DNA from: Bacteroidales bacterium
Lineage (GTDB): Bacteria > Bacteroidota > Bacteroidia > Bacteroidales > GCA-2748055
Length of the DNA stretch: 64,000 nucleotides
Assembly (NCBI GenBank): GCA_030589895.1
Contig: JAUUZQ010000002.1
Location: forward strand, 8,850-72,849
Reading direction: 5' to 3'
The translations under genes were made by a program, and so were the position numbers. Below are positions 1 to 64,000 of this stretch, in pieces. The first letter of the stretch is position 1; each line of letters opens with the position of its first letter. Under the pieces are notes generated by a model that was not told the origin of the DNA, made no database searches, and saw nothing but the letters and a program-made list of their open reading frames with translations.

Positions 1-199
1 TTTTGCATATCAGGCTTTGAAGCGGATTGAAGCGACCAGTACCTCGTTGATCATTAGCTCAAAAGGGGTTTGGACACTTCTTTTGGCCTGGTTCTTTCTT
101 GGCGTATTCCCAAATAACTTACAACTGGCAGGTGGATTGCTGACACTGGTAGGAGTATATTTAATAACGCTTAAACTGGCTTCTGATAAGAGAGGATAA
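1..199 (+). CDS. EamA/DMT-family transporter, C-terminal end (gene starts upstream of window)
   Basis: The frame is open from the window edge (FAYQALKRIEATSTSLIISSKGVWTLLLAWFFLGVFPNNLQLAGGLLTLVGVYLI). It has two hydrophobic helices, and the last is glycine-rich as in EamA domains. Confidence 0.5.
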   Translation, partial: FAYQALKRIEATSTSLIISSKGVWTLLLAWFFLGVFPNNLQLAGGLLTLVGVYLITLKLASDKRG

Positions 200-1283
200 A
201 CTCATAATCGGATAGAGACTCAGATTTTCTTCTGTTTTTTCTGAAAGCTCTTTGGTCATTATTTATTTTTGCTATTCGGGAAAGACCGGCATAGGCAATT
301 GCCTGATAGATATCAGCAAATGGTCCGAATTTTTCTGCAGCGCGAATACCCTCTCTATACATTCTCTTAGCTTCATGTATTTTTTTCCGATTATTTTCCA
401 GGATAAATCCTTCCATTACCATAAAAATCATCTGTGAAAAATCATCCTCTTTTCCGGAAATTCGTTCAAGTATGACTGATGCCGTTTCAAATTTATTCTG
501 ATAGAGGAGGATCATCAGGTAATGTCCAATATAATAAGTGTTTTTCGGATAATTATTATACAATATGGCTGCATACTTCAATGCCTCTTCCAAGTTTTTT
601 TCATAGTTAAGCTGAAGAAGAGACATGAATAAAATTGCTTCTACCTTGATATATGTTGTATTGTCAATTGCATACTGCAATTCGATTATTCCTTCTTCTT
701 TGTTTCCCTCCCTGAAAAGAGCTGCTATTGGTTTGTATACAGGATGTAGTTCTACATAGGCCTCAATGTAGTAACTGTACAGTCCGGAGCTAAAATAAAA
801 CTCGTTAAATTTTTCTTTCAGATTAATTCCCTGCATTGTTCGCCTGTAAAGGTTGTCAATGTCTTTGATGACTCTTCCCGGTTTTCCATTGTCTGCCCAA
901 TACATTGCAATAAAAGCTCTTGCGTGCAGGTCAAAAAATACACCTTCAATATCATCAGGGTCTTCTTTTAATAAAAGATTTGCACGTGCAACAGATTCTT
1001 TCATTGACTTGAGGAACTCATCCGAATGAATGCCTTTCGAAGGCAGAGGTAAGTTCTCCCAATAGATAATCAGGGCTTTCAGAAAACTTGGTGCGGGGTG
1101 GCTGGGAAGTGCTTTCTCAATTTCATTGAGCAAGGAATGAGCTTCTGCGAAATTAAATTCATAAGTTGAAGAAAGGCATTTTTCAACTTTTTCCTGAATT
1201 TCCGGATCATCAAGAATATTTTCCTGGGAAAGTCCAATGACAGTCAGAAGTGAGAATAACAGGCTAATGAAACTAAATCGCAT
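171..1283 (-). CDS. secreted TPR-like helical-repeat protein, function unknown
   Basis: The long ORF has its start placed at the internal Met (MRFSFISLLFSLLTVIGLSQE, signal-peptide-like). Composition is helical-repeat, and I can name no catalytic motif. Confidence 0.5.
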   Translation of the reverse strand: MRFSFISLLFSLLTVIGLSQENILDDPEIQEKVEKCLSSTYEFNFAEAHSLLNEIEKALPSHPAPSFLKALIIYWENLPLPSKGIHSDEFLKSMKESVARANLLLKEDPDDIEGVFFDLHARAFIAMYWADNGKPGRVIKDIDNLYRRTMQGINLKEKFNEFYFSSGLYSYYIEAYVELHPVYKPIAALFREGNKEEGIIELQYAIDNTTYIKVEAILFMSLLQLNYEKNLEEALKYAAILYNNYPKNTYYIGHYLMILLYQNKFETASVILERISGKEDDFSQMIFMVMEGFILENNRKKIHEAKRMYREGIRAAEKFGPFADIYQAIAYAGLSRIAKINNDQRAFRKNRRKSESLSDYEFILSYQKPV

Positions 1284-1559
1284 GAAGCAAAGATAATAAC
1301 GGAGGTGAAACAAAAGAAGAAACTGCTTGATTTTTAGGCTGAGGTGATTTGATCTTTGAGAAAAATTTGTTTTTCCCTTCTTCTTTATGCTCCATTTTTG
1401 TTGATGCGCAGAACTAATATTATTCCCTGCTTATCATGTTGTGATGTGGGGTACAGTGTTCTTTTATGTGTTTAGCAGTATTTATCAATTGGAATTCTCT
1501 ATAACATCAAAGAATCCTCTTTTTTTTTCGCAAATTTGTATCTTCTTTATTTTATAAAT

Positions 1560-2129
1560 ATGATTCAGATAGGAGATAAAATTGTAAGCCGGGAGTTGTT
1601 TGATAATCACTTTGTTTGTCATCTTGATAAATGCAAGGGGTTGTGTTGTGTTTATGGAGAAGCAGGTGCGCCCCTCGAAGACGAAGAGACAGCTTTGCTG
1701 GAAGATAATATTGAAAAAATAATTCCTTTTTTGCGCAAAGGAGGAGTAGAAGCTATTGAGGAGAAGGGAACATGGCATTTTGATACTGATGGTGATAAGG
1801 TGACACCACTTATGGGAAAGGATGATTGTGCCTATTCTGTGATCGACAATGGAATTGCCAGGTGTGCCATAGAAACCGCCTATTTTTCTGATGCTATAGA
1901 TTTCAGAAAACCAATTTCCTGTCACCTCTATCCAATTAGAACAAGTAAGATAGGTGCACATATAGCTTTAAATTACCATAAATGGGATGTTTGTAATCCT
2001 GCTCTTAAGCTTGGTGAGGAATATGGAATGCCTGTATTTAGATTTTTGGAAGAGGCAATCACCAGAGCGTTTGGAGAAGAGTTTTACAAAGAGTTGGAAT
2101 TGGTTTATAAAGAATTGAAGAAAAATTAA
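1560..2129 (+). CDS. DUF3109-like cysteine-rich protein
   Basis: MIQIGDKIVSRELFDNHFVCHLDKCKGLCCVYGEAGAPLEDEE matches the N-terminal Cys cluster I recall for the Bacteroidota DUF3109 family. The start is moved to the ATG at 1560. Confidence 0.6.
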   Translation: MIQIGDKIVSRELFDNHFVCHLDKCKGLCCVYGEAGAPLEDEETALLEDNIEKIIPFLRKGGVEAIEEKGTWHFDTDGDKVTPLMGKDDCAYSVIDNGIARCAIETAYFSDAIDFRKPISCHLYPIRTSKIGAHIALNYHKWDVCNPALKLGEEYGMPVFRFLEEAITRAFGEEFYKELELVYKELKKN

Positions 2130-2142
2130 TCAGCATAGATGT

Positions 2143-2202
2143 GATTCATCGTATCTCGATTTATCATGTTTTGATTTATTGTATCTTGATTCACCGTATC
2201 AA
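2143..2202. repeat. 15-nt degenerate tandem repeat x4 (GATTYAYYGTATCTY)
   Basis: The four hand-aligned units are gattcatcgtatctc, gatttatcatgtttt, gatttattgtatctt and gattcaccgtatcaa. They lie between the DUF3109 stop and the M20 start. Confidence 0.75.
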
Positions 2203-2234
2203 GCACATCATAATAATAATTAATATATACAGTA

Positions 2235-3602
2235 ATGGAAAAAATCAAAGATTACATTAAGCAAAACCAGGATAGATTCCTGAAAGAGCTGTTTGAGTTT
2301 ATCAGAATCCCTTCAATCAGTGCCATGGAAGAGCACAATGGAGATATGTTGAAGACAGCTGAATTTATCAAAGGGTCATTGTTACAGGCAGGTGCTGACA
2401 AGGTGGAGATTATGAAAACCAAAGGACATCCTGTCGTTTATGGAGAAAAACTTATTGATGCCAGTTTGCCAACGGTACTTGTTTATGGTCATTATGATGT
2501 TCAACCGGTAGAGCCTTTGGATCTATGGACATCTCCTCCGTTTGAGCCTGAAGTTCGTGATGGTAAAATTTATGCCCGCGGTGCAGATGATGATAAAGGA
2601 CAATTGTTTATGCATGTGAAGGCTTTTGAATTTATGAATGAAACTAATTCATTGCCCTGTAATGTGAAGTTTATGATTGAAGGTGAAGAAGAGGTGGGTT
2701 CGCCAAGCCTGAAAGAGTTTTGCAAAGAGAACAAGGATCTATTGAAAGCAGATGTGATCCTGATTTCTGATACAACTATGATTTCACTTGATATTCCTTC
2801 TATAACAACTGGATTGCGTGGATTGAGCTATCTTGAAGTTGAGGTGACGGGGCCGAATCGTGATCTTCATTCCGGCCTTTATGGTGGTGCAGTAGCCAAT
2901 CCTATCAATGTGCTGTCGGAGATGATCTCTTCTTTAACAGATGAAAATAATCGCATTACTATCCCCGGATTTTATGATGATGTGATTGAGGTAAGCAAAG
3001 AAGAAAGAGCTGAGATGGCCAAGGCACCTTTTAACCTGGAAGAATATCAGACGGCCATCGATATTAAATCTGTTGCAGGTGAGGCAGGATATTCGACATC
3101 AGAACGTACTGGTATCAGACCATGCTTGGATGTATGTGGAATATGGGGAGGCTATACAGGAGAAGGAGCAAAGACTGTTCTTCCATCCAGGGCTTATGCA
3201 AAAATATCCATGCGACTGGTTCCTAACCAGGAATCACCCAAGGTTGATGAGTTATTTGAAAACTACTTTAAATCACTTGCACCAGAAGGAGTCAAAGTAA
3301 AAGTTACCAGTTTGCACGGCGGTCAGGGATATGTATCCCCAATTGATACAGTAGCATACCAGGCAGCAAGCAAGGCTGTTGAAGAGACCTTGGGAAAAAA
3401 ACCCGTTCCATTTAGAAGTGGAGGAAGTATTCCAATCGTTTCTGATTTTGAAGAGGTTCTTGGGATAAAATCAATTCTATTGGGATTTGGTCTGGAGTCG
3501 GATGCGATTCACTCACCAAATGAGAATTATCCGCTGGATAATTTTTACAAGGGAATTGAAACTATTCCTTATTTCTACAAGTACTTTGTGGAGCTAAAAT
3601 AA
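2235..3602 (+). CDS. M20-family dipeptidase / metallopeptidase
   Basis: The 455-aa product has HYDVQP, a GADDDKGQ metal-ligand motif and EGEEEVGS, the typical M20 (ArgE/DapE/PepV-like) signature. Confidence 0.8.
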   Translation: MEKIKDYIKQNQDRFLKELFEFIRIPSISAMEEHNGDMLKTAEFIKGSLLQAGADKVEIMKTKGHPVVYGEKLIDASLPTVLVYGHYDVQPVEPLDLWTSPPFEPEVRDGKIYARGADDDKGQLFMHVKAFEFMNETNSLPCNVKFMIEGEEEVGSPSLKEFCKENKDLLKADVILISDTTMISLDIPSITTGLRGLSYLEVEVTGPNRDLHSGLYGGAVANPINVLSEMISSLTDENNRITIPGFYDDVIEVSKEERAEMAKAPFNLEEYQTAIDIKSVAGEAGYSTSERTGIRPCLDVCGIWGGYTGEGAKTVLPSRAYAKISMRLVPNQESPKVDELFENYFKSLAPEGVKVKVTSLHGGQGYVSPIDTVAYQAASKAVEETLGKKPVPFRSGGSIPIVSDFEEVLGIKSILLGFGLESDAIHSPNENYPLDNFYKGIETIPYFYKYFVELK

Positions 3603-3628
3603 GGGAGGATTTTACGCGGAATTTATTC

Positions 3629-3680
3629 AACCGCGAATGCACGAATGGTTTATTATTCGTGCGTTCGCGGTTTTTCTTTT
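3629..3680 (+). terminator. rho-independent terminator of the M20 gene
   Basis: An 18-bp stem (aaccgcgaatgcacgaat / attcgtgcgttcgcggtt, one G-U pair) with an 8-nt loop is followed by tttttctttt. Confidence 0.75.
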
Positions 3681-3812
3681 GCTAACAACTATTCTTAAGA
3701 TGAAATATTAATATATTTTACAATAGTATATTGTTTCAGGGGTACTCTATTTAGAATTAATAAAAAAATACAAGTACATATAAAAAATAGGGGGTAATAT
3801 GAAAAAAGAACA

Positions 3813-3820
3813 TATATTTG
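3813..3820 (+). promoter_or_regulatory. Bacteroidota -7 box (TAnnTTTG) upstream of the glutamine synthetase gene
   Basis: tatatttg lies 38 nt upstream of the ATG at 3858. Confidence 0.35.
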
Positions 3821-3857
3821 TCGCTTAATCGTATTTAGTTAATAAAAACATCAAAAA

Positions 3858-6044
3858 ATGGCAGTTATTAGGTTTACAGCTCTCGAAAAGGTATACGACA
3901 GGAAGCCAATTCATGTTACTCCACCTTCAAAAAAAGTATCAGATTACTTTGGTGAAAACGTATTTGATGAGGTCAAGATGCAGAAATTTCTTTCGAAGGA
4001 TGCATATACACATGTAAAGGATTCGGTACTCAAGGGAACTCCAATTGACAGAAAGATGGCTGATGGAGTTGCAACAGGGATGAAAGCCTGGGCTATGGAG
4101 CGTGGTGCCACACATTATACTCACTGGTTTCAACCTCTCACTGGTGGTACGGCTGAAAAGCATGATGCATTTATGGAGGAGGGCGAATATGGAAATGTTG
4201 TTGAAGCATTTTCGGGTAAAGCGCTAGCACAGCAGGAGCCTGATGCTTCTTCATTTCCGAGTGGAGGATTAAGAAATACTTTTGAGGCACGTGGATATAC
4301 TGCATGGGATCCCTCTTCGCCGGCTTTTGTTATTGGGAATACATTAAGTATTCCAACTGTATTTATCTCTTATACAGGTGAAGCACTGGACCATAAAACT
4401 CCATTGTTAAAAGCGTTGAACAATGTAGATAAAGCAGCTACTGAAGTTTGTCAGTATTTTGACAAGAACGTTACCAGGGTAAAGTCAAATCTGGGATGGG
4501 AACAGGAATATTTTCTGATTGATGAAGCATTGTATTATGCACGTCCTGATTTAGCGCTGACAGGTCGGACGCTGATGGGCCATGCATCAGCAAAGGATCA
4601 GCAGTTGGATGACCACTATTTTAGCTCTATCCCTGAACGTGTGGGTGCATTTATGAATGAACTTGAATATGAAGCATATAAATTAGGAATTCCGGTAAAA
4701 ACAAGACACAATGAGGTGGCACCTAATCAGTATGAACTTGCTCCTGTATTTGCTGAGTGCAATCTGGCAGTGGATCATAATCTATTGCTGATGGAATTAA
4801 TGAAGAAGGTATCCCGTCATCATGGATTCAGAGTATTATTCCATGAAAAACCTTTTAAAGGTATAAATGGTACGGGTAAACATAACAACTGGTCATTGTC
4901 TACTGATACGGGTGTTATTCTTCATGCTCCAGGTAAGAACCCTAAATCGAATCTGCAATTTTTAACTTTCGTTGTGAACTCAATTAAGGCAGTGTACGAC
5001 AATCAGGATTTGATGAGAGCCAGTATTCTTACTGCAACAAATACACATCGATTAGGAGCCAATGAAGCACCACCTGCAATACTTTCATGTTTCCTCGGAG
5101 CTGAGGTTACAAAGATGCTTGATCAGTTGGAGGAGCAAGTTACCGATAGGAAGATGACACCTGACGAGAAAACTGAATTAAAACTGGATATTGGAAAAAT
5201 ACCTGAAATTTTGTTGGATAATACTGACAGGAACAGGACTTCTCCATTTGCTTTTACGGGTAACAGATTTGAGTTCAGAGCAGTTGGAGGGCTTGCGAAT
5301 TGTGCAGTTCCTATGGCAGTCCTTAATACAGCAATGGCTAAGCAGTTGAAAGAGTTTAAAGTGGATGTTGATAGTCTCATTGATAAAGGAGTGAAAAAGG
5401 ACGAAGCAATATTTCAGATTCTGAGAAACTATATTAAAGCTTCAAAACCAATCAGATTTGAAGGAGATAACTATAGTGAGGACTGGGTGAAGGAAGCGAA
5501 AAAGCGTGGTTTGACTAATATAACTGATGTTCCTGAAGCAATTAGTGCATATAATAGCAAGAGTTCAAAGGAATTGTTCTTTTCAGAAAATATATTTGGG
5601 GAAAAGGAACTTGATGGAAGAGTGGAAGTAATGTATGAAAACTATATTATGAAAATTCAGATAGAAGCACGTGTTCTTGGGGATATGGCAATTAACCATA
5701 TTGTACCAACAGCTGTGAAATACCAAAATGTTTTGATGGATAACGTTCTTAGATTAAAGGAGTTGTATGGGGATGAATATAAAGCCCTTGCAGGAAATCG
5801 AATTGAGTTGATCAGAGAGATTTCAACACATGTGACTCAGATAAAAAACATGGTGAATGAAATGGTTGAGGAGCGGAAAATTGCAAATGTGATCGAAAAT
5901 ATTGAGAAGAAATCTCATGCCTATTCTAAAAAAGTATTTCCATATCTTGAAAAGATCAGGATACATATTGATAAACTTGAGCTTATTGTTGATGATGAGA
6001 TGTGGCCATTGCCGAAATACAGAGAATTGCTATTTAGCAGCTAG
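3858..6044 (+). CDS. glnN: glutamine synthetase type III
   Basis: At 728 aa, the length and N-terminus (FGENVFD...MKAWAMERGATHYTHWFQPLTG) and the core (NEVAPNQYELAP, NGTGKHNNWS) are characteristic of GSIII of Bacteroides type. Confidence 0.85.
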   Translation: MAVIRFTALEKVYDRKPIHVTPPSKKVSDYFGENVFDEVKMQKFLSKDAYTHVKDSVLKGTPIDRKMADGVATGMKAWAMERGATHYTHWFQPLTGGTAEKHDAFMEEGEYGNVVEAFSGKALAQQEPDASSFPSGGLRNTFEARGYTAWDPSSPAFVIGNTLSIPTVFISYTGEALDHKTPLLKALNNVDKAATEVCQYFDKNVTRVKSNLGWEQEYFLIDEALYYARPDLALTGRTLMGHASAKDQQLDDHYFSSIPERVGAFMNELEYEAYKLGIPVKTRHNEVAPNQYELAPVFAECNLAVDHNLLLMELMKKVSRHHGFRVLFHEKPFKGINGTGKHNNWSLSTDTGVILHAPGKNPKSNLQFLTFVVNSIKAVYDNQDLMRASILTATNTHRLGANEAPPAILSCFLGAEVTKMLDQLEEQVTDRKMTPDEKTELKLDIGKIPEILLDNTDRNRTSPFAFTGNRFEFRAVGGLANCAVPMAVLNTAMAKQLKEFKVDVDSLIDKGVKKDEAIFQILRNYIKASKPIRFEGDNYSEDWVKEAKKRGLTNITDVPEAISAYNSKSSKELFFSENIFGEKELDGRVEVMYENYIMKIQIEARVLGDMAINHIVPTAVKYQNVLMDNVLRLKELYGDEYKALAGNRIELIREISTHVTQIKNMVNEMVEERKIANVIENIEKKSHAYSKKVFPYLEKIRIHIDKLELIVDDEMWPLPKYRELLFSS

Positions 6045-6093
6045 CCCTCACCGAAGGTAATAAAGCAGCTAGAATACAGTAAATATTTTATTG

Positions 6094-6128
6094 AAAACCT
6101 CCTTTTTATCAGGAGGTTTTCTTTTTTT
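6094..6128 (+). terminator. rho-independent terminator of glnN
   Basis: A 10-bp stem (aaaacctcct / aggaggtttt) with a 7-nt loop is followed by a T-tract. Confidence 0.75.
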
Positions 6129-6229
6129 AGCTTGTTGCATATTAAGAATGAATAATTCACCGTTTTATTATATTAGAAAAAGAAGTAAATTTAGAACTTA
6201 GAAGTATATTATTGTCAGTACAGAACATT

Positions 6230-8209
6230 ATGAAGAAAAGTATCCTGTTTCTAATTGTTTCTCTCCTTTTTGTAATTTGTCAACCTGTTGATGCTCAGCG
6301 GAAGGAGAAAGATCTTAAGGCGAATTCTGCTTACGAAGCAGGCGAGTATTATTTGGCGATTGACTTGTATAAGAAGGCCTATAACAAGGTTTCAGAAAAG
6401 ACTAAAAAAGCAGAAATTGTCTATAAAATTGCAGAGTGTTATCGTATTACAGGTGACTCCAGACAAGCTGTACTGTGGTATAAGAAGTCCCTACAGCTAG
6501 ATTACCAGAATCCTGCACTTTATTTAAGGTATGGGCAGGTTAGTTTGAAGAATAAGAAATATGAGAATTCGAAGGAGCAATATGAAAAATATGTGGAGTT
6601 AGTACCTGACGATCCCCGTGGTGCCTGGGGTATTGAATCTGTAAGAATTGCTGAAGACTGGATGGATAATCCTACGGGTTATATTGTGGAAAATATGCGT
6701 TATTTTAATTCATATCAGAGGGATTGGAATCCTGCATATTCCAATGAAGATTTCATTGAGGTGTTATTTACTTCTACAAGAGAAGATGCTAAGGGCAGTT
6801 CAACACATGGAGCTACAGGACAAAGTTTTGCAGATATTTTTTCATCAGGAATGGATAGGAAGGGAAAGTGGAGCGTACCTGTACCGGTAGAAAGTTTAAA
6901 TTCGGAATTTGAAGATGGCTCACCAAATCTTTCAAGTGATTTTTCAACGCTCTATATAACAAGATGCAACCAGGGAAAAAACCAACAACTTGCCTGTCAG
7001 ATATATGTATCTAAGCGAAGTGGACTGGAATGGGGAGAGCCTGAAGCATTGGATATTAATGGAGATAGTGTTACTGCAGCTCATCCAGCTATATCAGCTG
7101 ATGATTTAACACTCTATTTTGTTTCAGATATGCCGGGAGGTATTGGGGAGAATGATATTTGGCTTATTACCCGTGAGAGTTCATCCGGTGAATGGGGCGA
7201 ACCTCAAAATATGGGAGAAGAGATAAATACACCCGGGAATGAATTGTTTCCATTTTCTCATGCAGATGGCACATTATATTTTAGTTCTGATAGTCGTGTA
7301 GGGATGGGTGGTCTCGATATTTTCAAAGCAAACCTGGATGAAACGGACACCTGGATTGTTGAGAATATGAAAGCACCAATTAACTCCAATGAAGATGATT
7401 TTTCAATTGTTTTTGAAGCAGAGATGGAACGTGGCTTCTTCAGCTCAGGACGAAAAGGACGCGGGAATGATGATATTTACTCTTTTGTACTGCCTCCTCT
7501 TGAGTTTTCTGTAAATGGTGTTGTGAGAGACGATAGAACAGATGCTTTGCTAATTGGATCGAAAGTTACCTCTGTTGGAAGTGATGGTATCACAATTGAG
7601 TCGACTACAAATAGTGAAGGATCATTTAGGTTTATGTTGAAACCAAGTACAGATTATGTATTTATTGCAGGCAAAGAAGGATACCTGAAGGGGAAGGAGC
7701 GAGAATCAACAAAGGGATTGGATAAGAGCAAAAACATTAGAGTTACGATTTATCTGGCTTCTATTGAGCAGGTCATTGATCTGCCAAATATATTTTATGA
7801 CTTTGCAAAATGGGATCTGCGTCCGGAATCTATGGTGTCTCTCGATAATCTTGTCGAAACACTAAATGACAATCCAAATGTTACCATTGAGTTGATGTCC
7901 CATACAGATTCGAGGGGTACTCCTGCTGACAATGAATTGTTGTCTCAGCAACGCGCTCAGTCAGTTGTAGATTATCTGATTTCCAAGGGTATTGCATCAG
8001 ATCGACTGCAAGCCAAGGGTTATGGCGAATCTCAGCCCAAAGTTGTTGACGATAAGATTAAAGCACAATACAAGTTCCTGAAACTGGATGATATCCTGGC
8101 CGAGAGTTACATAAATCTCCTCCCTGTGGAGCAACAGGAACATGCACATCAGATTAATCGGAGGACTGAATTCAGAGTGCTTTCAACAGATTATATTCCT
8201 GCAGATTAG
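6230..8209 (+). CDS. OmpA-family outer-membrane protein with TPR, PD40/TolB-like repeats and a C-terminal OmpA domain
   Basis: A signal peptide is followed by TPR-like YYLAIDLYKKAY and repeated WS.P..l.s..n....e..P..S.D...LYF units. The C-terminus has the OmpA peptidoglycan-binding motif (FDFAKWDLRPES...HTDSRGT...NELLSQQRAQSVVDYL...NRRTEF). Confidence 0.8.
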   Translation: MKKSILFLIVSLLFVICQPVDAQRKEKDLKANSAYEAGEYYLAIDLYKKAYNKVSEKTKKAEIVYKIAECYRITGDSRQAVLWYKKSLQLDYQNPALYLRYGQVSLKNKKYENSKEQYEKYVELVPDDPRGAWGIESVRIAEDWMDNPTGYIVENMRYFNSYQRDWNPAYSNEDFIEVLFTSTREDAKGSSTHGATGQSFADIFSSGMDRKGKWSVPVPVESLNSEFEDGSPNLSSDFSTLYITRCNQGKNQQLACQIYVSKRSGLEWGEPEALDINGDSVTAAHPAISADDLTLYFVSDMPGGIGENDIWLITRESSSGEWGEPQNMGEEINTPGNELFPFSHADGTLYFSSDSRVGMGGLDIFKANLDETDTWIVENMKAPINSNEDDFSIVFEAEMERGFFSSGRKGRGNDDIYSFVLPPLEFSVNGVVRDDRTDALLIGSKVTSVGSDGITIESTTNSEGSFRFMLKPSTDYVFIAGKEGYLKGKERESTKGLDKSKNIRVTIYLASIEQVIDLPNIFYDFAKWDLRPESMVSLDNLVETLNDNPNVTIELMSHTDSRGTPADNELLSQQRAQSVVDYLISKGIASDRLQAKGYGESQPKVVDDKIKAQYKFLKLDDILAESYINLLPVEQQEHAHQINRRTEFRVLSTDYIPAD

Positions 8210-8255
8210 TGACGTTTATTTTGTACTTTCGCATCTTAATACAGAGAAGTATCCA

Positions 8256-9422
8256 ATGAGTCCATCTTCCCGATATCAAGCCCGTGGTGTGTCAGCCTCA
8301 AAAGAGGATGTTCATAAGGCAATAAAAGATATCGATAAGGGTCTGTTCCCCAATGCATTTTGTAAGGTAATACCTGATGTGTTGACCAATGATCCGGAAT
8401 TTTGCCTTGTTATGCATGCTGATGGAGCAGGAACAAAATCCTCACTTGCATATCAATATTGGAAGGAGACAGGAGACCTGTCGGTATGGAAAGGAATAGC
8501 ACAGGATGCAATCGTAATGAATATTGACGATCTCCTGTGCGTGGGAATTTATGATAATATTGTACTCAGCTCTACAATTGGAAGAAATAAGCTCAAAATT
8601 CCAGGAGAGGTAATTTCTGCTATAATAAATGGAACAGAAGAGATATTAGAGGATTTGAGAGGACTTGGAATAGAGATATATTCAAGTGGGGGAGAGACTG
8701 CTGATGTTGGAGATCTGGTGAGAACTATCATTGTTGATTCAACAGTTACAGCCAGAGCCAAAAGAAAAGATATTATTGAAAATAGAATAAAACCCGGAAA
8801 TGTGATTGTTGGATTGGCTTCATTTGGACAAGCCACATATGAGACATCATATAACGGAGGGATGGGAAGTAATGGCTTAACTTCAGCCCGTCATGATGTG
8901 TTCGCACATTACCTGGCTAAAAAATATCCTGAAGCCTTTGACGATGAGGTGCCTGATGAGCTTGTTTACTCAGGTTCATATGCGCTTACACAAGAGATTG
9001 AAAATCTCGGGATTGATGCAGGTAAATTGGTGCTGTCTCCCACTAGAACCTATGCGCCGGTCATAAAGGATATTCTTGCTGGTTTCAGGGATAAGATTGA
9101 TGGAATGATTCATTGTTCGGGTGGAGCACAGACGAAGGTGCTACATTTTGTTGAGAAGGTACATGTTGTTAAAGACAATCTGTTTGATGTTCCTCCGCTA
9201 TTCAAAATTATTCAGAAAGAATCAGGGACTGAATGGAAGGAGATGTACCAGGTTTTTAATATGGGTCACAGGTTCGAGATTTATACTGATGAAAAGACTG
9301 CTTCTGAGATTATTGCTATCTCGGAGGCTTATAATATTGATGCGAAAATTGTAGGTCATTGTCTTGGATTAGACGAGAAGAAACTAACAATTAAGAGCGA
9401 GTTTGGAGAGTTTGTTTATTAA
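8256..9422 (+). CDS. purM: AIR synthase-related protein (phosphoribosylformylglycinamidine cyclo-ligase-like)
   Basis: MSPSSRYQARGVSASKEDVHKAIK...HADGAGTKS matches a PurM-type N-terminus plus a PurM C-terminal domain. The start is moved to the ATG at 8256 so it does not overlap the OmpA gene. Confidence 0.7.
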   Translation: MSPSSRYQARGVSASKEDVHKAIKDIDKGLFPNAFCKVIPDVLTNDPEFCLVMHADGAGTKSSLAYQYWKETGDLSVWKGIAQDAIVMNIDDLLCVGIYDNIVLSSTIGRNKLKIPGEVISAIINGTEEILEDLRGLGIEIYSSGGETADVGDLVRTIIVDSTVTARAKRKDIIENRIKPGNVIVGLASFGQATYETSYNGGMGSNGLTSARHDVFAHYLAKKYPEAFDDEVPDELVYSGSYALTQEIENLGIDAGKLVLSPTRTYAPVIKDILAGFRDKIDGMIHCSGGAQTKVLHFVEKVHVVKDNLFDVPPLFKIIQKESGTEWKEMYQVFNMGHRFEIYTDEKTASEIIAISEAYNIDAKIVGHCLGLDEKKLTIKSEFGEFVY

Positions 9423-9433
9423 GTTGAAACATC

Positions 9434-10525
9434 ATGAGTGAAAATATAATATTATCAAGGTTGGAAGGTGTTGCTGGTAGATTTGAAGAGGTTGGCAACC
9501 TAATCTCTGATCCGAATGTTATTGCTGATATGAAGCGATATGTGAAGTTAAGTAAGGAATACAAGCAGCTTGAGCCTGTTGTTGAAGCTTATAAGAATTA
9601 TAAGAATCTACTAAGCAATATTAAGGATGCGAAATTGATGATCTCAGAGGAGAAGGATGAGGAGATGAAGGAGATGGCTAAAATGGAGCTTGACGAGTTG
9701 ACGCGGCAGCAGGGCCCAATGGAGTCGAAGATCAAGGTCTTATTAATTCCTGATGATCCTGAGGATGACAAGAATGCAATTGTCGAAATCCGGGCAGGAA
9801 CAGGAGGAGACGAAGCCAGTATTTTTGCCGGTGATCTGTACAGGATGTATACAAAATTTATTGAAAACAAGGGATGGAAGCTTTCAACTACCAGCTTTAC
9901 AGAAGGAACCGTTGGTGGATACAAGGAAATTATTCTTTCTGTAACGGGATCGGGTGTATATGGTGTCATGAAATATGAGTCAGGGGTACACCGTGTTCAG
10001 CGTGTTCCACAAACTGAAACACAGGGTCGTGTACACACATCTGCAGCTACCGTAGCTATTCTCCCGGAAGCTGATGATTTTGAAATAGAGTTGAACCCGG
10101 CAGATATCAGGAAAGATACTTATTGTGCCTCCGGACCTGGTGGACAATCGGTAAATACAACATATTCTGCAATTCGTCTTACGCATGTTCCATCAGGAAT
10201 AGTAGTTACCTGTCAGGATGAGAAATCTCAATTAAAGAATCTTGACAAAGCGATGAAGGAGTTGAGATCGAGGCTCTATAATCTTGAATATCAAAAACAC
10301 CTGGATGAAATTTCGAGCAAGAGAAAAACAATGGTCTCCTCGGGTGACAGGTCAGCAAAAATTCGCACATATAACTATCCCCAGGGTAGAATGACAGATC
10401 ACAGAATAAATTTAACCATGTATAATCTTGGTCCGATCATGGATGGTGATATCGGAGAAATTATTGATAAGCTCCAGATGGCAGAAAATGCTGAAAGAAT
10501 GAAGGAGAGTGGTATAGGGGCATAA
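9434..10525 (+). CDS. prfA: peptide chain release factor 1
   Basis: It has the GGQ motif ([11 protein letters not shown]) and an RF1-type tripeptide region ([17 protein letters not shown]). It starts 12 nt after purM. Confidence 0.9.
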
Positions 10526-10536
10526 TTTAATTGCTT

Positions 10537-11367
10537 ATGAATTCAGAACAGTTATTTAACAATATTAAAAAGAAATCAAGTTTTCTTTGTGTTGGCCTTG
10601 ATACTGACTATAACAAGATTCCCAAAGCTCTTCTTGACAAGCAATATCCACTTTTTGAGTTCAATAGGCGGATTATTGATGCTACTGAGGATTTGGCCGT
10701 AGCTTATAAGCCCAATATTGCATTTTATGAAAGTCTGGGAGCTGCAGGATGGATGAGTCTGGAGATGACTGTAAATTATATACGAAAGAATTTTCCTGAA
10801 ATTTTTATTATTGCTGATGCTAAGCGTGGCGATATTGGCAATACATCAGATATGTATGCGCGTGCTTTTTTTACAAATCTGGACTTTGATGCTATAACAC
10901 TTTCTCCTTATATGGGAAGGGATAGTATTCAGCCCTATCTGGAATTCCCTGATAAATGGGCAGTTGTATTAGGCCTTACATCCAATGAGGGATCAGAAGA
11001 TTTTCAACAACTTAGTGTAGCTGGAAAAAATCTCCTCTATGAAGAAGTGCTGACAAAAGTAAGTTCGTGGGGAACAACAGACAATACCATGTTTGTTATC
11101 GGAGCCACACAGGCAGATCAACTCAGGAATGTACGCAAAATTATTCCAGATCATTTTCTCTTGATTCCCGGAGTTGGGGCACAAGGAGGTAGTTTGGAAA
11201 AAGTTGTTCTAAACGGGATTAATGATCAATGCGGATTGCTTGTTAATGTAAGCAGGTCAATTATCTATGCCGATGTGACGAACCGATTTGAAATATCCGC
11301 TCGTCAAAAGGCAATTGAGATACACAATGAAATGGAGCAATTACTTACTAAGGTAGGATTGATCTGA
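10537..11367 (+). CDS. pyrF: orotidine 5'-phosphate decarboxylase (type 2)
   Basis: LCVGLDTD...DAKRGDIGNT...PGVGAQGG are canonical OMP decarboxylase motifs. Confidence 0.85.
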   Translation: MNSEQLFNNIKKKSSFLCVGLDTDYNKIPKALLDKQYPLFEFNRRIIDATEDLAVAYKPNIAFYESLGAAGWMSLEMTVNYIRKNFPEIFIIADAKRGDIGNTSDMYARAFFTNLDFDAITLSPYMGRDSIQPYLEFPDKWAVVLGLTSNEGSEDFQQLSVAGKNLLYEEVLTKVSSWGTTDNTMFVIGATQADQLRNVRKIIPDHFLLIPGVGAQGGSLEKVVLNGINDQCGLLVNVSRSIIYADVTNRFEISARQKAIEIHNEMEQLLTKVGLI

Positions 11368-11446
11368 CAATCGCAAAGTAGCGAGTATCTATTTCTGGCA
11401 GACACTAAATACTTATTTCAAATAGCTTGTTGTGTTTACTCAGAAA

Positions 11447-12637
11447 CTATACCACTAAATCTCTTACCTTATCAGCTGCTTCCTGAAGTGTAATTACTGA
11501 ATGTACTGCTAATCCTGAATTATCAATCAGAATTTTTGCTTCTTCAGCATTTGTACCTTGTAATCTGACAATAACGGGAATTGTAATATTTCCAATAGTT
11601 TGGTAAGCATCCACGATTCCTTGTGCTACACGGTCACAACGTACTATACCTCCAAATATATTAATCAGAATAGCTTTTACGCTGTCATCTTTCAGAATAA
11701 TTCGAAAGCCAGCTTCAACCGTTTCAGCATTTGCTGTCCCGCCAACATCCAGGAAATTTGCAGGTTCTCCACCAGACAATTTAATGATATCCATTGTCGC
11801 CATTGCAAGTCCGGCACCATTCACCATACAACCAACATTGCCATCCAGCTTAATGAAATTCAGATTAAACTTACCAGCTTCAATTTCTGTTGGATCTTCT
11901 TCGTTCAGATCTCTCATCGCAGCATACTCAGGGTGCCTGTATAAGGCATTATCATCGATATTTACCTTGCTGTCTGCTGCCATTATCAGACTGTCGGAAG
12001 TTTTAAAAACAGGATTGATCTCAAACATAGATGAGTCAGATTTCTCATATGCTCCATATAATGCGGTAACAAATTTAATCATCTGTTTAAGCGCAGTGCT
12101 GCTCAGGCCGAGGTTAAATGCAATTTTGCGTGCCTGAAATGGCTGTATTCCAATTGCAGGATCAATCTCTTCTTTGAAAATCAGGTCGGGAGTGTTTTCA
12201 GCTACTGTTTCGATATCCATACCTCCTTCAGTGGAGTACATTACAATATTCCGACCTGTTGCACGATTCAATAACACGCTCATATAGAACTCTTCAGGTT
12301 CTGACTCTCCGGGATAATAGATTCCCTGTTCGACTAAGATCTTTCTCACTAACTTACCTTCAGGTCCGGTTTGATGTGTAATCAGAGTCATGCCAAGAAT
12401 ATCTTCAGCAAAATGTCTCACTTCATCAAGAGATTTTGCAATCTTAACCCCACCACCTTTACCGCGACCGCCTGCATGTATTTGAGCCTTCACAGCAAAA
12501 GTATTTGCACCGGTTTCAGATGCAATTTTAGCTGCCGCCTGTACAGCTTCATCCGGAGTTTCTGCGACCATACCCATTGGTACGCTAACTCCAAAATGTT
12601 TTAAAATCTCTTTTCCCTGATGTTCGTGTATGTTCAT
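11447..12637 (-). CDS. sucC: succinate--CoA ligase (ADP-forming) beta subunit
   Basis: It has MNIHEHQGKEILKHFGV, the ATP-grasp AQIHAGGRGKGGGVK and the C-terminal ligase-CoA domain. Confidence 0.9.
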   Translation of the reverse strand: MNIHEHQGKEILKHFGVSVPMGMVAETPDEAVQAAAKIASETGANTFAVKAQIHAGGRGKGGGVKIAKSLDEVRHFAEDILGMTLITHQTGPEGKLVRKILVEQGIYYPGESEPEEFYMSVLLNRATGRNIVMYSTEGGMDIETVAENTPDLIFKEEIDPAIGIQPFQARKIAFNLGLSSTALKQMIKFVTALYGAYEKSDSSMFEINPVFKTSDSLIMAADSKVNIDDNALYRHPEYAAMRDLNEEDPTEIEAGKFNLNFIKLDGNVGCMVNGAGLAMATMDIIKLSGGEPANFLDVGGTANAETVEAGFRIILKDDSVKAILINIFGGIVRCDRVAQGIVDAYQTIGNITIPVIVRLQGTNAEEAKILIDNSGLAVHSVITLQEAADKVRDLVV

Positions 12638-12661
12638 AATTATATTCTTTTTTTATAAATA

Positions 12662-12669
12662 CAAAAATA
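12662..12669 (-). promoter_or_regulatory. -7 box (TAnnTTTG on the minus strand) upstream of sucC
   Basis: The plus-strand caaaaata lies 25 nt upstream of the sucC start. Confidence 0.35.
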
Positions 12670-12704
12670 TTGTTTTTTTCACCATAGCTGCCATCTATAA
12701 TGAG

Positions 12705-12712
12705 TAATTTTG
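12705..12712 (+). promoter_or_regulatory. -7 box upstream of the TrmH-family gene
   Basis: taattttg lies 16 nt upstream of the ATG at 12728. Confidence 0.35.
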
Positions 12713-12727
12713 TAAAAAGTAGTAATT

Positions 12728-13270
12728 ATGAGAAAGCTTCTTAATGAAGAGTTAAAAAGACTCACTATTGAGTCATTCAAAAGTGCTGTTAAATTGCCCG
12801 TTGTCGTAATACTTGATAATGTCCGCAGTCTGAATAACATTGGTTCTGTATTCAGGTCATCCGATGCTTTCAGGGTGGAAGCAATCTACTTGTGCGGGAT
12901 TACTGCGCGGCCTCCTCATAAGGATATACATAAGACTGCTCTTGGCGCTACTGAGTCGGTCAGATGGGTTTATTTTGAAAACACACTTGATGCAGTAGGT
13001 GAATTAAAGAGCGATGGGTATGAGATTTTTGCCATTGAACAAACTGAAGAGAGTATAATGCTGGAAGAGATGGAGATATCCGGTGGGAAAAAGTATGCAT
13101 TGATCTTTGGACATGAGATGAGGGGGGTAGATCAGGATGTGGTGGATGCAGCTGAAAAGAGTATTGAGATTCCACAATTTGGAACAAAACATTCATTAAA
13201 CATTTCTGTTTCCGCAGGTGTTGTGCTTTGGGAGTTTTATCGCAAAATAGGAGGAGTCATTAATCCCTAG
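12728..13270 (+). CDS. SpoU/TrmH-family RNA 2'-O-methyltransferase
   Basis: The 180-aa product has NIGSVFRSSDAF, LIFGHEMRGV and SLNISVSAGVVLWE, the three SPOUT motifs. Confidence 0.75.
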   Translation: MRKLLNEELKRLTIESFKSAVKLPVVVILDNVRSLNNIGSVFRSSDAFRVEAIYLCGITARPPHKDIHKTALGATESVRWVYFENTLDAVGELKSDGYEIFAIEQTEESIMLEEMEISGGKKYALIFGHEMRGVDQDVVDAAEKSIEIPQFGTKHSLNISVSAGVVLWEFYRKIGGVINP

Positions 13271-13371
13271 AGTATGTTTTAACCTAAATGCTTAATCCAG
13301 GAATTGTCCGAATATACACGAATACTAACGGGCGCGAATTTCACAAATTAGTTTTCCGAACAATAATTATC

Positions 13372-13406
13372 AAAAAAAAGAGGATGCAATTTGCACCCTC
13401 TTTTTG
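13372..13406. terminator. bidirectional hairpin between convergent genes
   Basis: aaaaaaaagaggatgcaatttgcaccctcttttt is an imperfect palindrome flanked by an A-tract and a T-tract. Confidence 0.5.
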
Positions 13407-13427
13407 TTATATAAAATTACCTTGTAT

Positions 13428-15137
13428 TTACTCAACAATTGCTTTAAAAGAAGCGTCATTGAATAATTTCGCAAACTCAAGATCTTTCTTTGCTCTCTCT
13501 TTTAGAGTGGCATCTTTCTCAACTGCGAGTTTCAGATTTTCAATTACAACTTCTGACTTATCCTGTGATGCAGCGATAACTGCAATGAGATAATATTTTT
13601 TTGCATGCTCACAGTCCAGACCGGCAATAGTTTTCATTGCTGAATCATCTTTTCCTGCAAGATAAGTAGCTAGTCCGGCATTGTATGAAGGAGTACTACC
13701 AAAATAAGATATTGCTTCATCATAGTTTCCGTTAATAACATTTACAATACCCAAGTTAAAGTTTACGTCTGATCCGGCACCAAGAGATGCAGTAAACAGT
13801 TCTTCAGCTTTAGCAACATCACCATTTACGAGGGCAACAGCGCCGAGGTTATTGTTAATGATATCGAGATCTTTAAGCTCTTTTGCTGCAAGGAATGCAG
13901 TTTCAGCTGCATCATATTGCTCTTTGGCAAAATACGACCATCCAAGGTTGTTATGTGCACGCAGACATTTAGGAGCAACTTTTGTTGCAGCCAGATAGAT
14001 GTCTTGCTTTACATACATATCTTCAAAAAGTGTAGCTGTATAAAGAAGCTCTTCCAGATTCAGTGTATCAGAACCGCTTCTCCATAATTCTTTAAGCTCT
14101 TCATCACTCCATCCAATATGATCAACGCTAACAGTGAATTTAGATCTTCTCAGTGCAGGAAGTATCTCTTCTGCGATTACTTCAAAAGCAGCCGAAATAT
14201 TCTTAATCTCCTGCTCTCTTACTTCAGGATCTGAGTGCATGCTCAACACACGAAGAATCATCTCTTTGTCTTCAATATCTGAAGCTTCCAGTAACTCTTT
14301 GAATCCATCCCAGTCTTCAGGAGTAGACATCAGTGATAAAAGCTCTTCAGTTGCATCAACTTTAGCTTTCTTAAGTGTTCCGCTCAAATACTTTTCAGCA
14401 GTAACCTGACGTTTCTTTGAGAGTTTTTCATTCAACTCAAGTTCTCCATCAGGTGAAGCGTAAGCAGAAATCTCAATATTTTTCAGTTCAATTCTCTCGT
14501 TTGCATTGGCTGCTTTAAGGAAATCAGTCATTCCAACAACATCATCCTTCTTAGTTTCTGCCTTGCGAACGTTAGATTTATTAATCGTATACTTGATATC
14601 GGTAACATAATCTTCAGGAATAATTCTCTTGAAATGATCTTCAAATGTCAATGTTTTAGGTGCAATGGCTACAAGGTTTGGAGTAGCAATGATACCGTCA
14701 GCAAGTTTAACATCATCAAATACTGCTGTTTTACCTTTCATATCTGCAGAGATCTTTACAAAAAGTTCTGACATCATCATCTCTTCAGTATAATCAAATG
14801 AATCTGAAGTACTTCCAGAACCACCTGTGGCATTAGGGATTACTGTGTAGTTTTCTGTAACAGATTCTCCCTGAACGATAATTGGTTTAAGTTCAGTTTC
14901 TCCACCATCATATTTTACTACTGGTGTTAAGGTGAGAACGGCCTTCTTGTTAAAGTATTTTGCAGGATACTGTACGTTAACGGCAACATCAACAGTTCCT
15001 CCGTGCATTTCAAGCACTTCAGGGGTTACTGTATATGCTACCTGATCAGCGTTCTTAACCATTTTGTTAAGTCCGCCGCAACTACTAAGTACAGCTGCTA
15101 CAAGAATTAAAAGAGCAAAGTTTTTGAAGTTTTTCAT
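13428..15137 (-). CDS. lipoprotein with a degenerate OmpA-like motif and C-terminal TPR repeats
   Basis: It has a lipobox (VLSSCGG), AYASPDGELELNEKLSKKRQVTAEKYL resembling the OmpA_C core, and C-terminal TPR-like repeats (NNLGWSYFAKEQYDAAETAF...). Confidence 0.55.
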   Translation of the reverse strand: MKNFKNFALLILVAAVLSSCGGLNKMVKNADQVAYTVTPEVLEMHGGTVDVAVNVQYPAKYFNKKAVLTLTPVVKYDGGETELKPIIVQGESVTENYTVIPNATGGSGSTSDSFDYTEEMMMSELFVKISADMKGKTAVFDDVKLADGIIATPNLVAIAPKTLTFEDHFKRIIPEDYVTDIKYTINKSNVRKAETKKDDVVGMTDFLKAANANERIELKNIEISAYASPDGELELNEKLSKKRQVTAEKYLSGTLKKAKVDATEELLSLMSTPEDWDGFKELLEASDIEDKEMILRVLSMHSDPEVREQEIKNISAAFEVIAEEILPALRRSKFTVSVDHIGWSDEELKELWRSGSDTLNLEELLYTATLFEDMYVKQDIYLAATKVAPKCLRAHNNLGWSYFAKEQYDAAETAFLAAKELKDLDIINNNLGAVALVNGDVAKAEELFTASLGAGSDVNFNLGIVNVINGNYDEAISYFGSTPSYNAGLATYLAGKDDSAMKTIAGLDCEHAKKYYLIAVIAASQDKSEVVIENLKLAVEKDATLKERAKKDLEFAKLFNDASFKAIVE

Positions 15138-15251
15138 AGCGATCTGGTTATTTGTTTTAATGTGTTCAAATTCTGAATTATTCTTCTGAATTACAAATTT
15201 AACAATGTTTTTCTTAAAATTAAAGAAATTAAGCGGATTTGCTAGGTTTTT

Positions 15252-15887
15252 CTATAATAAAACCATGTTCATCCCTGGATTGTACTCGTGATCGAATATA
15301 GCTTTCTTGACCTTCAGGTAATCATCAGGGTTGGCAATAAAGTCAATTTCGTTCATATCCAGCACGATAAATGTAATATCTTTCCTTGATTTAATGAACT
15401 CAAAGTATCCATCTTGTATTTGTGACAGGTACTTGGCCGTGATCTCCTTTTCATAGTCACGGCCTCTTTTCTTGATGTTCCTTAAAAGATTATCTGTATT
15501 GAGATGAAGATAGATATATAAATCAGGTAGAGGTAATTGTTGTTGTATAATATTGAATAATTGTTTGTAAAGCTTATACTCATCTTCTTTCAAGGTATTC
15601 TTACTGAAAATCAGGGATTTAATAAAGTAATAATCACTTACAGTTGTGGTTTGAAAGAGGTCTCTCGGGGTAATATCATTTTTCAATTGTTGGTATCGAT
15701 CAGCAAGAAAAGCAAGTTCTACAGGGAACGCATACCTGTCTGGTTCTTTATAAAATTTAGGAAGAAAAGGATTCTCTGCAAATTGTTCCAGGATCAGCTT
15801 CGAGTTGGTGTCTTCTGCAATTTTTTGAGCAAGTGAGGTTTTTCCTGCACCAATGTTTCCTTCTATGACCAGGTAATTAAATTCCAA
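15252..15887 (-). CDS. deoxynucleoside kinase
   Basis: It has a P-loop (IEGNIGAGKTSLA), a dNK-family ERS-like region and FLADRYQQ. Confidence 0.8.
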   Translation of the reverse strand: MEFNYLVIEGNIGAGKTSLAQKIAEDTNSKLILEQFAENPFLPKFYKEPDRYAFPVELAFLADRYQQLKNDITPRDLFQTTTVSDYYFIKSLIFSKNTLKEDEYKLYKQLFNIIQQQLPLPDLYIYLHLNTDNLLRNIKKRGRDYEKEITAKYLSQIQDGYFEFIKSRKDITFIVLDMNEIDFIANPDDYLKVKKAIFDHEYNPGMNMVLL

Positions 15888-15920
15888 GTTTTCGTTTAGT
15901 TAGAAATGGACATAAAAGTA

Positions 15921-15960
15921 AAAAACTTGTCAGGAATAACATTCTTCATGACAAGTTTTT
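15921..15960 (-). terminator. hairpin terminator downstream of the oligopeptidase relic
   Basis: A 12-bp perfect stem (aaaaacttgtca / tgacaagttttt) has a 16-nt loop. A/T tracts on both sides make it potentially bidirectional. Confidence 0.55.
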
Positions 15961-15984
15961 TATTAGTTAATTTTCAGATTGATC

Positions 15985-16248
15985 TTAAAATTTAGGATTA
16001 AAATCCATATTGTACCATAGAAATGCCAATTCATCAGCATTTTCATCTATAATTTTTGCAGTAGGTTTTCCTCCACCATGTCCTGCATTTGTTTCAATTC
16101 TGCTTATTCAGGATAGTGCCTGCTTTGTGCCACTCTTCACCGTATTCTCCGCCACCTCTGATGCCTGCTAATGCAAATACACCACCTTGTTCCATTGAGC
16201 ACAATCCCTTTCTGCAATAATTAATGTTAAGAATAGTAGTTTTTTCAT
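15985..16248 (-). pseudogene. relic of an S9A prolyl oligopeptidase (three fragments in three frames)
   Basis: My hand translation of the minus strand gives three pieces. They are [12 protein letters not shown] (signal peptide), [33 protein letters not shown] (the block preceding the catalytic Ser) and [37 protein letters not shown]-stop (the catalytic His region). About 260 nt remain of a gene normally near 2.1 kb. Confidence 0.7.
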
Positions 16249-16374
16249 AATCGTTTAGTTTGTGAGCGTTTTTTTTCGAGAGATAAAAGTGTGTATAGGG
16301 ATTGAAATTGGCAATAGTATTGATATGTTGGAGAGAAGGTTAAGGGGCCCCGATAGCTAGCGGGAGGAAAAAAA

Positions 16375-16401
16375 AGAGACCGCCCTTTTGAGACAGTCTC
16401 T
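16375..16401 (-). terminator. possible terminator of pnp
   Basis: A 6-bp stem (agagac/gtctct) is followed on the minus strand by T8. The stem is weak. Confidence 0.4.
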
Positions 16402-16422
16402 ATATATAAGATCTTATTTATT

Positions 16423-18624
16423 TTAGTTATCACGCCTCTGTGGCCTGTCATCTCTGCGTTGATCGCGATTTTGATCTCTGTTTTCGTCGCGGGGTGGTTT
16501 TGGAAGCAGTACTTTTCTTGAGAGCTTCAATTTTCCGTTCTTCGGATCGACATCGATCAGTTTCACTTCAATTTTGTCTCCCTCTTTCAGAACCTCTTCT
16601 ACTTTTTCCAGCCTGCGCCACTCAATTTCTGAGATATGCAGCAGTCCGTCTTTCCCAGGAAGGATCTCAACAAAAGCGCCATAAGGCTGTATGCTTTTTA
16701 CAGTTCCTTCATATATTTCATTGACTTCAGGTATTGCGATGATTCCTTTGATACGTTCCATTGCTGCAACGATAGAATCTTTGTTTACTGCAAATACATC
16801 CACTTTACCAATATTCTCAACTTCTTCAATAGTAATTGTTGTATTGGTTTCTTTTTGAATTTCCTGAATTACTTTTCCGCCTGGTCCGATGATAGCTCCA
16901 ATCATATCTTTTGGAATCTCAATCCTTTCGATGCGTGGTGCATGAGGTTTGAATTCACTATTAGGTTTAGAAATAGTCTTGTTCATCTCACCCAGAATAT
17001 GGAGCCTGCCTGCTCTTGCCTGGTCCAATGCTTTGGCGAGCACCTCATAGGTAAGACCTTCAACTTTAATATCCATTTGGGTAGCTGTAATACCATCAAC
17101 TGTTCCGGTAACTTTGAAATCCATGTCACCCAGGTGATCTTCATCTCCTAAAATGTCGGAGAGAACTGCATAATTATCTGAATTTGCATCTGTGATCAAA
17201 CCCATGGCAATACCTGAAACAGGTTTGCTAATTTGAATTCCTGCATCCATCATTGCCAATGTGCCAGCACAAACTGTTGCCATTGATGAGGAACCATTTG
17301 ATTCAAGAATGTCAGAAACAATTCTCAAAGCGTAAGGAAGATCATCTTCATTAGGGACCATTTTTTTCAATGCTCTGTGCGCCAGATTTCCGTGACCAAC
17401 TTCTCTGCGACTTAAACCACGAACCGGTCTTGCGTCACCAGTTGAGAATGGTGGAAAATTGTAATGCAGTACAAATTTTTCAGTTCCTTTTACAAGAACA
17501 GCATCAATCATTTTCTCGTCCATTTTGGTTCCGAGTGTAACTGTAGTAAGTGATTGAGTTTCTCCACGTGTAAATACTGCAGAACCATGTGCTCCGGGGA
17601 GGTAATCAACTTCACACCAGATATCTCTGATCTCATCTGTCTTTCTTCCGTCAAGTCTGATTCCTTTGTCGAGGATGAGCTCTCTTACAACTTCTTTTTC
17701 AACGTCGTGGTAATATTTGTGAATCAATTTTGTATCTACCTCATCTTCTCCAAGTTCCTCAATAAGTTTTGCAGTGAACTCTTCTTCAATTTTTCCAAAA
17801 GCTTCAAATCTGGCATGTTTATCATTCTCACTTGAGGCAGCAACCTTTGCAGCAGCGGCTTTCGTCTCTTTCATCACGCGCTCTCTTAAAGCTTCGTCAT
17901 TCTCTTCGTGTGAGTATTCTCTCTTTTCAGTTTTGCCACATGCTTTTTCAAGTTCTTTCTGTGCGGTACACATTGGCTTGATTGCCTCGTGTGCTATTTT
18001 TATTGACTCCAGCATCTCTGCTTCAGAAACTTCGCTCATCTCACCTTCAACCATCAAAATATTGTCAAAAGTGGCAGCAACCATAATGTCGATATCAGCT
18101 TTGGCCAGCTCTTCGAATGTAGGGTTAACTTTAAATTCTCCATCTATTCTTGCTACTCTTGCTTCTGCAATTGGTCCGTGGAAAGGAATATCAGATACGG
18201 CCAGGGCAGCTGAAGCTGCAAGGCCTGCCAATGCATCCGGCATTGTTTCTCCATCAGCGGAGATAAGGTTTACAGTTACGAATGTTTCAGCATGGAAATC
18301 AGCGGGGAAAAGTGGACGAAGCGCCCTGTCAACTAAACGAGAGATCAATATCTCACTATCGCCTGGTCTTGCTTCACGCTTCATAAATCCTCCCGGAAAA
18401 CGTCCGAATGCTGCGTATTTTTCTTTGTATTCTACTGATAGTGGCATGAAATCCACATCATCTCTTGCTTCTTTTGCTGATACTACTGTTGCCAATAGCA
18501 TTGTATTACCTAAACTTACAACCACAGCTCCATCTGCCTGCTTGGCTAACTTTCCTGTTTCGATTGTAATTTGTCTGCCATCACTGAGATTGATGGTCTG
18601 TACTTTTGGTGTTGGTTTTGACAT
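16423..18624 (-). CDS. pnp: polyribonucleotide nucleotidyltransferase (PNPase)
   Basis: The 733-aa product has two RNase PH domains, a KH domain ([15 protein letters not shown]) and an S1 domain ([17 protein letters not shown]), plus an R/D-rich tail. Confidence 0.95.
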
Positions 18625-18661
18625 CTTTTTTTGTTTCTAAAATTCACTATATACTAAAAGC

Positions 18662-18690
18662 AAGAAAGGCAATTCGATATTGCCTTTCTT
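18662..18690 (-). terminator. rpsO-pnp intergenic hairpin (attenuator/terminator or processing site)
   Basis: An 11-bp perfect stem (aagaaaggcaa / ttgcctttctt) with a 7-nt loop sits 17 nt after the rpsO stop. Only a short U-run follows. Confidence 0.6.
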
Positions 18691-18706
18691 CTTATATAAA
18701 TTATTC

Positions 18707-18976
18707 TTATTTTCTTATTTTCAAGTCTTTTATGACTTCCCGGTATCTTTCAATATCCCTGTCTTTGAGATAATCGAGCAGGCTTCTGCGCTTACCTACC
18801 AGGCGAAGCAGTGCACGCTGGGTGCTATGATCTTTCCTGTTTAATTTGAGGTGCTCATTCAGATGATTGATTCTGAATGTAAAGAGAGCGACTTGTCCTT
18901 CTGTTGATCCGGTATCAGTTTCTGATTTTCCGTACTTCTTAAAAATTTCCTGTTTCTTTTCAGCCGTTAAATACAT
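18707..18976 (-). CDS. rpsO: 30S ribosomal protein S15
   Basis: The 89-aa product shows S15 signatures (GSTEGQVALFTFRINHLNEHLK..KDHSTQRALL.LVGKRR.LL.YL). Confidence 0.95.
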   Translation of the reverse strand: MYLTAEKKQEIFKKYGKSETDTGSTEGQVALFTFRINHLNEHLKLNRKDHSTQRALLRLVGKRRSLLDYLKDRDIERYREVIKDLKIRK

Positions 18977-19017
18977 CCTGTTCTTACTGTTTTAAATCTG
19001 TTTTTAATTTAGAGATG

Positions 19018-19025
19018 CAAAGGTA
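19018..19025 (-). promoter_or_regulatory. -7 box upstream of rpsO
   Basis: The plus-strand caaaggta (TACCTTTG on the minus strand) lies 42 nt upstream of the rpsO start. Confidence 0.35.
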
Positions 19026-19130
19026 TTTATTTTTTTCAATTTTACAATACAGAAGTCCTAAATTCGTCAAGCTAATTATTCAGTAGTTCAGTGGGTTGTA
19101 TCCATAGGCTTATACTCGCTTAACTTCAAA

Positions 19131-19472
19131 CTAATCTCTTCCCGAAGAAATCAATTTAATCAAAGTATCAATCTGTTTCCTGGTTCCCAGCGCAAAGAGT
19201 TTATCGCTGGGTAATAGGGTTGTTTCTGGTGAAGGATTAATAAGAATTGAATTGTCTTTGCGTTTCATCCCAACAATGTTTGCATTAGATATATTTCTTA
19301 TATCCAATTCCCTGATAGATTTTCCTGAAAAGCAAGAGGCAATACTCTCACATTTTATTTGCTCCAGCACAACATTGTCAGCACTTTGCAATAACATATA
19401 GTCAATAAATTCAACGATATCGGGTTGAGCTACAAGCTTGGCCATTCGTTTCCCTCCGATTTTATCGGGCAT
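19131..19472 (-). CDS. RCK/TrkA-C domain fragment, probably the 3' remnant of a potassium-channel gene
   Basis: The frame is open only from 19532 (DAVNHHSDVKLKRAGATNVIMPDKIGGKRMAKLV...), which is the tail of a TrkA-N fold followed by a TrkA-C domain. No pore or transmembrane region and no GxGxxG are present. The upstream sequence is occupied by the DUF2851 gene end. Confidence 0.5.
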   Translation of the reverse strand: MPDKIGGKRMAKLVAQPDIVEFIDYMLLQSADNVVLEQIKCESIASCFSGKSIRELDIRNISNANIVGMKRKDNSILINPSPETTLLPSDKLFALGTRKQIDTLIKLISSGRD

Positions 19473-19522
19473 GATAACATTTGTTGCACCTGCCCGCTTC
19501 AGCTTAACATCAGAATGATGAT

Positions 19523-20812
19523 TTACCGCGTCTTACCATTTATTATCAAATAGTTTCCAAATTGACAATTGAGACACTGTTTTTGTTTACAATAGTTCTT
19601 ATAAAGAAAGAGCAGTGCCTGACTTTCAAAAGCATTATTTGCTTTCATCCCAAAAATACTCCAATTTTTTAAAATTTTGTTTTTCTCAGCCGGTATTTGC
19701 TCTAACATTGAGATTGCGTATTCGCAAAATTGTGGCTCATTTGTCGTTTTGCCATAGAAGAACAGGTAGGGTACAAGTCCATTTATAAGAATTCGATTAA
19801 AAAAATCCTGACCGGTATATTTAATCATCAGCGGAGAATTTTTTCCGAAAAGGTAGTGGGTATTCCAATAGTCACTGGCCCGAATGTGGAATAGTTGATA
19901 CAAGTCTTTTTTAGAAGGCATATTCTTCAGTTTTTCTGCCAGTGGATAGTTCGAATGTATGAAAGATGCCAGTTGAGCTATGCGGATGGTAGGAAAGGAG
20001 GAGGGGCGCATTCTCATGAATTTCCACATCTGCTCAGGCATCATTGTCGCTGAAAGTTTTCCTTTGTGCCTGACAAATTCCTTTTTCAGACCTTCCATAT
20101 AGATATCATTTGGAATAAGATTATCCAGCATTCCGGATGCTCCGAATAGCAGAGCTTCCAGCTGGTGCTGGTCATCTTTTAATCTTAATAAGCTTGTGAA
20201 GGGAATTAGTGTTGCCAGCATTTCGAAGGGTATCGAATTTACCGGTATTCCAAAGCATCGGAAGATTTCCCGGTTCAAGAGGGCATCCCATTGTGATGAA
20301 ACCTCCGCAAAAGATGATTGCAGATTTATATATTTCCCGTTTAGTTTTTCGACAAGAAGGCGTGAGATCCATTGTGCCTGATGAATTGGATTTATTTCCT
20401 GGAGTCCATTTTCGCAGGGAATCCAATTGCTTTCCTGCATTAACTTTAAATATTTGTCCCATAGCAGAGATGGGAATTTTATATTTACGGTCTGAACAGG
20501 TAAATTGTTACTTCGCGTAATCACACAATCGTTAAAATAGACGACATGTAATATTACAGAATCATAGGCCGGATCCTGATGGTGTTTGTGTTTTAACCAA
20601 TCGGAAGCATTGATGTGAATCTCCACATTTCCGGCCCATATTGTTTTCCCAATTCGAATTTTGGCATTGAAAAAATCCGGTCCGGCATCCAGGTTGTGCT
20701 CACCCGGATCCAATACTTCAATATTGGCAGCATTTTCTTCCACCAGTGTAACACCAGTTAGAGACTGGTTTTTCCAGAGGAAGTGGAGGAAGTCTTCGCT
20801 GATCTTTTTCAT
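19523..20812 (-). CDS. DUF2851-family protein
   Basis: It has MKKISEDFLHFLWKNQ, GPDFFNAKIRIG..WAGNVEIHINASDW..H.H and a C-terminal CxxxxCxxC, typical of Bacteroidota DUF2851 as I recall it. Confidence 0.75.
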   Translation of the reverse strand: MKKISEDFLHFLWKNQSLTGVTLVEENAANIEVLDPGEHNLDAGPDFFNAKIRIGKTIWAGNVEIHINASDWLKHKHHQDPAYDSVILHVVYFNDCVITRSNNLPVQTVNIKFPSLLWDKYLKLMQESNWIPCENGLQEINPIHQAQWISRLLVEKLNGKYINLQSSFAEVSSQWDALLNREIFRCFGIPVNSIPFEMLATLIPFTSLLRLKDDQHQLEALLFGASGMLDNLIPNDIYMEGLKKEFVRHKGKLSATMMPEQMWKFMRMRPSSFPTIRIAQLASFIHSNYPLAEKLKNMPSKKDLYQLFHIRASDYWNTHYLFGKNSPLMIKYTGQDFFNRILINGLVPYLFFYGKTTNEPQFCEYAISMLEQIPAEKNKILKNWSIFGMKANNAFESQALLFLYKNYCKQKQCLNCQFGNYLIINGKTR

Positions 20813-20904
20813 AGCTTGGTTTTTTCCTTGTTAATGTGTCGAATAAGCTAATTATCGTATTTTGATTTAGTTATTTTCAGAAAAAGTATTGCTCAAGGCC
20901 TGCA

Positions 20905-21000
20905 CCTCAGACCCTGAATTCCAAACCCCATAACTCCAAACCTTAAACCTAGAACCTTGAACCCCGAATCTCAAACTTTGAATTCTGAACCCCCGAACAC
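20905..21000. repeat. degenerate 7-8-nt C/A-rich array (RAAYCYY units, about 12 copies)
   Basis: The units read ctgaattcc aaacccc ataactcc aaacctt aaacct agaacct tgaacccc gaatctc aaacttt gaattct gaaccccc gaacac. The tract is nearly G-free on the plus strand and lies in a divergent promoter region. Confidence 0.5.
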
Positions 21001-21032
21001 ATTCACTCCACCTTCCCCTTCTCTTCTTTTTA

Positions 21033-21040
21033 TATCTTTG
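21033..21040 (+). promoter_or_regulatory. -7 box upstream of the acid phosphatase gene
   Basis: tatctttg lies 28 nt upstream of the ATG at 21069. Confidence 0.35.
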
Positions 21041-21068
21041 TATCAGTTGTAATTAATCTAGATTGAAA

Positions 21069-21845
21069 ATGAGAAAAACAGGAACTGGTATTGTCATGCT
21101 TATAATGATTGTGTTTTTGTCCTGTGGAGGCAATGACTCAAAAGGAGACAAGGACAGCGTGACAGGAATGCAGGCCGTGCTTTGGAGTCAATTTTCGGCA
21201 GAAGCCGAAGCGTTATATCTTCAAGCTTTTAATATTGCTTCGCAGGTGATGAGGGATAGTGTTGATGGAAATCATGATAAGTCGCTGGCAGTAATATTGG
21301 ATATTGATGAGACGGTACTCGATAACTCACCTTTTAATGTTGAGATGATGCGAAAGGGCACTAGCTATTCTGAGGAATTGTGGGCAGAGTGGTGTGAGTT
21401 AAGAGCAGCCATTGCTATCCCGGGAGCATTGGAATTTACTTTATTGGCAGAACAACTGGGAATTGATCTGTTCTACGTCTCAAATCGTTCCGTAAAATTA
21501 TTGGATTCCACACTTGATAACCTAAATGAACTGGGATTTCCCTTTGCTGATACGCTGCATATAATGCTGAAAAAGGAGAGTTCTTCGAAGGATGTCAGAA
21601 GGGCTTCTATACGTGAGGATCATAAAATATTATTGCTTATCGGAGATAATCTTGGTGATTTTGATGGTGTTTTTGACGATCGGAGTGATGAATATGGGAA
21701 GGTGGAACTTAGAAAATTCAAGGATGATTTTGGGAGCAAATTCATTGTATTGCCTAATCCGATGTATGGAAGCTGGGAGAGGGGAGTGTTTCCGGAGGGA
21801 AGACCCGGGAAAGAAGAGGTTTTAGAGAAATTGAGAGGATATTAA
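21069..21845 (+). CDS. class C acid phosphatase / 5'-nucleotidase lipoprotein e(P4) family (HAD)
   Basis: It has a lipobox (FLSCGG), DIDETVLDNSPF and LLIGDNLGDF, the bipartite class C signature. Confidence 0.8.
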   Translation: MRKTGTGIVMLIMIVFLSCGGNDSKGDKDSVTGMQAVLWSQFSAEAEALYLQAFNIASQVMRDSVDGNHDKSLAVILDIDETVLDNSPFNVEMMRKGTSYSEELWAEWCELRAAIAIPGALEFTLLAEQLGIDLFYVSNRSVKLLDSTLDNLNELGFPFADTLHIMLKKESSSKDVRRASIREDHKILLLIGDNLGDFDGVFDDRSDEYGKVELRKFKDDFGSKFIVLPNPMYGSWERGVFPEGRPGKEEVLEKLRGY

Positions 21846-21847
21846 AC

Positions 21848-23098
21848 TCAGTCAAGTGCTTTTCTGCTAAACGGCATTGTCATGCATCTGGCTCCACCAC
21901 CACCACGTGATAATTCACTTCCATCGATAGTGATGACGCAGCGTTTGTAATTATTGACATCATACTTGTCATTGAGGAATTCTTTGGCTTTGATGATCTC
22001 AAATCCATTTTCGCTCAGGCTGTTTAAAGTATGGATGTTGCGATTATAACCAATAATTTTACCCGGGGCAAAGGCGAAAAAATTTGCGCCACTATGCCAT
22101 TGTTCCCTTTCCTGGTTAATTGAATCTTTTCCTCCGCCACAAAATGACGGTTTCAGATCCATTCCAAGTTTTTTCAGGATCGTTGGAATATTTTCTACGG
22201 TTCGAATGGATTTAACAGTTCCATTATCAATTTCTATATGTACAGTTTCATATTTATTGGGTTGCATAAGCAATGGTGCATAAAGCATACAAGCGTCTCT
22301 GTCGAGAATCGTAAATACCATATCAAGATGGATGAATGATTCTGGAGTTTGAGGTAACTGCTGAACTATAATATGTTGATGTCTTTTCTCTTCCCTCATC
22401 ATATTGATTATAAAGTCTATCCCCTGTGTTGAGGTTCTGGTTCCAAAACCGATCAGCATTATATCTTCCCTCGCAACAATAAGGTCTCCACCTTCTATAG
22501 TAAGTGGTTTGCCAAATGAGTCGAGCTTCTCAGCCACAAGGGTATTTGCCTGTAACTTTGGATGGTATTTAAATATAGAGTCCATTATTAGTGCTTCCCT
22601 GTCACGCACTGTACTTGCCATGCTTCCAATAAGGATTGAATTATGTAAACCGATGGCTGAGTCGCGCGTAAAGAAGAAATTATGCAGCGGGCGCAGGGCA
22701 AAATTTTCATTGCTCATAAAATTTGTCAGGCTATCCCTTTGTAATGGGACACCTTGAATCAGCAGTTTGCTGAGTTCATCCGCTTCCTTGCTAAGAAGCA
22801 TATTTAGAAGATCAGGGTGCCTTTCGGTATAGCAGGTTTGCTTTATGATTTTTTCTTTTACTTCTTCAGATTGAAGGATATCGGTAAGCAGGTCTGTTAC
22901 CCTATAGGTGTTGGTAAGGCGCTGAAGTATGCATTCCAGCTGGTTGTATTCTTTACTTGCCACGGCCAGATTCAGAATATCACTATATAGTGCTCTTTCT
23001 GCATTTTTCGGAGTCATATTCTCAACCTCTGGTCCGGGAGGATGAAGTATAACACCTTCTAATTCACCAATTTCTGAAAAAATATTAATTTTTGACAT
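21848..23098 (-). CDS. arcA: arginine deiminase-like amidinotransferase
   Basis: The 416-aa product ends with GGGGARCMTMP (catalytic Cys motif) and has FTRDS and EGGD blocks. No arcB or arcC lies nearby. Confidence 0.65.
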   Translation of the reverse strand: MSKINIFSEIGELEGVILHPPGPEVENMTPKNAERALYSDILNLAVASKEYNQLECILQRLTNTYRVTDLLTDILQSEEVKEKIIKQTCYTERHPDLLNMLLSKEADELSKLLIQGVPLQRDSLTNFMSNENFALRPLHNFFFTRDSAIGLHNSILIGSMASTVRDREALIMDSIFKYHPKLQANTLVAEKLDSFGKPLTIEGGDLIVAREDIMLIGFGTRTSTQGIDFIINMMREEKRHQHIIVQQLPQTPESFIHLDMVFTILDRDACMLYAPLLMQPNKYETVHIEIDNGTVKSIRTVENIPTILKKLGMDLKPSFCGGGKDSINQEREQWHSGANFFAFAPGKIIGYNRNIHTLNSLSENGFEIIKAKEFLNDKYDVNNYKRCVITIDGSELSRGGGGARCMTMPFSRKALD

Positions 23099-23141
23099 AG
23101 ATTTTTCCCACTAAATTATAAGATCCGTAAAGATATAGCTT

Positions 23142-23747
23142 TTAAAACAACTGTATGGCAAGAGATACCAGGAAAGGGACAAGGATGGTGAGTAGCACTC
23201 CGTGAAGCATTGAATGAATCAGGTATTCTTTACCTGAAGCCTTCAAAATAACAGGTAGCGTTGTATCCATTGAAGTAGCACCTCCAGATGCAATGGGTGA
23301 TAGATTTCCTGCAATTCGTACAAAAAACGGTGCCAGAATGAGGGTGATAACTTCCCTGCTGATATTTGCCAACAGAGCAATAACGCCCAGTGATTCTCCT
23401 GATATTTTAGTAAGTATGATGCTTGAAAGACTATAATATCCGAATCCAAATCCAACTGCAAGTGATTCACCAAATTCTAACTTGCCAAATATCAGATGAT
23501 ATACAACTACTCCGAGTAGTGTACCGATAATTGTTGATAGAGGAATAAGAAAAATTTTTGGTCGAATAGATTTAATGATATCCAGAAATTTTGGATCAGA
23601 GCCCAGATTGATACCAACAAACAGCAAGAGCGCATAGAGTGCGTAGTCCGTAAATTGGTTTATGTCGAAATTCAAAGAGTCCTGAAATAGAATTCCCAGC
23701 AACAATCCGCCAGCAAAGAATGATATGATGAAAATGCTATTCTTCAT
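23142..23747 (-). CDS. LysO/DUF340-family membrane protein (large subunit-like)
   Basis: The 201-aa polytopic product pairs with a small DUF340 ORF overlapping it by 11 nt, as in split LysO genes. Confidence 0.65.
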   Translation of the reverse strand: MKNSIFIISFFAGGLLLGILFQDSLNFDINQFTDYALYALLLFVGINLGSDPKFLDIIKSIRPKIFLIPLSTIIGTLLGVVVYHLIFGKLEFGESLAVGFGFGYYSLSSIILTKISGESLGVIALLANISREVITLILAPFFVRIAGNLSPIASGGATSMDTTLPVILKASGKEYLIHSMLHGVLLTILVPFLVSLAIQLF

Positions 23748-24015
23748 TTTTGCGGTAAAATATTTTCCAGGTGATCCATGCCAAAAATATACTTCCGGCT
23801 ATTGAAAAAAGAGCTATTAACAATGCAGTAAGACCGAGTGTATCGAGGTGACTTCGTACCTCTTCTTTTGCACCCACTCCAATCCCCAGTATAAACAGAA
23901 GGAAAGCAATTGAGACCATAGATAGTTTTCCTGAAATTGCTTCCAGATTCTTTATCTTTTTGAACAACCAGCCCAGCAAGATTCCAATGGCAAATACACT
24001 CAGCAGGATGATCAT
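23737..24015 (-). CDS. LysO/DUF340-family membrane protein (small)
   Basis: The 92-aa product has three hydrophobic helices and is translationally coupled to the downstream DUF340 gene. Confidence 0.55.
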   Translation of the reverse strand: MIILLSVFAIGILLGWLFKKIKNLEAISGKLSMVSIAFLLFILGIGVGAKEEVRSHLDTLGLTALLIALFSIAGSIFLAWITWKIFYRKNEE

Positions 24016-24075
24016 ATTTTATAGTTTCGGGTTGTGGTTTATGGCTTGCAAGTTGTAGAGTCAGGCATTGACTAA

Positions 24076-24267
24076 TTAGCCTGTAAATCCTGAATTTTTA
24101 TGTTTGCCATCGCAGAAGGGTTTGTTCTCAGAGAGTCCGCATCTGCATAGGTAAATGGGACCTTCACTTTTCAGTAATTCTCCTTTTGCATTAAATATTT
24201 CAAATGAACCGCTGACTTCCAGAGATTTATTTTCGATAACCCGGAATTGTGCGCTTTTTTCTTTCAT
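24076..24267 (-). CDS. CDGSH iron-sulfur domain protein
   Basis: CRCGLSENKPFCDGKH is the CDGSH [2Fe-2S] motif. Confidence 0.75.
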   Translation of the reverse strand: MKEKSAQFRVIENKSLEVSGSFEIFNAKGELLKSEGPIYLCRCGLSENKPFCDGKHKNSGFTG

Positions 24268-24428
24268 GTGTCTATTAATTGATTTTTAATTGTCACATGA
24301 ACCCCGAAGGGCTCAGCGTAGCAAAACTCTCATGAAAATTAATCATTCAATTGTGTCTAAATTAGAATAATAAATTTACATGTTCGTTACATCTGTCTGT
24401 AGTTTTCAAATCTGTCAGTTAATAAGGA

Positions 24429-24920
24429 TTACTTTTTATCGTTAAATCCAATCTTTCTATGTCTCCCATCGCAATAGGGCATGCTATGTGAACCGCCACA
24501 TCTGCAAAATGAGGTCATAATCATAGATTTCAATTCATTGCCATTGGAATCAATCACTTTGAATTCACCTTCCACTACAATTGGACCATCTTTCATAATG
24601 GTAACCTTTGCGGGTTTTGTCTCCGGGTCTGTGGAAAGAGTTTCCGGGTTTACTTCCTCTGACGTTGAGGTGCTCGCTTGTAACTCATTTTCACTAAGGT
24701 CTTTGTTGTATTTCCATACAATTGCATCTGTTGGGCATTTGTCTGTAACTTCAATAATACGTTGTGTACTTGCAGCACTCATGTCAACCCAGGGTCGTCT
24801 GCCCGGATTGAACACTTCAATTAATTCCCTGAAACAGGTTGTTGCATGAACGCATTTTGCCGGTTTCCAGAAAACTGTTATTTCATCGTTGGTATATTGC
24901 CTGTTCCTTGGGTCTTCCAT
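24429..24920 (-). CDS. divergent 4Fe-4S mono-cluster (DUF1271-like) domain fused to a CDGSH domain
   Basis: The N-terminus (ITVFWKPAKCVHATTCFREL...DKCPTDAI) is ferredoxin-like and the C-terminus has CRCGGSHSMPYCDGRH. Confidence 0.7.
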   Translation of the reverse strand: MEDPRNRQYTNDEITVFWKPAKCVHATTCFRELIEVFNPGRRPWVDMSAASTQRIIEVTDKCPTDAIVWKYNKDLSENELQASTSTSEEVNPETLSTDPETKPAKVTIMKDGPIVVEGEFKVIDSNGNELKSMIMTSFCRCGGSHSMPYCDGRHRKIGFNDKK

Positions 24921-25158
24921 TTTGAGATTGCTATCTTAAATGATTTAACATTAGAATATTGTGAATGTTCAGAAAACTAGCTGAAAGATAATTATTATTA
25001 CGCAATTAGTAAGTTGGATTTAATAAAGTGATGTTGGGGCTGGTATCAAAATAATTTTAACTCTTTGAAGATTGAATATTTAAAAAAGCTTACAAAGGGG
25101 AGGAGAGATGGCGGATAAAAAGAGTATGCCCAAGCTTTTGAGACAAGCTCTTACAAAC

Positions 25159-26036
25159 CTATCCAAGCAATTCCCTGGTTATCCGAACTCCCATTACAGT
25201 GATGTCATCTACTTGAGGGTATTTCCCCATCCAGTCTAATAACGACTTTTCAATGAGTTTGTGCTGGATATCTATCGGTTCATTGTGAACAGAGAGAAGC
25301 AATTTTTTAAATTTTGTTCTCATGAATTTTTTACCATCAGGTCCTCCAAACTATCCGGAAAACCGTCAGAAAAGATATAAACCATATCTCCTTCCCTGAT
25401 ATCAATTGTTTGAGCAATGAAACATTCTTGTTCCCGATCTGATAGCTGACCAATGGAGAGTCTTTCACCCGGGTATTTAATAATTTCATTCTCCCTGACA
25501 AGGAGTAGGGGATTCTTTGCACCGGAAAAATTCAGGGTCTTACTTTTTTTGTCAATTGAACAGATGGCCATATCCATTCCATCAGTATCGGTAAGTGAGT
25601 CTGTTCGGGAAAGTGCTTCCGGGAATTTCAAGCAGAGATAGTCCAGTATCTGCGCCGTAGTAGGATTGTCCATAACTGTAATGGCCTGTTCAAGTAATCC
25701 ATATCCAATCATGCTGAGCAATGATCCGGGGACTCCATGTCCGGTACAATCAATTACAGAAAAGTATTTTTTATAAATGGTCTCATTTACATAGAAGAAA
25801 TCTCCGCTAACAATATCTCTTGGTCTCAGAAAGATAAAGGATTCCGGCAACATCTTTTTCAGGCTATTTCTTCCCGGGAGGTAAGATTTTTGAAGGAAAC
25901 TGGCATATCGGATGCTACCTGTCAGGTCCTTGTTTTTTTGTGCAATTACAGCAGCTTGCTTTTCAATTTTATGCTCATATCTGACGACGATTCGATCGAC
26001 CATCAGAAATCCTATGATTGAAATGCCAAATGCCAC
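25159..26036 (-). pseudogene. SpoIIE/PP2C-type serine phosphatase, frameshifted and lacking an N-terminal sensor region
   Basis: The annotated frame ends ...DGFPDSLEDLMVKNS-stop. The -1 neighbouring frame continues FGGPDGKKFMRTKFKKLLLSVHNEPIDIQHKLIEKSLLDWMGKYPQVDDITVMGVRITRELLG-stop, the canonical family C-terminus. The frame switch is at about 25351-25354. Upstream the frame opens only one transmembrane helix before the catalytic domain. Confidence 0.65.
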
Positions 26037-26299
26037 AAGTATTGCCAGAGGATAGAAGCCCCGAATAAATGTACAGTTTTACCACTTAGACATCAAAGTA
26101 GAGGAGACCTTACAGGGGAGTTGTGTTTTCGCCTTTCTCTGCTTTTTGTAAAATCTTTAAAGAAGGTATGTTTCAGAGCTGAGAATCATATTTTTTGATT
26201 TCAGTAACAATACCTTCGCTTATATGAATGACTTTAATTCCTTTTAGTTTCTTACTATTGGATTTATTGTCTGTTCCAGTTTCCTGGATTTTTTTTGAT

Positions 26300-26764
26300 T
26301 TATGTTTTCTTCACGCGAACGGCATTCATTCCTTTCATACCACGTTCGAGTTCAAAAGAAACTACATCATTTTCCCGTATATCTTCCAGTAGTCCGTTTA
26401 CATGAACGAAATATTTCTCATTGGTATCGCGCTCTTTAATGAAACCGAATCCTTTTGAGTCGTTGAAAAATTCAACCCTTCCATGTCTGACCGCATCAAC
26501 CTCTTCTTTTTCTCTTTTTGGAACTCCTATTTCAATACTTTTTGCATTGACCTTCTTTTTCTTTGTCAGGTCAGGAGGAGTATCCGTGATATTTCCATTT
26601 TCATCGACATATGCAATCATATTGTCGAATCCACTTTTCCCGGACTCAGCATTAGCTTCAGCACTCGCTTTGCGTGCTTCCTGCCTCTTTAGCTTATCTT
26701 GTCTTTTCTTTAAGCGTTTTTTTTCTTTTTCCTTTTTGTTATAGGTCTCTTGAGATTTCCCCAT
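26300..26764 (-). CDS. cold-shock domain protein with a K/E-rich N-terminal extension
   Basis: The C-terminus (GRVEFFNDSKGFGFIKERDTNEKYFVHVNGL) carries the CSD RNP motifs and the N-terminus is a lysine-rich low-complexity region. Confidence 0.8.
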   Translation of the reverse strand: MGKSQETYNKKEKEKKRLKKRQDKLKRQEARKASAEANAESGKSGFDNMIAYVDENGNITDTPPDLTKKKKVNAKSIEIGVPKREKEEVDAVRHGRVEFFNDSKGFGFIKERDTNEKYFVHVNGLLEDIRENDVVSFELERGMKGMNAVRVKKT

Positions 26765-26845
26765 TCTATATTTTTTATTTAATAGTTATCAATTCAGGTT
26801 TGACAAAAATATTTCCCACAAAATTAGTTATAAATTTTGTTCTTC

Positions 26846-27457
26846 TCAAATAATTCCCCACTGCATAGCCATCACAATGTCCTCGATCACCTTGTCATCG
26901 CCCAGTGGATCGAATTGTGTTTTGAGATTATTGCCAAAGAGTCGTGCGATACCTTGCCAGAAGAATGCTGTAAACCCGCCACGTATATCCTTGATTACTT
27001 CATAGGAGGTCATTCCGGTTTCCCTGTCGATGAGTTTTACGAGGATAATTCCCTGTTTAATGGTGAGTTTTTTCACTTCCTCTTCAAATTCCTTCATGAT
27101 GAGTGCCTCTGCCTCTTTGGAATATACTTTTCGTTCTTTTTCAGAGTGAATGGTCATCAGAGTGCTATCCAGTGATTTGAGTCTGTCATTAGCAATGACA
27201 GCAAAAGGGTAGGCTTTTTTGACATTATATATTGTACGGCGGTATTTCCAGTTTTTCAGGAGGTAGCTATACTTGTTGATATCATAGATGTTTACTGCCG
27301 GGAGGTTCACTACAGGTATAGTATCGCTTGCATAGACGATGGCTCTGTTTGTTTGGGTTCTTGAATTGAGAGTATCAGATTGAGAGAAAACTGTATCACT
27401 GACAATAAGGATCAGGAAAAGTGAAGTGATGATATATTTTATGCTATTGATGGTCAT
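26846..27457 (-). CDS. DUF4294-like secreted protein
   Basis: It has a signal peptide after the Met at 27457 and LTIKQGIILVKLIDRETGMTSYEVIKDIRGGFTAFFWQGIARLFGNNLK, a block I recall from DUF4294. Confidence 0.5.
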   Translation of the reverse strand: MTINSIKYIITSLFLILIVSDTVFSQSDTLNSRTQTNRAIVYASDTIPVVNLPAVNIYDINKYSYLLKNWKYRRTIYNVKKAYPFAVIANDRLKSLDSTLMTIHSEKERKVYSKEAEALIMKEFEEEVKKLTIKQGIILVKLIDRETGMTSYEVIKDIRGGFTAFFWQGIARLFGNNLKTQFDPLGDDKVIEDIVMAMQWGII

Positions 27458-27706
27458 ATTGTACAGTTTGCAAAAATCAGGCCTAATCTGATAAATGCCT
27501 GCTAATTTCGATGAAAATGTCAAAAATATAAGTGAATAATAAGTGTATTAAACACCCATGTCAACAAACTTAACACATAAGGAACCGAGTTTACGAGCTC
27601 GACGAAGTCAAATGACCATAGTGGATGTTCCATCTGACCAATGAAATCAATTATAAACAGATGAAAAGTATAATATATAGAGATGCAGCAGTTAAATTGA
27701 TCTTAG

Positions 27707-28354
27707 TTACATAAGTTTAATCATTGCTTTTACCACATTTTCGGCTCCTTCGCCTATTTGATCAATTGTGGCGTCCAGCATATAGCAAGGTGTCGTAACA
27801 ATCTTGTGTTTTTGATCAATAACAACTTCACCATGTGTGGTATTCACATGCTTGGCTCCTGCAGCTTCGACTCCTTCTACAGTGCCTGAGTCATCACCTA
27901 TAGTGAGTTCAATATTGCCCAGAACTTTCGCAATCAGGACTGGAGATATACAGAGTGCTCCAATTGGTTTTTTAAGTCCGACTATGCAGTTAATGGCATC
28001 TGAAACCTCTCGATTTACTGTCCCTTCAGGTCCATTAAATGCCCAGTTGGAAAGATTTTTTGCTGCTCCAAATCCGCCCGGAAATAGCAATCCATCGAAA
28101 TCAGCGGCTACAAAATCGCTAAGGGGAGAGATAGCACCACGTGCAATCCTTGCAGATTCTACGAGTACATTTCTTGTTTCGTTCATCTCTTCACCGGTGA
28201 TATGATTGATCACATGGTGTTGGTTAATGTCGGGTGCAAATATCTTATAAGTGCAACCGTTCTTAGCAATGGAGTATAGGCTTAGGGTTGCCTCATGAAT
28301 CTCGGCACCATCGTAAACTCCACAACCTGAAAGAATCACTGCAATTGTTTTCAT
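27707..28354 (-). CDS. elbB: ElbB-type DJ-1/PfpI family protein (glyoxalase III-like)
   Basis: It has MKTIAVILSGCGVYDGAEIHEA, the nucleophile elbow GALCISP, and a length of 215 aa. Confidence 0.8.
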   Translation of the reverse strand: MKTIAVILSGCGVYDGAEIHEATLSLYSIAKNGCTYKIFAPDINQHHVINHITGEEMNETRNVLVESARIARGAISPLSDFVAADFDGLLFPGGFGAAKNLSNWAFNGPEGTVNREVSDAINCIVGLKKPIGALCISPVLIAKVLGNIELTIGDDSGTVEGVEAAGAKHVNTTHGEVVIDQKHKIVTTPCYMLDATIDQIGEGAENVVKAMIKLM

Positions 28355-28398
28355 AGGAAAAGTTTAGTGGGTGAGAAAGGAAATTATAAGCATATAGA

Positions 28399-28944
28399 CT
28401 ATCGTCTGTCGATCTCGATCAGAAGATCATCTTTCATAACAGAGTCATTCTTCCTGATAGATATTTTTCTGATGATGCCATCTATAGGAGATATAATTTC
28501 ATTTTGCATCTTCATAGCTTCAAGAATCAGCAGAGGTTCGCCGGTATTGATTTCAGCACCTTCTTCAACAAATACATCAATAATCTTTCCCGGCATGGGT
28601 GAGACGATGGATTCTGAAGTAGATACTCCTGCTTGTTTCTCGAGTAATTTTTTTCTTTTCAGGGAGAAGGGAGATTCTATTGTAAATGTATGCCAGACAC
28701 CGTTTACCATCACAGTATATCTGTTTTGGTTTTTCTCGATGATGTCGAGCATATATTTTCTGTTTTTCCAAACAATATAGGAAAAACCATTAGGGTCTTC
28801 AGAGAGTCTGACTTTCACCTTCTCTCCTTTATACTTTATTATTTTCTCCTGAGGATTGCTGAATTCAAACTGCTTTTTGCTTGAACTCAGTGCAATCAGT
28901 TTGTGTTTTGTGACTTTACTGCCATTACTTTTGCTTTCTGCCAT
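28399..28944 (-). CDS. biotin carboxyl carrier protein subunit
   Basis: The C-terminal biotinyl domain has EAMKMQNEI. Confidence 0.8.
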   Translation of the reverse strand: MAESKSNGSKVTKHKLIALSSSKKQFEFSNPQEKIIKYKGEKVKVRLSEDPNGFSYIVWKNRKYMLDIIEKNQNRYTVMVNGVWHTFTIESPFSLKRKKLLEKQAGVSTSESIVSPMPGKIIDVFVEEGAEINTGEPLLILEAMKMQNEIISPIDGIIRKISIRKNDSVMKDDLLIEIDRR

Positions 28945-28955
28945 ATCTATAATTT

Positions 28956-30455
28956 TTAGCGTAATCGCTTGTTAAGTAACCAGGGTGTAATATTTTTACT
29001 TTTCTCCACATTTAATGTCTTTCCTTCTGCATCTCCTACTTCTCTAACATAGTCATAAACAGCAAAGAATGCTGCCAGCATTTCTTCATCAGGTGCATTA
29101 TGGTAATGAATTTTTAACTCATTGGTTAAAAATGAGGTATTGAATTTCCCTTTTCTGAAGTTTTTATTCTGAAGGACTGCCCTGCAGAATGAAAGTGTTG
29201 TTTTGGTCCCTTTAATCCAGAATTTTTTAATTGCCTGAGAGGAAAGTTGCAGTGCTTTTTCCCTTGTATCACCATAAATGATCAGTTTTGCGATCATTGA
29301 ATCGTAATAGGGTGTTATCACTGAACCATCTCTTACACCTGTATCTACCCTAATATTATCACCTTCGGGCCAGGTAATTTTTTCAATTGTTCCGAGGCTT
29401 GGTGAAAATCCTGATTGTACATCTTCAGCATTAATTCTGAATTCGATGGCCCAACCTTTTAATTTAATATCCTTTTGTTTGAAGGCTAGTTTTTCTCCCT
29501 GTGCAATCAGAATCATCTGTTCGATCAGGTCAATTCCGGTGACCATTTCAGTAACAGGGTGCTCCACCTGAATTCTTGTATTCATTTCCATGAAGTAGAA
29601 TTCCTTTTTGGCATCAAGCAGAAATTCCACTGTCCCGGCAGAGTAATATCCCACGCCTTTAGCAATATTGACAGCAGCTTTACCCATTCTTTCTCTTAAT
29701 TCAGGATCCAGGGCAGGGGAGGGTGACTCTTCAAGAAGTTTTTGATGTTTACGTTGAATGGAGCAATCCCTTTCCCCAAGGTGTACTACATTTCCATGTT
29801 GATCGCCCAGAATCTGGAACTCCACATGTCTGGGCTCCTGAACATATTTTTCGATGAACATGTTCGGGTCATTGAATGCTTTTGCTGCTTCATTGGAGGC
29901 GATGTTGTACATTCTTTCAACTTCGCTTTCTTTCTCAGCCACGCGCATTCCACGACCACCTCCACCAGAGGCAGCTTTCAGAATTACGGGGTAGCCAATT
30001 TTATTTGCCATTACTATTGCTTCCTTAGCATCTTTCAGGTTTCCTTTGCTACCTTCCAGCAATGGCACATTGTTTTTCCTGGCGTACTCCTTTGCAACAG
30101 TTTTGTTTCCCATCTGGTAAATAACCTCTGATGAGGGCCCTATGAATATGATGCCTTCTTCTTTGCATCTTTGTGCAAAATGAGGGTTTTCAGCAAGGAA
30201 TCCATATCCGGGATGGATGGAATCAATCTTGTTTTCCTTTGCTGCATAAATGATTCGTTCAATATCCAGAAACTCGGCTATGTCGCTAAAACATTCCGTA
30301 AAATCGATAATGTGATCTGCCTCTTCAAGATACCAGGCATTTGGCTCTTTGACTGTTTTAATCACATACGATTGGATATTCATCTTACGGGCAGTACGGA
30401 TAATCCGCATAGTAATTTCTCCCCGGTTGGCGATAAGAATACTTTTTATCTTCAT
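28956..30455 (-). CDS. accC: biotin carboxylase
   Basis: It has KILIANRGEI, the ATP-grasp GGGGRGMR, and EMNTRIQVEHPVTE. Confidence 0.9.
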   Translation of the reverse strand: MKIKSILIANRGEITMRIIRTARKMNIQSYVIKTVKEPNAWYLEEADHIIDFTECFSDIAEFLDIERIIYAAKENKIDSIHPGYGFLAENPHFAQRCKEEGIIFIGPSSEVIYQMGNKTVAKEYARKNNVPLLEGSKGNLKDAKEAIVMANKIGYPVILKAASGGGGRGMRVAEKESEVERMYNIASNEAAKAFNDPNMFIEKYVQEPRHVEFQILGDQHGNVVHLGERDCSIQRKHQKLLEESPSPALDPELRERMGKAAVNIAKGVGYYSAGTVEFLLDAKKEFYFMEMNTRIQVEHPVTEMVTGIDLIEQMILIAQGEKLAFKQKDIKLKGWAIEFRINAEDVQSGFSPSLGTIEKITWPEGDNIRVDTGVRDGSVITPYYDSMIAKLIIYGDTREKALQLSSQAIKKFWIKGTKTTLSFCRAVLQNKNFRKGKFNTSFLTNELKIHYHNAPDEEMLAAFFAVYDYVREVGDAEGKTLNVEKSKNITPWLLNKRLR

Positions 30456-30464
30456 AATAGACGA

Positions 30465-32024
30465 TTACAGAGGAATATTTCCGTGTTTTCGTGTTGGGTT
30501 TGTGATATATTTATTCTCAAGTGCAAGAAATGCAGATTTCAGTTTCTTCCGTGTAGTAGCAGGGTCGATAACTTCATCAATAAATCCTTTCTCATCAGCT
30601 ACATATGGATTGGCAATCTCTTCTCTGTATTTTGCAGCAAGTTCTTTTTTCAAGCCAGCAGGATCTTTTGAAGCTGCCAACTCTTTTCTGTACAGGATGG
30701 CAACAGCTCCTTCCGGTCCCATAACAGCGATCTCAGCTGTTGGCCAGGCAAAATTAAAGTCTCCCCCCAGATTTTTACTATTCATTACACAGTAAGCTCC
30801 ACCATATGATTTTCTTAAGATCACAGTTATTTTTGGTACTGTAGCATCGGCATATGCATATAAGAGTTTAGCTCCATGTCGAATAATACCGTCGTGCTCC
30901 TGATCTACTCCAGGCAAAAATCCTGGTACATCTTCAAGTGTAAGTAAGGGAATGTTAAATGAGTCGCAGAAGCGAATAAAACGTGCAGCTTTATTTGAAG
31001 AGTTAATATCCAGTGTTCCTGCAAGTACTTTTGGCTGGTTGGCAATAATACCAATTACTTTGCCATCGATACGTCCAAATCCAACTACAATATTTTGCGC
31101 ATAGAGCTCTCCAATCTCATAGAATGATCTCTTGTCAACAAGAAGTTTAATTACGTCCTTAACATCGTAAGGTTTGTTAGGATCGTCGGGAGCAATATCT
31201 CTAAGTTTCTCCTCTATATCTTTGGTCTCCTTCTTATCAATATCTACTTCAGGAGGGTTCTCTAGGTTATTCGCCGGAAGATATGATATGAGTTTTCTAA
31301 CACCCATCAGTGTGTTCTCTTCATCTTCATACACCATTTGAGCTACACCACTTTTCTTGGCATGAACCTCAGCACCCCCAAGGTCATCAAATGTCACATC
31401 CTCATTGAGAACTTCTTTTACAACATTCGGACCGGTTACAAACATGTAACTGGTTTTATTTGCCATAAAAATAAAGTCGGTAATCGATGGAGAGTAAACG
31501 GCACCACCTGCAGCAGGCCCCAGGATAACAGAGATCTGAGGGATTACTCCGGATGCCTGTACATTTCTATAGAAGATTGCAGCGTAGCCGGCCAGACTGG
31601 CGACTCCTTCCTGAATTCTTGCCCCCCCTGAGTCGATTAATCCGATAATCGGGGCACCCATTTTCAGGGCCATATCCTGTATTTTGGATATTTTGGCAGC
31701 ATGTATTGAGCCGAGCGATCCACCCATTACATTGAAATCCTGTGCATAGCTAAATGCCAACCTACCCATAATCTGGCCATGTCCAATGATTACGCCATCT
31801 CCATAGGATTGTTGAATCTTACCAAAGCCACCATCGGACTTAGTCGGGGTCACAAATGCATCTATTTCTTCAAATGTCCCTTCGTCGAACAGGATATCTA
31901 TTCTTTCCCGGGCAGTTAATTTTCCTTTGGCGTGTTGTTTTTGCATCGATTTTGCATCGTATTGCGATTCAAACACTTGTTGCCTGTCAAGGAACTTCTT
32001 AAAATTTTTTCCTTTTACATCCAT
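30465..32024 (-). CDS. acyl-CoA carboxylase carboxyltransferase (propionyl-CoA carboxylase beta / methylmalonyl-CoA carboxyltransferase-like)
   Basis: The 519-aa product has a duplicated crotonase-like fold, with GGARIQEG and PKITVILRKSYGGAY motifs. Confidence 0.9.
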   Translation of the reverse strand: MDVKGKNFKKFLDRQQVFESQYDAKSMQKQHAKGKLTARERIDILFDEGTFEEIDAFVTPTKSDGGFGKIQQSYGDGVIIGHGQIMGRLAFSYAQDFNVMGGSLGSIHAAKISKIQDMALKMGAPIIGLIDSGGARIQEGVASLAGYAAIFYRNVQASGVIPQISVILGPAAGGAVYSPSITDFIFMANKTSYMFVTGPNVVKEVLNEDVTFDDLGGAEVHAKKSGVAQMVYEDEENTLMGVRKLISYLPANNLENPPEVDIDKKETKDIEEKLRDIAPDDPNKPYDVKDVIKLLVDKRSFYEIGELYAQNIVVGFGRIDGKVIGIIANQPKVLAGTLDINSSNKAARFIRFCDSFNIPLLTLEDVPGFLPGVDQEHDGIIRHGAKLLYAYADATVPKITVILRKSYGGAYCVMNSKNLGGDFNFAWPTAEIAVMGPEGAVAILYRKELAASKDPAGLKKELAAKYREEIANPYVADEKGFIDEVIDPATTRKKLKSAFLALENKYITNPTRKHGNIPL

Positions 32025-32254
32025 GAAAGTACTGGTATAGTTAAACTATAGGACCAAATCTCTAATAAAATTAAGCAAGAATGGGTCAAAAACCATAAGG
32101 CAAAACTATAAATAAAATCTAATTTTAGACTTGTAATTTCTATTTTGTTGATAGACTATTCTAACTCATTTGATTTAAAGCATCTTACACATAAAAACCC
32201 GTTAAATATTTTTGAATATCTCAATTTCAGACTCTTCATATTTGACTAAAAACA

Positions 32255-33961
32255 TCACTGAAAAAGCATTTTTCGATCTAGTTTTTCTCCTTCTCGATGC
32301 CAATCGCCCGGGACCAGGCTCCAGTTCAATAATGTATCCGGATTATAAGTTTCCTGATCAGCCAGATACCGCATTAAATGGTACCTTAAGTCAATTTGAG
32401 TTGCATGAACAATTCTCCCGGGTAACAAGTCTTTTTCGATTTTACTACCCATGGTCAGGTGTCCACCACCACCATTTCCCCTGTAGGAATTGATAGCAAC
32501 GAGGAAGGTATCACTTGCTGAAAATTCGGAGCCATCACTTTTTTGATGAATAGAGACCTTTTCTTCAACATGTTTTTGAAGATCAATGGTGTAATCTATA
32601 CCTGCTGCCGACGAGAAATTATAGTATTGATTCTGTAAACGGCTTCTGTTCTCAGGGTTAAGCAGAAGAAGATGATCATTTTTGCTGCTCATGGTATTGA
32701 ACCAAATTCCTGCAGCATGCTCAAGAAAACCATCAATTTCCTCTCCTGTAAGTTTCATTGTGTAGAGCATATTTTCAAAGCGGTACAATTTAAACATGTC
32801 AGAAACACATATTGGTCCGCTTTCAAGTATTGAATTAATAGCGAGAGGTGCGGTCAGTGAGATCTCTGCACCGGATTCTTTTAGTTGTACTTTATGGATT
32901 AATGAGATAAATGATGAAGGTCCAAACAGTCCATCGCGACTATACATAGGTGAACTTAATATGCTTACGGTATCTGAAAGATATGCTTTTACATCCTGAA
33001 ACTGAGGATCAAAAAGTGCTAAAAACTCAGGATCGGGTTCATACCTTGAGCACTTAACAAGCTTAGCTGCTATCTTTTTTTCCGGGGAAGAAAAATCTAT
33101 TAGAACTTCACCAATAGTTCTTGCGTGACTCCCGGGATCGATCACCAGAACGCTATCGCCTGAAACATTGATTATCCATTGCTTTGATAAGCGATGGTCA
33201 TGGCCGGCAAATATTATATCGAATCCGGGTACTTGTCTGGCAACCAATAAAGTGGCGTTTTCATTCATTGGGTCCTTTTCAGTTTTCCCTCCATATGTTG
33301 GATCTGTGCCTGAGTGAAAAAGACCTATCATTACATCAGGTTTTTCCTTCTTCAGAATAATGGGAACCCATTTTTGTGCTGTTTCGACCATGTCCTCAAA
33401 ACGGAGATCTGGCCATAGCGATTTTGGGAGCCAGTTTGGGATACCGGGTGTGATAAGTCCCAATACGGCAATTTTCCTACCTCCTTTTTTAATAATGGTA
33501 TAGGCTTGAAATCCCGGTTCATTTGTATGGATATTAATGGCGTTGGCAGCCAGCCATGGGAATTTAAATTCTTTTTCAATTTTATAATATACATCTGGAC
33601 CGGCTTCAATATCGTGATTTCCAACACTACCGGCATCGTAATCCATATAGTTCATTGCCTGGGCACTGATGTGGACAGTATCCTTTTTGATCGTGTTATA
33701 GTAATATACAGTGGGTTGTCCCTGCAGGAAGTCTCCATTGTCTAATAATACAAGAGAAGTATCTGAAGCTAAGCGTTGATTTTTCAGGTATGAACTTACA
33801 TGCGCCAATGAATGGTCTGCAGTCTCCATTTGTATCAGGTCCATGGGGTAAATCATACCATGAACATCTGTTGTAACTGCAATTTTAATATAATCACTTT
33901 TACTACAGGAATAAATAAGAAGAAGGGATAAGAATAATAATACGTTTCGAGATATTTTCAT
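32255..33961 (-). CDS. bifunctional metallophosphatase / 5'-nucleotidase (UshA-like), secreted
   Basis: It has a lipobox-like N-terminus, the TTDVHG, DNGDFLQG, GNHDIE and GHDH metallophosphoesterase motifs, and a C-terminal 5'-nucleotidase domain. Confidence 0.75.
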   Translation of the reverse strand: MKISRNVLLFLSLLLIYSCSKSDYIKIAVTTDVHGMIYPMDLIQMETADHSLAHVSSYLKNQRLASDTSLVLLDNGDFLQGQPTVYYYNTIKKDTVHISAQAMNYMDYDAGSVGNHDIEAGPDVYYKIEKEFKFPWLAANAINIHTNEPGFQAYTIIKKGGRKIAVLGLITPGIPNWLPKSLWPDLRFEDMVETAQKWVPIILKKEKPDVMIGLFHSGTDPTYGGKTEKDPMNENATLLVARQVPGFDIIFAGHDHRLSKQWIINVSGDSVLVIDPGSHARTIGEVLIDFSSPEKKIAAKLVKCSRYEPDPEFLALFDPQFQDVKAYLSDTVSILSSPMYSRDGLFGPSSFISLIHKVQLKESGAEISLTAPLAINSILESGPICVSDMFKLYRFENMLYTMKLTGEEIDGFLEHAAGIWFNTMSSKNDHLLLLNPENRSRLQNQYYNFSSAAGIDYTIDLQKHVEEKVSIHQKSDGSEFSASDTFLVAINSYRGNGGGGHLTMGSKIEKDLLPGRIVHATQIDLRYHLMRYLADQETYNPDTLLNWSLVPGDWHREGEKLDRKMLFQ

Positions 33962-34204
33962 TTTATAAATTTACGCTAATAGAACATTAATGTGTGCTTT
34001 CTGTTCAAAAATAATTATGATTAAGCCTCCTTTGATTTTCCTGATTGTTATTGTGAGAGTCTGTGATCATGGCATTTACCCGTTTTTATATTTAGACTCT
34101 TTATATATTAGTCTGTTAGAGAAGAAAATGGCCTGAATATTGCATATATATGGGAAAAGTGAATAAATTGTGAATCAGATATCAATAACTTAAAACTAAT
34201 AATC

Positions 34205-34738
34205 ATGTTACTAAAGAAAACATTCATTATCGCTTTGTTGGCACTGTTTACTGGGAGTGTACTACAAGCCCAAAATTTCAAGTACATTGGTGCTGCCAAG
34301 TGCAAAATGTGCCATATGAAACCTGCTAAAGGCGAGCAATATAAAAAATGGCTGGAAGGTCCTCATGCCAGCGCTATGAAAACGTTGAGCGGAGATAAGG
34401 CAAAGGAAATTGCAGCTGCCAAAGGTATTGCTGATCCTGCTACAGATCCTGGTTGTCTGAAATGTCACTCAACATATGGTCATATTGATAGCAAGCTTGC
34501 TGCCGGACTAAAAATGTCTGAAGGAGTGTCTTGCGAATCTTGTCACGGACCCGGTAGTATGTACAAGAGTGCATCGGTTATGAAGAAACGAGATCTTGCC
34601 ATGCAAAAGGGAATGATACTTGCTACTGAGGAAGTGTGCAGAACTTGTCACAATGAGGAGAGTCCAACATACAAGCCATTTGATATGGCAAAGTTCTCTG
34701 CAGAAATTGCGCATCCTGATCCTACACAGGCTGATTAG
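34205..34738 (+). CDS. periplasmic tetrahaem c-type cytochrome (cytochrome c554-like small multihaem family)
   Basis: It has a signal peptide and four CXXCH motifs (CKMCH, CLKCH, CESCH, CRTCH) in 177 aa. Confidence 0.85.
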   Translation: MLLKKTFIIALLALFTGSVLQAQNFKYIGAAKCKMCHMKPAKGEQYKKWLEGPHASAMKTLSGDKAKEIAAAKGIADPATDPGCLKCHSTYGHIDSKLAAGLKMSEGVSCESCHGPGSMYKSASVMKKRDLAMQKGMILATEEVCRTCHNEESPTYKPFDMAKFSAEIAHPDPTQAD

Positions 34739-34761
34739 TATATACTGATTTAATAAGATAT

Positions 34762-34800
34762 AAAATCCTCTGGTTTCATAAACCAGAGGATTTTTCTTTT
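34762..34800 (+). terminator. rho-independent terminator after the tetrahaem cytochrome gene
   Basis: The palindrome aaaatcctctggttt cat aaaccagaggatttt is followed by tctttt. Confidence 0.7.
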
Positions 34801-34842
34801 CTTTAGCATTATATAAATAATTATCACTTAATCTTTAATACC

Positions 34843-35514
34843 GTGAGAAATATAGTATTTGCAATCTTGATCCTAATTGTTTTTTCTTGTAAAAGCAATG
34901 TCCCTGATGGATATATAAGCGTAATTGTAAAAGAAGTTGAACAGGTTGGAAGCTACACCTATTTGTTGGTAAAGGCAAAAGGACCGGAATATTGGATTGC
35001 AGTATCTTCAATGGATGCACATTCGAATGAGACTTACCAATATCAGGGAGGTTTGTTGATGCAGAATTTTTATAGCAAGGAACTTGACAGGACATTTGAT
35101 GAAATTCTATTTCTGGATAATATAATTGGCAGTTCTGAAACATCTGCAATGAAAACTAAGGATGTGACTCCGGGAAGTATGGTGAAAATTGAAAAATCTG
35201 ATGTTTCAGTTGAAGCAATAGCTGGTGCTGTGACTATCGCTGAACTATTTGCTAATCCTGGAAAATATGAGAATAAAACTATTCGTGTTAGTGGGGAGGT
35301 GACAAAATTTAATTCGGCCATTATGGAGCGTAACTGGACTCATATTCAAGATGGAACAGAACATGATGGAAAATTTGACCTGACCATTACTACAGTGGAA
35401 GTGTTTGAAGTGGGAACTACCGTTACAGTTGAGGGGGTATTGAAATTGAATCTTGATTTTGGTTATGGATACAGTTATGAGATCCTGCTGGAAAAAGCAA
35501 CTGTGGTTAAGTAA
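34843..35514 (+). CDS. lipoprotein with two OB-fold-like halves, function unknown
   Basis: It has a GTG start and a lipobox (LIVFSCKS). The second half (GKYENKTIRVSGEVTKFNSAIMERNWTHIQDGT...TVTVEGVL) looks OB-fold-like. It sits inside the cytochrome island. Confidence 0.5.
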   Translation: MRNIVFAILILIVFSCKSNVPDGYISVIVKEVEQVGSYTYLLVKAKGPEYWIAVSSMDAHSNETYQYQGGLLMQNFYSKELDRTFDEILFLDNIIGSSETSAMKTKDVTPGSMVKIEKSDVSVEAIAGAVTIAELFANPGKYENKTIRVSGEVTKFNSAIMERNWTHIQDGTEHDGKFDLTITTVEVFEVGTTVTVEGVLKLNLDFGYGYSYEILLEKATVVK

Positions 35515-35559
35515 CTGACCGCAGCTGAAAGACTATAATATTTTTTTATGGATTAAAGC

Positions 35560-38364
35560 TTATCCTTGTAAGAGAGAATAAATAATAAATCCAATCAGGG
35601 TAACACCGATCCCAAGTAACAGAAATCCAAAGAATTTAACGATTCGCATATTTTCTTTTGAAAATTTACGTCCGGACAATAATTTTTCCAGTTCACCTGT
35701 TTCTTTTAATTCCTCATATTCACGTGGACGTTCATGTTTGAAATGCTCTAATGGCATTTGTCCGGTGAATATAACTGTATCCATTGGGAATGCTTCCGGA
35801 CGAAAATGTGTATTAAAGAAGTGGATCGTAAAAATAAAACCTACTGCCAGCAGTGCTTCGTCGCTATGTATAATTTGAGAAATATTTATAGCCCATCCAG
35901 GGAGGAATTTTGTAAAAAAGATAGGGAACCAAAGCATTAGGCCACTGAGGCCGATCACGGCTACTCCCCAAAATACTGCCATATAATCAAACTTCTCCCA
36001 ATAGGTCCATCGACCATAGTTTGGTCTTGGACCTTTACCGACAAACCACTTCATTGTAGCTCCGAAATCTCTTATATCCTGCATATTAAACATCAGGGAG
36101 TTTTTGCCGAAAATGAATTTCATGGCAGATAATCTCTTTTGACGCTTATCCTTTATAAGGTTGTATACATGGTATGAAAAATATCCAAAAGTGATAACTG
36201 CCCCAAACCGGTGAATTACTCCTGCAGAATGAACACCTCCAATTAGCTTAGCAAGGAACTGGGCCCATTCCATATGGGCAAATTTTAACATCATTCCCGT
36301 CAGGGCCAATAGCATGAAACTCAGCATCACAAATATATGTGTAACCCTTTGGTTATCGCTGAACCTTCTGACAAAAATTTCTTCTTCTGGTTTAGGTTTT
36401 TTCTTTTTCTCCTTTATCTTCTTAAATCTTTCGTGCAATGATCTGGGCATCCATATGAGGAGATGGATGCCAAAGAAAATGAATACGCCCAATAGCAAGG
36501 TAGTCATGAAGATATAGGCGAAATGCAATCGAGGATCATCCTTGTGTGTTGCGTGACTAAGATAATTTGCAAATTTTTTGTTTGCCCCAGCATGGCAAGT
36601 TGCACATGTGTTCACAATATTCATTTGTGAAATTGTTGATTTAGGATTTGCCGCTTTCAGAATATTGTGGGCACCATGACAATCAGAACATCGAGCTGAC
36701 TCAAGAGAGCCAAGCTGGAATGCTTTTCCGTGATAGGTTTCCAGATAGGTTTCGGCGGTTTCCTCATGACAGGAGCCACATTGGCTTGTAACTTCATTCA
36801 TGAACTTATCCTGATCAACTTCAGAGATTACGTGTGCACTATGGCATTTAACACAAGTGGGATATTCCTTACCGTGATCATCCAGGGTAAATGCATGATC
36901 GCTCTCCATATATTGATCATAGATCCCCTTGTGGCAATTGCCACATGTTTTCTGAACATTGGTAGGATGGATTGACGATTGTTCATCAGTCTCTTTCAAC
37001 ATTAGGTGAGTTGTGTGACAGTCGGTACATACAGCACTTACTGTTAATCCTTTGCTTGTAAGTCCCTGTCCATGAACGCTTAATGAATAATCGGCAAATG
37101 CATTGATCTCTTTTAAATCTGTCGCCAGGGGGGCTTTCCCATCTTTTCGATGGCATTCACCACACAGTTTCGGTATAGCTGTTCTGTATACTGGTGATGT
37201 ATCATCATATCTCGATTTTGTGTCGTGGTCTCCGTGACAATCAGTGCAATAAGGTGCATTTTCCACCTCGTGGTAATGCGCCTGACCATGACCACTGGCA
37301 AAATACTTGTCAAATACCTCAGCGTGACATGAGGAACAATCGACCGGGGTATTTGTGGAACAGGGGCGTTTTAAATGATCAGTAACATTTGTATGACACT
37401 TGGAACATGGAATATTCTTATGAATTGAATTTGGCAGCTCAATTGGATTCACATAAAGTGATACTTTTTCATCCCCCAGCATTTTATGAATTTCTTCATC
37501 GGCATGGCATTTCATGCATGATTTGTCAGAAATCCTGGCCTGTATCATTGGCACATCGACTTTATGTGGAGGATGGCATGAGGAGCAGGAAGGAATAACC
37601 GATGGATCCTTTTCCCACAATTCTCCCTTGATGACCTTTTTATGAGTTTCTTCAATCCTGGTGTGACATTTCATGCATGTTCCGGCAATTCTGTTAGCTG
37701 ATATTGATGAATTTGGACTGGTATGAGGTAACACCAGATGGTTACCATGGCAATTGTTACAAGTTGCTGTGACGATCAATCCAGCTTCAAACAGACCTTT
37801 ACCATGAATACCCATGGTATAGTTTTCTACGATGTTATGTTCTGATACATCATAAGTGCGGGCAACAATCTCACCTTCTCTGTGGCATCTGCCACAAAGG
37901 AAAGGGATATTCATTTTATATGTTCTGGAAAGTGGATTACTGTTGTGCAGTATATCGTGGTTACCGTGACACTCTTTACAATCAGGAGCGTTAGAATCAT
38001 TCATTAGAAGAGCTTGCCCATGGATGCCCCTGGTATTATCCCTCATTGCATCAGTATGACAATTTCCGCAGTTTACGGGATTCAAATTTTCGAGATGTGG
38101 GAATCCTTCATCATCTGCATCAATGTGACATGAAATACAAGTGTTGCTATGGTGAACAGAGCCCTCAAAAATAGTTGTGTCAATAAACAATGATACAGTC
38201 CTTCCGTTCCGTTCTTTGGTTAAATCCGGATCTTCGTGACACATCATGCAATCTTCATCAGATTGAGCATAAATGTTTTCTGAAGTTGGGCCAATCAATA
38301 ATATTGAAATGAGCCACAGATACCTTGTAATAGCCAAGGTAGAATTGTAATAGCGTTTTATCAT
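35560..38364 (-). CDS. 19-haem c-type cytochrome fused to a C-terminal polytopic cytochrome-b-like membrane domain
   Basis: I counted 19 CXXCH motifs in residues ~38-600, many as CxxCHgxH pairs. These are followed by about 6 predicted transmembrane helices with conserved His (RVTHIFVML..., GVIHRFGAV..., [31 protein letters not shown]). Confidence 0.85.
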
Positions 38365-38684
38365 GGTGTAGCGTTATATTAGAGAACATACATTGTGTTA
38401 ATTCTCCCTTACACTAACAGTATCAAATTACTTAGAACTTTAATTTACAGTTTCCCTTTTTTAATTCGGTATAGCAACTACTGTGAATCAATTATCAAAA
38501 ATATTAAAATTATGGGTTTAAAAAAGTCAGGCTTGTCTTTCCCTGTTTTTCCAGCTAAGGGTAATAAGCAGGAGGAGTAGGGTGTAAGTTGCAAGGTAAG
38601 AGGGTGATATGGAAAATTCAGAAAGAAATTAGACTTGTTTTGTATGGTTTTAGAATGGTTATAAATTGATGGAGTTTAGTTTTT

Positions 38685-38766
38685 TATAGATATGTCGCTC
38701 CATGAGCTAAGGGGGAAGTGGGAAACTTGTGGGATATAGATATATCGCTCTTAGGAGATAAGGGGA
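38685..38766. repeat. two ~32-nt direct repeats spaced 50 nt apart
   Basis: tatagatatgtcgctccatgagctaaggggga (38685) pairs with tatagatatatcgctcttaggagataagggga (38735). Confidence 0.5.
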
Positions 38767-38780
38767 TTTTTAGATAAAAT

Positions 38781-38816
38781 CCCCGGGTAATCATGATCTG
38801 TTGTGATTACCCGGGG
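38781..38816 (-). terminator. terminator closing the upstream cytochrome operon
   Basis: A 13-bp perfect stem (ccccgggtaatca / tgattacccgggg) with a 10-nt loop is followed by a U-rich stretch on the minus strand. It lies 47 nt after the cytochrome b stop. Confidence 0.65.
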
Positions 38817-38862
38817 TTATGCTTGTAACAGTCTTTCCAGACTTAGTTATTTTAATTTTGTA

Positions 38863-39501
38863 TTAATCTTCCTCCTCTTCATCTTCTTCCACAAGGGCAT
38901 ATCCATTGACAATACTTTTAAAATTGGCAGATTTAGATGCGCCAATAGTACTAACATAGATATGTATGATCAGGAATAGGGAGAGGAAGAATCCTGTTGC
39001 CACGTGAAGAATATCGGTGATTAAGATTCCGCCTACACCAAAGGGAGCTTTCAATACAGATTCAGGAAACATAAGGCCCAATCCTGAAATAATCACAAAG
39101 GGAACAGCCAGATACATAATCATAATATAGGAAATATGCTGCAGAGGGTTGAATTTTCTTTTTTCTGTAATAGGAAAGGGCTTTTTCTCACCTTTAAACA
39201 TACCAAACATATAATACATACCTTGCTTAATCAATCGGTTTATAATTCCTTTCCATTTTGTTCTGTAGTAGCATCCGTTTTCAGTAAACAAGTTGGCAAA
39301 AAAGAATATCAAGTAGCTAAAACTCAGTACTATGCCTGTGAAATTGTGAAGTTTAACGGCCCACGAGAATTCTATCAGAGGTCTGCCTGGATCTGCATAA
39401 TACATGCTTATTCCGGTAGCAATAAGTAACAATATACAGAGGGCATTTAAGATGTGCCAAATTCTGATAATAAGTGGATAGTGATATGATAATTTTGACA
39501 T
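38863..39501 (-). CDS. cytochrome b (FdnI/HydC/PhsC-type, four transmembrane helices)
   Basis: YPLIIRIWHILNALCILLLIATGISMYY is typical of the bacterial cytochrome b561 / Ni-hydrogenase cytochrome-b family, with His residues in helices 1, 2 and 4 and an acidic tail (EEDEEEED). The start is moved to the ATG at 39501, 4 nt after the upstream stop. Confidence 0.8.
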   Translation of the reverse strand: MSKLSYHYPLIIRIWHILNALCILLLIATGISMYYADPGRPLIEFSWAVKLHNFTGIVLSFSYLIFFFANLFTENGCYYRTKWKGIINRLIKQGMYYMFGMFKGEKKPFPITEKRKFNPLQHISYIMIMYLAVPFVIISGLGLMFPESVLKAPFGVGGILITDILHVATGFFLSLFLIIHIYVSTIGASKSANFKSIVNGYALVEEDEEEED

Positions 39502-39505
39502 CTTT

Positions 39506-40492
39506 TTATTTTTTAAATATAATTCGTGCAACAATGTGAACTGAGATTCCGCCAAGGGTTAGAAGGAAGATCATAACGCCGGCGAAACTAAGTACTTTGT
39601 TCCTGTTGGCTCCGATCACATATGCTTCATTGAGAATGACTGCATTTACAAATCCTAATTTACCCCGGCTCTCTATTGCCTGGTGCTTATAGAGTGAACC
39701 CATAAGTATAGAGCTACTGGAGTGACATTCTATACAATTTCTCACTGCTAAATCTTTTGTTTGAACATGATGGGCAACAAGCACACTGTCTGACAATGAA
39801 GTATGGCACTCGATACATCTTACACTTCTAAAATGGGCAGCCTGATTTGGCAACCAGCTATGTGTATCCAGTAAATCAATTTCATCTTTGTCTGTAAGGA
39901 GTTCGAACCTGCTGAAATCTGAATGACAGGAGAGACAAATATCATTGTTATATGCAATGGCCTCTGTCACACTTTTTTCATCATCTCTTACAAAAGTCCT
40001 GTAGGAGTGGGGATCATGGCATTTCCAGCAAGTGAAATTATCCGGATTTGCGCTCATATGTATACTTTCCTGAAATTCCACCTCGATATCTTCAAAGTGG
40101 TATTGTGCATAATCTTCATCATAGCCATGACAGTCGAGACATGTAAAAGTTGGTTCGAGTCGCAACTCGTATGCATGAGGGAACACTTCATAGTCATATG
40201 AATGACAATCGAGGCAAGCAAAGCTTTTGTGTACCATGCTGTAATAATCATCTCTTTCGATGATTTTGTCGCGACACATGGATTGAGTGATTTCACGTTC
40301 CATCGACTCGTCTTTCAATATGTATTTTGATTCGCCATGACATCTTAAACATGCTTCATTCTCCACTACATAATCATTTACTTCCATGTATATTACAAGA
40401 GCCTCTGCCTTTTTAGCAGAGTCGGATTGTGCCGACAAGGTAGCTGAAGAAGCAATGAGAAGTACGTTCAATAAAATTAGAACTTTCTTCAT
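39506..40492 (-). CDS. heptahaem c-type cytochrome with a C-terminal membrane anchor
   Basis: It has a signal peptide, seven CXXCH motifs (CLRCH, CLDCH x2, CWKCH, CLSCH, CIECH x2) and a terminal hydrophobic helix (VLSFAGVMIFLLTLGGISVHIVARIIF). Confidence 0.85.
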   Translation of the reverse strand: MKKVLILLNVLLIASSATLSAQSDSAKKAEALVIYMEVNDYVVENEACLRCHGESKYILKDESMEREITQSMCRDKIIERDDYYSMVHKSFACLDCHSYDYEVFPHAYELRLEPTFTCLDCHGYDEDYAQYHFEDIEVEFQESIHMSANPDNFTCWKCHDPHSYRTFVRDDEKSVTEAIAYNNDICLSCHSDFSRFELLTDKDEIDLLDTHSWLPNQAAHFRSVRCIECHTSLSDSVLVAHHVQTKDLAVRNCIECHSSSSILMGSLYKHQAIESRGKLGFVNAVILNEAYVIGANRNKVLSFAGVMIFLLTLGGISVHIVARIIFKK

Positions 40493-40504
40493 ATCTGTTA
40501 AATT

Positions 40505-41338
40505 TTAAAATCTGATTGAAATATTGAATCCAAACTGGTAATCAAGACTAAATGGGTCATTTGTATTGTAGACCACATCATAGTTCTTTACGAGTGCATT
40601 ATAATTTGCAACGAAAACCCGGAAAGAGTGCGTGCTGGTTCCGATTTCAACTCCAAAGGACAAGTTGGGATAAATATCAACATTCTCAGCTGTATTCAAG
40701 GGTTGTTCGTATTCCAGGATAATAGCATGAAACCCCAGTACCTGGGCACGCAGACCACTGTAAATTGAGAAGTTTGCATTGTGAAACCCTTGCTCAACTG
40801 CATTTAACCATATAAATGTAGGAGCAATCTGGACGCCTATCTTTTCTCCAAATTTTCTTGAAACGATTATCTGATTCATGTAAGACAATCTGTGAGCGAA
40901 TTTGAATTCAGACGGAGGGCCGAAATTTGTTGATGAACTTGCATTAAGTACTGCATTACCAACATAACTTACTGAAACAGGCATTTTATTGGATTCTGTC
41001 TGTTGGAGTAAACTTATTTTCCATTCAAGATCCTGCACTGAATTTTTTCTGGTAGTTCCAAAACCAACCATAATTTTATCAGTTACTCCATAGTCAACAG
41101 CCATTCTGGTGTTGGCTGATCCATATATTCCAAAAAGATCACTGATGGATGCAATGGGGGCAAAGCGGTGTTGAATTTCAATATTTATTGAGCCTTTGTA
41201 AGGGTTCAGAGTTGTGTGATTGTCGATTAATGTAAGCGTTTCAAAAGGAGGATAGACAGTTTCATCCTGAGCAAAAATTGATGTGCTCCATAAACATCCA
41301 ACAATCAGGAAATTGATTAAAAAAAGTTTCATATTCAT
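40505..41338 (-). CDS. small outer-membrane beta-barrel protein (DUF5777-like as I recall)
   Basis: It has a signal peptide, alternating amphipathic strands, aromatic girdle residues and a C-terminal ...FNISIRF. Length is 277 aa. Confidence 0.6.
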   Translation of the reverse strand: MNMKLFLINFLIVGCLWSTSIFAQDETVYPPFETLTLIDNHTTLNPYKGSINIEIQHRFAPIASISDLFGIYGSANTRMAVDYGVTDKIMVGFGTTRKNSVQDLEWKISLLQQTESNKMPVSVSYVGNAVLNASSSTNFGPPSEFKFAHRLSYMNQIIVSRKFGEKIGVQIAPTFIWLNAVEQGFHNANFSIYSGLRAQVLGFHAIILEYEQPLNTAENVDIYPNLSFGVEIGTSTHSFRVFVANYNALVKNYDVVYNTNDPFSLDYQFGFNISIRF

Positions 41339-41364
41339 AATTGGGTTTGTATAATAATAATTTT

Positions 41365-41715
41365 TTAATTGCTTTTGTTTGCACCATTAGCAATCCAGCT
41401 GAGGATTGCCTCTTTCTGACCATTTGAAACATCATTGGAACTATGTCCATCGGTAGCTTTTACCAGAATGTAACTATCTTCCGGAGTTTGCTTATCAATC
41501 AGGGCACCTCCATTATATTGGGTCAGTGAGTTAAATACAGCTCCTTCAGTAAAATCAGGAGGAAGGAGGGAAGGGTGACAGCTTGAACACTTATCAACAA
41601 AGATCGGTTGTATATCATCCATGAAATCATCACCTATAGTAATTTCATATTTCTCACATGATTGAAAGCTGAACGTTAATAGTGCAAGGGTAAAAATTGA
41701 CAAAAATTTCTTCAT
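41365..41715 (-). CDS. monohaem c-type cytochrome lipoprotein
   Basis: The start is placed at MKKFLSIFTLALLTFSFQSCEK (lipobox). It has a single CSSCH motif in FVDKCSSCHPSLLPPDF. Confidence 0.6.
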   Translation of the reverse strand: MKKFLSIFTLALLTFSFQSCEKYEITIGDDFMDDIQPIFVDKCSSCHPSLLPPDFTEGAVFNSLTQYNGGALIDKQTPEDSYILVKATDGHSSNDVSNGQKEAILSWIANGANKSN

Positions 41716-41751
41716 ATTAGTAAGTGTTTTATTCTGCTGCTTGCTAAGCAT

Positions 41752-41759
41752 CAAAAATA
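41752..41759 (-). promoter_or_regulatory. -7 box upstream of the monohaem lipoprotein gene (operon promoter candidate)
   Basis: The plus-strand caaaaata lies 37 nt upstream of the ATG at 41715. It overlaps the longer ORF-track start, which supports the shorter gene model. Confidence 0.35.
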
Positions 41760-41956
41760 TTTAATTTTAAAGAGTAAGTATGACTTTCACAATTGATATT
41801 GGTTGTAATATAAAACTGATATAGATCAATTTTTTTTATGACTTATAATTCATGTTTGATCGTTTCTGTTGTGAATTGTCTAACAAGAAAGGTAATTTGA
41901 AGGAGATAATGGGTGTTGAAGAGTATAAAAAGTGATTTTTAGAATGATTATAATTC

Positions 41957-42005
41957 TTTTTCAAAAAAAAACTTTTCATACGATATTTGGACTTCTTATC
42001 ACATT
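41957..42005 (+). repeat. copy A of a ~50-nt conserved intergenic motif
   Basis: tttttcaaaaaaaaacttttCATACGATATTTGGACTTCTTATCACATT has a 29-nt core identical to copy B except for one base. Confidence 0.7.
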
Positions 42006-42227
42006 GCCTTAAACAGAATTTTATGTAACAAGGAATTAACATAGCTACGTTGGTGGCTGCCACATGAATTTATAGTGTCGTAGGAGAACATCAATGAAAA
42101 GAAGGGGGGCTAGAATAATTTTAAATTATTGGCTGTGGATGGTAGCATTCATGATTTCATATAGCAACATTAAACATTACTGGTTTTGGTAGTTAGTAAC
42201 TTATCAAGCAATCCTTAGTTAAATCAG

Positions 42228-42235
42228 TATTTTTG
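42228..42235 (+). promoter_or_regulatory. -7 box upstream of the SPOR protein gene
   Basis: tatttttg lies 40 nt upstream of the ATG at 42276. Confidence 0.35.
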
Positions 42236-42275
42236 TTCTTGAGTAAGTGGACTCTAATCCAGATGAACAATATTA

Positions 42276-45200
42276 ATGGCAGGAATTGCAGCATACTTCT
42301 CTCTCACTTTATCAAGGCATAAGCAGCAATGGTCAACACGTATACTTATTTTTCTTATTCATCTCCTTATTTTTCCAGGTATCAGAACTTATGCCCAGTC
42401 TGAAACTAAATATGACGAAATATCTGTCTTTCTGGAAGTACCAAAGCTGGGGGCGAGAGAGATTGATGCTTTGATAAAGGAGAACGAGATTTTTTTGCCA
42501 GTAACTCACCTGTTTGATTTTTTAAATATTAGGAATATTCCTTCAACAGGATTCGAAACCATCACTGGCTACTTTATTGACAAGGAATCTTCTTATAGCA
42601 TTGACAGGAATAAAAATGAAATTCAATATGGTGGAAAATTATTTAAGCTCAAAGCAGGAGATCTGATCCACACTGAATCGAATCTCTATCTAAGAGCTTT
42701 TTATTTCGAAAAAATCTTTGGTCTCGAATGTATATATAGCTTCAAAGATCTTTCGGTTAAAGTTGAATCTCAACTTGAAATACCAGTCATCCGTGAAATG
42801 AGACAAGAAGACCTACGCGTCAATTTGAACCGTTTGACTAGTGAAGAAAAGGCAGATATTGAAATAAGAAGATTTTATCCATCGTTTAGATTTGGCATGG
42901 CCGACTGGTCAGTATTATCAACACAACAAATAAATGGACCGTCTGAGACAAGAATTAATCTAAGTCTTGGATCGGTTATAGTGGGAGGAGAAGCCACAGC
43001 ATCATTAAATTACAATAGCAATGAACCTTTTCAGGAAAGACAGCAACATTACTTGTGGAGATATGTAGACAATTATAACAGTACCCTGAGCCAGGTAACG
43101 GCAGGGAAAATCAGTCCCCTTTCCACATCTACTATTCTTGATCCTGTTGTTGGAGTCCAGTTCACCAATGCTCCAACAACACTAAGAAAATCATCCGGAT
43201 CGTATACACTTAGTGATATAACAGAACCAAACTGGATTGTGGAGCTATATGTAAATAATGTTCTGGTTGAATATGCCAAGGCTGATGCAGCTGGTTTTTT
43301 TACATTTGAGGTCCCTTTGGTATATGGAAATTTACCGCTCAAGTTAAAATTCTACGGTCCCTGGGGAGAAGAAAAATCAAGGGAGAGAGATATCTCACTC
43401 CCTTTTAGCTTCGTTCCAAAGGAAGTACTTGAGTACGATATAAGTGCAGGTATTGTTGAGGATTCTCTTCGCAGCAGGCTTCTAAGAACCAACATTAATT
43501 TTGGCGTTTCGAAAAATGTTACTATTGGGGCGGGGTATGAATATCTCTCCTCTGTCACTTCAAGTCCCGCGATGCCCTTTGTAAAAGGTTCATTTAGACT
43601 TGCTTCGAATCTCATCCTTTCAGGAGAACTTACTTACAAGGTGAGAGCAAAAAGTACACTTAGCTACAGACTACCCTCGAACATACAGTTTGACCTGAAT
43701 TATTCGAAATATAATAAAGAACAGCAGGCAATAAATCATAACTACCTGGAAGAACGTAATGTTTCGATTTTAATGCCAATTAGCCTTAATAGTTTCCATG
43801 TTTATAACAAGATGACTTTAAATCAGATTGTATTACCGACCACAGATTCTACTACTGCAGAATGGTTGCTTTCAGGTTCGTTATTTGGTGTAAATACGAA
43901 TATCACTACTTCTGGTTTATTTATTGGAGGCTCCGATCCATATGTATACAGCAAGCTCTCCCTCTCATACCGTTTTAAGTCTGGATTAAGAATTACGCCC
44001 ATGGCTCAATACGGGTATTCTGATAAAAGACTGATGTCACTAAAAATTGGATTGGAAAAAAAGTTGATTAAGCATGCTTATCTCAATCTGTCATTTGAAC
44101 AAGATTTTACACGCAATCTGCAGAATGCGGAACTTGGATTTCGTTACAACTTTAACTTCGCTCAAACAGGTATATCAGGCATACGATCAGAGAATAAAAC
44201 TTCCTTGGTTCAGTATGCAAGGGGAAGCATCATCAGTGACCGTAATACCAACTATTTTAAAGCAGATAAGATAAGCAATGTAGGTAAGGGTGGAATTACA
44301 ATCATTCCTTACTTTGATAAAAATTCAAATAGCAGAAGAGATTCAGGGGAAGCCAAAGTATTTGGATTAAACTTGCGTTCCAGCGGTGGGCAAATTGAGC
44401 GAATTGAACAAGATACGACTATTCGTATTCTGAGTCTTGAAGCCTATACAAAATGTATTATTGAATTTGATGATAGTGGATTTGAAAATCCTCCCTTGAA
44501 AATGAAAAACAGGACATATAGTGTGCATGTCGATCCAAATATGCTCAAGGTGATTGAAGTTCCCTTAAGTATAGCCGGTGAAGCTTCAGGCATTGTAAGG
44601 ATCAATTGGGGTGATGAGATAAGAGGGCTTGATGGTATAGTATCGCATCTCTATAACAAAGATCAAAAACTTGTTGGAAGGGTTTTTTCCAATATAGATG
44701 GTTCTTATAAGTTTGATGGTCTTTCTCTTGGATCTTATGTCGTTAGAATAGACAGTATTCAATTGCAAAGAATAGGCATGACCTGCACCCCTGATTCCAT
44801 CAAATTTGATATATCATCCGATTCAGGGGGAGCAACTGTTAATGGGCTGGATTTCTTGTTGGAGCTGACTCCAGAGCCACAAGAAGAGAAACCAGATTTA
44901 GTTGAAACCATCATTCCCGAACCTAAAGTTCAAATTACAAAGAGGGATTCAACATATATTAAGATACATGAATTGGTTCAGGAAGTTTCAGACACAACAG
45001 ACAGTTATGCCATACAGCTTGGGGCCTTCTCTAAGAGATCAAATGCAAAAGCATATAAAGAGAAGCTTGCAAAAGTCATTGACAGGGAAATCGAAATTAT
45101 AATTGAAAACGGCTTGTTCAAGGTTAGGGTATTGGATTTTGAATCCAGGAAAGAAGTGGATGAATTCATTCCGAAACTAAGTAATATCGGGGTCAAGGAA

Positions 45201-46196
45201 ATGTGGGTTATCAACCTGAAAGGAATACGCAAGCAGATGATGTTGATGACAGTTAGGGATACAATTACCGAAGTAATTGAAATAAGAACTGAGATGCTTG
45301 ATCCAAACGATCATTCAAACCTCAATATACAACTTGGTGCATTCAGGGATTCATCCAGAGCAGAAGCGCTAAGATTGAAACTTTCCAATTCCATTGATCA
45401 AGCTGTAATAATTATCAAGGAATTTGGCTACTTTAAAGTCAGGCTTACTGGATTCACTAAGCCAGAACAGCGGGATGCAATTATTCCTCAACTTAGCGAG
45501 CTGGGCATTAGTGATATTTGGGTATTGCCATATGATACAAGCCGTTATGAGACTGGAATAAGAGCTCAGGAGGAAGTTCTAATTGTAACAGAAACAGACA
45601 GCGTAATAGTAATTGAGGATGAGATATTAGAGCCACAGATAGCTGAAGAAGAGTTGCTTGAGGAGGAAGTGGTAGCTGAAGAAGAGTTGCTTGAGGAGGA
45701 ATTAGTTGAGGAAGAGGTAGCTGAAGAAGAGTTGCTTGAGGAGGAATTAGTTGAGGAAGTGGTAGCTGAAGAAGAGTTGCTTGAGGAGGAATTAGTTGAG
45801 GAAGTGGTAGCTGAAGAAGAGTTGCTTGAGGAGGAATTAGTTGAGGAAGAGGTAGCTGAAGAAGAGTTGCTTGAGGAGGAATTAGTTGAGGAAGTAGTAG
45901 CTGAAGAAGAGATTGAAGTGAAGTCACCCATTGAGGACATAAAAGTTGTGAAACCAATTATTGAACAACCAAGATTCTCTATTCAGGCTGGTGTATTTAC
46001 AGAGCTATCTGAGGCCAGAAGGGCTCAACGAAGGATAAAAAATAATTTGGGTCTACAGTCTGTTCTTGTTGAGGAGTATGATTATACCAGGGTAATTATT
46101 CCAGGATTCTATAAACGTGAAGACACCTATAAATACTACCCTGAGTTGGCAGGACTAGGTTACAGTAATATCATGGTCATTGAAAAAAGGAAATGA
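42276..46196 (+). CDS. 1306-aa envelope protein with a beta-rich N-terminal ~850 aa, a CarboxypepD_reg-like module, three SPOR domains and an acidic repeat linker
   Basis: The three SPOR-like units are YAIQLGAFSKRSNAKAYKEKL...FKVRV, NIQLGAFRDSSRAEALRLKL...FKVRL and SIQAGVFTELSEARRAQRRI. It also has LVGRVFSNIDGSYKFDGLSLGSYVVRI and an (AEEELLEEELVEEVV)n linker. Confidence 0.8.
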   Translation: MAGIAAYFSLTLSRHKQQWSTRILIFLIHLLIFPGIRTYAQSETKYDEISVFLEVPKLGAREIDALIKENEIFLPVTHLFDFLNIRNIPSTGFETITGYFIDKESSYSIDRNKNEIQYGGKLFKLKAGDLIHTESNLYLRAFYFEKIFGLECIYSFKDLSVKVESQLEIPVIREMRQEDLRVNLNRLTSEEKADIEIRRFYPSFRFGMADWSVLSTQQINGPSETRINLSLGSVIVGGEATASLNYNSNEPFQERQQHYLWRYVDNYNSTLSQVTAGKISPLSTSTILDPVVGVQFTNAPTTLRKSSGSYTLSDITEPNWIVELYVNNVLVEYAKADAAGFFTFEVPLVYGNLPLKLKFYGPWGEEKSRERDISLPFSFVPKEVLEYDISAGIVEDSLRSRLLRTNINFGVSKNVTIGAGYEYLSSVTSSPAMPFVKGSFRLASNLILSGELTYKVRAKSTLSYRLPSNIQFDLNYSKYNKEQQAINHNYLEERNVSILMPISLNSFHVYNKMTLNQIVLPTTDSTTAEWLLSGSLFGVNTNITTSGLFIGGSDPYVYSKLSLSYRFKSGLRITPMAQYGYSDKRLMSLKIGLEKKLIKHAYLNLSFEQDFTRNLQNAELGFRYNFNFAQTGISGIRSENKTSLVQYARGSIISDRNTNYFKADKISNVGKGGITIIPYFDKNSNSRRDSGEAKVFGLNLRSSGGQIERIEQDTTIRILSLEAYTKCIIEFDDSGFENPPLKMKNRTYSVHVDPNMLKVIEVPLSIAGEASGIVRINWGDEIRGLDGIVSHLYNKDQKLVGRVFSNIDGSYKFDGLSLGSYVVRIDSIQLQRIGMTCTPDSIKFDISSDSGGATVNGLDFLLELTPEPQEEKPDLVETIIPEPKVQITKRDSTYIKIHELVQEVSDTTDSYAIQLGAFSKRSNAKAYKEKLAKVIDREIEIIIENGLFKVRVLDFESRKEVDEFIPKLSNIGVKEMWVINLKGIRKQMMLMTVRDTITEVIEIRTEMLDPNDHSNLNIQLGAFRDSSRAEALRLKLSNSIDQAVIIIKEFGYFKVRLTGFTKPEQRDAIIPQLSELGISDIWVLPYDTSRYETGIRAQEEVLIVTETDSVIVIEDEILEPQIAEEELLEEEVVAEEELLEEELVEEEVAEEELLEEELVEEVVAEEELLEEELVEEVVAEEELLEEELVEEEVAEEELLEEELVEEVVAEEEIEVKSPIEDIKVVKPIIEQPRFSIQAGVFTELSEARRAQRRIKNNLGLQSVLVEEYDYTRVIIPGFYKREDTYKYYPELAGLGYSNIMVIEKRK
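45642..45911 (+). repeat. near-perfect 45-nt tandem coding repeat (one 33-nt copy, five 45-nt copies and a 12-nt partial copy)
   Basis: The unit gctgaagaagagttgcttgaggaggaattagttgaggaagtggta repeats head to tail, and copies differ only at 1-2 positions (gtg/gag/gta). Confidence 0.9.
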
Positions 46197-46288
46197 TAAA
46201 AAAAACGTCCATTTTTTGCAAGTAATTGAAGATAAGAGTAATCACTGCTCCTTCATCAAGGTTATTTGAGGAAATATCTCAAATTGAC

Positions 46289-46342
46289 TTTTTTTCAAAA
46301 AAAAATCACTTTCCATACGATATTTGGACTTCTCATCACATT
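46289..46342 (+). repeat. copy B of the ~50-nt conserved intergenic motif, immediately upstream of ssb
   Basis: tttttttcaaaaaaaaatcactttcCATACGATATTTGGACTTCTCATCACATT ends 31 nt before the ssb ATG. Confidence 0.7.
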
Positions 46343-46373
46343 AACCCGTACATAACCATAAAAACAAAATATT

Positions 46374-46739
46374 ATGAAGTACGGAATTAACAAGGCTACT
46401 CTTGTGGGTAACGTCGGTGATGAGCCGAAGATCATGGAAAAGAATGGGGAGGTTTTAAATGCAACTTTCCCTTTTGCCACCTCTGATACATATAAGGATA
46501 AGGATGGAAAAGAGGTTACCACAACCCAATGGCATCGGATAAAGGTTTGGAACAAGCGTGCTGAGCTCATTCAGCAGTATGTTAAGAAAGGTGATTCTCT
46601 CTATGTTGAGGGAAGGATCAAGAATGACAACTGGGAGGATAAGGATGGAAATAAGCACTATAGTACCGAGATCGTATGTGATAATTTTCTTTTCCTAAAG
46701 CCAAAATTTAATGGTGAAAATAAAGGTTCGGAAGCGTAG
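46374..46739 (+). CDS. ssb: single-stranded DNA-binding protein
   Basis: It has an OB-fold N-terminus (INKATLVGNVGDEPK...TQWHRIKVWNKRAE). At 121 aa it is short and lacks a long Gly/Pro tail. Confidence 0.85.
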   Translation: MKYGINKATLVGNVGDEPKIMEKNGEVLNATFPFATSDTYKDKDGKEVTTTQWHRIKVWNKRAELIQQYVKKGDSLYVEGRIKNDNWEDKDGNKHYSTEIVCDNFLFLKPKFNGENKGSEA

Positions 46740-46782
46740 GGGTTATTAATTGTTTCTGAATTGTATATGTTGATTTGTTCAG

Positions 46783-46818
46783 AAAGAGGCGCTTTGATTG
46801 TTTAGCGCCTCTTTTATT
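46783..46818. terminator. bidirectional terminator between ssb and the creatininase-family gene
   Basis: A 10-bp stem (aaagaggcgc / gcgcctcttt) with a 12-nt loop is followed by a T-rich run. Confidence 0.7.
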
Positions 46819-46854
46819 TAGGACTAGTCACTAGTTACTATTCTTTTCATTTTT

Positions 46855-47616
46855 TTAAAAGTATAGATTTCCCGGATCACATTTTGCCAGATCAATCATT
46901 AGCTCAGCTACTTTTTCAGTTACTGCCTTGAAGTATTTTTCACCCTTCTCCTTTGTTGCTAATTTGGGATTTCCAATACCTGTGTCTTCTGTAACTTCAG
47001 ACCATTTTCTCTCGGTCCAGGCCCAGCTTTCATTTAAAGCCTTGATCTTGAGTTTCTTCTCTTTTCCCTCACCAGCTTCTTTGAGAGGAAGTATCAGATC
47101 AGGAAGCAGATGAAGCATCAGGCTTGTCTCCATTTCATCCGCATGGTCGCCGGGATTGTCAAAATATTCAGATTTGTCAACAGATTGATACCAGTTGCAA
47201 GTACTGATAAGTATATCCGGAAAGCTTACTCCCAACTCCCTGACAAATTGTTTGAAATCGTTTCCTCCATGACTATTAAAGATCAGTAATTTATTGATTT
47301 CTTGTCGGTCGAGTACTTCAAGGATATCATTCAAGATGGCAAATTGTGTAGTTGGGTTTAGATTTATATCTAAATAAATATCTTGTTGACCAGTATTCAC
47401 ACCAAAGGGAATGGTAGGAAGAACCATTACCTTTGCTCCTGCATCCCAGGCAATTCTTGCTGATTCTGCAGCCAGCAGATCTGATTCAAAATTATCTGTG
47501 CCATAGGGCAGGTGATAATTATGAGCTTCTGTAGCTCCCCAGGGAAGGATGGCTAGTTCAACTTGCGCATCTTTGAGATTAAGCCAGTGTGATTCAGCAA
47601 GGATGTATGGTCTCAT
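46855..47616 (-). CDS. creatininase-family amidohydrolase
   Basis: It has LPWGATEAHNYHLPYGTDN, SHGGN and HADEMETS motifs. Confidence 0.8.
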   Translation of the reverse strand: MRPYILAESHWLNLKDAQVELAILPWGATEAHNYHLPYGTDNFESDLLAAESARIAWDAGAKVMVLPTIPFGVNTGQQDIYLDINLNPTTQFAILNDILEVLDRQEINKLLIFNSHGGNDFKQFVRELGVSFPDILISTCNWYQSVDKSEYFDNPGDHADEMETSLMLHLLPDLILPLKEAGEGKEKKLKIKALNESWAWTERKWSEVTEDTGIGNPKLATKEKGEKYFKAVTEKVAELMIDLAKCDPGNLYF

Positions 47617-47619
47617 GGC

Positions 47620-47699
47620 AATGAATTAATGTGTTAATGCGACAATGCGACAATGCAACAATGCAACAATGCGATAATGCAATAATGCGACAATGCAGC
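47620..47699. repeat. 8-nt tandem repeat AATGCRAY, 8 good and 2 degenerate copies, filling the whole gcvP-creatininase spacer
   Basis: The units are aatgaatt aatgtgtt aatgcgac aatgcgac aatgcaac aatgcaac aatgcgat aatgcaat aatgcgac aatgcagc. The last unit overlaps the gcvP stop complement. Confidence 0.9.
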
Positions 47700-50584
47700 T
47701 ATTTATATTCTTCCACAGGTACACAGGCGCAGACAAGGTTTCGGTCTCCAAAGCCGTCATTGATACGACCTACCGATGGCCAGAATTTATTGTCTCTTAC
47801 CCAGACAAGAGGGAAGGCTGCTCTTTGTCTGTCGTAGGGACGGTTCCATTCGCTTGTTGTAACTACTTCTTGCGTATGAGGGGCGTGTTTCAGAACATTA
47901 TCCACCTTGTCCATTTTCCCCTCTTTAATAGCGGAAATATCTTTGGCAATGTCAATGAGTGCATCGGCAAACCTATCCAGTTCATCTTTCGATTCACTTT
48001 CGGTTGGTTCGACCATGAGTGTACCGTGAACAGGGAAGGAGAGGGTAGGAGCATGGAAACCATAATCCATTAGTCTCTTGGCTATATCCGATTCAGTAAT
48101 GTCAGTATCTGCCTTGAATCCACGGCAATCGAGGATCATTTCATGGGCCACATAACCGTTTTTCCCTGTGTAGAGCACATCATAGTGATCTCTTAGTCTT
48201 GCTGCCAGGTAATTAGCGCTTAGAATAGCAATTTTAGTGGAGAGTGTCAAACCTTCCTTTCCCAGCATCTGAATATAAGAATGAGATATCGGTAGAATAC
48301 CTGCACTTCCATAAGGTGAAGCGGCTATTGCTTTGATACCATTTACACCACCTGTTTCAATGATAGGATGTGTTGGTAAAAATTCCACCAGGTGTTTGGC
48401 TACACCGATTGGCCCAACTCCGGGTCCGCCACCACCATGTGGAATGGCAAATGTTTTATGAAGGTTGAGGTGACAAACATCGGCTCCAATAATGGCAGGA
48501 CTGGTAAGACCAACCTGGGCATTCATATTTGCTCCATCCATATATACTTGTCCGCCTTTTTTATGAACTATGTCAATTATTTCACGGATATTTTCTTCAA
48601 ATACACCATGTGTAGAGGGATAGGTGATCATGATAGCAGAGATCTTGTTGCTGTGTTCTTCTGCCACGCTTCTTAATGAGTCTGTATCGATATTTCCATT
48701 TTCATCACAAGGAATCACTTTAACTTCCATGCCTGCCATTACACCGCTGGCCGGATTTGTTCCATGCGCAGAGGCAGGTATCAATACAACATTTCGATGA
48801 CCTTCACCCCGGCTAAGGTGATAGGCCCGTATCACCATCATTCCTGCATATTCACCTGAGGCTCCCGAATTTGGCTGAAGGGAGATTGCATCAAATCCGG
48901 TAATTCTTTCCAGGGCATGGTTCAATTCATTTATGAGCTGATAATATCCTTCCGACTGATTCATGGGAACGAAAGGATGAATGTTGGCAAACTCAGGAAA
49001 ACTAACCGGGAATAGCTGTGTGGCAGCATTCAATTTCATAGTACATGAACCCAGTGATATCATTGAATGGGTAAGTGAAAAATCCTTTCTTTCCAGCTTA
49101 CGGATGTAGCGCATCAATTCTGTTTCAGTTTGATACTTGTGAAAGATATCATGCTGCAGATACTTGTCATTTCTGAGCATTTCATCAGGAATTGCATTCA
49201 GCTTCTTAAGGTCGACACTTCTTTGAAAGGATTTCTTTGCGGCAACACCAAAGACATTTAATATTTCATTTAATTCTTCTTCCCTGCTTGATTCATCAGT
49301 TGACAAAATGACGATTGAATCGGAAGGGTAGTAGAAATTTATATTTGACTCTTCAGCAATCTTCTTTATCTCATTTGCTTTGATTGACTCGGGAAGCTTT
49401 ATTTTCAGTGTGTCGAAAAAGATCTCATTTTCCTGTTCAAAGCCAATCTCTTTTAATTTGGTATTCAGATAGACTGCTCCGGTGTGTATATCTTCAGCTA
49501 TCTCTCTTATACCCTCAGGACCATGGTATACTACATACATTCCAGCCATATTTGCCAGGAGTGCCTGGGCGGTACAAATATTCGAAGTGGCTCTTTCGCG
49601 TTTGATATGTTGCTCACGGGTTTGCAATGCCATCCTCAGGGCCGGTTTCTCTTGTGCATCAATGGAAATTCCAATTATTCTTCCCGGTAGCAGTCTTTTA
49701 AATGACTCTTTTGTTGCAAAAAATGCTGCATGCGGACCACCATAAAAAAGCGGTATTCCAAATCGTTGGGTTGATCCAAATACCACATCAGCATCCCATT
49801 CTCCGGGAGGGGTGAGGATTGCAAGACTCATAATATCTGCAGCGACACTTATCAGGATTCCTTTTTCATGTGCATCAGCAGTAAATTTTTTATAATCCAG
49901 AATTTTACCATCGGCAGCAGGATATTGCACCAAACATCCGAATGTATTATCTGAGAATTTATGTTTTTTGAAATCTCCTGTAATCACTTCAATGCCAAGA
50001 GGTTCGGATTTAACCTTCAGTAAGTCAAGTGATTGAAGAAATATATTATTGTCTGCAAAGAAGACGTTTTTCCCTGCTTTGGTATCTGCTCTCGATCTGG
50101 CATTGAACATCATGATCATTGCTTCAGAGGCAGCTGAGGCTTCATCCAGAAGAGACGCATTTGCCAGATCCATTCCTGTTAGTTCTGAAATAACTGTTTG
50201 AAAATTTAGTAGTGCTTCAAGTCTGCCCTGGGAAATTTCAGCCTGATATGGTGTATATGAAGTATACCAGTTTGGATTTTCGAGGATGTTTCTTTTTATA
50301 ACGGAGGGCAGTATTGTATTGTAGTAACCCTGTCCAATATATGATTTGAAAATTTTATTCTTCTTACTTATTTCTGTGATCCTTTCCAGGTATGCAGTCT
50401 CAGTTATACCCTCTGCGAGTTCAATTTTTTCAGGAGCAAGTATGGAGGTGGGAATTGTCTTTTCTATTAATTCATCAAGTGATTCAGCACCTACTGTTTT
50501 CAACATTTCAATGATTTCTTCATCACGTGGTCCGATATGACGATGACTAAACTTATCTGCTCTCATTAGATTTATTTTTAGCAT
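47699..50584 (-). CDS. gcvP: glycine dehydrogenase (aminomethyl-transferring), single-chain P-protein
   Basis: The 961-aa product has the N-terminus FSHRHIGP and a PLP-lysine region (HLNLHKTFAIPHGGGGPGVGPI). Confidence 0.95.
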   Translation of the reverse strand: MLKINLMRADKFSHRHIGPRDEEIIEMLKTVGAESLDELIEKTIPTSILAPEKIELAEGITETAYLERITEISKKNKIFKSYIGQGYYNTILPSVIKRNILENPNWYTSYTPYQAEISQGRLEALLNFQTVISELTGMDLANASLLDEASAASEAMIMMFNARSRADTKAGKNVFFADNNIFLQSLDLLKVKSEPLGIEVITGDFKKHKFSDNTFGCLVQYPAADGKILDYKKFTADAHEKGILISVAADIMSLAILTPPGEWDADVVFGSTQRFGIPLFYGGPHAAFFATKESFKRLLPGRIIGISIDAQEKPALRMALQTREQHIKRERATSNICTAQALLANMAGMYVVYHGPEGIREIAEDIHTGAVYLNTKLKEIGFEQENEIFFDTLKIKLPESIKANEIKKIAEESNINFYYPSDSIVILSTDESSREEELNEILNVFGVAAKKSFQRSVDLKKLNAIPDEMLRNDKYLQHDIFHKYQTETELMRYIRKLERKDFSLTHSMISLGSCTMKLNAATQLFPVSFPEFANIHPFVPMNQSEGYYQLINELNHALERITGFDAISLQPNSGASGEYAGMMVIRAYHLSRGEGHRNVVLIPASAHGTNPASGVMAGMEVKVIPCDENGNIDTDSLRSVAEEHSNKISAIMITYPSTHGVFEENIREIIDIVHKKGGQVYMDGANMNAQVGLTSPAIIGADVCHLNLHKTFAIPHGGGGPGVGPIGVAKHLVEFLPTHPIIETGGVNGIKAIAASPYGSAGILPISHSYIQMLGKEGLTLSTKIAILSANYLAARLRDHYDVLYTGKNGYVAHEMILDCRGFKADTDITESDIAKRLMDYGFHAPTLSFPVHGTLMVEPTESESKDELDRFADALIDIAKDISAIKEGKMDKVDNVLKHAPHTQEVVTTSEWNRPYDRQRAAFPLVWVRDNKFWPSVGRINDGFGDRNLVCACVPVEEYK

Positions 50585-50681
50585 TACCCAAATATTATTC
50601 AGGTAAAAAAGTATAGAAAAAGAAAATCAAAGATAAATAATCACTTATTCAAATAGCATGAAAAAAATTATGTTTTATAAA

Positions 50682-51323
50682 TTAGTTATCAAAGAAAGGA
50701 TTCGTTTCGATTTCATTCTGAATGCTTGATGATTCGCCGTGTCCCGGCCAAACTACTGTTAAGCCGGGAAGTGAAAAAAGATTATTTTTGATACTATCGA
50801 TAAGTTGATCGTAGTTTCCTCCCGGCAGATCTGTTCTTCCAATGCTTCCTGCAAACAGGGCATCTCCTGTAATCACAAATCCTTCTGCTTCAGCATAAAA
50901 TGCAAGACTCCCCTCTGAATGTCCGGGAACATGAAGTGCAAGAATCTCAGAATTACCAAAATTTATCTTCTCGGAGTGGGCGATATGCTTATCAAGTGCA
51001 GGGAATGGTTCGGTGTGAAAACCAAAAACATCTCCCATGATATGTCCTTTATTTAGCAATTTCTGCTCAAGCTTATGGGCATATGAGGGAATTTTATATT
51101 TTTCGCGGACGAATGGCATGCCAAGTATATGGTCAATATGACAATGTGTATTTATATGAAGAACCGGCTTCAGACCCAGGTCTGTGATATATGATTCAAG
51201 TGCTTTTTCTTCCTCTTTTTCATAGCAGGCCGGATCAATAATAACACACTCTTTACTTTCGTCGTAAAGTAAAAATGTATTGACTTGAAAAGAGTTAAAT
51301 ACTAGTTTTTCGAGTATAATCAT
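50682..51323 (-). CDS. MBL-fold metallo-hydrolase (glyoxalase II-like)
   Basis: It has the THCHIDH motif, downstream His/Asp ligands, and a length of 213 aa. Confidence 0.8.
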   Translation of the reverse strand: MIILEKLVFNSFQVNTFLLYDESKECVIIDPACYEKEEEKALESYITDLGLKPVLHINTHCHIDHILGMPFVREKYKIPSYAHKLEQKLLNKGHIMGDVFGFHTEPFPALDKHIAHSEKINFGNSEILALHVPGHSEGSLAFYAEAEGFVITGDALFAGSIGRTDLPGGNYDQLIDSIKNNLFSLPGLTVVWPGHGESSSIQNEIETNPFFDN

Positions 51324-51325
51324 AG

Positions 51326-51970
51326 TTAATTTGATTTACCTGGTAAAAGGGGAACGAATGCAAAATTGCCGTGAATAGATTCCTTGTAATCATCTTTACT
51401 TTCTCTGATGATCAGAATCATTTTTTGTCCGAATCTGTCTCCAACCGGAATTACCATTCTGCCTCCGATTGCAAGCTGATCCAACAGTTTTTTCGGTATT
51501 TCAGTCGCACCAGCAGTTACCAGAATTCTGTCAAAAGGACTAAAAGTGGGAAGCCCCTCATATCCATCTCCATAGTGAAATGATGCCTTATAGCCCAAGG
51601 GACGAAGGTTTTCCATTGCTATATTGTAAAGGTCTTTTTGGCGCTCAATAGTGTAAACCCTTGTTCCTAACTCCAGCAGTACAGCAGTCTGGTATCCAGA
51701 TCCGGTTCCTATTTCCAGGATTTTTTGATGCCTTTGAATTTCCAGGAGTTCGGTTTGAAATGCGACAGTATATGGTTGTGAAATTGTTTGTCCTGCAGCA
51801 ATTGGAAAAGCTTTATCAGAATATGAGAAATTAACGAAACTGCTATCCATAAAGAGGTGACGCGGCACTCGGTTCATGGCTTCAAGGAGTTCGGTGTTTT
51901 TTATTCCTTTCTCACTAAGGGAATCGATCAGTTTTTGACGCAATCCTTTGTGACGATAAGAGTCATTCAT
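51326..51970 (-). CDS. pcm: protein-L-isoaspartate O-methyltransferase
   Basis: It has TISQPY and the SAM-binding LEIGTGSGYQTAVL. The start is moved to the Met at 51970. Confidence 0.85.
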   Translation of the reverse strand: MNDSYRHKGLRQKLIDSLSEKGIKNTELLEAMNRVPRHLFMDSSFVNFSYSDKAFPIAAGQTISQPYTVAFQTELLEIQRHQKILEIGTGSGYQTAVLLELGTRVYTIERQKDLYNIAMENLRPLGYKASFHYGDGYEGLPTFSPFDRILVTAGATEIPKKLLDQLAIGGRMVIPVGDRFGQKMILIIRESKDDYKESIHGNFAFVPLLPGKSN

Positions 51971-52102
51971 GCATGGAAAAGTTTTCCAAAGATAGTTATT
52001 TCGAGTGGATTGTACAGAGTACAACATGCAACTCTTTTCACTGTTTTTTCGTATAAATATTAAGTAAGGGGTTTAGTATAGCATTACATTTAAACTTTTT
52101 TT

Positions 52103-52110
52103 TACTTTTG
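52103..52110 (+). promoter_or_regulatory. -7 box upstream of the sugar transferase gene
   Basis: tacttttg lies 50 nt upstream of the ATG at 52161. Confidence 0.35.
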
Positions 52111-52160
52111 TACAATTTTTTAACAAAATATTAGTTTACACGATAGAGTCACCTCTTTGC

Positions 52161-53579
52161 ATGAAAAATTATACCTCGCAGCGACTTAAGTATTTAATCA
52201 GTGATTATCTGGCAGCATCTGTTGCATGGATACTGTTTTATCTTCACCGTAAACTAAATATTGAGCCTCAGATTTTTGGTTATGAAATCCCCGTAAATCT
52301 TGATCTTAGATTTTGGTTGGGAGTATTTGGTATTCCAGTTGCATGGTTGGTCCTCTACTATTTCACCGGGTTTTACAAGAATATTTTCCGCAGATCCAGA
52401 CTGGATGATTTTTTAAAGACATTTTTAAGTATCCTGCTGGGTGTTGTGGTCATCTTTTTCCTTCTGATTCTGGATGATGTTATTCTGGATTACACTCACT
52501 ACTATAATCTCTTTTTCACACTTTTTGTTTTACAATTTGTTCTAACATTAATTCCGCGATTGATAATTACAAATAACACAGTAAGTAGAATTCATCGCAG
52601 ATTAATAGGGTTCAAGACTATTTTCATCGGGAGTAATGAAAATGCTCGTGAAGTATACAAAGATTTACAGCAGGAGAGACGTGCCAGTGGACATACTATT
52701 ATGGGATTTGTGAATGTTCATCAAAAGGTGCATTATCAGCTACAGGATCATATTGAACATCTTGGTGGATTAAAGGATTTAGAAAGTATTATTCATACTA
52801 ACAGGGTAGAGGAAGTAATCATAGCACTCGAGCCTTCTGAGCATCAGGAAATTGGAAATATCATTAATAAGCTGAGTTTAATGGATGTCAGGATAAGTGC
52901 GATTCCGAGTATGACAGATATACTTTCGGGTCGTGTGAAATCTACTACAATATTTGACACTCCATTGCTCGAAGTGTCTCATGAGTTGATGCCAATCTGG
53001 CAAGTAAATGTAAAACAGATTTCCGATTTACTTCTTTCTTTAATGGCCATGATATTATTACTTCCATTGGAAATAATTCTGATGCTTGGTGTGAAATTGT
53101 CATCACCAGGACCATTATTTTACACACAGGAGCGGATTGGGAAATATGGCAAACCTTTTATGATCTATAAGTTCCGATCCATGTATAAAGATGCTGAGAC
53201 AAATGGGCCTGAATTATCCTCCAAAAATGACGGACGGATTACTCGTTTTGGTGTTTTCATGCGTAAGCACAGATTAGATGAGATCCCTAATTTTATTAAT
53301 GTTCTTAAAGGAGATATGTCACTCGTTGGGCCACGTCCGGAGCGAAGATATTTCATTGAGAAAATAACCGCAGAGGCACCACACTATGTTCACCTTCACA
53401 AGGTGAGGCCAGGGATTACTTCATGGGGGCAGGTAAAATACGGTTATGCTAAAAATGTAGAGGAGATGATCAAGAGGCTGCGTTACGATATTCTCTATAT
53501 TGAAAATATGTCGCTCTTTGTAGATCTGAAAATCATGTTCTATACTGCTGTCACTATACTGCGTGGCTCAGGTGTATAA
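52161..53579 (+). CDS. polyprenyl glycosylphosphotransferase (WbaP/WcaJ-like initiating sugar transferase)
   Basis: It has N-terminal transmembrane helices and the C-terminal Bac_transf core (KFRSM...DEIPNFINVLKGDMSLVGPRPE). Confidence 0.85.
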   Translation: MKNYTSQRLKYLISDYLAASVAWILFYLHRKLNIEPQIFGYEIPVNLDLRFWLGVFGIPVAWLVLYYFTGFYKNIFRRSRLDDFLKTFLSILLGVVVIFFLLILDDVILDYTHYYNLFFTLFVLQFVLTLIPRLIITNNTVSRIHRRLIGFKTIFIGSNENAREVYKDLQQERRASGHTIMGFVNVHQKVHYQLQDHIEHLGGLKDLESIIHTNRVEEVIIALEPSEHQEIGNIINKLSLMDVRISAIPSMTDILSGRVKSTTIFDTPLLEVSHELMPIWQVNVKQISDLLLSLMAMILLLPLEIILMLGVKLSSPGPLFYTQERIGKYGKPFMIYKFRSMYKDAETNGPELSSKNDGRITRFGVFMRKHRLDEIPNFINVLKGDMSLVGPRPERRYFIEKITAEAPHYVHLHKVRPGITSWGQVKYGYAKNVEEMIKRLRYDILYIENMSLFVDLKIMFYTAVTILRGSGV

Positions 53580-53707
53580 AAATATCATAAGAAATTTTAT
53601 TTTTACCGCAGAGTATAGCTTGGGATAGCGATGGAGTCGCTTACGCTAATTCGCAGAGTTTCAGAGAGTTTATAAACTGTATAGGGTGCATTATGGAGAA
53701 GAGAGAT

Positions 53708-53850
53708 AAAACTCTTGAGTATAGCATTCTCCACCCAAACTTATTAAGTCAGCAAATAAGCGAAGCAAGTTCCAAAACTCTTGAGTATAGCATTCTCCAT
53801 CTAAATTGAATAACTCAGCGATCAAGCGAAGCAAGTTCCAAAACTCTGCT
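53708..53850. repeat. 66-nt tandem repeat, about 2.1 copies (42-nt invariant core and 24-nt variable segment)
   Basis: Unit 1 (53708-53773) and unit 2 (53774-53839) differ at 10 positions, all inside a 24-nt window. The junction-spanning core aagcgaagcaagttccaaaactcttgagtatagcattctcca is identical. A third copy begins at 53840. Confidence 0.85.
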
Positions 53851-53859
53851 GTTAAAATA

Positions 53860-55968
53860 CTATAAGTTTAAGCCTCTGCCTTCAAGCAATGCATTCACAT
53901 CAGGTTTTTGTCCCCTGAAATTAAGATACATTTCCATTGGATCTATGGTACCCCCTTTTGAGAGGATATTCTCGCGGAATGATGAAGCCAGCTCCTGATT
54001 AAACAGCTCGGTCTCCTTGAATGCTTCAAATGCATCCTTGTCCAGCACCTCTGCCCAGATATAGCTATAATATCCTGCAGAGTAACCGCTTGCAAAGATG
54101 TGATTGAAATAAGTTGGACGGTAGCGTGGAATAATTTCTTCAATCAGCCCAATCTTTTTCATTGCTGTTTTTTCAAATGCATCAACATCTATATTTTTAA
54201 CTTCTGTTGTTACATGAAAATCCATATCCAGAAATGAAGCTGCGAGATATTCGGTGCTTATGAATCCCATATTAAATTTACTGCTTGCTGATAGTTTTTC
54301 AATGAGTTCATCGGGTATTGCTTCACCGGTCTCGTAGTGCTTAGCATAGGTTTTTAAGACATCAGGATGGGCACCCCAGTTTTCCATTATTTGCGAAGGA
54401 AGTTCAACAAAATCTCTGGGTACACTGGTTCCGGAGATTCCGGGATAGTTACATTCTGAAAACAGGCCATGGATGGCGTGTCCCATTTCATGAAATAAAG
54501 TCAAAGCCTCATCGAATGACAATAGTGCAGGTTTGTCCCCTGTAGGTTTGGAGAAATTACAAACTATTGAACCAATTGTATGAACTTTTTCTCCATCAAT
54601 ATAGCACTGCTTTCTATAGCTGGTGCTCCAGGCGCCGGCGCGTTTACTTGCACGTGGATGGTAATCAAGGTAAAGTACTCCAAGATGTGTTCCATCACTT
54701 TCAAGTACTTCATATGCTGTCGCATCTTCATGGTATGCAGGAATATCTTCTCTTTTGTCGAATGTAACGCCATAAAGATTTTCCACAACGCTGAATACTC
54801 CGTTTGTAACAGCTTCCAGGTTAAAATATGGACGAATTTCCTCTTCATCCAGGTCATATTTCTCTTTTCTGATTTTCTCGGTGTAGTACCACCAATCCCA
54901 TGAGGCCAGTTTGAAATTACCTCCTTCTTTATCAATCATCTCCTGCATCATCTCAGCCTCTTTAGTTGCAATAGTGAGTGCAGGTTCCCAAAGTTGCATC
55001 AACAAATTATATACATTCTCAGGTTTTTTAGCCATTCTGTCCTCAAGCATATAAGCGGCATGACTCTCATAGCCCATTAAATGAGAACGTTCTGTTCTGA
55101 GTTTAATCATGTTGCTAATGATTTCTTTGTTATCGAATTCATTGCCATTATTAGCCCTGTTGTACATGGCTTTGTAGAGTTCCTCTCTTAAATGCCTTTT
55201 TTCAGAATACTGGAGGAAAGGGATCCAGCTTGGCTTGTGAAGGGTAAACAACCAAAGGCCACCTAATTCTGCTTCTTCAGCAGCTTCAGCAGCTCCTGAA
55301 ATAACAGCTTCCGGCAATCCTCCGAGATCAGCTTCATCTTCTATAATGAGTTGAAAACTATTTGTCTCTGTCAACAGGTTCTCCCCATATTGAAGTGACA
55401 ACATCGAAAGTTTTTCATCAATCTCTCTGAGCTTATTCTTCTCCTCTTCATTGAGGTTGGCTCCGCCTTTTATGAAATTCTTATAGGTTTTTTCAAGTAG
55501 TTTTGATTGTTCAGCTGTCAGGTTCAATGATTCCTCTTGTTCATAAACGCTTTTAATTCTGCCAAATAATTCAGGATTCATACTGATATTACTGCGATGG
55601 GCAGATGTCAGAGGCACTAAGTCCTTGGCAATTACCTGTAATTCATCATTTGTATTTGCAGAGCGAATATTTGAAAAGATACTGGATACTTGCTTTAGCA
55701 GATTGCCACTATAGTCGAGTGCTGCAATTGTATTGTCAAAATCGGGTGCATCACTATTCTGAACAATAGCATCAATTTCTTCATTTTGCAGGGCCATTGC
55801 CTCAAGGTAGGCAGGCATAAAATGTTCTGCTTTTATGAGCTTGAAAGGAGGAACTCCAAAGGGAGTGTCAAATTTATTTAAGAGAGGATTCATTTCAGTT
55901 TTTTTTGGATTATTACAGGAGGAGAGTAGGATCATCACTCCAATAGTCAGGATAAGAATTCTTTTCAC
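53860..55968 (-). CDS. dcp: M3-family peptidyl-dipeptidase (Dcp-like), lipoprotein
   Basis: The 702-aa product has a HEMGH zinc motif and a lipobox (LLSSCNN). Confidence 0.85.
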   Translation of the reverse strand: MKRILILTIGVMILLSSCNNPKKTEMNPLLNKFDTPFGVPPFKLIKAEHFMPAYLEAMALQNEEIDAIVQNSDAPDFDNTIAALDYSGNLLKQVSSIFSNIRSANTNDELQVIAKDLVPLTSAHRSNISMNPELFGRIKSVYEQEESLNLTAEQSKLLEKTYKNFIKGGANLNEEEKNKLREIDEKLSMLSLQYGENLLTETNSFQLIIEDEADLGGLPEAVISGAAEAAEEAELGGLWLFTLHKPSWIPFLQYSEKRHLREELYKAMYNRANNGNEFDNKEIISNMIKLRTERSHLMGYESHAAYMLEDRMAKKPENVYNLLMQLWEPALTIATKEAEMMQEMIDKEGGNFKLASWDWWYYTEKIRKEKYDLDEEEIRPYFNLEAVTNGVFSVVENLYGVTFDKREDIPAYHEDATAYEVLESDGTHLGVLYLDYHPRASKRAGAWSTSYRKQCYIDGEKVHTIGSIVCNFSKPTGDKPALLSFDEALTLFHEMGHAIHGLFSECNYPGISGTSVPRDFVELPSQIMENWGAHPDVLKTYAKHYETGEAIPDELIEKLSASSKFNMGFISTEYLAASFLDMDFHVTTEVKNIDVDAFEKTAMKKIGLIEEIIPRYRPTYFNHIFASGYSAGYYSYIWAEVLDKDAFEAFKETELFNQELASSFRENILSKGGTIDPMEMYLNFRGQKPDVNALLEGRGLNL

Positions 55969-56065
55969 AATTATTAATTTTTATTCATTTTTTCAGGGAG
56001 CGAATGTAGTGTTATTGTTTTGATTTTTCAATGCTTATAGATAGTCTGTACAGCAGGTTGGAAAC

Positions 56066-56096
56066 AAAAAAAGCTGCCCTTGCGAGCAGCTTTAAA
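56066..56096 (-). terminator. terminator after the GroES-like gene
   Basis: The stem aaagctgc / gcagcttt is followed by T7 on the minus strand. Confidence 0.6.
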
Positions 56097-56156
56097 ATTA
56101 GCAGAAACCTAAAAAGATTTTGATTTTGATTGAAGGACCTACAGCAGTTCAGTTAA

Positions 56157-56441
56157 TTAAATTTTATCCGTCTCCACAACTTTTCCGAGGATATCGACAT
56201 ACGGTATCATCAGATAAGTTTTTCCATCATAATCCAGTTCAGTACCAGAGAAATTTTTATAAAAAACCACATCTCCAATAGAGATTTCGGGTTTCTCAAT
56301 ACCACTCAGTGCAACAACGCTTGCAAATTGGGGTTTCTCTACTGCTGTTTCAGGAATAATAATTCCGGAAGCTGTTTTCTCTTCCTTCTGATTCTCCATT
56401 TCCAGCAATACATGCTGGTTTATTGGCTGTAACTCTCTCAT
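56157..56441 (-). CDS. divergent GroES/Cpn10-like protein (no groEL adjacent)
   Basis: EEKTASGIIIPETAVEKPQ...IGDVVFYKNFSGTELDYDGKTYLMI...DILGKV follows the Cpn10 pattern. Confidence 0.6.
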   Translation of the reverse strand: MRELQPINQHVLLEMENQKEEKTASGIIIPETAVEKPQFASVVALSGIEKPEISIGDVVFYKNFSGTELDYDGKTYLMIPYVDILGKVVETDKI

Positions 56442-56481
56442 TTTTGTTGAATTTTAGGTTAATACTTGTTGAACTACTAAT

Positions 56482-57063
56482 TTATCTTAATTCCAATAAT
56501 TCGTTGATTCTGTTTTTATCAAATCCGACGATCATGTTTCCTTCAATATCAGTTTGCGGTACGCCTTGTTGTCCACTTCTTCTTACCATTTCTTCGGCCT
56601 TAGCAGAATCGGCGGCAATATTTACTTCAGTATATCTGATATTATTTTCGTTTAAATATGTTTTCAGTGTGGTGCACCAGGAACACGTTGGTGTTGTATA
56701 GACAATCACTCGTTTTGCTTTTTTCCCTTCAATTTCGCCAAAGGTAGCAAATCCATTGCCTGTAATTGCCGATGTATAAAATGCTTCTGTCTGGCATCCC
56801 TTATATACATTTTTCAATTCGCCATCTATGAATTCCAGCAGACTCGGGGCTGAAGTGATTCCAAATTTTGAATGGATGTCTGGTACACTTGTTACGTCCA
56901 CAGTTAAAATCTCTTTCTCCTGGTCATTATTTACAGATTCGAGTCTTTGCAGTGCACAGATACTCTGCTCAGCGTCTTTTTTATAAATGAGAAGGAAAAT
57001 ATTTTCTATACTTCTCAGAGACTGTTCCAATTCAGAGTATGAGTAAATACTACGTGTTTTCAT
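56482..57063 (-). CDS. thioredoxin-like domain (no CXXC) fused to a glutaredoxin-like domain (CSWC)
   Basis: The C-terminus (RVIVYTTPTCSWCTTLKTYLNENNIRYTEVNI...GVPQTDIEGNMIVGFD) is YruB/NrdH-like. The N-terminal half has a thioredoxin-fold pattern without redox cysteines. Confidence 0.6.
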   Translation of the reverse strand: MKTRSIYSYSELEQSLRSIENIFLLIYKKDAEQSICALQRLESVNNDQEKEILTVDVTSVPDIHSKFGITSAPSLLEFIDGELKNVYKGCQTEAFYTSAITGNGFATFGEIEGKKAKRVIVYTTPTCSWCTTLKTYLNENNIRYTEVNIAADSAKAEEMVRRSGQQGVPQTDIEGNMIVGFDKNRINELLELR

Positions 57064-57112
57064 ATGTCAATAATCGTTATTCAACGAATGGCAAAAAGAA
57101 TAGAATGTCTTT

Positions 57113-57448
57113 TTATGATGCCTGAATTGTTTTTTTATTACTTCTGATAATTCTCTTCAGTTCTTCTTTTGGTCTTGCTCCTGATCCTTTCCAGATCACC
57201 TCACCATTTTGGAAGAGAAATATTGTTGGAACGCTAAAAATTCCATATTTCTTTGCCACCTTTTGGTTTGTATCAATATCTATTTTCAGTATTCTTACTT
57301 CATCTCCCATATCTTCAGCCAAATCTTTCAAAATAGGAGTCAGTATTCTGCATGGCATGCACCAATCGGCATAGAAGTCAACCAAAACCGGTGTACTCCC
57401 ATGTATTATCCTGTCAAATGAATTGTTTGCTGATTCCATTCGTATCAA
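57113..57448 (-). CDS. trxA: thioredoxin with a non-canonical WCMPC active site
   Basis: It reads VLVDFYADWCMPCRILTPIL...FSVPTIFLFQNGE. Confidence 0.8.
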   Translation of the reverse strand: MIRMESANNSFDRIIHGSTPVLVDFYADWCMPCRILTPILKDLAEDMGDEVRILKIDIDTNQKVAKKYGIFSVPTIFLFQNGEVIWKGSGARPKEELKRIIRSNKKTIQAS

Positions 57449-57500
57449 AACTTGAACTTTGATACAAAAAAACGAAGCTTAATGAAATCTTACAGTAACT

Positions 57501-58139
57501 TTAGTCACAGATAGGAGAATAATCCACCATATTTCTGGAAATATGGATCATTTTTTTTCTTTCCATCTGTTTTAATAGTCGTGAAATTACCTCTCGGGAA
57601 GTATTTAGTGAAAGTGCTATTTCCTGATGAGAACCTGAAAAAGTGGTTGAGCCATTCGTTTTGTATCTATCGAGGAAAAACCTTTCCAGTCGCTCATCCA
57701 TTTTCAGAAAGGCAACATTGTCCAGTGTATTTAACAGATCATCAAAACGTTTTCTCATTGAAATCATCACAAACTCTTTCCATGTTTGGAAATTTGACAT
57801 CCATTTATCAAGCAATTCAACAGGCAGCACGACAACCGTTGTTTTCTCTTCAGCAATCACTCTGACGCGGCTCGTTGTACGCTCCATACAGCAGCTGAGA
57901 GAGACCGTACATACTTCACCGGGTTTGAGATAATACAACAACAATTCATTACCGTTTTCTTCCATTCTTGTTACCCTGATCAATCCTGAAATCAGAATGG
58001 GAAACGATCGAATATATTGAGCTTCTTCGATTAGAGTATCTCCGGCTTCAACATATTTAAGCAGACCTTCTTCAATAATGGCATCGCGAAGTTCCGTTTC
58101 AAAAAATGGAAAATTCTTCTTTATGACTTCTTCAAGCAT
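57501..58139 (-). CDS. Crp/Fnr-family transcriptional regulator
   Basis: It has a cNMP-binding beta-roll N-terminus and a C-terminal HTH (HQEIALSLNTSREVISRLLKQM). Confidence 0.8.
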   Translation of the reverse strand: MLEEVIKKNFPFFETELRDAIIEEGLLKYVEAGDTLIEEAQYIRSFPILISGLIRVTRMEENGNELLLYYLKPGEVCTVSLSCCMERTTSRVRVIAEEKTTVVVLPVELLDKWMSNFQTWKEFVMISMRKRFDDLLNTLDNVAFLKMDERLERFFLDRYKTNGSTTFSGSHQEIALSLNTSREVISRLLKQMERKKMIHISRNMVDYSPICD

Positions 58140-58146
58140 TTTTCAA

Positions 58147-58205
58147 AGGTAAAAGTAAAAAGGTAAAAGTAAAAAGGTAAAAGTAAAAAGTAAAAAGGTA
58201 AAAGT
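58147..58205. repeat. 14-nt tandem repeat AGGTAAAAGTAAAA, about 4.5 copies, abutting the Crp/Fnr start
   Basis: It has three perfect 14-mers, one 7-nt half unit and one further unit, and begins 8 nt upstream of the start codon. Confidence 0.9.
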
Positions 58206-58230
58206 GGCGATGATATACCAAGCTCAGTTT

Positions 58231-59547
58231 CTATCTCACTTCTCCGGTCTTTAAGCTTATAACCAGGTTATTATCCTGAGGAAAAATATCCTCATATAGC
58301 CCTTTAATGAGTTTCTTCCTGAAAGAGATTATCACACGTCCCTTGAATTTTACACCTTTCAGGTCTAATGGGTGTTTTCCTGTAGGTTCATCTCCTACAT
58401 AATGGGTGACAAATGCTGCTCCAATTTGTCCGGAAAGTTTAGCTGCATCTTCGGGTCTGAGGCCCATGTCGATCATGGTGTTTTCTCCAATTCCAGCAAT
58501 CCCATCATAAACAAATTGTCTGCTATATTCTGTAAAATCATCATCGTAGGAGGGAATTTTATTTATAAAATGAGAGCTGATATACATTGAGTCATTTGCA
58601 ATGCTAATTTCTCTTACCGGACAAGGATAGGTAACGAGAGAACCTGTCTCCACATCGAAAACAAAAGTTTCATCATCCCATTTCTTCATGCTTATATCCT
58701 GTGCATGGTAATGGCCTGTGAAAACTACTTTTATGTTGTATGAAGCCAGTTGTTTTGAGACTTTTTTATAGTCATTGACAATATACTCTCCATAGAATTT
58801 TTCCTGTCCCTTGTAATGTTCCATGATTCCATGGTGCATAAAAGCGATGATTGTTTTTCCATTCTCAACTGCCAGAAGATGAATCTTCTCTACCCAATTG
58901 AGTGTTTCGTCTTTGAACATGCCGTCAGTATGTGGATGGTGGTTTGGCTGATTACCTCTGTATAAGCATGCATCCAGTCCTAACAACCAAAGTCCGGGTG
59001 CCGGTTCCACAACATAGCTTAAGGAATTGGTGTCCCGGTAAAGAGCTTCTTCATATCCCATACCAGCATAGATTTCACTAAATTCCTGTGCATTGATGTT
59101 TTCTACAAGTTCTATGGTATCACCCGGAAAAGAGTTCGATTCTCCATTGGATATGTCATGGTTTCCCGGAACTACAAATACCTGTTTTCCTGAAGCTTCA
59201 ATTTCACTCATCAGTGAGGCAAACTCAAGATGGGAAACTTTTGTACCATCTTTGGTAAGATCTCCCGGTATCATCACAAAGTGTACATCAGACTCTTCAA
59301 CCAGCTTTATTGCTTCCAATAAAAGTTCTCTACTTTCACGAAGTAATTTTCTATCCTGGTCGAGATACTTATCAAATGCTTTTCCGTCAGTTCCCAGGGA
59401 TGGATCATAATAATGCGGATCACTGAATACCATGAAACTAGTATTTACAGTGCTGGTATTGGTATTCTGAGCAGATATGTTCACGGTCATCAGGAACAGG
59501 AGAATCAGTAAATTATTCCTCATAATGGATGTATTTATTTCTTTCAA
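58231..59547 (-). CDS. secreted calcineurin-like metallophosphoesterase
   Basis: It has a signal peptide and the SDPHY, GDLTKDG, GNHD and GHYH motifs. Confidence 0.75.
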   Translation of the reverse strand: MKEINTSIMRNNLLILLFLMTVNISAQNTNTSTVNTSFMVFSDPHYYDPSLGTDGKAFDKYLDQDRKLLRESRELLLEAIKLVEESDVHFVMIPGDLTKDGTKVSHLEFASLMSEIEASGKQVFVVPGNHDISNGESNSFPGDTIELVENINAQEFSEIYAGMGYEEALYRDTNSLSYVVEPAPGLWLLGLDACLYRGNQPNHHPHTDGMFKDETLNWVEKIHLLAVENGKTIIAFMHHGIMEHYKGQEKFYGEYIVNDYKKVSKQLASYNIKVVFTGHYHAQDISMKKWDDETFVFDVETGSLVTYPCPVREISIANDSMYISSHFINKIPSYDDDFTEYSRQFVYDGIAGIGENTMIDMGLRPEDAAKLSGQIGAAFVTHYVGDEPTGKHPLDLKGVKFKGRVIISFRKKLIKGLYEDIFPQDNNLVISLKTGEVR

Positions 59548-59640
59548 ATATCGCTAGTGTTTTGTTATAAATCAAATAATTCTCTCTGATTTCCAGAATA
59601 GTTTAATCTATTATTTAATAATTTAGTTTAAATTGGAAAG

Positions 59641-60693
59641 ATGAAAATATTTCTGCTTCTTTTCGCAGTATTCCTTTCGGCTTGTGCTCAAAAACCGGCC
59701 TTCGAAACATTCCCCAAAATTGATGCTCATGTGCATCTTAATACCACTGATGATTCATTTGTGCAATTACTAAGGGATAATAATCTTATGCTGATGACTC
59801 TGGTAACAGGATCTGTGAGTCAGTCTGAAATTGAGAAAGAGTTTAGGTATGCAAGGGATTTATATAGAGCTCACCCTACTTCTATCGCTTTTGCCACAAC
59901 CTTTAGTATGGATGGTTTTGGGGAGCCGGATTGGGAGGAGAATACGATTAAATGGCTGGGTAAAAGTTTTGATGAGGGAGCCATAGCTGTAAAAGTATGG
60001 AAAGATATTGGGATGGTTTTCAGGGATAAAGAGGATAATTTTATTTTAATAGATGACCCGCGGCTTGATCCGATTTTTGATTTTATTGAATCCCGGGATA
60101 AGACACTTGTAAATCATAATGGTGAGCCTAAAAACTGTTGGCTTCCTTTGGATGAGATGACAGTTTTTGGGGATAGCAGTTATTTTGCAGAACACCCTCA
60201 ATACCATATGTACCTGCATCCGGATTATCCTTCTTATGAGGCTTTGAATGCTGCAAGGGATCGTATGCTGGAGAAACATCCTAATTTGCGGTATGTTGGT
60301 TGTCATTTAGGAAGCCTTGAGTGGAGCGTTGATGAGTTGGCGGAGACACTAGATAAATATTCAAATATGTCGGTTGACATGGCTGCGCGCATTGTTCATT
60401 TTCAGGTTCAGGACAGTGACAAGGTAAGGACATTTATTTTGAAGTACCAGGATAGGGTATTATATGGAACAGATATTCAAATTTCAGAAAAGAATAATAG
60501 TGTAGGAAGTAAAGAGCAGGCTCAAGAGATGTTTGAGGAGGTTTGGTTATTGGACTGGGAATATTTTACTAGTGATAAGCTATTCCAGCAGAAAGACAAA
60601 GATAAAGAGTACAAGGGTTTGAATCTTCCTGAAGAGGTATTGGAAAAGATTTACTATAAAAATGCTATTCGAATGTACCCAGGGTTTGGTTAA
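59641..60693 (+). CDS. amidohydrolase-family (TIM-barrel metal hydrolase) lipoprotein
   Basis: It has a lipobox (LSACAQ), IDAHVHL and later His/Asp ligands. Confidence 0.65.
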   Translation: MKIFLLLFAVFLSACAQKPAFETFPKIDAHVHLNTTDDSFVQLLRDNNLMLMTLVTGSVSQSEIEKEFRYARDLYRAHPTSIAFATTFSMDGFGEPDWEENTIKWLGKSFDEGAIAVKVWKDIGMVFRDKEDNFILIDDPRLDPIFDFIESRDKTLVNHNGEPKNCWLPLDEMTVFGDSSYFAEHPQYHMYLHPDYPSYEALNAARDRMLEKHPNLRYVGCHLGSLEWSVDELAETLDKYSNMSVDMAARIVHFQVQDSDKVRTFILKYQDRVLYGTDIQISEKNNSVGSKEQAQEMFEEVWLLDWEYFTSDKLFQQKDKDKEYKGLNLPEEVLEKIYYKNAIRMYPGFG

Positions 60694-60825
60694 GAAGTAA
60701 TGCAGCATGAAATCAAATTCTGCAATCTAATGTCACCCCCCCTTCCTTCCATCCAACCTTGAATCTCAGACCTGGCATTTTACGTTACTACAACTGAATT
60801 CTTATAAAGAACTCTTTTTTCTCCT

Positions 60826-63246
60826 CTATTCCTTTAACCTGTTCCCAATCTTAATCCCAAGATATACCATTCTTGGTTGTACTGGTCCGTAGATATAGCC
60901 CGGATCCCTGTAAACACCCCGGTCAAAATCGCTTTGGTATGAGTTAAGTACATTTTTCATTCCTGCATGGAACTGTAAATGAGCTCCATTTAGTCTTACA
61001 GTGTATCGAAGTTTAAATCCAAAATCCAAAAAGGGATCAGATGTTTCAAGCACTTCTCCACTTATAATATCTCCATTTGAGATTGCTTCCAATTGAGAAG
61101 GTGTAGCAGATAATGGATCCACTCCAAAATGAGGAATGAGCATTTCGCCCGTGTAATTTCCTGTAACTGATAGTCGTAGTTTTTCCGCCACCTTCCAGTC
61201 AGCAGTTAGAAAACCATAGTTATCAGGAGTCCGCAAAAATTCCACTTCATCAAATTCTTGTGCTTCATCGTAAAAACTTCTTTGAATTGTAAAACCTGCC
61301 TTCAGAGAAATATTTCTGGATGGAATAAAATCACTTTCGATATTTATACCTGCAACAGTTGCCCCGCCATCGGCATTTACACGTGTATAAGTGATTACTC
61401 CTTCTGCATCAGGACTGCTGTATTCATTTGCAAAAGGATCAATTAACCGGGTGTAGAATCCTTCTGCCAGGATAGATAAATATGCATTGCCAACAGTATG
61501 GTTAAAGTCAATTGAAGAGGTCATACTATGACTTGTTTCCTGGGTGAGGTTTGGATCATTTCTGTGTATGATCTGTCGTGAACCGGAGGTCTCAATATGC
61601 AAATCCTCATCGAATATTTGTGGTTCCCTATATCCTTGTGCATAGCTTATTCTACCTTGAAAACTATGGTTGAAGTCAAATAGAATACTCAATCTGGGAC
61701 TGATTGCATTTCCTGTTTTCTTTTTGTCATCTGAAGATGTTTCTGATGCAAGATTGCTTATAGAGTAGTGATCAAAACGGGATCCAATGGATAGTTTCAG
61801 TTGCTTATATTCGATATCGTACTGACCGAAAAATCCAATGGTATTTTTGGTTTGATTGGTTATTAGCAGATTATCAATGTGTGGAATATGAATGATGCTA
61901 CCACCTTCATATTCGATATTATCTATATCGGCGTAGCCAAGTTTATTGTCAATTAATTGATCACCGGTATTTTCCAGTCCAAGTACCAGAGATGAAGTGT
62001 TGAAGTTGGCTTTGTATTGAACACCGGTATTATAGGTAAAACCATGTGTGTTTCCATAGCCTGAGAGGGATTGCATGGAACCATAATATGAATCCCGGTT
62101 TATATATTGTCCTGAAAAGTATACAGACATCAAATCCTGATCTCTGAAGAACTGGTCATAGGTAATCGTGGTATTTGTGATATTATGTTTTACCGATTCT
62201 GCAATGTCGGCTTCATGCAGAGGTTTTTCAAATTTATTGCCACCTCTGCGCTCTTCGGTGATATTCAGAAAATCTACCGAAAGTTTACTTCTGTATCCAA
62301 ATCTGTGAAAAAACCGAGTCCCTAAGGATGTGTTTTTTAGAGAAGATATTTCAGAAAAACCATCGTTATTTGCATCAAATGAATCACGGCTCCTTGTAAA
62401 TCCATAGGCAGATAAACCAGTTTTATGATCATCTGATACAAGGGATGTATTGAAATTCATATTAATATCGGGATTGGCATTTTCAAAACCAATTATGCTT
62501 CCCCCTGAAGAACCAATTTCATAATAGTTGCTAAGCGGATCTTTCAGTATGAGATTTACTGTTCCTGCTATGGCATTGCTCCCAAAAAGTGCTGATCCGC
62601 CTCCGCGAACGACCTCAATTCTCTCAATGATATTTGAAGGGATTAGTTCGAGACCATATACTCCTGCCAAACCGCTGAATACTTGTCTGTTATTTATGAG
62701 TATCTGTGAATATGGACCTTCAAGTCCATTCATTCTAAGTTGTGTAAATCCACAATTCTGACAATTGGTTTCCATCCTCAGACCAGTCAGAAAGTTCAGT
62801 CCTTCACTTAGTGTAACAGACTGGGTTTGGTTAAGAGATTTATAGGATAGGGTACTCACCACGGTTGGTGAATCAGTTCGTTTTTTTGCATTTCGGTCAC
62901 TGGAGATGACCACTTCTTCCAGGCCAAGGACATCTTGTTCAAGTTCGAAATTTACCTCTATTGTTGTGTTGACAAATATGGTAATCTTTTTTTCGAGTGA
63001 TTTATATCCAATGGAAGTTGCAACGAGTGTAATTTCTCCTTCAGGAATATTGTTTATTCTGTAGTGACCGGTTTCATCGGAAACAGTACCCAGCGTAGTC
63101 CCTAATATGGCAATATTAACGAATGGGATATGTTCTCCATTGCAAATGATATGGCCCACAATATTGGCGTCATTTTTTTGTTTTTGTCCTGAAACAGTGT
63201 TAGCAAATGAGGATATCAGAATAAGGAGTAATAAATATTTTTTCAT
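60826..63246 (-). CDS. TonB-dependent receptor with an N-terminal CarboxypepD_reg domain
   Basis: It has a signal peptide, NIVGHIICNGEHIPFVNIAILGT, a plug domain (IERIEVVRGGGSALFGSNAIAGTVNL) and a long beta-barrel. Confidence 0.9.
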   Translation of the reverse strand: MKKYLLLLILISSFANTVSGQKQKNDANIVGHIICNGEHIPFVNIAILGTTLGTVSDETGHYRINNIPEGEITLVATSIGYKSLEKKITIFVNTTIEVNFELEQDVLGLEEVVISSDRNAKKRTDSPTVVSTLSYKSLNQTQSVTLSEGLNFLTGLRMETNCQNCGFTQLRMNGLEGPYSQILINNRQVFSGLAGVYGLELIPSNIIERIEVVRGGGSALFGSNAIAGTVNLILKDPLSNYYEIGSSGGSIIGFENANPDINMNFNTSLVSDDHKTGLSAYGFTRSRDSFDANNDGFSEISSLKNTSLGTRFFHRFGYRSKLSVDFLNITEERRGGNKFEKPLHEADIAESVKHNITNTTITYDQFFRDQDLMSVYFSGQYINRDSYYGSMQSLSGYGNTHGFTYNTGVQYKANFNTSSLVLGLENTGDQLIDNKLGYADIDNIEYEGGSIIHIPHIDNLLITNQTKNTIGFFGQYDIEYKQLKLSIGSRFDHYSISNLASETSSDDKKKTGNAISPRLSILFDFNHSFQGRISYAQGYREPQIFDEDLHIETSGSRQIIHRNDPNLTQETSHSMTSSIDFNHTVGNAYLSILAEGFYTRLIDPFANEYSSPDAEGVITYTRVNADGGATVAGINIESDFIPSRNISLKAGFTIQRSFYDEAQEFDEVEFLRTPDNYGFLTADWKVAEKLRLSVTGNYTGEMLIPHFGVDPLSATPSQLEAISNGDIISGEVLETSDPFLDFGFKLRYTVRLNGAHLQFHAGMKNVLNSYQSDFDRGVYRDPGYIYGPVQPRMVYLGIKIGNRLKE

Positions 63247-63338
63247 TATGAAAATAAAATCTTTGAGGCAGACGCACCCTGTTGAGAAGGTGGCTGAAAA
63301 TGTAATAATTTGAGTAGATGATATAGACGATGTAATGC

Positions 63339-63695
63339 CTAGAGCATTACCGGTGACATGGGAGGAGCTCTTCCTGTTGGAAGTGAACCCAATTTGGCAA
63401 GGTAGAGGTCGGAAACTGATAAAGATTTTCTTATTTTAAAACTGCTGGCAATGAAAACAAAACTTAGCAGAAGGAGTATGTATTCCACCGACAAATTATC
63501 CAGGTACAAGAGTTCCTGTTTTGTATGTTTGTGAGGAACGGGCTTGTCAGCCATGGCCTTTTTGAATGGATGGGCATGAACTATTTGCGTTCCATCATCA
63601 AGAATATGAATATGTACAAAGAGGGTATTATTCAGAACAAATAACCCCATTGTTAGTATGACGGTCAGCGATATGAGCTTACGAAGTAATTTCAT
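63339..63695 (-). CDS. small His-rich membrane protein upstream of the TonB receptor
   Basis: It has an N-terminal transmembrane helix, then FVHIHILDDGTQIVHAHPFKKAMADKPVPHKHTKQE and a second helix. Its position suggests cotranscription with the receptor. Confidence 0.45.
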   Translation of the reverse strand: MKLLRKLISLTVILTMGLFVLNNTLFVHIHILDDGTQIVHAHPFKKAMADKPVPHKHTKQELLYLDNLSVEYILLLLSFVFIASSFKIRKSLSVSDLYLAKLGSLPTGRAPPMSPVML

Positions 63696-63920
63696 CAACT
63701 GCAAAAGTATACTATTTACTTCAGATGGCTATCACTATATCAAGGTATTTTGTATGCGTATAATCTCTACCTGCTATTATTAGGGTGAGTTTTGTATAAA
63801 AATAGTTGTTTAGTTACATGAAATAAAAAGGAAATATTGGTTTTGCTCTTGGCGATTAATGGTATTAGGCTAAATTTGTTATTTTCTACGGGAAATTCAC
63901 AATAGGTTTATAAATTTTAC

Positions 63921-64000
63921 ATGAAAACATATACCAATCTACAACTTTATTCGCTTGTTTTACTCAGGATATTGATTGGATGGCATCTTCTCTATGAAGG
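63921..64000 (+). CDS. DoxX-like membrane protein, N-terminal fragment (runs off the window)
   Basis: MKTYTNLQLYSLVLLRILIGWHLLYEG resembles the DoxX first-helix motif. Confidence 0.4.
   Translation, partial: MKTYTNLQLYSLVLLRILIGWHLLYE

Follow-up and report, generated by a model that had tools for sequence, protein, structure and literature searches.

The haem-rich locus g1 to g7 lies in a 64-kb stretch of DNA (the window) from an uncultured marine-sediment Bacteroidota bacterium, which was analysed as a whole. Its products probably form a branched, non-catalytic chain that exports electrons, of the kind used in extracellular electron transfer (EET). Homology and architecture show the locus to contain two predicted inner-membrane menaquinol:cytochrome c oxidoreductases, formed by g5 together with g4 and by g3. 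The reading proposed in the first-pass annotation, an electron wire made of the building blocks of Geobacter CbcL and CbcBA, is supported. Comparable systems had been described there as little characterised in Bacteroidota, which is true experimentally, but the homology has already been published (including PMC6295460). The new part is the outer-membrane pair g6/g7; the inner-membrane parts were already known by homology.

Architecture of the locus

All seven adjacent open reading frames were recovered at the positions given in the first-pass annotation, and their CXXCH motifs (4+0+19+0+7+0+1 from g1 to g7) reproduce its tally of 31 sites (4+19+7+1). CXXCK motifs, reported as missing, and CX3-4CH motifs are both absent from the seven reading frames. 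In a six-frame translation of the 64-kb window, only three further CXXCH motifs occur outside the island and two in antisense frames inside g3, placing the clustering far beyond chance. The GC content of the island (0.36-0.41) is like that of its flanks and gives it no compositional distinctness. As claimed, the neighbouring genes are housekeeping genes, and no catalytic subunit lies in or beside the island.

Profile searches against Pfam and NCBIfam, which had been suggested as a check, agree with the initial domain calls, while the NCBIfam equivalog models for nrf, hao, otr, mcc, Hmc and Phs all score far below their cut-offs on g1 to g7. Neither a terminal oxidase nor a nitrate reductase is encoded in the window. 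The locus encodes no MtrA-like periplasmic decahaem and no MtrC/OmcA-like surface decahaem cytochrome, and Pfam hits to MtrC domains II/IV were dismissed as generic multihaem matches. Likewise, the window holds no plausible candidate for a cell-surface multihaem terminal reductase.

Transcription units

The locus is, as read from its signals, divided into at least three transcription units and is no single operon, given a hairpin after g4, a 498-bp spacer preceding g3, and a further hairpin that separates g1 from g2. The latter (34762..34794) has a 15-bp stem and is terminator-like on both strands; it also carries the sole Rfam match of the region, a trpB motif below threshold (33 bits versus a gathering score of 59, E 0.14). 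The GC-rich hairpin directly 3' of g4 (38781..38816, minus strand) has a 16-bp stem and is likewise terminator-like. Within g7-g6-g5-g4, the intergenic gaps measure only 26, 12, and 4 nt. A TATTTTTG element on the minus strand at 41752..41759, 44 nt upstream of the g7 ATG, is the likely promoter of these four genes, and a second copy (38496..38503, minus strand) precedes the g3 ATG by about 139 nt. Both resemble the -7 consensus of Bacteroidota. The motif is enriched in the window, with 17 occurrences versus 8.4±2.8 expected, and is often found just upstream of ORF starts.

g3 is a 19-haem protein of the CbcL family

The 934-aa protein g3 (35560..38364, minus strand) is supported as a CbcL/MtrH/MtoC-family inner-membrane cytochrome, in which 19 predicted c-haems precede a six-TM dihaem-b domain. 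Its haem layout is 8+8+3, i.e. a duplicated 244-aa octahaem module plus three. Modules 1 (aa 35-278, 37531..38262) and 2 (aa 279-522, 36799..37530) align without gaps at 33% identity, with a score of 402 compared to 40±6 for shuffled sequences, and the partial third module with its three haems (aa 523-612, 36529..36798) aligns to the haem 5-7 part of both. The membrane domain (aa 613-934, 35563..36528; all on the minus strand) comprises six TM helices and contributes the invariant histidines 634, 676, 718, 732, 833, 848, and 853, three of which lie in TM5 and the others within or bordering TM1-3. Besides multihaem families, g3 matches Ni_hydr_CYTB (PF01292) with 32 bits. At least 21 invariant non-motif histidines are available as distal ligands for the 19 haems.

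The relation to Geobacter sulfurreducens CbcL (GSU0274) is apparent in sequence and architecture. Aligned to CbcL fragments machine-read from a printed figure, the membrane domain of g3 is identical at 38 of 87 positions (score 169 versus 33±5.6 for shuffles, about 24 standard deviations), including the common motif RW(T)YWEKFD..AVFWG. Both proteins combine an N-terminal periplasmic multihaem c domain, all haems of which are bis-His (in g3 as predicted from its conserved histidines), with a C-terminal six-TM HydC/FdnI-like dihaem-b domain carrying histidines in TM1-3 and TM5. In contrast to the nine haems of CbcL, g3 holds 19 in its duplicated octahaem module and three-haem remnant, and a c554-like tetrahaem protein takes the place of the trihaem partner PpcA. 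The 19-haem form is not unique: the 913-aa Bacteroidetes protein PKP08298.1, listed as a CbcL/MtrH/MtoC homologue in a 2018 survey (PMC6295460), has 19 motifs in the same spacing as g3 and six TM helices, and 72 of the 76 long multihaem ORFs (at least 850 aa) in 80 related loci contain exactly 19 CXXCH. In many FCB-group genomes, the cbcL-like gene adjoins ImcH-like and CbcBA-like genes, whereas the Geobacter equivalents carry distant locus tags (GSU0274, GSU0593-0594, and GSU3259).

g5 and g4 form a CbcBA-like pair

The match of g5 and g4 to Geobacter CbcA and CbcB is supported by every published feature that could be tested, the comparison being made with these features and not with the sequences. 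The CbcA-like heptahaem cytochrome c g5 (39506..40492, minus strand), its haems all predicted to be bis-His, has a signal peptide and, at its C-terminus, a TM helix. Exactly seven invariant non-motif histidines accompany its seven CXXCH motifs in 23 sequences, and His319, where the TM helix ends, is invariant in the same set; CbcA, too, is a heptahaem protein whose C-terminal TM helix bears a histidine. g4 (38863..39501, minus strand; about 212 aa) is a CbcB-like four-TM dihaem cytochrome b, matching PF01292 with 87 bits. Among the NCBIfam models, it scores best against PhsC, the cytochrome b of thiosulfate reductase (165 bits versus a cut-off of 204), in line with the 'thiosulfate reductase'-like annotation of the equally four-TM, dihaem CbcB. 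His 34, 70, 184, and 198 of g4 are kept in 92% of 24 sequences, compared to three conserved histidines reported for CbcB. The identification of g4 as a cytochrome b stood, but its overlap with g5 is an artefact of a TTG start; translation probably begins at the ATG at 39501, in agreement with a 207-aa homologue encoded in a close relative (L081).

In gene order, cbcA upstream of cbcB and then a terminator is common to Geobacter (GSU0593-0594) and the present locus. Unlike in Geobacter, the cbcA-like gene is preceded by genes for a monohaem lipoprotein (g7) and a DUF5777 barrel (g6), and no sigma-54 regulator (BccR) is encoded here. Homologous clusters have been reported by the authors of the CbcBA study in Prolixibacter, Marinilabiliales, and Labilibaculum. 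With seven distal histidines for the seven haems of g5 and at least 21 for the 19 of g3, all haems of both proteins look electron-transferring. Together with the missing CXXCK and the low scores of the enzyme models, this leaves no apparent catalytic haem that could have been overlooked.

The outer-membrane pair g6/g7

g6 (40505..41338, minus strand) is a DUF5777 protein (PF19089, 211 bits) with a signal peptide and a predicted outer-membrane β-barrel. The barrel recognised in the first pass was also obtained by AlphaFold2 (pLDDT 79), with 12 strands and polar residues facing the modelled lumen, and Foldseek matches it to the 12-strand barrels NanC, KdgM, FapF, OMPLA, and Tsx. The adjacent g7 (41365..41715, minus strand) is a monohaem cytochrome c lipoprotein with the motif QPIFxxxCSSCH. 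Its start was corrected to the ATG at 41715, which corresponds to Met14 of the listed ORF, is the start in 22 of 22 family members, and yields 116 aa; Cys33 (listed numbering) is the lipobox cysteine, invariant in the 22 members.

The two genes travel together: in 19-20 of 24 loci, the DUF5777 gene is immediately preceded by a g7-like gene. The pair also adjoins Fer4_11 and NrfD (NrfCD-type) quinol modules and likely surface haem proteins, namely a T9SS Reeler protein with CXXCH and EB_dh lipoproteins, some of which carry collagen-like repeats. Every sampled DUF5777 context with enough flanking DNA contains haem proteins, quinol modules, or both. In a single case (P0482), a class-I monohaem cytochrome c is naturally fused to the N-terminus of the DUF5777 barrel.

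Although g7/g6 and MtrCAB/Pcc presumably serve the same task of connecting periplasmic haems to the cell exterior, the 26-strand barrel of MtrB sheathes a decahaem protein, while the modelled g6, with 12 strands and about 250 residues, is too narrow for an Mtr/Pcc-type conduit. As a multihaem protein would not fit into such a barrel, a Cyc2-like arrangement is likeliest, in which one c-haem is combined with a small outer-membrane barrel. P0482 parallels Cyc2 in its N-terminal cytochrome fusion. g7/g6 itself was nevertheless rejected as Cyc2: it consists of two genes rather than one fused gene, has 12 instead of 16 predicted strands, is shorter than 365 aa, and contains no AXPXFAR[QK][TY] motif. 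Furthermore, g7 is a lipoprotein, unlike Cyc2, and the quinol-oxidising modules associated with the pair are of the metal-reducer type.

Accessory proteins g1 and g2

g1 (34205..34738, plus strand; 177 aa) carries a signal peptide ending in LQAQ and is predicted to be secreted as a soluble tetrahaem cytochrome c. It belongs to the c554 family (PF13435, Cytochrome_C554, 62 bits) and matches Nitrosomonas c554 (PDB 1bvb) with E 1.2e-8. Only two non-motif histidines, H54 and H170, and M126 are conserved as ligands for the four haems. Since these are too few for four bis-His haems, one haem may be five-coordinate and reactive; g1 would thereby share with Nitrosomonas europaea c554 a haem that lacks a conserved sixth ligand, along with the tetrahaem fold family. 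g1 is, however, no c554 orthologue (NF043010, 56 bits versus a cut-off of 400), and no hydroxylamine oxidoreductase is encoded nearby, unlike for c554. In 33 of 80 loci, the g3 homologue has a g1 homologue as its neighbour.

g2 (34843..35514, plus strand) is a lipoprotein (lipobox VFSC) with 725 homologues in its family. Its earlier description as OB-fold-like was correct regarding the lipoprotein but only loosely so regarding the fold (tandem-OB Foldseek TM about 0.25). The model displays two small β-barrels joined by a disordered linker, the N-terminal one SH3/GW-like and the second OB/DUF5818-like, with weak hits to GW/SH3-like and DUF5818 families.

Conservation across relatives

The core of the locus is co-conserved, g7-g6-g5-g4-g3 being colinear in about 20 of 80 related loci, with carriers in Prolixibacteraceae, Draconibacterium, and Maribellus. 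Among the 43 loci with at least 5 kb on each side of g3, an ImcH-like gene occurs in 19, CbcB-like and DUF5777 genes in 15 each, and a g7-like gene in 14. Fuller clusters add a Crp/Fnr regulator, CcsBA, an ImcH-like cytochrome (500 aa, three TM helices, one CX3CH and six CXXCH), and a collagen-repeat multihaem lipoprotein encoded just upstream; the window contains none of these. Instead of Crp/Fnr, some relatives encode a haem-motif histidine kinase and a sigma-54 response regulator. Thus, co-conservation of the core is borne out, but that of one seven-gene unit is not: g2 is present in just 6 of 80 g3-anchored loci, in most of them no more than about 2 kb from g3 but at a distance of about 7 kb in L034; L081, which also has g2, is otherwise syntenic but lacks g3; and the fuller clusters hold four more components.

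Proposed path of electrons

In the electron-export chain favoured here, g5+g4 and g3 would both draw on the quinol pool and feed periplasmic haem chains, with g1 as a putative periplasmic electron carrier and g2 as a presumed accessory lipoprotein. In an extended state, the 19-haem arm of g3 could reach across much of the periplasm; for comparison, MtrCAB covers 185 Å with 20 haems. The least certain part is the end of the chain at the outer membrane, where g7 would be paired with g6. In a principally Cyc2-like manner, the single haem of g7 may sit at the mouth of the narrow, polar g6 channel and exchange electrons with a small redox species in the pore, for instance an organic shuttle, or Fe or Mn in dissolved or chelated form. 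The g6 barrel may instead anchor or export surface haem lipoproteins. A 12-strand barrel with one haem cannot by itself conduct electrons through the outer membrane, which is about 3 nm thick. In relatives, the cell-surface end is probably the collagen-repeat multihaem lipoprotein.

Net flow is most likely out of the cell and towards extracellular acceptors of low potential, probably such as iron or manganese minerals, in the anoxic sediment of cold seeps. If this is correct, the chain would help a fermentative Bacteroidota bacterium to shed reducing equivalents. Isolates of Labilibaculum (Marinilabiliales), for which cbcBA homologues have been reported, ferment and at the same time reduce Fe(III) and Mn(IV) oxides. 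The sequence is present in cold-seep and marine-sediment metagenomes. No transcripts were detected in three metatranscriptomes of the same study; these are shallow and contig-level, so that the missing transcripts are no evidence of silence.

Alternative readings

A periplasmic respiratory or detoxification chain acting on a soluble nitrogen oxide, polysulfide, thiosulfate, or metalloid oxyanion is unlikely. It would require catalysis by a partner encoded elsewhere or by the five-coordinate haem suggested by the sparse ligands of g1, with g6 admitting the substrate. The best named match of g4 and the closest relative (L001), in which rhodanese and decahaem genes lie beside the c554-like gene, fit such a chain, as do the NrfC/NrfD-type modules that often follow DUF5777 and serve many periplasmic reductases. 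Yet a catalytic subunit is encoded neither within nor beside the cluster, be it at the present locus or at the 80 related ones examined, the enzyme equivalogs remain far below their cut-offs, the set of distal histidines is complete in the haem domains of both g3 and g5, and the same operons in relatives encode likely surface haem proteins. The direction of flow, in turn, is not fixed by sequence, because CbcL-family proteins also occur in Fe(II) oxidisers. We regard as quite unlikely a reverse flow into the cell, with Fe(II), a syntrophic partner, or a cathode-like mineral as the electron source, in which Fe2+ or a reduced shuttle would enter the g6 pore and be oxidised by g7. The CbcL-like and CbcBA-like proteins would then receive the electrons via g1 and the haem arms and reduce quinone, a role proposed for MtoC in Fe(II) oxidisers. 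The CbcL/MtrH/MtoC homologues of Fe(III) reducers are not distinguished from those of Fe(II) oxidisers by any sequence feature, and a single haem with a small barrel, existing even as a cytochrome c::DUF5777 fusion, follows the logic of the Fe(II) oxidase Cyc2, whose pore Fe2+ must enter. Against this stand the absence of every Cyc2 hallmark from g7/g6, the low-potential quinol oxidase activity of Geobacter CbcBA, the anoxic seep habitat combined with a window devoid of terminal oxidase and nitrate reductase, and the Labilibaculum isolates, which reduce metal oxides rather than oxidise iron.

Least probable of these readings is a set of three independently transcribed neighbour units with a non-respiratory g7/g6, serving as a lipoprotein-export or anchoring device or as a nutrient channel, for instance for haem or iron. 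Slam barrels, to which g7/g6 may be likened, sit next to their surface-lipoprotein cargo. The hairpins and the 498-bp spacer split the locus accordingly, L081 manages without g3, g2 is seldom conserved, and DUF5777 also occurs away from CbcL/CbcBA genes, beside lpx, efp, and sucD in L083 and elsewhere beside YceI. However, g7-g6-g5-g4 are tightly spaced, DUF5777 is accompanied by haem proteins or quinol modules in every adequately flanked context and once fused to cytochrome c, and the g7-g6 pair adjoins g3 homologues even where cbcBA is missing (L032-L034; in L012 the barrel alone, lacking a g7-like gene).

Gene content and transcriptional organization

The cytochrome gene cluster described by the first-pass annotation is real. 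All seven open reading frames (ORFs) are present as described, and their CXXCH motifs number 4, 0, 19, 0, 7, 0, and 1 from g1 to g7, 31 in sum. The motif count of the seven proteins bears out the claimed absence of CXXCK, and CX3-4CH is absent as well. Beyond the cluster, only three more CXXCH occur in all six frames of the 64-kb window; the concentration of motifs is therefore not due to chance. The GC content of the cluster is the same as that of its flanks, which are indeed housekeeping genes (acyl-CoA carboxylase subunits, a UshA/CpdB-like lipoprotein, a 1306-aa SPOR-domain protein, SSB, and GcvP). Profile searches confirm the proposed domain assignments of g1, g3, g4, g5, and g6. By homology and architecture, the cluster is shown to encode two predicted quinol:cytochrome c oxidoreductases, a soluble tetrahaem cytochrome, an outer-membrane barrel, and a monohaem lipoprotein.

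Cleavable signal peptides with an AQ end are found in g1, g3, g5, and g6, and lipoboxes in g2 (34843–35514, +), g7, and the neighbouring UshA/CpdB-like g0. The start codon of g4 is most likely the ATG at 39501, by which the apparent overlap with g5 disappears. g7 starts at the ATG at 41715, since neither Met14 nor the lipobox Cys33 varies among 22 homologues. The genes g7-g6-g5-g4 are separated by gaps of 26, 12, and 4 nt. A −7-like element, TATTTTTG, was detected by motif scan 44 nt upstream of the g7 ATG (site 41752) and again in the 498-bp region upstream of g3 (site 38496), while a hairpin search located a 16-bp stem beginning 47 nt after g4 and a 15-bp stem between g1 and g2. The hairpins, the TATTTTTG elements, and the separate upstream region of g3 thus indicate at least three transcription units at the locus. 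An Rfam scan of 33.8–42.4 kb gave a single sub-threshold match, on the g1-g2 hairpin. Three metatranscriptomes of the same study contain no contigs matching the locus and are uninformative on its expression.

The element TATTTTTG was matched to what we take to be the Bacteroidota −7 promoter consensus. It occurs in 17 copies in the window compared to 8.4 ± 2.8 expected, an about twofold enrichment, with sites including 12662, 23782, 26804, 34006, 38496, 41752, and 42228, and many copies precede an ORF start by a few tens of nucleotides. Both enrichment and placement fit a Bacteroidota −7 promoter element. A sigma-70 promoter scan gave no enrichment (35 matches versus 31.7 expected), and the Bacteroidota-type motif was used in its place. 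Within the flanking ORF 42276–46196, a 45-bp tandem repeat (window 45663–45911, 5.5 copies, 97% matches) encodes an acidic EEELLEEELVEEVVA-type repeat in the 1306-aa protein with SPOR/RlpA-like domains; long shadow ORFs run antisense to this region.

g3 is a 19-haem member of the CbcL family

In g3 (35560–38364, −), 19 CXXCH motifs within residues 39–591 precede a C-terminal membrane domain, the layout of the CbcL family. A hydropathy scan gives four transmembrane (TM) segments outright (618–636, 677–695, 795–813, and 914–932); two further segments read from the sequence (about 712–735 and 826–853) bring the total to six, and all hydrophobic helices lie after residue 613. His 634, 676, 718, 732, 833, 848, and 853 are invariant in 13 sequences of 60–100% identity. 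In published CbcL, nine N-terminal bis-His c-haems precede a HydC/FdnI-type dihaem b domain that has six TM helices and draws its ligands from one His in each of TM1–3 and two in TM5; the His pattern of g3 matches this description. PF01292 (Ni_hydr_CYTB) scores 32.0 bits against a cut-off of 30.1 on g3, FdnI models reach about 32 bits and stay under their cut-offs, and several multihaem families match too. Thus, g3 and CbcL display the same order of an N-terminal haem c domain and a six-TM dihaem b domain, whereas 19 c-haems stand against the nine of CbcL proper. A functional criterion of the family is that the protein be needed to reduce acceptors below about −0.1 V.

Within the periplasmic part of g3, a module is duplicated in tandem: residues 35–278 and 279–522 align without gaps at 33% identity (score 402 versus 40 ± 6 for shuffles), with all eight haem motifs exactly 244 residues apart, and a three-haem remnant of a third copy comes after module 2. 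At least 21 invariant non-motif His are available for the 19 haems.

Geobacter sulfurreducens CbcL (WP_010940947.1) was compared through fragments from a machine-read alignment figure in the supplement of PMC9129911. An 85-residue fragment aligns with residues 721–802 of g3 at 38 identical of 87 columns (score 169 versus 33 ± 5.6 for shuffles), with RW(T)YWEKFD..AVFWG in common, while the alignment of a shorter fragment is not significant. In the survey of Zhong and Shi 2018 (PMC6295460), the CbcL/MtrH/MtoC family spans 15 phyla, with 3–23 motifs and 416–1034 aa, and Table S2 lists PKP08298.1, from a Bacteroidetes metagenome-assembled genome (MAG), as a CbcL homologue. This 913-aa protein has six TM helices and 19 CXXCH spaced like those of g3 at a constant offset of 21–23 residues. 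A 924-aa marine-sediment protein in the same table has g3-like spacing over the part of its row shown. Together, the layout, the fragment match, and the listing of PKP08298.1 place g3 among the already catalogued members of the CbcL/MtrH/MtoC family; as judged from its sequence, it is not an orthologue-grade copy of CbcL.

An exact look-up of the g3 protein returned no record, and PDB sequence searches with g3, g4, and g5 gave nothing close, the only matches being NrfB, c554, and OcwA-type fragments. More than 4,186 homologues of g3 were scored, the top 120 of which all measure about 890–960 aa at 60–80% identity. The 80 best related loci include 76 multihaem ORFs of 850 aa or longer, and 72 of these contain exactly 19 CXXCH.

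g5 and g4 resemble CbcBA

The second candidate quinol oxidase is formed by g5 (39506–40492, −) and g4 (38863–39501, −). g4 matches Ni_hydr_CYTB (PF01292) with 87 bits, has four TM helices, and conserves His 34, 70, 184, and 198; its best NCBIfam match is the thiosulfate-reductase cytochrome b PhsC (165 bits, under the cut-off of 204). g5 combines a signal peptide, seven CXXCH, and a TM helix at 300–318, and its profile matches are multihaem families. In addition to the seven motif His, exactly seven other His are invariant. Among the TM helix residues, His319 at the end of the C-terminal helix is invariant in 23 homologues and is a candidate b-haem ligand. The g5 stop lies 4 nt ahead of the g4 ATG, and the order cbcA, cbcB, terminator-like hairpin is that of CbcBA.

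As published, CbcBA comprises a heptahaem CbcA, whose C-terminal TM helix supplies a His, together with the dihaem CbcB, which has four TM helices and a “thiosulfate reductase”-like annotation; the two are encoded in the order A, B, terminator. Compared by published description, g5/g4 have every one of these CbcBA traits except the adjacent sigma-54 regulator: the 64-kb window contains no BccR-type sigma-54-dependent regulator, whereas a sigma-54 response regulator and a histidine kinase adjoin the cbcBA-like genes in the related loci L004 and L036. The CbcBA authors report homologous clusters in Prolixibacter, Marinilabiliales, and Labilibaculum, and it is on this report of Bacteroidota homologues that the proposed kinship of g5/g4 with Geobacter CbcBA rests.

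The core of the cluster is conserved and often extended by an ImcH-like gene

Relatives of g3 occur in at least 597 stretches of a species-level genome collection (about 600 or more genomes) from Bacteroidota, Calditrichota, Ignavibacteria/Chlorobiota, Acidobacteriota, Aminicenantes, Zixibacteria, KSB1, Eisenbacteria, Latescibacterota, Gemmatimonadota, and Myxococcota, and the carriers include the cultured Maribellus sp. YY47. Among the best 80 loci, g7-g6-g5-g4-g3 is colinear in Prolixibacteraceae, Draconibacterium, Maribellus, and several other Bacteroidota/Chlorobiota MAGs. In the 43 loci with at least 5 kb on either side of g3, its neighbours are ImcH-like (19 loci), the multihaem lipoprotein c6 (16), CbcB-like (15), DUF5777 (15), g7-like (14), Crp/Fnr (13), CcsBA (8), and g2-like genes (5). 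The co-conservation expected of a seven-gene island therefore stands for the core and in part fails for g2. Fuller clusters run in the order Crp/Fnr, c6, g7, g6, cbcA-like, cbcB-like, g3, ImcH-like, c554-like, CcsBA; tblastn finds no Crp/Fnr, c6, ImcH-like, or CcsBA gene anywhere in the window.

ImcH as published is a NapC/NirT-like protein of 507 residues with three TM helices in the first 130 residues and seven haems. In relatives, the corresponding g3 neighbour measures 500 residues and matches NapC/NirT; it contains three TM helices, the third of them immediately followed by a CX3CH, and six CXXCH. In Maribellus sp. YY47 (L023:4759–18353), cbcA-like, cbcB-like, 19-haem cbcL-like, and imcH-like genes stand in a row, bordered by a Crp/Fnr regulator gene and a gene for a CcsBA cytochrome-maturation fusion, an order that recurs in L007, L013–L019, L021, L024, and L041 (Prolixibacteraceae, Draconibacterium, Maribellus). 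By this adjacency, many genomes of the FCB group encode homologues of all three Geobacter quinol oxidases of extracellular electron transfer (EET) together, compared to two of the three types in the window. Our literature search found no paper on such a side-by-side arrangement.

The c6 lipoproteins contain 5–6 CXXCH and, directly after the lipidated Cys, Gly-X-Y collagen-like repeats. They are encoded just upstream of the g7-like gene, in 23 loci (e.g., L023:5591–6715 and L001:17632–18780), and may be stalked cell-surface cytochromes. In L001, the closest GTDB relative, a rhodanese-domain protein (14267–15250) and an adjacent decahaem gene lie next to the c554-like gene; a rhodanese paired with a 9–10-haem cytochrome is also seen in L038 and L042, which hints at a link to sulfur compounds in some versions of the cluster.

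One relative, L081 (JGI 3300031645 contig, 134,952 bp; 9626–15947), retains the same flanks on both sides, g7-g6-g5-g4, and g2-g1, and lacks g3, which is thus a separable module. Since g3 comes after the cytochrome b gene in L001, L002, and Prolixibacteraceae, its loss from L081 is the simpler reading. The g4-g3 spacer of the window is too diverged from L081 for an alignment to give deletion end points. In place of g3, the L081 spacer carries a 9-bp tandem repeat (GTCAATGAG / GTTAATGAG).

g1, g0, and the lack of apparent catalytic sites

The tetrahaem cytochrome g1 (34205–34738, +) belongs to the c554 family by PF13435 (Cytochrome_C554, 62 bits versus a cut-off of 20.8) and its four CXXCH. It is not the Nitrosomonas CycA equivalog (56 bits versus 400). 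Conserved candidate ligands for its four haems are only two non-motif His (H54 and H170) and one Met, from which we infer a ligand set compatible with one five-coordinate haem, as in c554. In g5 and g3, the full sets of invariant distal His make the haems look like bis-His electron-transfer rather than catalytic haems; one haem of g1 may be the exception. NrfA, HAO, octahaem tetrathionate reductase, MccA, and Hmc are rejected as identities, with scores of 15–81 bits against cut-offs of 134–400. As first proposed, the cluster contains no catalytic subunit, nor does any of the related loci examined.

The divergently transcribed g0 (32255–33961, −) is likewise rejected as a hidden catalytic partner; it is CpdB/UshA-like, not SoxB-like, and we judge its adjacency to g1 coincidental. 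This adjacency is kept only in close relatives of like gene order (L002, L081). g0 and g1 match different regions of the NF041198 “UshA-like (seleno)protein” profile (N-terminal positions 51–210 and C-terminal positions 400–512, respectively), so that, elsewhere, a phosphoesterase apparently occurs in one chain with a c554-like tetrahaem domain.

A DUF5777 barrel and a monohaem lipoprotein form a recurrent, putative outer-membrane pair

g6 (40505–41338, −) matches PF19089 (DUF5777) over the full model length with 211.3 bits against a cut-off of 23.1. Its AlphaFold2 model (mean pLDDT 79) is a 12-strand barrel, most similar to the 12-strand barrels NanC, KdgM, FapF, OMPLA, and Tsx (TM about 0.5), with polar lumen-facing residues (7 acidic, 8 basic). 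His55 and His235 are invariant, but we rejected the idea that they hold a haem inside the barrel: strand alternation places both on its hydrophobic face, towards the lipid, and strand direction, as we read it, at opposite barrel ends. g7 (41365–41715, −) contains one CXXCH and matches no significant family in the profile search.

The pair differs from both established outer-membrane conduits. MtrB forms 26 strands around a periplasmic multihaem cytochrome, compared to 12 strands predicted for g6. Cyc2 is one polypeptide of at least 365 aa that joins a monohaem domain to a 16-strand porin, whereas g7 and g6 are two genes of 116 and 277 aa. The Cyc2 signature, in which AXPXFAR[Q/K][T/Y] comes 5 aa before CXXCH and PXL 4 aa after it, is not found in g7, which reads DDIQPIFVDK-CSSCH-PSLLPP and has P-x-F alone in common with it, at different spacing.

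Our literature search found no mention of DUF5777 or PF19089. Among 1.84 billion representative proteins, clustered at 50% identity, a profile search yields 1,459 clusters at E at most 0.001 and 938 at E at most 1e-10, nearly all of them stand-alone proteins of 275–320 aa. Two members depart from this pattern: P0375 is a tandem double barrel, and in P0482 the barrel is preceded, as an N-terminal fusion, by a class-I monohaem cytochrome c. The cytochrome domain of P0482 is 29% identical (E 6e-21) to a monohaem cytochrome encoded right after DUF5777 in L020, L032, and L033.

Gene contexts were sampled from representatives spread along the match list. In L083 (5457–7947), a T9SS-tailed Reeler-domain protein with CXXCH is followed by the P0482 fusion and a g7-like lipoprotein, which shares 23% identity with g7 (E 1e-7); the other genes nearby are not respiratory (lpxD, lpxC, lpxA, efp, sucD). 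L085 has the order EB_dh lipoprotein, g7-like lipoprotein, DUF5777. In L086, a divergent T9SS protein with CXXCH stands beside the series g7-like lipoprotein, DUF5777, Fer4_11, NrfD, cytochrome c, and in L087 a Crp-type gene, a collagen-repeat EB_dh lipoprotein, and a cytochrome c accompany the series g7-like lipoprotein, DUF5777, Fer4_11. L084 reads DUF5777, Fer4_11, one other gene, NrfD. The g7-like proteins of L085 (3561–3989), L086 (3520–3960), and L087 (3528–3911) have CX4CH (e.g., CNMSGCH) where g7 has CXXCH. The recurrent DUF5777 context thus consists of a likely surface haem protein, a small monohaem lipoprotein, the barrel, and an inner-membrane quinol module, and it is the strongest argument for a place of g7/g6 within a putative envelope-spanning redox system. 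This link appears to be new.

Proposed electron pathway and alternative explanations

The idea of a pure electron-wire system assembled from CbcL/CbcBA-type blocks is supported in silico by homology, architecture, and the bis-His haems. In the scheme we propose, quinol would be oxidized by g5/g4 and by g3, and electrons would be relayed through their haem arms and g1. Scaled from MtrCAB, in which 20 haems span 185 Å, the 19-haem chain of g3 could reach roughly 15 nm if extended. The outer-membrane step is the least certain part, as a single haem plus a pore of 12 strands is unable to conduct electrons from one side of the membrane to the other. We favour a model in which the g7 cytochrome would sit at the mouth of the narrow g6 channel and act on a small redox-active solute, which fits P0482, where the fused cytochrome is N-terminal and would therefore lie in the periplasm. 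Alternatively, the g6 barrel might export or anchor surface haem lipoproteins.

Outward flow and an extracellular acceptor are suggested by the roles of CbcBA and CbcL in Geobacter, by the anoxic seep-sediment origin of the genome, and by the reduction of Fe(III) and Mn(IV) oxides by fermenting Labilibaculum strains. Reverse flow, that is, uptake of electrons from Fe(II) or a cathode, is compatible with the sequence; we nevertheless consider it quite improbable, given that g7/g6 lack the hallmarks of Cyc2 and that the window shows no terminal oxidase. A chain of periplasmic reductase type that serves a soluble substrate would agree with the ligand deficit of g1, the PhsC-like match of g4, and the rhodanese and decahaem pair of L001, yet a catalytic subunit is missing from every locus examined, which leaves this explanation improbable. 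Finally, the cluster might be a mere juxtaposition of unrelated units. Its split transcription and the g3-less L081 would accord with this, while the tight spacing of g7-g6-g5-g4 and the recurrent contexts of DUF5777 speak against it and make it very improbable.

We tentatively propose, as a possibility well short of even, a broader reading whose parts are to be taken together. The g7-like lipoprotein and the DUF5777 barrel would constitute a third, undescribed outer-membrane electron-transfer module beside Mtr/Pcc and Cyc2, widespread in Bacteroidota and their FCB-group relatives. It would be combined with interchangeable inner-membrane quinol oxidoreductases (CbcBA, CbcL-like, ImcH-like, NrfCD-type) and interchangeable surface haem proteins (collagen-stalked multihaem lipoproteins, EB_dh lipoproteins, T9SS-anchored Reeler-domain cytochromes). 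In the present cluster, the 19-haem inner-membrane arm of g3 would feed the module by reaching it without soluble carriers.

Implications

The inner-membrane part of the cluster consists of known families already reported in Bacteroidetes and is ordinary by homology. Three aspects go beyond the searchable literature: the 8+8+3 arrangement of the 19 haems in the CbcL-like g3; the adjacency of genes of the CbcBA and CbcL types, joined in relatives by the ImcH type; and the widespread pair of a g7-like lipoprotein and DUF5777. Anoxic sediments are rich in fermentative marine Bacteroidota (Marinilabiliales, Prolixibacteraceae, and relatives), some of which reduce Fe(III)/Mn(IV) oxides; the cluster is the obvious candidate for the genes behind this activity. 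In Geobacter, the quinol oxidases CbcBA, CbcL, and ImcH are potential-specific, and carrier genomes have their homologues in adjacent positions, that of ImcH in relatives. The g7-like and DUF5777 pair could account for the contact that bacteria lacking Mtr/Pcc systems make with the cell exterior. If so, EET would be traceable in metagenomes with better marker genes, and bioelectrochemical engineering would gain a compact conduit. As cultured carriers exist, the hypothesis is directly testable.

Cluster variants in other lineages

In Aminicenantes, Ignavibacteria, Calditrichota, and Acidobacteriota, g3 homologues adjoin trios of a Rieske protein, a cytochrome b, and a 9-haem cytochrome, and also 11–17-haem cytochromes of 650–830 aa (clusters c17/c18; L049, L051, L064, L070, L072, L075, and L079).
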